A DNA stretch of 39,243 bases, from NCBI GenBank assembly GCA_003990765.1, contig RBNJ01000147.1, forward strand, positions 1-39,243, read 5' to 3'. The notes below the pieces were generated by a model that was given only the letters and a program-made list of their open reading frames with translations, had not been told where the DNA came from and did not search any database. The DNA comes from Jimgerdemannia flammicorona (Eukaryota). This document shows, piece after piece, positions 1 to 39,243 of the stretch. A program made the position numbers and the translations under genes. Numbering within the stretch: position 1 is the first letter of the stretch; each line of letters starts with the position of its first letter.

Positions 1-421
1 CCACTTGGCTACAGAGGCTTGGGCTTCATGAGGAACTAAGGCTAGAAAGACTGCTGCTGGTTGTCCTAGGTCACTCGGATTTGTGGAGCTGACAAAACTC
101 TTGTTGAGAAGAGTAAAGAAGGCTTCAATAAGACCTTCTTCGTCTTGACTTGCTGGGTGTAGTGCAAGGAGTTCGGTGAATAGGGTTTCACCTATTTGCT
201 GGTTTAACTTGAGTACTTCTTTCTTTGAATGAAGTTTATCCCACTTGTTGCAGGTGTGGAGGTCAAATTGTCCTTGTACATCAGGTTCAATTCTCTCCAG
301 ATTGTTGGATTTTTCAGATAAATTCCAGTTCAGAGGTTGGGCTTTATACCAACTTGTAGGAATTTGCAGAAGGGTTTGTAGCAGGGTGAGGAAGCGTCTT
401 GAAGCGGAATTGGTTTGTAAA

Positions 422-433
422 CCACTGCTACCA
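422..433 (-). other. Primer-binding site, probably initiator tRNA-Met
   Basis: TGGTAGCAGTGG lies 3 nt after the LTR end. The four-copy consensus TGGTAGCAGCGG fits the ...GCTACCA 3' end typical of eukaryotic tRNA-iMet. Confidence 0.75.
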
Positions 434-919
434 AGTTGTAAGAGGGTTACTTTTTAGGGTGACTGTTATGTAGTTCTGGAAGGGTTTTCTAGATATTCTA
501 GATGTTCTGGAAGACCTTTTTCTTTATGGTCAAGATCAATTTCATATGGAGTACGTCCTCTACACTTATTGATTTCAAGATCAGGTTGATGTCTCAACCA
601 AAGTCCTTTTCTGGACTAGTTCTGGATGTTCAGGATTTTCCATATTTCAGGAGGTTCGAGAAACTAAGACCAGCTTAGTTGAATTGGTGTATCGCTGCAG
701 ACAATACCCAATTAGGAAATTTCATGATGGGGTTAGGAGTAGGACCTAACAGGAAGCAGATTTTACTTAAGAGTGGTTTGTGGGTTATAGAATAGGTTTA
801 TTTGCTATTCATGATATTGCTATACTAGGAGTATTTGTGTAAAGGGGTATTGTGGGGAAGTGCTCAGGAGTTGTGTTCGGATTGTTCAAGTCTGAGATTC
901 TGAGGTCTGGGGGAGGGGG

Positions 920-927
920 TATTTATA
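920..927 (-). promoter_or_regulatory. LTR TATA box (TATAAATA)
   Basis: GTATAAATACCC is conserved across family-1 LTRs (e.g. 7392, 24781, 33352). An AATAAA lies about 120 nt downstream (e.g. 7515..7520). Confidence 0.65.
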
Positions 928-1116
928 CTAGTGAGGGGCTATCTGGACTATGCTAGATATAGATGTAGCACTAAGTGCCTTGCTGAGTCGGAATGCAGTC
1001 ACGTAGTACAAGTGTGATCTGATATATCAAGAGATCATCTGACTGCTGAGTCAGTTCACAGTCACGTCATACAATACTAATCTAACTATACTATGACTGC
1101 TAGGCTATTTATGGGT

Positions 1117-2319
1117 TTAGGTGCTGTCTGGGTAGTCCTCGATGACATCACCATCAATTGCATCATCTCTGATGAAGTAGTTGTCTAGGAAGAGTGGTTC
1201 ACAGATTACTTCTCCTTGTTGGCTGAGGTAGTAATACATTGGGACTTCATCTCTGTCCCACAGAATAGCATCATCTGTCTCGTAGGCTGGATAAGGTGTT
1301 GGTGGGCGAAGGATGGGTGTATTGTCTTCGCTTTCGTTGGATTCACTGTCTGCATACCTTCTATAGGTTATGGCACTATGAGTTGCAGGATTGTAGTAAG
1401 CTGGCAGCTGTGGTTCATGTCGCTTGTACTCAGGTGGTGGAGTGGTTGGTTCGATCTTAAGGGTTGTCTGAAGGTACAGATTGTGTTCTCCAGTCTCTTC
1501 ATTGTAATTGAAGTAATCAGGGGTGAATGCGGGTTAGTATTCGTACCAGTGGTCATTGTCCCAATAAGTCTTGTATGCAGTTATGAACTGTTGCAAGTTC
1601 ATCGGCAAGTTTGGTAGTGTGATCAGGGTTGGCAGAGATCCTTGGCTAGAGGTCATATCAGCATCAGAGGGATCATTGTCTTCTGCTTTATCTTCGTCGA
1701 AGTAGATTATATCATAGACATCCTTTATGGTATATCCGACTTAAGGCATTTGCAGGATGTGGTCATCAGGGTGCAGGAAGGTTCTGTCTGTGGTTTCGAC
1801 ATACTCGAGGTACTTGTGGTTGAGTTCTTGTATCATGTCATCGATTTGGCCATAGGACAGGGTAGCAACCATTTCGCTGGTAGTGACTCGGAGGCAGGGA
1901 ATAAAGATATTGTACTCATAGAAGAGTTCTCGATGTTTGCAGGCAATGAGCTTCTGGTGTTGAGACATCTGGGTAATGTCTATATCATGGTGGTGTTTGA
2001 CCATGTCTTCCAGGAGGCAGCCGATCTGGTAGTAGCTTGAGATTTGTCCGATTTGGTGGGCCTCGCTAAGCATGTTCAGGGCATTCCATCGGGCTTCCAT
2101 AAAGTAGAGGGGTGCCAGGCTATGGATATTCATAAGGGGCAGAGGGGGTGTGGCTCGGTTGATAATGGCATTCCAAATGTCAGCATGGATATGGTTGTAG
2201 ATCTCAGTGGTCATGTTTGTGTGTTTGGAAGTTGTGATTGTTGTTTGTTTTGGTTCTTTGATTTGACGCATCTTGGTGCTCGGTATATATACATTTGGTC
2301 CTGATTGGTAAGATTCCAT
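1117..2319 (-). pseudogene. LTR(U3)-encoded ORF of unknown function, 365 aa from the ATG at 2214 (400 aa from 2319), with two premature TAA stops
   Basis: One frame reads MTTEIYNHIHADIWNAIINR...NYFIRDDAIDGDVIEDYPDST*. Both internal stops are CAA (Gln) in at least one other LTR copy. The 1098-nt length is identical in B's 5' LTR. Confidence 0.85.
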
Positions 2320-2502
2320 TTGTATAAATCTTGTGTTCTATGACTTTGTATTGACTCAGCTTTGTGCGCTGTGACTTCGGTTTGACTCAGCTTTGTGATC
2401 AAGCAGGTGATTTCCAGATTTGTTCAGAGGTCACGTGTAATTTTGGTGGCTTGTTCAGAGGGTGACGTGTACTTTCGGTGGCTTGGAGGTTGTGTGCTTA
2501 CA

Positions 2503-5500
2503 GGTCTGATGGTGGAGTCAGTGTGGCAGTTTCTATAGGGCTCTCATGATGGCTTTAAGTTGAGAAGGAAATGAGATTGGTTGATGGAGTACAACAATAT
2601 CAAGATGAGAAGTCAGGGCCATTTACTAGGTGGCATCCAGTTGGTGAGGATTTGGTTGGCACGAGGATTGACTGGATTCTGGTGGCAGAACACTGGGGTA
2701 ATGTTTTGGACTCAACAGAGGTATGGTGGTGTCCCTGGTCAGATCACTGGGGTGTAGAGGTGTGTGGGAGATTCTAGGCAGCCAGTGGTAGTAGAGGCAG
2801 ATGGCGACTTAATGTGGCACTACTCAAGAGACAGGTGGAGTGGGACCAGTTTGTTAAAATTGCAAGACAAGAAGTGGCATGGTGGAAGAACAGTGGCTAG
2901 TCAATAGCACAGTGGTGGGGGAAATTTAAACATCTGGTAGGTGCATATTGGCATGATATAGGAGAGGTAGCAGGAAGAGAGCAGAAGGATAGAGAGAGGA
3001 GAGTAGAGCAGGGGCTGCACTGGTGGCTGAGGCTTTTAGAGGGAGAGAACTCCTCAGGGGAATGATGCTCCCTATTGATCAAGGAGGTGGTGGAGTTGTG
3101 GTCAGATTTGAAGGCTGTGGAAGATAGGGTGGTGGATGGGTTGCTGGCAAGATTGCGAGCAAAGCAGTTGGAAGAAGGAGAGCGACCCACTAAATACTTG
3201 TCCAGAATCTTGAAGGCCAGGAGAGTGTGGCACAGCTGGGCTTTGGTGTTGTGAGAGGATGGAACTGAGGTAACTGATATCACGGATATGCTTGGAGAGG
3301 TTTCTGGTCGATGGTGCACCCTATGGCAGAATGATGGAGGGCTGGTGGAGGGAGAGGCAACACTGGAGGACAATAATAATTTGGTTGGCAGCTGGCCAGT
3401 GGTGGCAGAGCTGGCAATTGGTGGGGCAGTAATGGGTAGGGTGTCCCTTGAAGAAGTGTTGGAGGTTCTGAGGAAAGCATAGACTGGTTCATCACCAGGG
3501 GAGGATGGACTGCCTTGGGAGTTCTGGAAGGAGTTTCAAACTAAGCTTGGGGCATAGCTCATGGAAATGGCGAACTTTATGCTGGAGGAAGGCTGCTGGA
3601 TTAGCAATGGCTCCTTAGGGCTGGTCTCTCTGCTCTATAAGGAGAAAGGGGACAGACATGTGTGGCAGAACTGGAGACCCATCATGTTACTAAATGTAGA
3701 TAGGAAGTTGGTCTCCAAGATTCTGGTAGGGAGAATGCAACAATGGATTGGCTGATTGGTGGGTGATGAATAGCGAGGGTTTGTGAAGGAGAGATAGATT
3801 AGAGATAGTACAGCCTGGGTGCAAAATATTTTGGAAGGTTGTCAAAGCTAGCGAGTGGATGGAAGGATGGTGTTCTTGGACCAGGAAAAGGCTTATGATA
3901 GAGTGCAGTGGAACTACTTGGAGGCAGTTCTACGGAAGGCTGGGTTTGGTATGAGGGAGGCTCAAAAGCTGATGGGTCTGGTGCGAGGTTGCCAGGCTGC
4001 AGTGTTGATGAATGGGTGGAGTGGCCCGGAGTTCCTCTTAGGGCAAGGTGTGCCACAGGGGGATCCTCTCTCACCCCTGCTTTATATTTTATCTTTGGAG
4101 CCCTTGTTGGCATGGCTGAAGGGGAGGCTTACTAGATTGAAGATGGGGGATGTGGTCTGGAAGTTGGGGGCCTTTGCGGATAATATAGTAGTAGGGTTAG
4201 GCAGTGTGGAAGATGTGGTGAGCTTGCAGGAAGGGGTAGGACAGTATGAGATGCTGGCAGGAGCAAAGCTGAACTGGGGCAAGTGTGAGACTACGGAGCT
4301 TAGAGCTGGATTGGGGGAGCATGGACATTTTGGACAATTACTCTGGAGTCTGTACTACTCTCCCATCCAGCTCGTAACATCACTCACATTCCCTTACACC
4401 TTCTTCCACCATCTACCCTGTCCTGTACCTCAGCATGATGTTCCTCTACAGAAATTGCCACCATACCACCTAGAACTTGGGTGGGGCAATCTTGAGTAGC
4501 AAGGTCCCCCAACTCCAAACCTGACCCTACTCCCATTCTTCTCCAAACCCAGTCTTCTGCCAACCAACTGGCCATCTCTCAAGCAGATCCATCCAGATCC
4601 ACTCCATTGCCCCTGACAAAGAGTATTCCACCAACAGGCAGCCACCAATACAAATCACACCAAATTGCCACCATTGCCATTCTGGGTCCTCCTCTTCTTC
4701 ACCAGGTTCTGGGCCTGTGAGTCCCATTGCTAGCCAAGCTTCTATAATACCCCACCAGAATCCCCTATAGCACAACCTGCCAACCCTTCCAACCTGGAGC
4801 AAACCTCACATATCCTTCCAAACCTTGCTCTGGGGGCAGAACCTAACTTCCCAGTTGTCCATAGTCAGTTTGCTCCAACCCTCTCCTCCTAATTCTGCCA
4901 TTTGACAACCCCACCAGCCTCAAAGTACCTTCAGCCACCTTCTGAAGTCCACCAGCCCCAGACCTCCATCTGCCTTCAGTGTCACCATAATCTTCCAACT
5001 AATCTGTAATCTCCTTCCTTGCCACAGCCATCCTTCGACCACCTTCTTCAGTTTCTGTACTACCATCCTGAAAAGTCCAGGTGGTACCCCAAGTACCACA
5101 GCTTTGGTAGCCAATATACATTCAAAACTACAATCCTTCCAACCAAGGAGAAGCCCCTTCCAGACCAGCCCACCAAGGTATTCTCCCACTTCTGTATCAA
5201 TCCACACCACCACTCTTTCGGCAGCACCATCCTATAAACCGAGAACCAGATACCCAGATATTGAAATGCTTCCCCAGGACTAACCATGTTCTGGCAGCTT
5301 GTCCAGGGGTTGAAGGATTTTGGTGGACATTGGAAGGTTATTGGGGGGAAGAGAGTGAGCAGGCAGGGGGCCCCACTTGTCGGGTGATCAAGTATCGACT
5401 GGTGGGAGAAATTGGGGACATCTGGGGAGGCCTGGGTCAGATTATCGGCATCTGGGTACTGATGGCAGTACACTGGCGATGGGTGTTCTCTGGATGGGAA

Positions 5501-5683
5501 TTGGAGAATTGGTGGAGCAGTGGAAGGGGTTACTCTTGGAAGTGGTGCAAGAGTGGTGGTATCAGGGGAAGAGGCACCAGTTGGGAGCCATGAAGAAGGT
5601 GTTAGACATTGTTCAGAGAAGTTGAGAGTACCTTGTACTTGGTGAGAAGGGGGTGAGGTGGAAAGAAGATGTGGGCTGAATAG
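2503..5683 (+). pseudogene. LINE ORF2 (C-terminal end of APE endonuclease, reverse transcriptase, C-terminal CCHC), degenerate; about 4322..5266 inverted
   Basis: APE motif RIDWILV...SDHWGV. RT motifs PGEDGLPWEF, NWRPIMLLNVDRKLVSKIL, FLDQEKAYDRV, GVPQGDPLSPLLY and AFADNI. YLGIWF, GRIVVLN and GGLGL lie on the minus strand at about 4950..5270. Confidence 0.9.
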
Positions 5684-5802
5684 CCCTTCCTTGTATTATT
5701 ATAAATAGTTATGGGTTGGGTTCATTATTGTTCTAAGGTAATCATAGAGATACATGGATAGTGTTATTCTTTAGACTAGTGGAATAAAGGAGTCCAAGCG
5801 AC

Positions 5803-5838
<36 letters not shown>
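2503..5838 (+). mobile_element. L1/Tx1-like non-LTR retrotransposon (3' portion) with internal inversion, 3' UTR and poly(A) tail
   Basis: APE and RT motifs, AATAAA at 5783..5788, and an A33 tail at 5806..5838. The 5' part is displaced by the insertion of copy D. Confidence 0.9.
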
Positions 5839-5841
<3 letters not shown>

Positions 5842-5990
5842 CTTAAAAGTAAACTATAATTATATTTGCTCTTCTAAGATTTTCAAAAAAGTATTTACTA
5901 AGATATATAAGACTTTCAAGCTTTTTCTAAATTAGAATAAGATATCTTTTTAATAGACCAACTTAAGATCATATATAGTAGATCTATAAG
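5839..5990 (+). pseudogene. Fragment 1 of a decayed DDD-type (Sola-like) DNA transposase
   Basis: AT-rich. Translates as ...FQAFSKLE*DIFLIDQLKIIYSRSI and joins 23064 across the ATAAG TSD. Family assignment rests on fragment 3 and on recalled family motifs. Confidence 0.5.
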
Positions 5991-6393
5991 TATAAGAGGA
6001 TTGCTTTTTAGGGTAACTATTACATAGTTCTGGAAGGATTTTCTGGAAGTTCTAGATATTCTGGAAGACTGTTTTCTTATGGTCAAGATCAATTTCATAT
6101 GGAGTATGTCCTCTATGCTTATTGATTTTAAGATCAGGTTGATGTCTCAACCAAAGTCCTTTTTTGGACATTCAGGATTTTTCATATTTCAGGAAGTTCA
6201 ATAAACTAAGACCAGCTTAGTTGCATTGGTGTATCGCTGCAGACAATACCCAATTAGGAAATTTTGTGATGGGGTTAGGAGTGGGACCTAACGGGGAGTG
6301 GATTTACTTAAAAGTAGTTTGTGAGTTATTAAATAGGTTTATTCGCTATTTATGATATTGCTATACTAGGAGTAGTTGTGTAAAGGGATATTG
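5991..6393 (-). repeat. 3' LTR of copy B, distal part (split by copy C)
   Basis: Matches about 437..850 of the D LTR and resumes at 12755 after the TATTG duplication. Confidence 0.92.
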
Positions 6394-7878
6394 TGTAAGC
6401 ACACAACCTCCAAGCCACCAAAATCGCATGGCATCCTCAGAACTAATTTGGAAACCACATGCAAGACTACAAAACAAGAGATCATCTGGTTATATGAAAT
6501 ATGCCAGTAAGTATGAGAACCCACTACCAAGATACAAGAATACTAGAAGAAGTACTACAACCATAAGACTGACTCTGAACTGCTATAACTAGTTTGGTGT
6601 ACTGTACTATTACAAAAGAAAACCAAAAGTACCAAACTCAAATTGAGACAAAAAGAACCCTATCTCATTTACCAAAAGGTTCATGAACTGCACTTATCAA
6701 CTCAAAGATTAAGATACACTGTGACTATATAAGACCTCATTATTTAGCAGAAGCAAAAACATATTTGAATAACTCTGTTCACTCTATCTGTGTCACCTCT
6801 GTTGGAGAGTGACAGACACTTCATCTGAACTCAAGAAAGCTGACAATGTCGAAACCAATCTCAAGCCATCTACGTGACAGATATTACTACTAGAAATTGC
6901 CTCAGATTACAGAAAATATCATTTCCAAGAGGTTTGAACCCCCAGCCATGATATTGGAAGCCCTTGCTCTAGACGAGAATGGCCAGTCCTTGCAAATGCA
7001 CTAGCAGACCAAAAAAAAAAGAGAACCAAGACCTGTTATCTTTGTACAACCACCGCCACCAAGGATAGCCTTAATCTTACAAGAGATAGAAGTGACAATA
7101 TCTTGAAACTGATGATGTCAGAAGTCAGAAAACTGCTCAGACTTTGCTAGCAATGATGTCATCAATAGTGATGTCATCAAAGACTAACCAGACAGTACCT
7201 AAATCTATAAATAGTCTAGCAGTCATAGTATAGTTAGATTAGCCTTGTACGATATGACTGTGAACTGACTCAGCAGTCAGACGATCTCTTGACATGTCAG
7301 ATCACACTTGTACTACATGACTGCATTCTGACTCAATAAGGCACTTAGTGCTATATCCATATTTAGCATAGTCCAGATAGCCCCTCACTAGTATAAATAC
7401 CCCCTCCCCCAGATCTCAGAATCTCAGACTCGAATACACAAGAATATTCTTGAACACTTCTCCACAATATCTCTTTACACAACTACTTCTAGTATAGCAA
7501 TATCATGAATAGCAAATAAACCTATTTAATAACCCACAAACTACTCTTAAGTAAATCTGCTCCCTGTTAGGTCCCACTCCTAGCCCCATCATGAAATTTC
7601 CTAATTGGGTATTGTCTGCAGCGATATGCCAATTCAACTAAGCTGGTCTTAGTTTCTTGAACTTCCTGAAATACAGAAAATTCTGAACATTCAGAACTAG
7701 TCCGAAAAAGGACTTTGGTTGAGACGTCAACCCGATCTTGAAATCAATAAGCATAGAGGATATACTCCATATGAAATTGACCTTGACTATAAAAAAACGG
7801 TCTTCCAGAATATCCAGAACTTCCAGAAAACCCTTCCAGAACTATGTAATGGTTACCCTAAAAAGCAACCCTCTTACA
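6394..7878 (+). repeat. 5' LTR of copy C (1485 bp, short type)
   Basis: Direct repeat of 11272..12754. It shares only the first ~60 bp and last ~725 bp with the long LTR type. Confidence 0.93.
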
Positions 7879-10800
7879 ACTTGGTAGCAGCAGTTTACAA
7901 TCCCATTCTACTTCAAGATGCTTCCTCACCCCGCTACAAACCCTTCTGCGAATTCCTACAAGTTGGTATAAAGCCCAACCTCTGAACTGGAATTTATCCT
8001 AAACCATCTGACAATCTGGAGAGAATTGAACCTGATGTACAAGGACAATTTGACCTCCATACCTGCAACAAGTGAGACAAACTTCACTCAAAAGAAGAAG
8101 TACTCCAATTAAATCAGCAAATAGGTAAAGCCCTATTCACCGAACTCCTTGCTCTATACCCAGCAAGTCAAGATGAAGAAGGTCTTATAGAAGTCTTCTT
8201 TACTCTTCTCAACAAGAGTTTTGTCAGCTCTATAAATCCGAGTGACCTAGGACAACCAGCAGCAGTCTTTCTAGCCATAGTTCTGCATGAAGCTCAAGCC
8301 TCTGTATCCAAGTGGCTCAACTCTACTGACTTTCACCATACTAGGACTAAGACCACATTATACTACTGATTCCAGAATAGCAAGGCCTGCTATATTCTTA
8401 AAGAAGAAGCAAGAGAAACCCTTCATCAGCTATCTGACCCCAAACCAGAAGCAGGCCTAGCTACAGCTCTACCTGAATCTGAAACCAATACTGAACCAGA
8501 ACTTGACTTTGAATTAAGTCCATCTGAAATCAGATATACAACTGATTCTGTCTACTTTGACACCGAGCAAACCCAATTACACAGGGACCAAACCGAAGAG
8601 GAGGAGGAGTATCTCAGTGAATTCAATCCCGGATACACCACCAAAGGAGATACACCTCCATCAGGCCAGAACACACCTACACAACAACAAACAGTTATCT
8701 ATCAAGCCCTCACTCCAGACCCACAAATACTACTCCAGCAACTTACACAGACCCAAAGAACACCCTCACACTCTGCACCAGTACCTCAAGTAGTACCAGT
8801 AACACTATTACCAGTAGTCCAACCACCTCCAGTAAACAATATGGCAAACCAACAGATTCTAGACCTCATAGCCCAGGTAGCAATAATGGCAGCAACCATT
8901 ACAGCCCTAGCTGAACAGAACCAACCTACCAAAAATCTGAGCCTACCTACCTTCAATGGTACTGCACAAGAAGTCCAAAGCTTCATTAGTGTAGTTGACA
9001 CCAACTTTGAAGTCAATCAATGGACCAATGAGTGAGTTGCTGACCATGTTCTTACAAACAATCAAGACCACACTCTGGAACAACTCTTTGCTACCACTAC
9101 AGCCTATGTCTGCTGAGTTGTTACATTCTTCCGAGGACCTGCTGAAGAATGGTGGCAAACCCTTCCTGAAAAACCCCTCACATGGGACACCCGACCTGCA
9201 GTAGTTGCTCAGAATGCAGCAAACAATGCCCCAGGATATGGAGCTCATCCTGCAGCCCCTGGACTCAAACAACTCATGATTGCTCAATACCACAGTGAAA
9301 CTATGATTGCCAAATCTCGAGTAAAACTCTGTAACCTCAAATTCGATGTACATGGTAAAGAAGAATTCAAAACCTTCTGTACAAAACTCAAGTCACTCCT
9401 AAACACTGTTGGCCTAAGATATATTACCAATGATGAAGCATGAAATAGTACAAGAGCAGACCATTTATTCGATGCCCTATCTGAATGGCTTACTAGAAAA
9501 ATCCGGGAATAAGGGCACCCAGTTGGTTGTGATCACCAACAATAGTGCCTGGTAAGAATCAAGACTATGGTTAAGCGAATCCTAACAGCTGGACCAATTC
9601 TGCCCTGAAGACAATTCAACAACAAGGAAAAGACTTGGACCAAGAAAGAAGAACCCAAGCATGAAGCATCCCAAGCTCCCTCAACATCCACTTTATAGAC
9701 CCCTAGAAATCACAAGCCCACCCAGCCGAGTACCTTTAAGAAACTCACTGAAGGTGAAAGGAATGAACTTCAAAGAAGTGGAGCATACTTCTATTGCTGA
9801 AAGACAGGACACATGGCCAGTGCCTGTCCTAACCGAAAACCCCAAACAGCAACACGAGCAACTGTTACTACTCTGCACCACCTCAATAACCTGACCACCA
9901 GAACTCTAGACTTTGTCAAGTTAAAACAAACTGCCAAAGCCCCAACCAAAGGAAGTCAAAAGACAGCTGGATATGACCTGTATGCAGCTGAAGAAGCTAC
10001 AGTTTCCAACCGAGAAGTCAAGCAAGTCTATACAGGAATCAGTATCCAAATTCCTGAAGGACATGTTGGAAGAATATGCTGTCGCAGCAGCCTAGCATTG
10101 AAAGGACTCTCAGTAGAAGGAGGAGTTATTGACAAAGATTATACAGGTGAAATTATTGTCCTCATCCAAAACCACAGTTGGACACCCTTCAAGATCCCTA
10201 TAGGCTTCTGCATTACTCAGATCCTATTTGAAAAAATCGAGTCAAACCTGACAGTCAAAGAAGTCCCTGAACTACTACCCACCATCCAAGGATCCAAAGG
10301 ATTTGTCTCATCAAACAAGGCCCCAGCCCAACCTACCATGAACAAAGAAGAACAATTCTATAAGAAAATCGAAGATGGATATGTACCAAGTGGCTGATGT
10401 CTCCATGGCATTGAAATGTACTCTTCTCGAATAATTGATGATTGCTTCTCTTGTGTCAATGAACTGGCTCAAAGAAGAACCAATAGAAGGAAAGCTCCTA
10501 TAACCGAAATCACTACCATTGGATCAAACAAACTGCTTACACTTAAGGCTTTTGTCAACCGAGCACTTGTCAAGATTATGATAGACAGTGGTGCCTCAGG
10601 CAACTTCATCAATGAAGAAACAGCCAACAGACTTAAGGTCTTCACCTCTCCGGTATAACAAACTCAAGCAGTTGCCACAGCTGATGGAACCTCACATGTC
10701 ATTAGCAAAGAAGTCCACAATCTGCCCTTCCAAATTGATGACTATCGAGTACATGTTACCCTCCAGATTGTACTGCTCTCTGACAACAAAATCATCCTTG

Positions 10801-11100
10801 GAACTCCATGATTAAAACAAGAGAACCCCATGATCGATTGGGTAAATCATTCTCTGACTATCAAGAAAGGACACCACAACTTCAAGCTGTAAGGCGAAAA
10901 GGACCCACTCAGTTCTAGTGACCCCGGACCAAAGATCACTCATATCAACAAGCTACAACTCAAGAAATTGGCCAAGAAATGCCCTCTCTTCGCTATCTCC
11001 ATCCATCCATCCAAAGGAGAACCCGAGAACTCTGAAGAAGACTTTTCCAAAGTTGACAGCTATGTTAGACCACTACTCCAGAAGGTCTGAGACACATTTC
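7701..11100 (+). pseudogene. gag-pol: Copy C polyprotein: N-terminal extension, Gag (CCHC), dUTPase, aspartic protease; truncated at the start of RT
   Basis: The ORF pieces at 7719, 8841, 9813 and 10416 share one frame, broken by transition-type stops. Motifs: LPTFNG, FRGPAEEWW, a knuckle reading CFFC.KTGH.ASA. in B and HMASAC in C, and IMIDSGASGNFI. Confidence 0.9.
9906..10313 (+). CDS. dut: Trimeric dUTPase domain of the polyprotein (stop-free in this copy)
   Basis: All five dUTPase motifs are present: AGYDL, GRICCRSSLA, GGVIDKDYTGEI, I(A/T)QIL and consensus RGSKGFGSS (QGSKGFVSS in this copy). It is not a stand-alone gene; it lies within ORF 9813..10397. Confidence 0.93.
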
Positions 11101-11271
11101 CGAACCGAACTACAAAACCACCTACACCTGTTATTATCAATGACTAAGAAGAATACAAAGTTGAACAAATCCTCAATAAACACAGCCACAAGAACCATCC
11201 AAATAGTACAACAACACCAGAACAAATTAGAAGACCCCGATGAGGATGTCGAAAGCTAAGAAGGGGAGAGT

Positions 11272-12754
11272 TGTAAGCGTACAACCTCCAAGCCACCAAA
11301 ATCACATAGCATCCTCAGAACTAATTTGGAAACCACATGCAAGACTACAAAACAAGAAATCATCTGATTACACAAAATATGCCAGCAAGCATGAGAACCC
11401 ACCACCAAGATATAAGAATACTAGAAGAAGTACTACAACCATAAGACTGACTCTGAACTGCTATAACTAGTTTGGTATACTGTACTATTACAAAAGGAAA
11501 CCAAAAGTACCAAACTCAAATTGAGACAAGAAGAACCTATCTCATTTACCAAAAGGTTCATGAACTGCACTTATCAACTCAAAGACCAAGATATACTGTG
11601 ACTATACAAGACCTCATTACTTAGCAGAAGCAAAAACACATTTAAACAACTCCGTTCGCTCTATCTGTGTCACCTCAATTGGAGAGTGATAGACACTTCA
11701 TCTGAACTCAAGAAAGCCGACAATGTCAAAACCAATCTCAAGCCATCCACATGACAGATATTACTACTAGAAATTGCCTCAGATTACAGAAATATCATTT
11801 CTGAGAGGTTCGAACCCCCAGCCATGACATTGGGAGCCCTCGCCCTAGACGAGAATGGCCAGTCCTTGCAAATGTGCCAGCAGACCAAAAAAAAAAGAGA
11901 ACCAAGACCTGTTATCCTTATACAACCACTGCCACCAAGGATAGCCTTAATCTTGCAAGAGATAGAAGTAACGACATCTTGAAACTGATGATGTCAGAAG
12001 TCAGAAAACTGCTCAGACTTTGCCAGTGATGATGTCATCAATAGTGATGTCATCAAAGACTAACCAGACAGCACCTAAATCTATAAATAGTCTAGCAGTC
12101 ATAGTATAGTTAGATTAGCCTTGTACAATATGACTGTAAACTGACTCAGCAGTCAGATGATCTCTTGACATATCAGATCACACTTGTACTATGTGACTGC
12201 ATTCCGACTCAGCAAGATACTTAGTACTACATCCATATTTAGCATAGTCCAGATAGCCCCTCACTAGTATAAATACCCTCTCCCCCAGACCTCAGAATCT
12301 CAGACTCGAATACACAAGAACATTTCTGAACACTTCCCCACAATATCTCTTTACACAACTACTCCTAGTATAGCAATATCATGAATAGTAAATAAACCTA
12401 TTTAATAACCCACAAACCACTCTTAAGTAAATCCGCTCCCTGTTAGGTCCCACTCCTAGCCCTGTTACGAAATTTCCTAATTGGGTATTGTTTGCAGCGA
12501 TACGCCAATTCAACTAAGCTGGTCTTAGTTTCTTGAACTTTCTGAAATACGGAAAATCCTGAACATCCAGAACTAGTCCGAAAAAGGACTTTGGTTGAGA
12601 CGTCAACCCGATCTTGAAATCAATAAGCATAGAGGACATACTCCATATGAAATTGACCTTGACCATAAGAAAATGGTCTTCCAGAATATCCAGAACTTTC
12701 AGAAAACCCTTCCAGAACTATGTAACAGTTACTCTAAAAAGCAACCCTCTTACA
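11272..12754 (+). repeat. 3' LTR of copy C (1483 bp)
   Basis: Follows the PPT; direct repeat of 6394..7878. Confidence 0.93.
11379..12032 (+). pseudogene. Putative alternative U3 ORF of the short LTR type (about 217 codons, unknown function); second copy starts at 6501
   Basis: MPASMRTHHQDIRILEEVLQP...DILKLMMSEVRKLLRLCQ, with several stops each one transition from CGA, CAA, CAG or TGG. A second frame (about 11539..11982) is also mostly open, so the frame is uncertain. Confidence 0.45.
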
Positions 12755-14417
12755 TATTGTGGGGAAGTGTTCAGAAATGTTCTTGTGTATTCGAGTTTGA
12801 AATTCTGAGATCTGGGAGAGGGGGTATTTATACTAGTGAGGGGCTATCTGGACTATGTTAGATATAGATATATGTAGTACTAAGTACTTTGCTGAGTCAG
12901 AATGCAGTCACATAGTACAAGTGTGATCTGATATGTCAAGAGATTGTCGGACTGCTGAGTCAGTTCACAGTCATGTCATATAAGGCTAATCTAACTATAC
13001 TATGACTGCTAAGCTATTTATAGATTTAGATGCTGTCTGGATAGTCTTCGATAACATCACTATCGATTGCATTATCTCTGATGAAGTAGTCATCTAGAAA
13101 GAGTAGTTCATGGATTACTTCTTCTTGTTGGCTAAGGTAATAATACATTGAAACTTTGTCTCTGTCCCACAGGATAGTATCATCTGTCTCATATGCTGGA
13201 TAAGGTGTTAGTGGGTGAAGGAGGAGTACATTATCTTCACTTTCATCGGATTCACTATCTGCATACCTTCTATAGGTTACAGCACTATAAGTCGCGAGGT
13301 TGTAGTAAGCTGGCAGCTGTAGTTCATATCACTCATACTCAGGTAGTGGAGTTGTTGGTTCGATCTCGAGAGTTGTCTGAAGGTACAGATTGTGTTCTTC
13401 AGTCTCTTCATTGTAGTTGAAGTAATCAGGGGTAAATGCAGGTTGGTATTCATGCCAATAGTCATTGTCCCAATAGGTCTCATAGGTGGTTATGAACTGT
13501 TGTAAGTTCATTAGCAAGATTGGTGGACTGATCAGAGTTAGTAGAGATCCTTGGCTTGAGGTCATGTCAGTATTGGCAGGATTATTGTCTTCTGCTTCAT
13601 CTTCATCAAATCGGATTATATCATAGACATCCTTCATGGCATATCCGACTTGAGGCATTTGCAGGATATGGTCATCAGGGTGTGGGAAGGTTCTGTCTAT
13701 AGTCTGGATGTATTCGAGGTACTTGTGGTTGAGTTCTTGTATCATGTCATCGATTTGGCTGTAGGACAGAGTAACAACTATTTTGCTGGTAGTAACTCAG
13801 AGGTGGGGAATAAAGGTGCTGTACTTGTAGAAGAGTTCTCTGTATTTGCAGGCAATGAGCTTCTGGTGTTGAGACATCTAGATAATGTCTGTATTGTGGT
13901 AATGTTCAACCATATCTTCTAGGAGGCAGCCAATCTGGTACATAGTAGCTTGAGATTTGTCTGATCCAGTGGGTCTCATTAAGTATGTTCAGGGCATTCC
14001 ATTGGGCTTCCACAAAGTAGAGGGGTGCTAGACTATGGATATTCATAAGGGGCAGAGGGGGTGTGGCTCAGTTGACAATGGCATTCCAAATGTCAGTGCA
14101 GATGTAGTTGTAGATCTCAGTGGTCATATTGTGTATGTTCAGAAGTTGTGGTTTGTTGTTTGTTTTGGTTCTCTGTTTCATCATGTCTTGATACTTGGTA
14201 TATATGCATTTGGTCCTGATTGATAAGATTCCATTTGTGTGAATCTTGTATTCTGTGACTTCGTGTTGACTCAGCTTTGTGTACTGTGACTTTGGTTTGA
14301 CTCAGCTTCATGATCATGCAGGTAATTTACATATTTGTTCAGAGGTTGCATGTGATTTTGGTGGCTTATTCAGAGGGTGACATGTGATTTCTGTGGCTTG
14401 GAGGTTGTATGCTTACA
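12755..14417 (-). repeat. 3' LTR of copy B, proximal part
   Basis: Starts TGTAAGCATAC at 14417, right after the PPT, and is colinear with the long LTR type. Confidence 0.92.
13026..14127 (-). pseudogene. LTR(U3) ORF copy in B's 3' LTR (4-bp insertion near 13940, stops)
   Basis: Includes ORF 13329..13745 (MIQELNHKYLEY...); homologous to 1117..2214. Confidence 0.82.
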
Positions 14418-14782
14418 ACTCTCCCCTTCTTAGCTTTCGACATCCTCGTCGGGGCCTTCTAATTTTGTTCTAGTATTGTTACACTGTTTGGGAGATCAAA
14501 AGTCTGGTAAAGTTCATTTTTTTCAGAAAGTGGTATGCTCGTAGTACAGTTGCCTAACATGTTGGATTCACATATTAAAGGGTCATGTATTCAATGCTAT
14601 ATACTGGAAGTGATTCTGATGTCATTCACTGCTAGAGAATTTTCTCTAAGAAATCTTCTTAAATATCTATACCTCATTTCCCACCAGTGGTACAGAGAGA
14701 ATAGGCTTGCTTTCAGTTTTGTTATTTTTTCTGAGGGTTGGTATTGTTTTGTCTTGACTTGCTGAGTTCTTGATTTGTTCAT
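14414..14782 (-). pseudogene. Putative small extra ORF (~120 codons) between pol and the 3' LTR, copy B
   Basis: MNKSRTQ...KLKASLFSLYHWWEMRYRYLRRFLR...; the consensus of copies A, B and C continues to RRPRRGCRKLRRGEL* (B has a 1-bp insertion near 14465). Confidence 0.45.
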
Positions 14783-14847
14783 GATAATTATAATATTTAG
14801 GAGAGTAATATATAGTATATACTGATAGGTGTCAGAGTATTCGGGTT

Positions 14848-15154
14848 TCAGTTATTCAGGGAATTGTATTCCTGAACTAAGTCAGTAGTATTCTGGAGAT
14901 TGGTCTTGGGTTCCCAAGTTGCATCATGAATTGAATATCCTTTCCATTTGACAAGATACTCAGGGTGGTTCTTGTGGCCATGTTTGTTGAGGATTTGTTC
15001 AACTTCATACTCTTCTTGGTCATTAATAATGATAGGTGCAGGTGGTTTCATGGTTCAGTTTGGGAATAGCTCATCATTGTTATCATTGTATCGCTTGAGA
15101 CATTGGACATTGAAGACTGGGTGAATCTTAATGGTATCTGGTAGCACCAATTTG

Positions 15155-15191
<37 letters not shown>

Positions 15192-18100
15192 GTCAATAGC
15201 ACCAATTTGTAGGAGGTTAGAGAGACTTGTGCAATGACTTCAAATGGTCCAATGAACTTGCTGTTCAGCTTTGTAGATGGTCTGTGCTTAAGATTGTCAA
15301 CTCGGTATCCTCGGATATCTAGTAGAACTTTTTCACCAATATCAAAGGTTTCTTTGCAGTAGTGTTGGTTAACATACTGTAACTGTTGTTCTTAAGCTCA
15401 TGATAAATTCTCAATCATGATCTGGCTTATATTGCACATTCGGAGCAGAAATTCTTCAACAGCTTCAACTGTAGAGGTTTCTTCAGTGGTTTAGATAAGT
15501 GTCAGAGGAGTGTTTGGGTTTTGTCCAGTGTTGGCAAAGAATGGAGTTATTCCAAGAGAGGCTTGCTTGCTGTTGTTATAGGCAAACTCAATTGCAGTGA
15601 GGTGTTCATGCCAATCATCTTGTCTATAGAAAACATAGTTCCTTAGCATTTGTTTCAGAGTTCGGTTTATTCTTTCAGTTTGGCCATCAGTTTCAGAGTG
15701 AAAGGCTGTGGATAGTTCAAGTTTTGTTCCAAGGTATGTATAGAGGGTTTTCCAAAAATAGCTAGTAAATTTTGGATCTCAGTCACTAACAATGATCTTA
15801 GGAAGACCATGATAGCAGAAGATATTGTCAAATAAGAGTGTAGCTATATCTGATGCTATTGCAGTGGTAGTAGTTGGCACAAAGTGGGCTTGTTTGCTGA
15901 GATAGTCTACAAAGACAACAATTGCATCTTTCCTATTCTTGGTTCAGGGTAGTTATACAATGAAGTCTATAGAGATTTGTTCCCAATTAACAGATGGTAC
16001 CAGGATAGGGTGGAGTAGGCCAGATTTTGCTAGTATTGAGAACTTGTTACATTGGCAGGCATCACAGATAGTGATGTAAGTCTTTAGCTGATCTGCCATG
16101 CGGGGCTAATAGAAGTTTTGGGAAATAACCTCATAGCATTTGTCAAATCCTAAATGTCTGGCCGTAGGTGCATCATGACATTCAAATAGGATAGTTCTTC
16201 AGAGGTCTCAGTTGTTTGGAATATACAATCTGTCCTTGTAGTAGATAGCATTGTCCTTGAGTTGGTATTGGTTGTACCAGATATGCTTGTCAGCATCATC
16301 ACTGTTCAGGATTTCTCGGAGTACTTGGGCTTTCTTGTCATCAGCACATGCTGCGATAATTTGTTCCATGGTGGAGTTTGTAACCAGAGTGAGAGTTTGG
16401 ATAACTTCTTCAATGGGTGATCTCAAGATTGCATTGGCAACAATATTTTCCTTGCTAGGGCAGTACTGGATTTCATAGTCAAAGTTGGTGAGAACTTTCA
16501 TCCATCTGGCTTGCTTTCGAGAAAGAGTAGCCTGGGTCTTGATGTTGACTAATGACTTATAGTCAGTCAATACAGTGAAGTATGCTCCTTCTAGGTATAG
16601 TCACTATTGATCAGAGTGTCTACGATGGCTAATATTTCCTTCTTGTGAGTTGCATAGTTGATTTTGGCATCATTGAACTTGTGGGAATAATAGGCCACAG
16701 GGTGTCCTTCTTGCATGAGCACTGCTCTAAGGGCTAGGTCAGAGGCATTAGTAGTAACTTCATATAGTAGGGCAGGGTTTGCCGCTTGAAGTACTGGAGT
16801 GGTTATCAAGATATCTTTCAATACTTGAAAGGCTATATCTTATTCAGGTCCCCAATTTACAAGGTTGTTGAAGTCTTTTTTTTGTTTTGTAGTCCAAGGC
16901 TGTTCTTCTTTCTTGCTGTGCTTGGTCATTTGGATAAGGGTAGTAGTGATTTTGGCAAAATTGGCAACAAATCGTCTGTAATAATTTACTAATCTCAGGA
17001 ATGACTGTAGGTCCTTCAGCTTCTTAGGTCTGGACTAATTCTTAATCGCAGAGATTTTGCTAGGGTCCACTTTAATTCCATTTGGTGTGACAATGTATCT
17101 AAGGAATTGGATTTCTTTTAGAAGAAATTTGCACTTGCTGAGTTTTGCAAAGAGTTGGTTTTCTCAGAGTTTCAGTAATACTAGTTTAAGGTGTTTAAGA
17201 TGTTCCTCCAGGGTTTTGCTGAAGACTAGAATGTCATCAATGTAGACAACAATGAATTTGTCCAGGTATGGGTGCAGAATAGTATTCATCAGTGTCTGGA
17301 AGGTTGCAGGAGCATTAGTTAAGCCAAATGGCATAACCAGGAACTCGAAGTGTCCATAGTGAGTTCAGAAGGCTGTCTTGTAGATGTCTTCTTCTTTCAT
17401 GGCAATTTGCCAGTAATCATTTCGCAGGTCAAAAGAGCTCATGAATTGTGGATTGGTGAGTCTATTGAATATTTCATTGATTCTGGGTAGTGGGTAGTAG
17501 TTCTTGATGGTCTGTTCATTGAGGTCATGGTAATTAATACATATTTACAGGTCTTCTCCTTTCTTGACAACAAAGAGGACTGGTACACCATAGGGTGATA
17601 CACTAGGTCTGATGAATCCTTGTTCTAGGAGTTTGTCAATTTCTTTCTTGAGTGCATTAATTTTTCTAGAAGACATGTGGTAGATTGACTTGAAGGCTGG
17701 CTTGGCATCTGGGATAGTCTTGATGGTATAGTCTACTGCTCATTTAGGAGGTAGGCCTTTCAGAAGCTTCTTTGGAAATATGTCTCGGAATTTCTGGAGT
17801 AGTGGTCTGACATGGCTGTCAACTTTGGAAAAGTCTTCTTCAGAGTTCTTGGGTTCTCCTTTGGATAGGCAGATGGAGATGGTGAAGAGAGGGCATTTCT
17901 TGACTAACTTCTTGAGTTGTAGCTTATTAATATGGGTGATCTTTGGTCCAGGGTCACTAGAACTGAGTGGGTCATTTTTGCCTTGTAGTTTGAAGTTGTG
18001 GCATCCTTTCTTGATGGTCAGAGAATGGTTTACCTAATCAATCATGGGGTTCTCTTGTTTCAACCATGGGGTTCCAAGAATGATCTCATTGTCAGAAAGT

Positions 18101-21100
18101 AGTATGATCTAGAGGGTAACATGTACTCAATAGTCACCAATTCAGAAGGGCAGATTGCAGACTTCTTTGTTAATGACATGTGAGATTCTATCAGCTGTAG
18201 CAACTGCTTGAGTTTGTTGTACTGGAGAGGTGAAGACCTTAAGTCTATTGACTGTTTCTTTATTGATGAAGTTGCCTGAGGCACTGCTGTCTATCATAAT
18301 CTTGACAGGTGCTTGGTTAACAAAAGCTTGGAGTGTAAGCAGTTTGTCTGATCCAATGATGGTGATTTCAGTTGTAGGAGTTTTTCTTCTATTGGTTCTT
18401 TTTTGAGCCAATTCATTGACACAAGAGAAGCAATCATTGATCATTCACAAAGAGTACATTCCAATACCATGGGGGCATCAGCCACTTGGTATATATCCAT
18501 CTTCAATTTTCTTATAGAATTGTTCTTCTTTGTTCATAGTAGGTTGGACTGGGGCCTTGTTTGATGAGCCAAATTCTTTGGATCCTCGGATGGTAGATAG
18601 TAGTTCAAGGACTTCCTTGACTGTCAGAGTTGACTCAATTTTTTCAAATAAGATCTGGGCAATGCAGAAACCTATAGGGATCTTGAAGGGTGTCCAACTG
18701 TAGTTTCAGATAAGGACAATAATTTCACCTGTGTAATCTTCATCAATGACTCCTTCTTCTACTGAGAGTCCTTTCAGTGCTAGGCTGCTGCGACAGCATA
18801 TTCTTTCAACATATCCTTCAGGAATTTGGATGCTGATTCCTGTGTAGACTTGCTTGACTTCTCAGTTGGAAACTGTAGCTTCTTTGGATATATATAGGTC
18901 ATATCCAGCTGCTTTTTGACTTCCTTTAGTTAGGGCCTTAGCAGTTTGTCTTAACTTGACAAAGTCCAGTGTTCTGGTAGTCAGGTTATTGAGGTAGTAC
19001 AGAGTAGTAACTGTTGCTCATATTGCTGTTCAGAGTTTTCAGTTAGGGCAGACACTGGCCATGTGTCCTGTCTTTCAGCAAAAGAAGCATGCTTCACTTC
19101 TTTGAAGTTCATTTCTTTCTCCTTCAGTGAGTTTCTTGAAGGTACTCGGCTGGGTGGGTTCATGCTTTCTAGGGGTCCATGAAGTGGATATTGAGAGAGC
19201 TTGGGATGATTCATGCTTGGGTTCTTCTTTCTTGGTCCAAGTTTTTTCCTTGTTGTTGAATTGTCTTTGGGGCAGAATTGGTCCAGCTGTTAGGATTCGC
19301 TTGACCATAGTCTTGATTCTTGCCAAGCACTATTGTTGGTGATTGCAACCAACTGGGCAGCCTTGTTCTTGGATTTTTCTAGTAAGCCATTCAGGCAGGG
19401 CATCGAATAAATGATCTGCTCTTATACCATTTCATACTTCATCATTGGCAATATATCCTAGGCCAACAGTGTTCAGGAGTGACTCGAGTTTTGTACAGAA
19501 GGTTTCGAATTCTTCTTTGCCATGTACATCGAATTTGAGATTGCGGAGTTTTACTTGGGATTCAGCGATCATGGTTTTGCTGTGGTATTGAGCAATCATG
19601 AGTTGTTTGAGTCCAGGGGCTACAGGATGGGCTCCATATCCTGGGGCATGTTTGCTGCATTCTGAGCAACTACTGCAGGTCGGGTGTCCCATGTGAGGGG
19701 TTTTTCAGGAAGAGTTCACCACTATTCTTTGACAGGTCCTCGGAAGAATGTAACAACTCAGCAGACATAGGCTGTGGGGTAGCAAAGAGTTGTTCCAGGG
19801 TGTGGTCTTGATTGTTTATCAGGAGGCAGTCAGCAACTCACTCATTGGTCCATTGATTGGCTTTGAAGTTGATATCAACTACACTAATAAAGCTTTGGAC
19901 TTCTTGTGCAGTATCATTGAAAGTAGATAGGCTCAGATTTTTGGTAGGTCAGGTCTGTTCAGCTAAGGCAGTAATGGTTGCTACCATTATAGCTATCTGG
20001 GCTGTAAGGTCTAGAATCTTTTGGTTTGCCATGTTGTTTGCTAGAGGCAGTTGGACTGCTGGTAGTGGTGTTACTGGTACTACTTGAGGTACTGGTGCAA
20101 AGTGTGAGGGTGTTCTTTGGATCTGTGTAAGTTGCTGGAGTAGTAGTTGTGGGTCTGGAGTGAGGGCTTGATAGATAGCTATTTGTTGCTGTGTGGGTAT
20201 ATTCTGGCCTGATGGAGGTGTGTCTCCTTCAGGAGTGTATCTGGGATCGAATTCACTGAGATACTCCTCCTCCTCTTTGGTTTGGTCCCCATATAATTGG
20301 GTTTGCTCTGCATCAAAGTAGACAGAATCAGTTGTATATCTGATTTCAGATGGACTTAATTCAAAGTCAAGTTCCAGTTCAGTATTGGTTTCAGATTCAG
20401 GTAGAGCTGTAGCAGGGCCTGCTTTAGGTTCAGGGTCAGATAGTTGATGAAGGGTTTCTCTTGCTTCTTCCTTAAGAATATGGCGGGCCTTGCTGTTCTA
20501 GAATCAGTAGTATAATACAGTCTTGGTTCTGGTATGGTGAAAGTCGGTAGAGTTGAGCCACTTGGCTACAGAGGCTTGGGCTTCATGAGGGACTAAGGCT
20601 AGAAAGACTGCTGCTGGTTGTCCTAGGTTGCTCAGATTTGTAGAGCTAACAAAACTCTTATTGAGAAGAGTAAAGAAGGCTTCAATAAGACCTTCTTCAT
20701 CTTGACTTGCTGGGTATAGTACAAGGAGTTTGGTGAATAGAGTTTTGCCTATTTGCTGGTTTAATTGGAGTACTTCTTTCTTTGAATGAAGTTTGTCCCA
20801 CTTGTTGCAGGTGTGGAGGTCAAATTGTCCTTATATATCAGGTTTAATTCTCTCCAGATTGTCAGATGGTTCAGGATAAATTCTAGTTCAGAGGTTGGAC
20901 TTTATACTAACTTGTAGGAATTTGCAGAAGAGTTTGTAGCAAGGTGAGAAAGCATCTTGAAGTGGAATTGGATTGTAAATCACTGCTACCAAGTTATAAG
21001 AGGGTTGCTTTTTAAGGTAACTGTTACATAGTTCTGGAAGGGTTTTCTAAAAGTTCTGGATATTCTGGAAGATTATTTTCTTATGGTCAAAATCAATTTC

Positions 21101-21170
21101 ATATGGAGTATGTCCTCTATGCTTATTGATTTCAAGATCAGGTTGATGTCTCAACCAAAGTCCTTTTTTG
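14848..21170 (-). pseudogene. gag-pol: Copy B polyprotein: extension, Gag, dUTPase, PR, RT, RNase H, integrase, chromodomain (many stops)
   Basis: dUTPase at about 18563..18970; IMIDSSASGNF; YIDD at 17233..17244; RNase H TNASDLAL.AVLMQ...YATHKKEILAIV; HHCC and DDE integrase at about 15300..16180; chromodomain EEYEVEQILNK...EYLVKWKGY...ATWEP at 14848..15051. Confidence 0.93.
15142..15211 (-). mobile_element. Extremely 5'-truncated LINE insertion (about 8 nt plus A30) with 15-bp TSD
   Basis: TAGCACCAATTTGTA is duplicated at 15142..15156 and 15197..15211. The insert reads TTGACTAT(A)30 on the minus strand, matching the LINE end GCGACTAT(A)33. It is absent from copy A. Confidence 0.85.
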
Positions 21171-23058
21171 AACTAGTTCTAGATGTTCAGGATTTTCCAT
21201 ATTTCAGGAAGTTTAATAAACTAAGACCAGCTTAGTTGAATTGGCATATCGCTGCAGACAATACCCAATTAGGAAATTTCGTGACGGGGTTAGGAGTGAG
21301 ACCTAATGGGGAGCAGATTTACTTAAGAGTGGTTTGTGGGTTATTAAATAAGTTTATTCGCTATTCATGATATTGCTATACTAGGAGTAGTTGTATGAAG
21401 GGATATTATGGGGAAGTGTTTAGAAATGTTCTTGTGTATTCAAGTCTGAGATTCTGAGGTCTGGGAGAGGGGGTATTTATACTAGTGAGGGGCTATCTGG
21501 ACTATACTAGATATGGATATAGCACTAAGTACTTTGCTAAGTCAGAATGCAGTCATATAGTACAAGTGTGATCTGACATGTCAAGAGATCATCAGACTGC
21601 TGAGTTAGTTCACAGTCACATTATACAAGGCTAATCTAACTATACTATGACTGCTAAGCTATTTATAGATTTAGATACTGTCTGGATAGTCTTCAATGAC
21701 ATTATCATCGATTGTATCATCTCTGATGAAGTAGTCATCTAGGAAGAGTGGTTCATAGATTACTTCTCCTTGTTGGCTGAGGTAATAATACATTGGAACT
21801 TCATCTCTGTCTCACAGGATAGCATCATCTGTCTCATATGCTGGATAAGGTGTTGGTGGGCAAAGGAGGGGTGTATTGTCTTCACTTTCATCAGATTCAC
21901 TGTCTGCATACCTTCTATAGGTTATAGCACTATGAGTCACAGGGTTGTAGTAAGCTGGCGGCTGTGGTTCATGTTGCTCATACTCAGGTAGTGGAGTTGT
22001 TTGTTTGATCTCAAGAGTTGTCTGAAGGTACAGATTGTGTTCTTCGGTCTCTTCATTGTAGTTGAAGTAATCGGGGGTGAATGTGGGTTGGTATTTGTAC
22101 TAATAGTCATTGTTCCAATAGGTCTCGTAGATGGTTATGAACTGTTGTAAGTTCATTGGCAAGGTTGGCAGGCTGATCAGAGTTGGCAGAGATCCTTGGC
22201 TTGAGGTCATGTCAGTATTAGCGGGATCATTGTCTTCTACTTCATCTTCATCAAATTGGATTATATCATAGACATCCTTCATGGTATATCTGACTTAAGG
22301 CATTTGTAGGATATAGTCATCAGGGTGCAGAAAGGTTCTGTCTGTGGTTTGGACATATTCGAGATACTTATGGTTGAGTTCTTATATCATATCATCGATT
22401 TAGCCATAGGACAGAATAGCAACCATTTCACTGGTAGTAACTCGGAGGCAGGGAATAAAGGTGCTGTACTCGTAGAAGAGTTCTTTGTATTTGCAGGCAA
22501 TGAGCTTCTGGTGTTGAGACATCTGGGTAATGTCTGTATCGTGGTGATGTTCGACCATATCTTCCAGGAGGCGGCCAATCTGGTAGTAGCTTGAGATTTG
22601 TTTGATCTGGTGGGCCTCATTAAGCATGTTCAGGGCATTCCATCAGACTTCTACAAAGTAAAGAGGTGCTAGGCTATGGATATTCATGAGGAGTAAAGGG
22701 GGTGTAGCTCAGTTGACAATGGCATTCCAAATGTCAGCATGGATGTAGTTGTAGATCTCAGTGGTCATGTTGTATATGTTCAGAAGTTATGGTTTGTTAT
22801 TTGTTTTGGTTCTCTGTTTTGTTGTGTCTTGATGCTCAGTATATATGCATTTGGTCCTAATTGGTAAGATTCCATTTATGTGAATCTTGTATTCCATGAC
22901 TTTGTATTAACTCAGCTTTATGTACTGTGACTTCAGTTTGACTCAGCTTTGTGATCATATAGGTGATTTCCATATTTATTCGGAGGTCGCATGTGATTTT
23001 GGTGGCTTATTCAGAGGGTGATGTGTGATTTCTGTAACTTAGAGATTGTATGCTTATA
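20995..23058 (-). repeat. 5' LTR of copy B (2064 bp)
   Basis: Colinear with the other long LTRs; both terminal dinucleotides are mutated to TA; followed by PBS 20980..20991. Confidence 0.92.
21671..22768 (-). pseudogene. LTR(U3) ORF copy in B's 5' LTR
   Basis: ATG ACC ACT GAG start and 1098-nt span as in copy D; contains ORF pieces 22400..22627 and 22100..22282. Confidence 0.82.
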
Positions 23059-23063
23059 ATAAG

Positions 23064-23242
23064 TACTAGTCATTATTTAAAGAAAAAGATCTATATTAAT
23101 AAAAAAAAATATTATACTACTGAGACAGCAATATATCTCTTTGCTAGAAACTCTATTTAAATATGCTGAGAATCAGTTAAACTTATTTGAAAATATCAGA
23201 AATTATTTGCTAAATAATGATCTTTTATTACAGCTCTATAGT
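23064..23242 (+). pseudogene. Fragment 2 of the decayed Sola-like transposase
   Basis: Spacer between the TSDs of B and A. It translates as ...ENIRNYLLNNDLLLQLYS and continues in frame at 33850. Confidence 0.5.
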
Positions 23243-25281
23243 TGTAAGCACACAATCTCCAAGCTACTGAAACCACATGTTACCTGCTGAATAAACCACC
23301 AAAATCACATGTAATCTCCAAACAAATCTGGAAATCATCTGCATGATCACAAAGCTGAGTCAATATGAAGTCATGGAATATAAGATTTACACAAACAGAA
23401 ATCTTACTAATCAGGACCAAATGCATATATACTGAGTACTGAGACACATCAAAATAGAGAACCAAAACAATCAACAAACCACAACTTCTGAACATATACA
23501 ATCATGATCACTGAGATCTATAACTGTATCTGTGCTGACATTTGGAATGCCATTGTCAACTGAGCCACACCCCCTCTGCTCCTCATAAATATCCATAGTC
23601 TAGCACCCCTCTACTTTGTGGAAGCCCAATGAAATGCCCTGAACATACTTAGTGAGGTCTACTGAATCAGACAAATCTCAAGCTACTACCAGATCAGCCA
23701 CCTTCTAGAAGACATGATCAAACACTACCACAATATAGACATCACTCAGATATCTCAACACTAGAAACTCATTGCCTGCAAACACCAAGAACTCTTTTAT
23801 GAGTATAGCACCATTATTCCCTGTCTCTGAGTTACTACTAGCAAAATTGTTACTACTCTTTCCTATGACCAAATTGATGATATAATACAAGAACTCAACC
23901 ACAAGTATCTTGAGTATATTCAGACTATAGACAGAACTTTCTCACACCTTGATGACCACATCCTGCAAATGCCTCAAGTCAGATATACCATGAAGGATAT
24001 CTATGATATAATTCAATTTGATGAAGATGAAGTAGAGAATAATAATCCCTCAGATACCGACATAATCTTAAGCCAAGGATCTCTGCCAACCCTAATCACA
24101 CTACCAACCTTGCTGATGAACTTACAATAGTTCATAACCATATATGATACTTATTGGAATAATGTGAATACTAATCTGCATTCACCCCTAATTACTTCAA
24201 CTACAATGAAGAGACTGGAGAACACAACCTGTACCTTCAGACAACCCTTAAGATCGAACCAACCACTCTACTACCCAAGTATGAGTGACATGAACCACAG
24301 CTGCCAGCTTACTACAACCTTGTGACTCATAGTGCTATAACCTATAGAAGGTATACAGACAGTGAATCTGATGAAAGTGAAGATGATGCATCACTCCTTT
24401 ACCTACCAACTCTATATCTAGCATATGAGACAGATGATGCTATCCTATAGAATAGTGATGAAGTCCCAATGTATTACTATCTCAGTAAACAAGGAGAGTT
24501 AATCTATAAATAACTCTTCCTAGACAACTACTTCATCAGAGATAATACCATTGATGGTGATATTATCAAAGACTACTCAGATAGCATTTAAATCTATAAA
24601 TAGTTTAACAATCATAGTATAGTTAGATTAGCCTTATATGACATAACTGTGAACTGACTCAGCAGTCAGACAATCTCTTGATATGTCAGATCACACTTGT
24701 ACTACATGACTACATTCTGACTCAGGAAGGCACTAAGTGCTATATCTATATCTAGTATAGTCTAGATAGCCTCTCACTAGTATAAATACCCCCTCCTCCA
24801 AACCTCAGAATCTCAGACTTGAATACTTGAACAATCTGAACACAACTCCTGAGCACTTCCCCACAATATCCCTTTATACAACTACTCCTAATATAGTAAT
24901 ATATATCATGAATAGCGAATAAACCTATTTAATAACCCACAAACTACTCTTAAGTAAATCTGCTCTCTATTAGGTCTCACTCCTAACCCCATCATGAAAT
25001 TTTCTAATTGGGTATTGTCTGCAGTGATATGCCAATTAAACTAAGCTGGTCTTAGTTTCTTGAACTTCCTGAAATATGGAAACTCCTGAACATCCAGAAC
25101 TAGTCTGAAAAAGGACTTTGGTTGAGACATCAACCCAATCTTGAAATCAATAAACATAGAGGACATACTCTATACAAAATTGATCTTGACCTTAAGAAAA
25201 CAGTCTTTCAGAATATCCAGAACTTCTAGAAAACTCTTCTTGAACTATGTAATGGTTACCCTAAAAAGCAATCCTCTCACA
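23243..25281 (+). repeat. 5' LTR of copy A (2039 bp)
   Basis: TGTAAG...CTCACA; direct repeat of 31777..33844. Confidence 0.93.
23504..24591 (+). pseudogene. LTR(U3) ORF copy in A's 5' LTR (10 bp shorter, stops)
   Basis: Homologous to 1117..2214. Confidence 0.8.
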
Positions 25282-28200
25282 ACTTGGTAGTAGTAGTTTA
25301 TAATCCAATTCTGCTTCAAGATGCTTCCTCACCCCACTACAAACCTCTCTGCGAATTCCTATAAGTTGGTATAAAGCCCAACCTCTGAACTGGAATTTAT
25401 CCTGAACCATCTGATAATCTGGAGAGAATTGAACCTGATGTATAAGGACAATTTGATCTCCACACCTGCAACAAGTGGGACAAACTTCATTTGAAGAAAG
25501 AAATACTCCAGTTAAATCAGCAAATAGGTAAAACTCTATTTACCGAACTCCTTGCTCTACACCCAGTAAGTTAAGATGAAGAAGGTCTTATTGAAACCTT
25601 CTTTACTCTTCTCAATAAGAGTTTTGTCAGCTCTACAAATCTGAGTGACCTAGGATAACCATCAGCAGTCTTTCTAGCCTTAGTCCCTTAGAAAGCTCAA
25701 GCCTCTGTAGCTAAGTAACTCAACTCTACTGACTTTCACCATACCAGAACCAAGACTGCATTATACTACCAATTCCAGAACAGCAAGGCCTACCATATTC
25801 TTAAAGAAGAAGCAAGAGAAATTCTTCATCAACTATCTGACTCCAAACCAGAAGTAGGCCCTACTACAGCTCTACCTGAACCTGAAACCAATACTGAATC
25901 AGAACTTGACTTTGAATTAAGTCCATCCAAAATCAGATATACAACTGATTCTGTCTACTTTGACACTGAGCAAACCCAACTACATAGAGACCAAACCAAA
26001 GAGAAAGAGGAGTATCTCAGTGAATTCGATCCCAGATATACCACTGAAGGAGATGTACCTCCATTAGGACAGAATACACCTATACAGCAACAGACAGCTA
26101 TCTATCAAGCCCTTACTCTAGATCCACAACTATTACTCCAGCAACTTATATAGACCCAAAGAACCCCATTACACTCTGCACCAGTACCTCAAGTAGTACC
26201 AGTAATACTACTACTAATAGTCCAACTGCTCCCAGTAAATAACATAGTGAACCAACAGATTCTAGACCTCACAGCTCAGGTAGTGATAATGGTAGCAACC
26301 ATTACTGCCTTAGCCAAACAGACCCAACCTACCAAAAATCTGAGCCTACCTACCTTCAATGGTACTGCACAAGAAGTCCAAAGCTTCATTAGTATAGTTG
26401 ATACCAACTTTGAAGCCAATCAATAGACCAATGAGCGAGTTGCTGACTACCTTCTGATAAACAATCAAGACCATACTCTGGAACAACTCTTTGCTACCAC
26501 CACAGCCTATGTCCACCAAGTTGTTACATTCTTCCAAGGACCTGCTGAAGAATGGTAGCAAACTCTTTCTGAAAAACCCCTCACATAGGACACTCAACCT
26601 GCAGTAGTCGCTCAGAATGCAGCAAATAATACCCCAGGATATAGAGCCCATTCTGCAGCCCCTGGACTCAAATAACTCATAATTGCTCAATACCACAGCA
26701 AAACTATAATTGCTGAATCTCAAGTAAAACTCTACAATCTCAAATTTGATATACATGGCAAAGAAGAATTTGAAACCTTCTGTACAAAACTTGAGTTACT
26801 TCTGAACACTATTGGTCTAGGATATATTACCAATGATGAAGCACAAAATAATACAAGAGTGGACCATTTATTCAATGCTCTACCTGAATGGCTTACTAGA
26901 AAAATCTGAGAACAAGGCTGCCCAGTTAGTTGTGATTACCAATAATGATGCCTGGCAAGAATCAAGACTATGGTCAAGTGAATCCTGACAGCTAGACCAA
27001 TTCTGCCCCAAAGACAATTCAATAACAAGGAAAAGACTTAGACTAAGAAAGAAGAACCCAAGCATGAAGTATCCTGAGCTCCCTCTACATCCACCTCTTG
27101 GACACCCAGAAATCACAAACCCACTCAGCCAAGTACCTTTAAAAAACTCACCAAAGGAGAAAGGAATGAACTTTGAAGAAGCAGAGCATACTTCTATTAC
27201 CGAAAGACAGGATATATGGCCAGTGCCTGCCCTAACCAAAAACCCTGAACAGCAATATGAGCAACTGTTACTACTCTATATCACCTCAATAATCTGACTA
27301 CCAGAACACTGAACTTTGTCAAGTTAAGACAAACTGCTAAGGCCCCAATTAAAAGAAGTCAAAAGGCAGCTGGATATGACCTGTATACAGCCGAAGAAGC
27401 TACAGTTTCCAACTGAGAAGTCAAACAAATCTACATAGGAATCAGCATACAAATCCCTGAAGGACATGTTGGAAGAATATGCTGTCACAGCAGCCTAGTA
27501 TTGAAAGAACTCTCAGTAGAAGGAAGAGTTATTGACAAAGATTACACAGGTGAAATTATTGTCCTCATCTGAAACCATAGTTGGACACTCTTCAAGATCC
27601 TCATTGGTTTCTGTATTGCTCAGATCCTATTCGAAAAAATTGAGTCAACCCTGACAGTCAAGAAAGTTCCTGAACTACTGCCCACCATTTGAGGATCCAA
27701 AGGATTTGGCTCATCAAACAAGGCCCCAGCCCAATCTACCATGAACAAAGAAGAAGAAGATTAAAGATGGATATGTACCAAGTGGCCAATGTCCCCATGG
27801 CATTGGAATGTACTCTTCCCAAATAATTGATGATTGCTTCTTTTGTATCAATTAACTGGCTCAAAGAAGAACCAATAGAAGAAAAGCTCCTATAACTGAA
27901 ATTACTACCATTGGATTAGACAAACTGCTTATACTTCAAGCTTTTATCAATCAAGTACCTGTCAAGATTATAATAGACAGTGGTGCCTCAGGCAACTTTA
28001 TCAATGAAGAAACAGCCAACAGACTCAAGGTCTTCACCTCTCCAGTACAACAAACTCAAGTAGTTGTCACAGTTGATGGAACCTCTCATGTCATTAGCAA
28101 GGAAGTCCACAACTTGTCCTTCAGAATTGGTGACTACTGAGTATATGTTACCCTCCAGATTGTACCACTTCCTGACAATGAGATCATTCTTGGAACCCTA

Positions 28201-31200
28201 TGGCTGAAACAAGAGAACCCCATGATTGATTGGGTAAACCATTCTCTGACCATCAAGAAAGGATGTCATAACTTCAAACTGCAAAGTGAAAAGGACCCAC
28301 TCAACTCCAGTAACCCTGGACCAAAGATCACTCACATCAATAAGCTACAACTCAAGAAATTGGCCAAGAAATGCCCTCTTTTTGCTATCTCCATCTGCCC
28401 ATCCAAAGAAGAACCCAAGAACTCTGAAGAAGACTTTTCCAAAGTTGACAGCCATGTTAAACCTCTACTCTAGAAATTTCGAGATATATTTCCAAAGAAA
28501 CTTCTACAGAGCCTACCTCCTAAATGAGCAGTAAACCATATCATCAAGACCATCTCAGATGCCAAGCCAGCCTTCAAGTCAATCTACCACATGTCGCTAA
28601 GAGAAATTGATGCACTCAAGAAAGAAATCGATGAACTCCTAGAATAAGGATTCATCAGATCCAGTGTATCACCCTATGGTACACTAGTCCTCTTTGTTAT
28701 CAAGAAAGGAGGAGATCTGCAGATGTGCATTGATTACCAAGACCTCAATGAACAGACCATCAAGAACTGTTGCCCACTATCTAGAATCGATGAAATATTC
28801 AATAGACTCACCAACCCACAATTCATAAGCTCTTTTGATCTGCAAAATGGTTACTGGCAAATTACTATAAAAGAAGAAGACATCTACAAGACAGTCTTCC
28901 AAACCCACTATGGATACTTCAAGTTCCTGATTATGCCTTTTGGCTTAACTAACACTCCTGCAACCTTTTAGATACTAATGAACACCATCCTGCACTCATA
29001 CCTGGACAAATTTGTTGTTGTCTATATTGACAACATCCTAGTCTTCAGTAAAACTCTAGAAGAACATCTTGAACACCTTGAACTAGTACTACTGAAACTC
29101 CAGGAAAACTGACTCTTTGCAAAACTTAGCAAATGTGAATTTCTCCTGAAAGAAATCTAATTCCTTGGACATATTTTCACACCAAATAGAATCAAAGTAG
29201 ACCTCAGCAAAATCTCTACAATCAAAGATTGGCCCAGACCCAAGAAGCTGAAAGACCTCCAGTTATTCCTGGGATTAGCAAACTATTATAAGTGATTTAT
29301 TGCCAACTTCACCAAAATCGCCACTGCTCTCACCCAAATGACCAAGTATAGCAAGAAAGAAGAATGGCCCTGGATCATAAAATAGGAGAAAGACTTCAAC
29401 AATCTTATAAATTGGGGACCTAAACAAGATACAACCTTTCAAGCATTGAAAGATGTCTTGATAACTACTCTGGTACTTCAAGCAGCAAATTCTGCCCTAC
29501 TATATAAAGTTACATACTACTGATACCTCTGATCTAGCCCTTAGAGCAGTGCTTATGTAAGAAGGACACCCTGTGGCCTATTACTCTCGTAAGTTCAATG
29601 ATACCAAAATTAACTATATAACTCACAAGAAGGAAATATTAGCCATTGTAGACACTCTGATCAAATGGCAACTATATCTAGAAGGAGCATACTTCACCAT
29701 ACTGACTGACCACAAGTCATTAGTCAACATCAAGACTCAGGCTACCCTTTCTTGAAAGTAAGCCAGATGGATGAAAGTTCTCATCAACTTTAACTATGAA
29801 ATCCAGCATCACTCTGGTAAGGAAAATATTGTTGCTGATGCAATCTCGAGACCATCAATTAAAGAAGTTATCCAAACTCTATTATGGAATAAATTATCAC
29901 AGTATGTACTGATGATAAAGAAGCTTAAGTACTCTGAGAAATTCTAAATAGTAACAATGCTGACAAGTATACCCACTATAACCAATACCAACTGAAGGAT
30001 AATACTATCTACTACAAGAACAGACTATATATCCCAAACAACTGAGACCTCCAAAGGACTATCCTATTCGAATGTCATGATGCCTCTACAGCTGGACATC
30101 TAGGATTTGACAAATGCTATGAAGTTATCTTCCAAAACTTCTATTGGCCCTACATGGCAGATCAGCTAAAGACCTACATCACTTCCTGTGATGCCTGCCA
30201 ATGGAACAAGTTCTCAACACTAGCAAAACCTAGCCTACTCCACTCTATCCTGGTACCATCTGCTAATTGGAAATAAATCTCTATGGACTTTATTGTACAA
30301 CTACCCCAAACTAAGAATGGAAAAGATGCAATTGTTGTCTTTGTAGACTATCTCAGCAAACAAGCCCACTTTGTGCTAACTACCACTACTGCAACAGCAC
30401 CAGACATAACTACACTCTTGTTTGACAACATCTTCCGCTATTATGATCTTCCTAAGATTATTGTTAGTGACTAAGATCCGAAATTCACCAGCCATTTTTG
30501 GAAAGCCCTCTATACATACCTTGGAACAAAGCTCACACTATCTACAGCCTTTTACCCTAAAACAGATGGCCAAACTGAAAGAATGAACCAAATACTGGAA
30601 CAAATGCTAAGGAACTATGTTTTCTACAGACAAGATGACTGGCATGAACATCTCACTACAGTCAAGTTTGCTTATAACAATAGCAAGCAAGCCTCTCTTG
30701 GAATGACTCCATTCTTTGCCAACACTGGACAAAACCCAAACACCCCTCTGATATTTATCTAAACTACTGATAAACCCTCCACTGTTGAAGCTATTGAAGA
30801 ATTCCTGCTCCAAATGCACAATCTAAGCCAGATTGTAATTGAGAACTTATCACAAGCTCAAGAACAACAGTCACAGTATGTTAACCAGTACTACTGAGAG
30901 GAAAATTTTAACATTGGAGAAAAAGTTCTATTGGACATCTGAGAATACCGAGTTGATAACCTCAAGTACAGACTATCTACAAAACTAAACAGCAAGTTTA
31001 TTGGACCATTCAAAGTCATTATACAAGTCTCTCCAATCTTCTACAAATTGGTGCTATCAGATATCATTAAGGTCCACCCAGTCTTTAATGTTCAATGTCT
31101 CAAGTAATACAATGACAATGATAATGAACTATTCCCAAACCAAACTACAGAACCACCTGCACCTATCATTATTAATGACTAAGAAGAATAGGAAGTTGAA

Positions 31201-31350
31201 CAAATCCTCAATAAATGTGGACACAAGAACCATCCTGAGTACCTGGTTAAATGGAAAGGTTACCTAATCCAAGATGCAACCTGAGAACCCAAGACCAACC
31301 TCCAGAATACTACTGACTTAGTTCAGGAATATGATTTCTTGAACAACTAA
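25105..31350 (+). pseudogene. gag-pol: Copy A polyprotein: extension, Gag, dUTPase, PR, RT, RNase H, integrase, chromodomain (many stops)
   Basis: dUTPase at about 27309..27715; DSG at 27976; MCIDYQDLN...MPFGLTNTPATF; YIDNI at 29023; ECHDASTAGHLGFDKCY...CDAC; MDFIVQLP...IIVSD; chromodomain at about 31180..31350. Confidence 0.93.
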
Positions 31351-31413
31351 AACTGAATATCCACTACCTATCAGTATATACTATATATTACCCTTCCAAA
31401 CATTATAATTATC

Positions 31414-31781
31414 ATGAATAAAATCAAGAACTCAGTAAAAAAAGATATAGAATATTGACTCTTTGGAAATTAGCAAAACTGAAAGCAAGCCTATTCTCTC
31501 TATACCACTGGTGGGAAATGAGGTATAGATATTTAAGAAGATTCCTTAGAGGAAATTCTCTAGCAGTGAATGATGTCAGAACCACTTCTGGCATATGGTA
31601 TTGAACACATGAGCCTTTAACATGTGAATCTAATGTGTTAGGCAACTGTACTATAAGCATACCACTTTCTGAGAAAAATGAACTTTACCAGACTTTTGAC
31701 CTCTCAAATGGTATAACAATACTAGAACAAATTAGAAGACCCTAACAAGGATGTCAAAAGCTAAGAAGGGGAGAGTTGTAA
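31414..31781 (+). pseudogene. Putative small extra ORF between pol and the 3' LTR, copy A
   Basis: Homologous to 14414..14782. The frame runs through the PPT and stops at TTG TAA overlapping the LTR start. Confidence 0.45.
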
Positions 31782-33844
31782 GTGCACAACCTCCAAGCCA
31801 CTGAAACCACATGTCACTCACTGAACAAGCCACTGAAATTACATGCAACCTCCAAACAAATCTGGAAATCACCTGTATGATCATGAAGCTGAGTCAAACT
31901 GAAGTCACAGCACACAAAGCTGAGTCAATATGAAGTTATGAAACACAAGATTTATACAAACAGAATCTTATCAATCAAGATCAAATGTATATATACCAAT
32001 ACCGAGACATATCGAAACAGAGAACCAAAACAAACAACAAACCATAACTTCTGAATATACACAAACATAACTACTGAGATCTACAACTGTATCTGTACTG
32101 ACATTTGGAATGCCATTGTCAACCAAGCCACACCCTCTCTGCCCCTCATAAATATCCATAGTCTAGCACTCTTCTACTTTGTGGAAGCCTGATGGAATGC
32201 CCTGAACATGCTTAGTGAGGCCCACCAAATTGGACAAATCTCAAGCTACTATCAGATCAGCCACCTTCTAGAAGATATGATCAAATACCACTATGATACA
32301 GATATCACTCAGATGTCTCAATACCAGAAACTCATTGCCCACAAACACCAAGAACTCTTTTATAAGTATAGCACCATTATTCCCCATCTCCAAGTTACTA
32401 CCAGTGAAATGGTTACTACTCTTTCCTATGACCAAATTGATGATGATACAAGAACTCAACCACAAGTACCTTGAGTATGTTCAGACTACAGACAGAACCT
32501 TTCCACACCCTGATGATCACATTCTGCAAATGCCTCAAGTCAGATATGTTATGAAGGATATCTATGATATAATTCGATTTGATGAAGATGAAGTAGAGGA
32601 CAATGATCCCTTGGACACTGATATAACCTCGAGCCAAGGATCTCTACCAACCCTGATCACACTGCCAACCTTACCAATGAACTTACAACAGTTCATAACC
32701 ACATACAAGACTTATTGGGATAATGACTACTGGTATGAATACCAACCCACATTTACCCCCAATTACTTCAACTACAATAAAGAGACCAGAGAACACAACC
32801 TATACCTTCAGACAACTCTTGAGATTGAACCAACCACTCTACCATCTGAGTATGAGCAACATGAACTACAGCTGCCAGCTTACTATAACCCCATGACTCA
32901 TAGTGCTGTAATCTATAGAAGGTATGCAGACAGTGAATCTGATGAAAGTGAAGATGATATACCACTCCTTCACCCACTAACTCCATATCCAGCATATGAG
33001 ACAGACAATACTATCCTATGAGATGGTAACAAAGTTCTAATATATTACTACCTCAGCAAATAAGAAGAGTTAATCTGCAAACAACTCTTCCTAGACAACT
33101 ACTTCATCAGAGATGATACTATTGATAGTGATGTCATCAAAGACTACCCAGATAGCATCTAAATCTATAAATAGTTTAGCAATCATAGTATAGTTAGATT
33201 AGCCTTATATGACATGACTGTGAACTGACTCAGCAGTCAGACAATCTCTTGACATGTCAGATCACACTTGTACTACATGACTGCATTCTGACTCAGCAAG
33301 GCACTAAGTGCTATATCCACATCTAGTATAGTCTAGATAGCCCCTCACTAGTATAAATACCCCCTCCCCCAAACCTCCAAATCTCAGACTTGAATACTTG
33401 AACAATCCAAACACAACTTCTGAGCACTTCCCCACAATATCCCTTTATATAACTACTTCTAATATAGCAATATCATGAATAGCGAATAAATCTATTTAAT
33501 AACCTATAAACCATTCTTAAGTAAATCTGCTCTCTGTTAGGTCCTACTTCTAACCCTATTATGAAATTTCCTAATTAGGTATTGTCTGCAGTGATATGCC
33601 AATTCAACTAAGCTGGTCTTAGTTTCTTGAACTTCCTGAAATATGGAAACTCCTGAACATCCAGAACTAGTTCGAAAAAGGACTTTGGTTGAGATGTTAA
33701 TCTGATCTTGAAATCAATAAGTATAGAGGACATACTCTATATGAAATTGATCTTGACCTTAAGAAAACAGTCTTAGAATATCCAGAACTTCTAGAAAACC
33801 CTTCTTGAACTATATAATGGACCCTAAAAAGCAACCCTCTTACA
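31777..33844 (+). repeat. 3' LTR of copy A (2068 bp)
   Basis: Follows the PPT AAGAAGGGGAGAG, ends CTTACA, and is followed by the TSD. Confidence 0.93.
32067..33162 (+). pseudogene. LTR(U3) ORF copy in A's 3' LTR (ATG mutated to ATA, 2-bp deletion)
   Basis: ORFs 32208..32474 and 32293..33021 are the two frameshifted halves. Confidence 0.82.
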
Positions 33845-33849
33845 ATAGT

Positions 33850-34413
33850 AATATAAAAAGAATATTACAATAAAATATTAAGATAGTTATTAATAAAAAT
33901 ATTATTACTACTGTGAAAATTTTCTTTATAAATTATATCAAAGTTTATAAATTACCTAGCCTAGTTAGAAATATTAATCAAGTTATATAATTAATTATCT
34001 TTTTACCTATAGAAATAAGATATAAATCTATTTACTATAATTTCTTAGCTGGTCTGGAAAAAGATAATACTCTATACATACTAAAATAAAATATCTTCTA
34101 TAAATTGTAGTATTAGCTAACTTTACATATTCAAATTATAAGTCCCAAAACAGATTTATATAATATATCAATACTTATAAAATAACTTGTGATTTAATAT
34201 TTATAAAGAAGAAGAGGTCTAAGATTTATTAAAGAGATATAAAGAGTATCTTGCTAAAGCTAAGTTAGAATAAAACTATTATAATAGAAATATTAAGTTA
34301 GTAGAAGAATAAAGAAAACTTATTAATCAGAATTATTCTATACTGAATGATAAGATATCATATTGTAGTATTGATACTATTACTCATTATAGTTACAACT
34401 GAGTGCAAAATAT

Positions 34414-34457
<44 letters not shown>

Positions 34458-34705
34458 GCAAAATATCCATATACCTTATTCAGATCAATAGATTAGTAAG
34501 ATATATTATCTTAGTACTTATAAAGTGCACTTGTTCAGTAACTAGGATAAAGCAGTATATAAATAAATTAATTATATTCTTGATGAGAATAAGCTTCTTA
34601 GAAATGGTCTAATTGATATACTTAGTCTAGTCTTTAATAAAATTAAGTAATTAAATAAAAAAGAGAACTATTTGAATATTACTTATAATAATGTAAGTAG
34701 ATTTA
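33850..34705 (+). pseudogene. Fragment 3 of the decayed DDD-type (Sola-like/DUF7869-like) transposase
   Basis: Translates as IQIISPKTDLY, DLLKRYKEYLAKAKLE, THYSYN*VQNIHIPYSDQ*ISKIYYLSTYKVHLF and YLNITYNNV. Reversing G-to-A changes gives P.TDLC, YDWxQNxxxP and CDN motifs as I recall them for this family. Confidence 0.55.
34402..34467 (+). mobile_element. Poly(A)-only retroposed insertion (about A40) with 13-bp TSD
   Basis: AGTGCAAAATATC at 34402..34414 and 34455..34467 flanks the A run. Confidence 0.82.
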
Positions 34706-35691
34706 ATATTATTAAATTAAATAAAGCTTAATATTATAATAATAGTGAAGGTTTTCAATATTATACTATTATAAGTAATTTAGAAACTTATTTCAAGAAA
34801 CTATCTAATATACAAAAGTTTCAACATTTTTTTTTTTTAGTAATTCTAATCTCAGTATAGTCAAAACTTAAGAAGTTATAAATAGTCTATTTCAAGAATT
34901 CAAACTATTAAAAAGTAGTAAATCTAAAACTTTAAAAGTTATAGAAAAAATCAAGACCTTGTCATTTTCAGTGCTAGTATTTTTTTCTATATAATTGAAA
35001 TATCAGAAATATTTTTATCATAATATTTGCCTACTTATCTAGAATAAATTCAAAGATATTACTTATCCAAAACTAATTTAATCTATACTGTTAATAAATA
35101 ATATATATATATATTATCAAAACTATAGAAATAAAAATTACATTAAGTCTCTTTGTACTTTTATAAATATTTAATATCTTTTAAGCTATTTCTTTTTTGA
35201 GAAACTAGTAAGAAAAATATAAAATTTGCAGAATACTTTAAAAGATTTTAAAATAAAGCAAAAATTATACTCTATAATCTTGATGGTTTTACTCTTAGTT
35301 CTAAAAATAAAATAAATGATAATCAGAACTGATGAAACTATTCCTATATTAATAAGAGTGATAAAAATGAGATAATTCATATAAAATCCCTATCTGACTA
35401 GAAAAAAAAATGAGAAATAAAGCAAAAAATCATTATAGTAATTAACCTGGTTTTTATAATTGTGTTTTTTTTCTTTCTATAGTTAAAGAACTACTACTAT
35501 TTTTAAAAGAAGATCTGATTGAATATTGATTATTTTAATAGTTACTATAAAAGAAAGATATCTTAATGATAATAGTAATCTCAAAAAAATTAAGAATATT
35601 GAGAAAACTTTTGATCATTTTTCTCAGTATAAATTGAAATTCATCTCAACTATCAAAGAAAATAATGGTTATTTTTCTTTAAGATGAGTGT

Positions 35692-36155
35692 TATAATAGT
35701 TCTAGTTTCTTTAAGAGGAAATAGCTAAGTCTGAAAGTTCTAGTTAGTCTAAAGTAGCTTAAAAAGATACTTAAAGGTTTAAGTATTCTTGAAGAATTTC
35801 TAAAAGAAAATATTCTAAGCTTTATTTAGATAGAGAACAAGGATATTTATATATGATCTGAAAGAAAGATTCAGAAGGATCTTGGAAAGAAAAAGAAATG
35901 TCAAGAAATAGGTTCTTGGCAAAGCTGACTAATATGATTCTACAATATTCTGAAAGATTCTATAACTAGCTAAGATAAGATACTTAATACCAAAAGAAGA
36001 CAAAAACGTTCTAGTGATGTCTGGATACCAAGAGAAGATTTCTAAGTAAGTAGAAGGTAGTGAAACATAGTAGAATATTCAAGAAATGATAAGAAAAGAC
36101 TAGCTAAAAGATACAAAAATATACTAAGATTAAATATAACTGTGAAATTGTTACA
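35692..36155 (-). repeat. LTR of E1 (about 464 bp)
   Basis: Direct repeat of 37160..37615; consensus termini TGTAAC...GTTACA. Confidence 0.8.
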
Positions 36156-37159
36156 TCTCTCCCTCCTTAAGAACTAATATCCTTATTAAGTTCTTAGATA
36201 ACACAAGACTAGATATACTTAACTAAAATTTCTCAAACTTATATCAGTATATTGGTGGAGATTGACCATCCTCATATAGAGCAGAGGACCTATTACCAGA
36301 CTAACTAACTGAGAGAGATTTGAACCCAGCTAGTAGCTTCATTTTGGTAGACTTCTTGTTTATTAAATGTTCTACTAGTTCTGGGGTCCCAAAGTAAACC
36401 TCCAATATATAAGGTACTGATTATTACTATAGATCATCAATAATCTAAGAAAGTTACTGTAGGAATTAGGTAATACATTTTATCTTAAAGTCTTGAACTA
36501 GATCTTGAGAGTTCTTGAGGTTGACCAGCAGTTCCCAGATAACATTATATTTAGGATAGCTCATCTACTTGACTAGATATTCAGGATAGTAGTAGTAGAT
36601 TTGTTTGTTAAGAATTTTCTCAGCTTTATACTTGATATGATCTTTAATAATCACAGGGATAGATGGCTTAGAAATTTGACCAGGGTAGGGTAGTAACTGG
36701 TTCTAGGTCTTGAGGTGTGATAAATAAAAGACTGGGTATACTCTCATGATTTCAGATAGCTTGAGGTAGTAGGAGGATGCAGAGACTTATTCAGTAATCT
36801 CAAAAAGTCCAATATACTTAAGTTAGAACTTGTTTGAAGAGTGGTTGACATTTTGAGGTTCTCAGTAGACAGTAGGACTTGATCTCTGATAGTATAAGTG
36901 ACATTATGGTGTTTCTTGTCAGTATACTTGACTTGATGCTGTTGAGTCTTCTGAAGATTCATAGTAGCAATCTTGAATAGTTCATCTATTTTATCTATAA
37001 GACTCTTGGTAGTAGAGACTTATATTTGACTGTTTTTCTTGAAAGAGAATAGACTTGCAGAGATCTCAGAATCTTGACTGTAGAGTAACCAGAAAGAGGA
37101 AAAGCCAGTAGATGATTAATAGTATTATTGTATATAAACTCTGTATAAGTCAAGTAGTG
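35692..37159 (-). mobile_element. Second chromovirus family, 3' fragment E1 (integrase C-terminus, chromodomain, PPT, 3' LTR)
   Basis: PPT AAGGAGGGAGAGA is followed by TGTAAC at 36155. A chromodomain-like YKAEKILNK...PEYLVK..YP..IWE lies at about 36480..36650. Confidence 0.82.
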
Positions 37160-37615
37160 TATAACAGTTCTAGTTTCTTTAAGAGGAAGCAGCTAAATCT
37201 GGAAGTTCTGATTGGCCTAAAGTAGCTCAAAGAGATACTTAAAGATTCAAGTATTCTTGAAGAATTTCTAGGAGAAAATATTCTGAGCTTTATTCAGATA
37301 GAGAACAAGGATATTTATACATGATCTGAAAGAAAGATCTGGAAGGATCTTGGAAAGAAAGAGAAATGCCAAGAAATAGGTTCTTGGCAAAGCTGACTAA
37401 TACTATTCTACAATGTTCCAAAAGGTTTCATAACTAGCTAAGACTAGGTGCTTGGTGCCAAGGAAAGACAAGAATGTTCTAGTAGTGCTGAGAGAAGGTT
37501 TCTAAGTAAGTAGAAGGTGACAGAACATAGTAGAATATTCAAGAAAAGACAAGAATAGACTAACTAAAAGATGCAAAAATGTACTAAGACTAAATATGAC
37601 TGTGAAATTATTACA
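37160..37615 (-). repeat. LTR of E2 (about 456 bp)
   Basis: Direct repeat of 35692..36155, adjacent to a PPT. Confidence 0.8.
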
Positions 37616-39071
37616 TCCCTCTCTCCTTAAGAACTAATATCCTTATTGAGTTCTTAGATAACACAAGACTAGATATACTTAACCAAAATTTCTCAAACTT
37701 GAATTGGCACATTGGTAGAGATTGGCCATCCTTATATAGGGCAGAGAGCCTATTATCAGACTAATCAACTAGGAGGGGTTCAAACTCAGCTAGTAGCTTC
37801 ATTTCAGTGGACTTCTCATTCATTAAATGTTCTGCTAGTTTCAGGGTCCCAAAGTAAACTTCTAATGTATAAGGCACTGGTCATTGCTATAGATCATCAA
37901 TAATCTAAGAAAGTCACTACAGGGATTGAGCAATACATTTTGCCTTAAAGTCTTGAACTAGATCTTGAGAGTTCTTGAGGTTGACCAGTAGTTCTCAGAT
38001 AGTATCATATTCAGAATAACCTATCCACTTGACTAGGTATTCAGGGTAGTAGTAGCAGATTCATTTGTTGAGGATTTTCTTAGCTTTGTACTCAATATAG
38101 TCTTCAATAATCATAGGAGCAGAAGGCTTAGGAATTTGACCAGGGTAGAGTGGTGACTGGTTCTAGGTCTTGAGGTGTGATATATGAAAGATTGAGTATA
38201 CTCTCATAGTTTCAGGTAGCTTGAGGTGGTAGGAGGATGCAGAGACCTATTTGGTGATCTCAAAAGGTCCAATATACTTGAGTTGGAACTTGTTTGAAGG
38301 GTGGTTGACTTGAGATTATATCTTGAGGTTCTTAGTAGACAGTAGGACTTGATCTCCAATAGTGTAAGTGACATCACAGCATTTCTTGTCAGTATACTTG
38401 GCTTGATACTGTTGAGCCTTCTGAAGATTCATAGTAGCAATCTTGAGTAGTTCATCCATTTTGTCTGTAAGATTCTTGGCAGTTGGGACTTATATTTGAC
38501 TGGTTTTCTTGAAAGAGAATAGACTTGCAGGGGTTTCGGGATCTTGACTGTAGAGTAACCAGAAAGGAGAAAGACCAGTAGATGATTGGACAGTATTGTT
38601 ATATACAAACTCCACATAAGTCAGGTAGATGTCCCAATCAACTTGCTCATAGGAAATATAGTTTCTAAGCATTTGTTCTAGAGTTCTGTTCATGCACTCA
38701 GTTTGTCTATCAGTTTGTGGGTAAAAGGCAGTAGATATAGCCAATTGAGTTCCCAGAGTCTTGAAGAGGGTTTGTCAGAAGTGATTGGTGAACTTGGGGT
38801 CATGATCACTGACAATTACTTGTAGTAGACCATAGTGACAGAAGATGAACTTGAAGAAGATTGTTGCAATCTCAGGTATAGTAGCATTGATAGTAATTAA
38901 TTCAGCAATTATAGTCTTGGTCAGGTGGTCAATGAATATGACAATAGCATCAGTACCAGATTGAGTTCATGGTAGTTGAGTTACAAAGTTCATGGTAACT
39001 TGCTCAAACTTCTTGGTAGAAATTGGTAGTGGTTATAGCAAACTGGCAAGTGCTTAGTTGATAGACTTATT
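37160..39071 (-). mobile_element. Second chromovirus family, 3' fragment E2 (integrase core, chromodomain, PPT, 3' LTR)
   Basis: MNFVTQLP...DAIVIFIDHLTK...VIVSDHDPKFT...STAFYPQTDRQTECMNRTLEQMLRNY (includes ORF 38490..38744); interrupted at 39072. Confidence 0.85.
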
Positions 39072-39243
39072 TAGTGCTCCGAACGAGTCAATTCGAATCA
39101 AATCCGGATTCGATTCGTCACATGATGGTTTGATTCGAATCTCAAATCCGAAGCCATCCGGATCAACTCGGATTTAATCCGAATCGCCCCATCCGAATCG
39201 CCCCATCCGAATCACCCATCCGAACCACCCCAATCCGAATCAC
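39072..39243. mobile_element. Probable terminus of a young hAT-like DNA transposon with subterminal ATYCGAATC repeats
   Basis: Abrupt start TAGTGCTCCGAACG inside the E2 integrase; about 17 CpG in 172 bp; many ATCCGAATC/GATTCGAATC motifs in both orientations. The other end is outside the window. Confidence 0.6.

Follow-up and report, generated by a model that had tools for sequence, protein, structure and literature searches.

Carrier elements and anatomy of the long LTR

The window (the whole analysed stretch of 39,243 nucleotides; all coordinates refer to it unless given as LTR positions) contains the following elements.

437..2502, minus strand: complete 5' LTR of element D, 2066 nt from TGTAAG to CTTACA; the element extends beyond the left edge of the window
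422..433, minus strand: primer-binding site TGGTAGCAGTGG of element D, 3 nt past the LTR end
5991..23058, minus strand: element B, complete, target duplication CTTAT, 5' LTR at 20995-23058
12755-14417 plus 5991-6393, minus strand: 3' LTR of element B, interrupted by element C
6394..12754, plus strand: element C, a deletion derivative nested in the 3' LTR of B, target duplication TATTG
6394-7878 and 11272-12754, plus strand: LTRs of element C (1485 and 1483 nt, 93% identical), without the ORF cassette described below
23243..33844, plus strand: element A, complete, target duplication ATAGT, LTRs at 23243-25281 and 31777-33844

Elements A, B and C have direct LTRs with TG...CA ends and 5-bp target duplications. 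The primer-binding site (TGGTAGCAG...) starts 3 nt beyond the LTR end and a polypurine tract (AAGAAGGGGAGAG) precedes the 3' LTR. The carrier belongs to the Ty3/Gypsy chromoviruses and has a dUTPase domain. In element A the internal order is gag (with a CCHC remnant near 27174), dUTPase, PR, RT, RNase H, INT, SH3 and chromodomain; the Pfam matches appear in the order RVP/gag-asp, RVT_1, RT_RNaseH, Integrase_H2C2, rve, SH3_Tf2-1 and Chromo, with dUTPase located before PR.

In addition to gag-pol, elements A, B and D carry an ORF of 365 codons in the long LTR. The LTR (TGTAAG...CTTACA) is approximately 2,066 nt long, and the ORF, at LTR positions 289-1386, is wholly contained in it, with 288 nt of LTR sequence before and 680 nt after it. 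An earlier sequence-only reading of this DNA had set the LTR length at about 1.65 kb. This was an underestimate, as the LTR extends about 490 nt past the TATA box to CTTACA, which is followed by the primer-binding site. The same reading had stated that the ORF fills over half of the LTR, and with 53% this holds even at the corrected length. The reading had also put the ORF upstream of the TATA box, and rightly: this sense-strand frame lies there in its entirety. Because it precedes the TATAAATA box (LTR position 1576) and AATAAA (1701), the ORF was placed in the inferred U3, with U3, R and U5 assigned by motifs only. The possibility that the ORF represents gag was ruled out, since gag with its CCHC knuckle is internal. 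Duplication of another part of the element was rejected as well: in a tblastn search the ORF matched only the five LTR copies. The motifs around the ORF are listed below for element D, all on the minus strand.

2284..2389: U3-internal promoter-like module, assigned from motifs, with putative function
2383-2389 and 2352-2358: TGAGTCA sites in a 31-nt tandem repeat (LTR positions 114 and 145)
2284-2291: TATATATA box (LTR position 212), 77 nt before the ATG
797..1053: putative genomic promoter and terminator of the LTR, common to the ORF-less LTR type
1047-1053: TGACTCA
920-927: TATAAATA (LTR position 1576)
797-802: AATAAA (LTR position 1701)

The LTR of element C shares with the long type only approximately LTR positions 1-111 and 1340-2066, the latter taking in the final 47 nt of the ORF. 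The cassette missing from it consists of the two TGAGTCA sites, the TATA box and the ORF. The middle of the C-type LTR is not a diverged ORF, because it has 16-30 stops per frame and homology is absent beyond position 111. Nor are the two promoter modules duplicates of each other (best local alignment 17, shuffle mean 17.7); their sole similarity, a TATA core of 11 nt, lacks significance.

Copies of the ORF and the ancestral frame

The same sense-strand frame of 365 codons was found in all five long LTRs, as had been claimed from the sequence alone.

1117-2214, minus strand: copy D5, 365 codons plus stop, 1098 nt; two TAA stops, at codons 158 and 227
21671-22768, minus strand: copy B5, 1098 nt; 7 stops
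13026-14127, minus strand: copy B3, 1102 nt with a 4-nt insertion; 4 stops
23504-24591, plus strand: copy A5, 1088 nt with a 10-nt deletion; 10 stops
32067-33162, plus strand: copy A3, 1096 nt with a 2-nt deletion; 3 stops, ATA instead of ATG

The length of 1098 nt given earlier for D and B 5' was reproduced; the other copies deviate by +4 (B3), -10 (A5) and -2 nt (A3). The description of a frame shared from ATG to DYPDST needs qualification. The frame is common to all five copies; however, A3 starts with ATA, and only D5 ends in ...DYPDST, the other four having ...DSI (...DYSDSI in A5). The start at 2319 assumed in the sequence-only reading corresponds to an upstream in-frame ATG, which occurs in D and B only and lies ahead of the U3-internal TATA box.

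None of the five copies is intact. Together they contain 26 internal stops at 17 codon sites, and three of them carry frameshifts. All 26 stops are a single C>T or G>A step away from a sense codon. The sequence-only reading had noted for the stops it checked that other copies have sense codons there; this is true of every one of the 26, the sense codon being retained in at least two other copies. The first stop of D5 reads CAA in nearly all contigs of the family in four public runs, and at window position 1743 A>G amounted to 613.7 of a depth of 620.7 in run X1. We conclude that all five copies were inactivated after insertion by C>T hypermutation. A TpCpG-specific process was ruled out, TCG being the CpG context with the fewest mutations.

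That reading had proposed a consensus with C-to-T changes reverted as a check of the frame. The CpG-reverted consensus of the five copies contains no internal stop in the 365 codons starting from the ATG, and is open for 423 codons from stop to stop. The remaining five frames of the consensus have 16-34 stops each (27-28 in the two other sense frames). When composition-matched Markov shuffles were generated, none of 2000 reached the observed open length; the longest open frame was 252 codons. The ORF frame was thus open in the common ancestor of the five copies.

Selection, relatives and origin of the ORF

Within LTR pairs the differences in the ORF are nearly all transitions (121 transitions and 1 transversion for B, 141 and 2 for A), indicating that the transversions mostly date from the active lineage, before insertion. 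The selection test was based on the 26 ORF columns bearing transversions, from three element lineages. Codon positions 1, 2 and 3 hold 7, 4 and 15 of these columns. The changes are synonymous in 14 columns and nonsynonymous in 12, with 15.4% synonymous expected (p = 6.6e-6, omega ~0.16). The shifted frames gave omega values of 0.8 and 3.2. In a base-matched permutation the observed 17 synonymous changes among 29 events (permutation mean 4.9) were reached in 0 of 20000 replicates. Three post-insertion transversions, each confined to a single LTR of its pair, were all nonsynonymous. For comparison, omega of the pol Pfam domains was 0.14 between A and B. The ratio dN/dS, which had been suggested earlier as a check, is therefore well below 1 between sublineages. 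The codon-position composition is gene-like (30% G at position 1, 40% A at position 2, 45% C at position 3), and the base composition equals that of gag-pol, unlike that of the flanking DNA. These substitution patterns argue that the ORF was under purifying selection while the family spread.

An exhaustive phmmer search of 1.84 billion representative proteins returned only two proteins at E <= 1e-10, P0002 and P0003, both fragmentary. P0002 (247 aa) is uninterrupted, has 160 identities over 250 positions (64%) with two 2-residue in-frame gaps, and ends with the same C-terminus; P0003 (128 aa) is 88% identical and shares the start codon with the LTR ORF. Three further rows, P0004, P0005 and P0006, had E values of 2.9e-05 to 9.6e-04. 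P0004 was rejected as a relative, its match (E ~1e-4) being confined to a 36-aa repeat motif and taken as chance or low information; the matches of P0005 and P0006 span only ~40-45 aa. A profile re-search added nothing to P0002 and P0003. No relative was found by two protein-pattern scans of metagenome_contigs, and a 26-nt degenerate pattern had no match in genome_contigs or viral_contigs. The LTR ORF represents an orphan protein family.

In simulations of neutral drift down to 64% identity, the mean number of stops was 4.4-5.2, with a probability of 0.4-1% for zero stops. The absence of stops in P0002 is partly an ascertainment effect, since the database that supplied P0002 consists of called ORFs. 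This does not touch the excess of conservative substitutions: 45 of the 86 mismatches in P0002 (52%) are conservative, compared with 28% in the simulations (maximum 47% in 1000 runs).

These results bear on the possibility that the segment was captured passively. In this view U3 picked up part of a host gene or of some other mobile element by transduction, and the part hitch-hiked there without serving the retrotransposon. LTR retrotransposons are known to capture gene fragments, 425 elements with gene fragments having been described in maize (PMC2774510), and in fungal LTRs it is U3 that is modular and varies, as reported for crapaud (PMC10787394). The sister element C transposed without the segment, and the transversion density of the ORF between A and B (~1.6%) is not below that of the LTR flanks (~1.7-1.8%). 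Against passive capture, the ORF is complete, having an ATG and a stop of its own, and its omega is near that of pol; neutral decay is not seen, the excess of synonymous transversions is limited to the ORF frame, and P0002 shows both conservative substitutions in excess and gaps that stay in frame. No parent gene or other similarity to a cellular gene was detected among the 1.84 billion representatives, in Pfam or in the PDB. The sequence-only reading had allowed for a fragment of another transposable element stuck in the LTR, and no match marks the ORF as such. The base composition, too, is that of gag-pol and not of the flanking DNA. Passive capture is for these reasons improbable; an old capture that later turned useful would merge with the explanation preferred here.

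That explanation is that the segment is a once-functional protein-coding gene belonging to the retrotransposon itself. Taken as a whole, the observations are probably best accounted for by a gene of the element's own in its predicted U3, maintained by selection and since killed by hypermutation. A chance open frame in A/C-rich, T-poor non-coding U3 can be set aside as refuted at the level of the tests run and is very improbable: the consensus sense strand is indeed poor in T and G (20% T, 18% G), which lowers the frequency of stops, and searches yielded neither a domain nor a confident fold and hardly any relatives, but the shuffles fell far short of the observed open length, the other two sense frames are full of stops, the synonymous excess is restricted to the ORF frame, and P0002 keeps the same frame at its 64% identity.

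Expression, product and comparable systems

As the ORF is inside the LTR, reverse transcription puts the gene at both ends of every new insertion. The cassette whose absence distinguishes the sister LTR suggests a self-contained expression unit. The gene would then be its own transcription unit within U3, with the two AP-1/Gcn4-type TGAGTCA sites and the TATATATA box, 77-175 nt upstream of the ATG, as the putative promoter. The transcript would cross the ORF and stop at the poly(A) signal of the LTR, and any LTR, whether 5', 3' or solo, could express the gene. That the LTR ORF has its own promoter in this manner is a serious possibility, to which we give slightly less than an even chance; the five LTRs descend from one ancestor, so that the recurrence of the short promoter motifs in them is not independent support.

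Spliced or subgenomic mRNAs are the usual route for the accessory genes of retroviruses, and the ORF could likewise be a real gene read only from the 3' LTR by such an mRNA starting at the normal LTR promoter. The entire U3 of the 3' LTR is contained in the genomic RNA, and inspection by eye revealed a possible acceptor-like CTTACCAATCAG/G approximately 90 nt before the ATG. This route would, however, require an intron of ~8 kb, which would be atypical for a fungal host, and it would make superfluous the TATA box and bZIP-type sites that the swapped cassette holds a short way upstream of the ATG. We regard it as unlikely. The anatomy favours a promoter module inside U3, predicted from its motifs and usable in any LTR, over the expression from the 3' LTR copy that the sequence-only reading had proposed.

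The ORF protein is acidic (pI 4.4), with much Tyr and Pro. Hydrophobic segments are lacking, the best 19-residue Kyte-Doolittle window scoring 1.0. Residues 331-360 carry a net charge of -8 in 30 residues, and windows 301-330 and 316-345 contain 5-6 aromatic residues. In a Pfam scan at E <= 10 the only match was a sub-threshold one to RAMP (15 bits, cut-off 27), and a profile search of the PDB gave no matches at E <= 1, in agreement with the earlier statement that the protein has no recognisable domain. The ESM Atlas yielded no usable feature match; its model of P0002 has a pLDDT of 0.39 and structural neighbours with TM <= 0.30. AlphaFold2 run on an eight-row alignment gave a mean pLDDT of 31.9 and no confident fold. 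The earlier description, in which the N-terminal half looks helical while Tyr, Pro and acidic residues abound in the C-terminal half, fits our data, with the helices taken from a low-confidence model.

The product may have been a soluble, non-enzymatic acidic protein that served the element in trans, as regulator or adaptor, and a Tas/Tax-like transactivator is the closest working model, which we put forward tentatively. It would combine a predicted helical, Arg-containing N-terminal half with an acidic, aromatic C-terminal half. The transactivator reading is drawn from amino-acid composition alone.

Among known systems, the sag gene of MMTV is the 'LTR ORF' in the U3 of a betaretrovirus, and Sag is a type II membrane glycoprotein. 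Both sag and the present ORF are long sense ORFs (about 320-365 codons) of an unusually long LTR, the one inside U3 and the other inside the predicted U3, and both are therefore present at each provirus end. They differ in that the protein described here has no hydrophobic segment, is acidic (pI 4.4) and matches no Pfam family, and in that its carrier is a Ty3/Gypsy chromovirus and not a retrovirus. Lacking a membrane segment, the ORF protein is not Sag-like, so the analogy with sag drawn in the sequence-only reading is valid for the position of the gene but not for a protein without membrane anchor. Foamy-virus Tas/Bel1 and HIV/SIV nef are 3' accessory genes overlapping U3 with non-enzymatic, trans-acting products. 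Tas is expressed from an internal promoter of its own and carries an acidic activation region at its C-terminus, which resemble the layout that the LTR ORF may have had. The genes for Tas/Bel1 and Nef merely overlap U3, whereas the LTR ORF is wholly within the predicted U3, and the Pfam, PDB and ESM Atlas searches showed no sequence or fold similarity between these proteins and the ORF protein.

Additional ORFs (aORFs) have been described in LTR retrotransposons, among them plant aORFs (PMC7264820), ORF0 of Retrosat2 (PMC3485330) and brtn of Boty (bioRxiv 10.1101/2021.04.13.439636). They are, like the LTR ORF, extra, lineage-restricted ORFs without an assigned function added to gag-pol, and Retrosat2 ORF0 is likewise an orphan in an element with very long LTRs (PMC3485330). 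Unlike the LTR ORF, which is inside the LTR itself, the aORFs described there are internal to the element, on the stretch from LTR to gag or from pol to LTR. The phrases 'in the LTR' and 'within the LTR' do not occur in the main text of the aORF review. In the running text of the literature searched, additional ORFs of LTR retrotransposons were confined to internal regions, and ORFs in U3 to retroviruses; a structure table of fungal elements in PMC2864245 lists 'add. ORF'.

Accessory genes set 'complex' retroviruses apart from simple retroelements, and Ty3/Gypsy LTRs are regarded as regulatory DNA without coding capacity, which most annotation pipelines mask accordingly. Element C spread without the ORF in cis, which shows that the gene is dispensable in cis, perhaps altogether. 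The family could be a 'complex retrotransposon' in which every LTR is a unit of promoter, gene and terminator, whose product, acting either as a Tas-like transactivator or against host silencing, would serve the autonomous elements and, in trans, ORF-less ones like C. In this full form the proposal is rather doubtful. If it is true, each 5', 3' and solo LTR of an abundant family would be a potential expressed gene, and a soil eukaryote, probably a fungus, would harbour a Ty3/Gypsy chromovirus with a retrovirus-style regulatory layer. A selected gene wholly inside the LTR would double with each insertion and persist in solo LTRs, and an abundant repeat family could become a large source of one protein. 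The orphan family offers an experimental handle in the form of an LTR reporter with or without the ORF.

The way in which the ORF-type and C-type LTRs differ is the same as in crapaud of Podospora, where related elements have the 3' half of the LTR in common and vary in the U3 upstream of the TATA box (PMC10787394). The crapaud LTRs, by contrast, are 339-443 bp long, with no U3 ORF mentioned in the passages considered (PMC10787394), whereas the variable module described here is ~1.2 kb and protein-coding.

Nested insertions and organization of the long LTR

The window consists of nested insertions of one LTR retrotransposon family. Three elements are complete and flanked by perfect 5-bp target duplications:

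23243-33844, element A, target duplication ATAGT
5991-23058, element B, target duplication CTTAT
6394-12754, element C, nested in the 3' LTR of B, target duplication TATTG

A further element, D, is cut off by the left boundary of the window. In element A, six-frame Pfam searches gave the domain order dUTPase, aspartic protease, RVT_1, RNase H, integrase (H2C2 and core), Tf2-type SH3 and chromodomain, and upstream of these domains gag was marked by a decayed CCHC knuckle. This order, together with the upstream CCHC gag, identifies the element as a Ty3/Gypsy chromovirus with a dUTPase. The dUTPase domain (PF00692, E = 2.8e-25, 27336-27716 in A; B and C have homologues) sits between gag and protease; such domains have been reported in some fungal chromoviruses (PMC2864245).

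Outside the elements, the stretch 2503-5990 is GC-richer (~50% GC), carries on its plus strand the remnant of a non-LTR (LINE-like) reverse transcriptase (~3660-4300, RVT_1 E = 4.5e-21) and has a poly(A) tract at its end, near 5900. The segment 33845-39243 begins as an AT-rich flank (~20% GC at 34-36 kb), followed by a 1.47-kb tandem repeat (35687-37157 and 37156-38628, 85% identical) containing, on the minus strand, the SH3 portion of the integrase of another, diverged Gypsy element.

LTR limits were set by self-comparison and inspection of the ends. The LTRs run from TGTAAG to CTTACA (2,066 nt in D, window 2502->437) and are longer than the sequence-only reading of this DNA had assumed. The PBS, beginning with TGGTAGCAG, starts 3 nt past the end of the 5' LTR, and the PPT (AAGAAGGGGAGAG) precedes the 3' LTR. 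The long LTRs (those of A, B and D) contain a 365-codon sense frame, the LTR ORF, which occupies 53% of the LTR.

Features of the long LTR (LTR positions in copy D)
114 and 145, TGAGTCA, two sites
212, TATATATA, TATA box
289, ATG of the LTR ORF
1384-1386, stop codon of the LTR ORF
1450, TGACTCA
1576, TATAAATA, TATA box
1701, AATAAA
2066, end of the LTR

Judged from these motifs, the LTR would divide into U3 (~1-1600), a short R with the poly(A) signal and a U5 of ~360 nt, and under this division the ORF would lie wholly in U3.

Decay of the five copies and selection on the ORF

The frame reported by the sequence-only reading was found in all five long LTRs (5' and 3' copies are denoted by 5 and 3), but each copy is a pseudogene (0/5 intact).

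State of the LTR ORF copies (internal stops; length)
D5: 2; 1098 nt, no length change; the sole copy with the ...DST end
B5: 7; 1098 nt, no length change
B3: 4; +4 nt
A5: 10; -10 nt
A3: 3; -2 nt; ATG changed to ATA

The 26 internal stops fall at 17 codon sites. As the same reading had noted for those it checked, they are sense codons elsewhere: each of the 26 is read as sense in two or more of the other copies. A single C>T or G>A change from CGA, CAA, CAG or TGG accounts for them, except at one A5 site that takes two. The first stop of D5 (window 1743) is CAA in nearly all family contig pieces (thousands on the LTR, from four public runs; the runs holding the repeat include soil metagenomes). 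A CpG-aware consensus, similar to the check which that reading had proposed, was open over all 365 codons (423 codons from stop to stop), and its remaining five frames contained 16-34 stops each. The longest open frame in first-order Markov shuffles was 252 codons (n=2000).

For the analysis of decay, segments 437-2502, 12755-14417, 20995-25281 and 31777-33844 were compared. Within the ORF the LTR pair of B differs by 121 transitions and 1 transversion, and that of A by 141 and 2; over whole LTR pairs there are 432 transitions versus 10 transversions, the changes being almost exclusively C>T and G>A. The contexts of C>T rank CpG (32-57% mutated) > CpA (16-24%) > CpC > CpT, and no TpCpG preference was seen in the LTR pairs. 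Near-pure transitions and this ranking indicate that post-insertion decay occurred by C>T hypermutation, which makes ordinary dN/dS meaningless for these copies. Judged solely by transversions, which number 3 and 7 per ~2 kb, the insertions are young, so that their age is greatly overstated by LTR identity. Since LTR pairs differ almost only by transitions, transversions must mostly be older than insertion, and for the most part they reflect substitutions carried through cycles of retrotransposition.

Selection was therefore measured on transversions. The ORF has 26 transversion columns, distributed 7/4/15 over codon positions 1/2/3. Fourteen of the 26 are synonymous versus 15.4% expected (binomial p = 6.6e-6), giving a nonsynonymous/synonymous measure, omega, of ~0.16, well under 1. 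The same sites read in the two shifted frames gave 0.8 and 3.2. In a permutation keeping the ancestral base of each event, 17/29 were synonymous against a mean of 4.9, and 0/20000 permutations reached the observed value. Transversions confined to a single LTR of a pair, which postdate insertion, were all nonsynonymous (3/3), as neutrality predicts. For comparison, eight Pfam domains of pol (A vs B) yielded, by the same crude measure, omega 0.14 from 16 transversions, 12 of them at position 3. The ancestral ORF has a gene-like codon-position composition, and its base composition matches gag-pol. We consider it very probable that the LTR carries a real, selected gene, whose copies in the window are dead.

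The protein product and its relatives

P0002 and P0003 were the only true relatives recovered by word-indexed searching, profile searching and an exhaustive phmmer run against 1.84 billion representatives. P0003 (128 aa, 88% identity) shares its start with the LTR ORF and retains Arg at sites reading Cys, His, Gln or stop in the window copies. P0002 (247 aa, uninterrupted; 160/250 identities, two in-frame 2-residue gaps) shares its C-terminus. Neutral drift simulated from the ancestral ORF to 64% identity produced on average 4.4-5.2 stops, with a 0.4-1% probability of none. The stop-free state of P0002 is partly ascertainment, since its source is a protein database; its excess of conservative mismatches (45/86, 52%, vs 28% simulated, maximum 47% in 1000 runs) is free of this effect. 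Pattern scans of metagenome, genome and viral contigs found no DNA of any relative.

One sub-threshold match aside, no Pfam family was matched, in line with the earlier failure to recognise a domain; a profile search found no PDB relative and the Atlas held no usable neighbour. By these searches the product is an orphan family. Its AlphaFold2 model has a mean pLDDT of 32. The sequence fits the two halves described previously: the N-terminal ~150 residues are predicted, with low confidence, to be helical, and strong acidity and many aromatic residues mark the C-terminal half (pI 4.4, 8.5% Tyr and 7.7% Pro for the whole product). Transcriptional activators typically look like this, with a helical domain followed by an acidic-aromatic tail, and composition offers this resemblance as a lead; on the same basis a trans-acting regulator or adaptor is the preferred reading. 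Given the acidic composition and the lack of any membrane-span candidate, the product is not Sag-like.

Retroviral ORFs in or over U3 include MMTV sag, nef and Tas. Literature searches covering the running text of papers found no conserved protein gene within the LTR of any Ty3/Gypsy element. Extra ORFs of plant LTR retrotransposons (aORFs) sit in internal regions according to a review whose main text has no occurrence of 'in the LTR' or 'within the LTR' (PMC7264820), and ORF0 of Retrosat2 is located upstream of gag-pol (PMC3485330), whereas the ORF described here lies within the LTR itself. The 'add. ORF' entries of PMC2864245 could hide a precedent. U3 modularity has been described for fungal LTRs of 339-443 bp (PMC10787394), and in maize capture of gene fragments is common (PMC2774510).

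Element C and the putative promoter of the ORF

Element C, non-autonomous and derived by deletion, retains gag, dUTPase and PR and has lost most of pol. Its LTR pair is the most similar (93%, compared with 89% in B and 87% in A), and its U3 has been swapped for one without the ORF. Only ~1-111 and 1340-2066 are common to the C-type and the long LTR; between them the C type has ~690 unrelated nt with 16-30 stops per frame in all frames. The shared 3' part takes in the final 47 nt of the ORF, which suggests that the C type was derived from an ORF-bearing LTR. The presence of TGACTCA, TATAAATA and AATAAA in this part supports its role as genomic promoter and terminator.

The module restricted to the long type starts at the first TGAGTCA repeat and contains the TATATATA box 77 nt upstream of the ATG, whose -3 position is A. 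Because this module brings the TGAGTCA sites and TATATATA upstream of the ATG, we favour a U3-internal promoter, which would drive an ORF mRNA of ~1.4 kb with its 3' end at the poly(A) site of the LTR itself and would be usable in any LTR. The route envisaged by the sequence-only reading, a spliced or subgenomic RNA expressed from the 3' LTR copy, is possible but less favoured. Taken as a whole, with the U3-internal route included, this account of the LTR gene is probably correct, though less surely than the status of the gene.

Two TGASTCA sites precede each of the two TATA boxes; on comparison, the two promoter-like modules are not duplicates of each other. TGASTCA occurs 23 times in the window, versus 10.6 expected, most sites being located within LTRs and upstream of the two TATA boxes. 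The bZIP-type site TGAGTCA is part of a 31-nt tandem duplication (window 2352-2389 and homologous LTR positions), one unit of which is deleted in the 5' LTR of A.

What the first reader, a model, noticed from the sequence alone, without database searches (positions are those of the whole stretch)
6394..7878. Swappable U3 cassette: same element, two unrelated LTR payloads
Seen: both LTRs of copy C share the first ~60 bp and the last ~725 bp (from about 7155, GATGTCATC...) with the long LTR. Between them they carry ~700 bp with no visible similarity to the ~1.3-kb ORF segment of A, B and D, while the internal region is clearly the same family. The variant is in both LTRs and C has a clean TSD, so it went through reverse transcription and integration. 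It may encode a different protein (ATG at 6501 and 11379). Inference: U3 acts as a variable cargo slot, giving a system of exchangeable accessory genes in a retrotransposon.
Basis: partly seen in the sequence, partly recalled or inferred. Interest (0 to 1): 0.82.

Follow-up and report, generated by a model that had tools for sequence, protein, structure and literature searches.

The report
Retrotransposon with two LTR versions
One family of decayed, probably fungal, jumping genes has two versions of its terminal repeat, a long one carrying a real protein gene and a short one holding unrelated DNA with at most the remains of a different small gene, so the swap is real but a system of exchangeable genes is not shown.

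Summary
The swap is real. Copy C (6394-12754, TSD TATTG) has 1.48-kb LTRs. They share the first ~60 and last ~725 bases with the 2.07-kb LTRs of copies A, B and D. Between these, C holds ~700 bases with no significant DNA or protein similarity to the long type. The short type is multi-copy: it is covered in 4 of 4 soil or organism runs laid. C itself is a non-autonomous derivative that lacks RT and integrase.

The long U3 carries a genuine 365-codon gene. A different frame (ATG 6683, 157 codons, two shared TGA) is more open than shuffles (P about 0.01) and starts at the same LTR offset as the long gene. However, it has a weak codon signal, no homologue in the limited searches run, and common frameshifts among other copies.

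Best reading: a recombinant U3 taken from a diverged sister lineage, non-coding or a gene relic, amplified in a defective subfamily. U3-variable subfamilies are known (crapaud, Tnt1). The scan noted this arrangement before on other DNA of this genome.

The parts
6394..12754 (+). Copy C: non-autonomous Ty3/gypsy derivative with short LTRs, inserted in the 3' LTR of copy B
   Evidence: self-BLAST; TSD TATTG at 6389-6393 and 12755-12759
6394..7878 (+). C 5' LTR, short type (1,485 bases)
11272..12754 (+). C 3' LTR, short type (1,483 bases; two private one-base deletions against the 5' LTR)
   Evidence: runs laid on this copy
6394..6453 (+). 5' tip shared with the long LTR: 26 nearly identical bases, then diverged homology to about base 60
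6454..7152 (+). Short-type-specific U3 segment (~700 bases; borders approximate)
   Evidence: no significant match; covered by many variant contigs in 4 of 4 runs
6683..7156 (+). Candidate decayed ORF, 157 codons, ATG in both LTRs at LTR offset 290; two TGA shared by both LTRs; coding status unresolved
   Evidence: against:
6501..7202 (+).
   Evidence: no homologue
7153..7878 (+). Shared 3' part of the LTR: end of the long ORF, rest of U3, TATA-like box at 7392, AATAAA at 7515, R and U5 (functions inferred from motifs)
7881..11083 (+). C gag - dUTPase - protease reading frame, 15 stops
   Evidence: Pfam dUTPase E 2.5e-32, aspartyl protease E 5e-4 (below curated cut-off)
11084..11200 (+). Two deletion junctions with short microhomology: ~2.6 kb (RT, RNase H, integrase) and ~0.46 kb (end of chromodomain and 3' untranslated part) are missing
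11258..11271 (+). Polypurine tract, same as in B and D
1117..2214 (-). Long-type U3 gene in copy A, 365 codons, 2 stops
21671..22768 (-). Long-type U3 gene in the B 5' LTR
13026..14127 (-). Long-type U3 gene in the B 3' LTR (private four-base insertion)
23243..33845 (+). Copy D: full-length long-LTR element with RT, integrase and chromodomain, used as reference (ends approximate)

Best explanation
A dUTPase-bearing chromodomain Ty3/gypsy family in a probably fungal genome has two U3 types on one backbone. The long type encodes a real 365-residue protein. The short type arose when ~1.3 kb of U3 was replaced by ~0.7 kb of the U3 of a diverged sister LTR lineage. The likely route is template switching between co-packaged RNAs during reverse transcription, with crossovers in the conserved LTR tip and in the last codons of the long gene. 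Because U3 of both daughter LTRs is copied from the parent's 3' LTR, the new U3 appears in both LTRs. The short type was amplified, at least in copy C as an RT-less element moved in trans. Its specific segment is non-coding or the relic of a small gene that is no longer kept in frame, so the short type is in effect a loss of the long gene, possibly with a changed enhancer. Shown: the two types, transposition of C, many short-type copies, coding constraint on the long gene, C's deletions. Inferred: donor, route, host, enhancer change.
For: Both flanks of the swapped segment belong to the B/D family: the polypurine tract and the 3' LTR part, which differs from B's 5' LTR by only 3 transversions in 713 bases. 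Homology fades gradually over the first 60 bases, as expected of a related donor. Short-type U3 is covered in every bin in 4 of 4 runs laid, with up to 18 contigs carrying one variant in run X1. One X4 contig has another LTR inserted at short-U3 offset 248, so it is an independent copy. A more diverged short-type variant shows in X4 and, by its indels, in the other three runs. One-base losses are common inside the candidate ORF: at 11581 in 12 X1 contigs (74.7 of 187.8 depth) plus X4 and X5, and at 11887 in 7 X1 contigs (217.8 of 460.5) plus X2 and X5. The listed indels inside the long ORF cancel out or remove a private insertion (12 of 33 indel rows shown). Codon-phase scores of the whole short segment (-16, -25, -28) resemble the non-coding control (-20, -24, -31), not the long ORF (+7, -85, -36). 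Long ORF: 1 shared stop in 365 and in 360 codons for the B and D LTR pairs against null means of about 22. Transversions fall 13/7/3 on third/first/second positions, as in gag-pol (28/12/4). A database protein is 64% identical over 68% of it. Precedent: crapaud and Tnt1 U3 subfamilies.
Against: No donor family was found in the window or in the collections searched. The frame from ATG 6683 is more open than shuffles (P 0.006-0.01) and both of its shared stops are TGA of the kind CpG decay makes, so an ORF intact at insertion is not excluded. Contig depth is not a copy number and only the top rows of each table were shown. Whether short LTRs always go with the RT deletion was not tested.
Confidence: 0.6

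Rival explanations
1. U3 is a real cargo slot: the short type carries a second, small (157-codon), partly helical accessory gene from ATG 6683, intact when C transposed and swapped in for the long gene.
For: The longest ATG-started run passing two shared TGA is 157 codons against a null of 79 +/- 25 (P 0.006; P 0.01 with three allowed); the non-coding control gives P above 0.2. The ATG sits at LTR offset 290, against 289-291 for the long gene in B. This frame has the fewest shared stops (5 against 10 and 12; P 0.0015-0.004) and is the best of three in all three codon models. Loose ends suggest a nine-base, in-frame insertion upstream in some copies. Unchecked scan notes describe ~154-codon U3 or pre-PPT genes in sister families.
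Against: A non-coding control strand gave a similar stop deficit (P 0.007). The in-frame codon score is -8 to -9 against +2 to +5 for equal lengths of the long ORF. Common frameshifts fall at about codons 8, 78 and 110 in other copies. No family or relative in Pfam (first 110 residues), viral contigs, GTDB genomes or PDB (best E 0.14). This frame was not searched against the two large protein libraries.
Confidence: 0.2
2. The short U3 is not unrelated. It is a very old homologue of the 5' half of the long U3 gene that later lost the acidic 3' half and decayed.
For: Same start offset. The best ungapped diagonal of the first 110 residues against the long-ORF profile is at offset +2 (anchored P 0.01; gapped N-terminal P 0.04; the same diagonal in hhalign). 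DNA 290-500 against 290-500 gives z 2.0.
Against: That diagonal scores 26.7, the null mean for a whole frame (P 0.43). An antisense frame scores higher (42; P 0.017 for the best of six), which shows how often such hits arise by chance. hhalign probability is 0.1%. Both structure models are too poor to compare (pLDDT 47 and 33).
Confidence: 0.12
3. The segment is host or unrelated-transposon DNA captured once by illegitimate recombination, and then amplified as filler.
For: No match to any other part of the window and no codon-phase signal over the whole segment.
Against: The diverged homology at the LTR tip and the diverged short-type variant in public runs point to an old LTR lineage rather than to a recent capture.
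Confidence: 0.08

Closest known systems
crapaud LTR retrotransposon of the Podospora anserina complex (PMC10787394; abstract, sections 6, 8 and 12, and passages read)
   Same: Fungal chromodomain-bearing LTR element with subfamilies that differ mainly in U3 before the TATA box, share the 3' half of the LTR and a largely homologous internal region, and decay under RIP. Template switching between co-packaged RNAs is proposed there.
   Different: crapaud has 14 subfamilies and short LTRs (about 800 bases for both together); the passages read show no gene in its U3. Here two types are seen, LTRs are 1.5 and 2.1 kb, and the replaced segment of one type is a protein gene.
Tnt1 / Retrolyc1 / Retrosol superfamily (Ty1/copia, Solanaceae; PMC1838419, passages read)
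   Same: Modular evolution: subfamilies distinguished by U3 on a conserved coding backbone.
   Different: Plant copia elements; the U3 variants are regulatory, not gene-bearing.
dUTPase-bearing fungal chromoviruses, e.g. PosPlaTy3-3 of Postia placenta (PMC2864245, passages read)
   Same: dUTPase at the amino end of Pol and a chromodomain, as in B and D.
   Different: No RT tree was built, so clade membership is untested. A U3 gene is not mentioned in the passages read.
LTR swapping between autonomous and non-autonomous partners in soybean (Du et al. 2010; seen only as a reference title in PMC6894440, text not held)
   Same: LTR exchange tied to a non-autonomous partner.
   Different: Details not read; here only the U3 interior is exchanged.
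U3-encoded genes of retroviruses such as MMTV sag (recalled, and named in scan notes); additional ORFs of plant LTR retrotransposons (PMC7264820, abstract and introduction read)
   Same: An extra gene beyond gag-pol; in MMTV it lies within U3.
   Different: This applies to the long type only. No sequence relation was found. The plant ORFs lie mostly between pol and the 3' LTR.

Membership tests
Ty3/gypsy chromovirus-type LTR retrotransposon | LTRs TG...CA, 5-base target duplication, polypurine tract | tested here: met
Ty3/gypsy chromovirus-type LTR retrotransposon | Order protease, RT, (RNase H), integrase, chromodomain in full copies | tested here: met
   Pfam protease in C (below cut-off), RVT_1 E 4e-10 and rve_3 weak (E 0.079) in D, Chromo E 2.6e-6 in D; order read from translations; RNase H not scanned
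Ty3/gypsy chromovirus-type LTR retrotransposon | RT phylogeny within chromoviruses | not tested
   no reference RT set was fetched
Non-autonomous deletion derivative (copy C) | Keeps LTRs, primer site region and polypurine tract but lacks RT and integrase | tested here: met
U3-variable subfamilies (crapaud / Tnt1 type) | Variable part confined to U3 upstream of the TATA box; 3' LTR and internal region shared | tested here: met
   the swap ends about 240 bases before the TATA-like box at 7392; the TATA assignment is by motif only
U3-variable subfamilies (crapaud / Tnt1 type) | Each type has several independent insertions | tested here: met
   long type: A, B, D in the window; short type: variant contigs in 4 of 4 runs and one independent nested copy
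U3-variable subfamilies (crapaud / Tnt1 type) | LTR types reassort against the internal-region tree | tested here: inconclusive
   C's 3' LTR part is closest to B (3 transversions in 713) while its internal part is equidistant from B and D (30 and 31 in ~3,200); three copies are too few
   candidate 6683-7156: for; against
   no genome held; pattern scans of three collections empty
U3-encoded gene (long type) | Coding constraint | tested here: met
U3-encoded gene (long type) | Expressed from a subgenomic or spliced RNA | not testable with these tools
   only contigs were available; no holder on record as RNA

The most novel reading that the evidence does not exclude
In this fungal gypsy group U3 is a gene slot at a fixed position (start codon about 290 bases into the LTR). 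Sister lineages trade it by template switching, and the short type carried its own 157-codon accessory gene, possibly a remote relative of the N-terminal helical part of the 365-residue protein. This would be a retrotransposon counterpart of exchangeable retroviral U3 accessory genes.
Probability: 0.25. Interest if true: 0.65.

Novelty: new variant of a known kind. Interest (0 to 1): 0.3.

Why it matters
Subfamilies that differ only in U3 are known, so the swap alone is ordinary. The twist is that the exchanged segment holds a constrained protein gene in one type. A subfamily that amplified without that gene suggests that the gene is dispensable in cis, meaning its product acts in trans or is not needed for mobility. 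That gives a natural loss-of-function comparison for an uncharacterised LTR-encoded protein. If the short type proves to carry its own gene, LTRs of this group would be recombining gene cassettes, which the four paper searches here (listings only for most hits) did not show for fungal retrotransposons.

Tried and rejected
- DNA patterns from the shared LTR or from the polypurine tract plus LTR start found 0 loci in JGI metagenome contigs, viral contigs and GTDB genomes. The first pattern matched 7 places in the window, one per LTR.
- Frame 6501: no hit among 58 candidates, 0 proteins at E 0.001 among 1.84 billion representatives, and none of 135 pattern matches confirmed.
- Frame 6683: no Pfam family, none of 41 viral or 84 GTDB pattern matches confirmed, and no PDB hit below E 0.14.
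- Short-U3 DNA has no match in phages and no credible Rfam match.
- The Atlas gave nothing usable for the database relative of the long protein. It gave no result for the window frames.
- Structure models were low-confidence, and the fold search on the long model gave no match at E 0.001.
- No RNA holder was listed.
- Look-ups of earlier findings by sequence and by place returned nothing.
- Rejected: simple deletion of the long U3 (no alignment); a single dead copy; an inverted piece of the long ORF (one antisense diagonal, P 0.017 among many tests); an assembly artefact (both LTRs carry it, the TSD is clean, public contigs hold it).
- Paper supplements were not opened. The crapaud supplements may show how far its U3 types are alignable.

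Full report
Layout. Self-comparison and junction reads show four copies of one LTR family. A is on the minus strand with its 5' LTR at 2502-436. B is on the minus strand (about 23057-5993). D is on the plus strand (about 23243-33845). C is on the plus strand (6394-12754) and is inserted in B's 3' LTR with the duplication TATTG. Full copies read gag, dUTPase, protease, RT, integrase, chromodomain. LTR pairs differ almost only by transitions (94 to 1 in C) at CpG and CpA. That pattern is RIP-like. With the soil runs and the known dUTPase chromoviruses of fungi (PMC2864245, passages) it points to a fungal host. The host is inferred; no call names it.

Observation. C's LTRs are 1,485 and 1,483 bases, against about 2,040-2,070 for the long type. 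They share 26 nearly identical bases and diverged homology to about base 60 (z 4.4), but not beyond. They share the last ~725 bases, from inside the final ~17 codons of the long ORF. The ~700 bases between show no significant similarity to the long U3 or to anything else in the window. C also lacks ~2.6 kb (RT, RNase H, integrase) and ~0.46 kb before the polypurine tract, with microhomology at the joins. It is therefore non-autonomous.

Is the short type a one-off? No. Of 22 runs listed I laid four on 11180-14500. All four cover every bin of the short-specific segment. In X1 up to 18 contigs carry a single variant there. One X4 contig shows a short-type LTR with another LTR inserted at offset 248, which C does not have. 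A more diverged short-type variant appears as a 384-base X4 contig, and its indels also show in X1, X2 and X5. Summed X1 depth over the short U3 (254-559) is roughly half that over the long U3 (363-1,161), but the tool warns that this is no copy number. Only 40 of 498 substitution rows and 12 of 33 indel rows were shown.

The long U3 gene is real. In A it is 365 codons with 2 stops. The B and D LTR pairs each share 1 in-frame stop against about 22 in shuffles. Element-level transversions fall 13, 7 and 3 on third, first and second positions, like gag-pol (28, 12, 4). A codon model trained on gag-pol picks its frame strongly. One database protein is 64% identical over 68% of it. It has no Pfam family and no usable fold.

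The frame from ATG 6501/11379 stops after 21 codons in both LTRs and has 10 shared stops in 6431-7159. That is more than post-insertion CpG decay can supply: about 5 hidden TG/TG pairs are expected in the whole LTR. It has no homologue.

A better candidate exists but is not proven. An ATG present in both LTRs at 6683 (offset 290; long gene 289-291 in B) opens 157 codons with only two shared stops, both TGA. Against dinucleotide shuffles P is 0.006 with two TGA allowed and 0.01 with three, but 0.55 and 0.18 with none or one; the non-coding control stays above 0.2. The frame is the best of three in three codon models, yet scores -8 to -9 where equal lengths of the long gene score +2 to +5. A weak diagonal to the long protein's N-terminus at offset +2 (anchored P 0.01-0.04) equals the chance mean for a whole frame (P 0.43), and a stronger antisense diagonal shows how easily such hits arise. 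Against it, other copies commonly carry one-base indels at about codons 8, 78 and 110, and a non-coding control strand gave a stop deficit of similar size (P 0.007). No relative was found in Pfam, viral contigs, GTDB genomes or PDB. The two large protein libraries were not searched with this frame. I put the chance that the segment descends from some gene near one half, and the chance that the gene was working while the short type spread near one fifth.

Mechanism. Both flanks of the segment are B/D-family sequence: the polypurine tract and the 3' LTR part, 3 transversions from B in 713 bases. A replacement in a parent's 3' U3 is copied to both daughter LTRs by reverse transcription (established knowledge; stated for crapaud). 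The fading homology at the tip and the older short-type variant suggest that the donor was a diverged sister LTR. Template switching needs local homology between co-packaged RNAs (PMC6894440, passages). The donor was not found, so this step is inference. The short U3 has three CRE-like motifs near the junction against one, and lacks the two AP-1-like motifs at the long type's 5' end (motif names recalled). An enhancer change is therefore possible but untested.

Comparison. The pattern matches crapaud, whose 14 subfamilies differ mostly in U3 before the TATA box on a shared backbone (PMC10787394), and Tnt1 (PMC1838419). It differs in that one U3 type carries a constrained gene. The four paper searches listed no fungal case of a U3 gene replaced in this way; most hits were seen as listings only. 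Earlier scan notes on other pieces of this genome report what reads as the same two-type LTR and call the short type non-coding (e1-7507862, e1-7553184). They also report an RT-less element of the same length as C (e1-7507476) and U3 genes in other families. These are unchecked leads. My tests agree that the long gene is real and the swap transposed, but leave the non-coding verdict less certain because of the 6683 frame.

Verdict. The structure is real and multi-copy, a new variant of known U3 modularity. The claim of exchangeable accessory genes is unproven: one gene is shown and the second is at best a relic. Interest 0.3.

Noticed in passing
window 2530-5960: Non-LTR (L1-like) element with RT on the plus strand, an inverted middle part and a poly-A tail near 5830; copy A's 5' LTR abuts it at 2502.
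   Followed up: partly
window 15156-15196: Poly-A stretch inserted in B's integrase, absent from D.
   Followed up: no
window 35687-38632: Tandem duplication (85% identical, ~1.48 kb) of the integrase 3' end, chromodomain, 3' untranslated part and an LTR piece of another gypsy family on the minus strand.
   Followed up: no
window 7113-7176 and long-LTR offsets 114, 145: The short U3 has three TGAYRTCA motifs near the junction against one in the long LTR, and lacks the two 5' TGAGTCA motifs.
   Followed up: partly
window 7185-7187: Both C LTRs have TAA where the long type has a tyrosine codon, four codons before the long gene's stop: a transversion specific to the C lineage.
   Followed up: yes
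window 7881-8369: The gag frame runs back to the primer-site end of the 5' LTR with a TGA at about 7983 shared by B, C and D; the true start of gag was not determined.
   Followed up: no
window 2473-2502 and 23243-23300: The long LTR begins with an imperfect ~30-base tandem unit; C's tip aligns to either unit.
   Followed up: partly
window 33846-35686: Very AT-rich stretch (about 20% GC) that looks like heavily mutated old repeat DNA.
   Followed up: no
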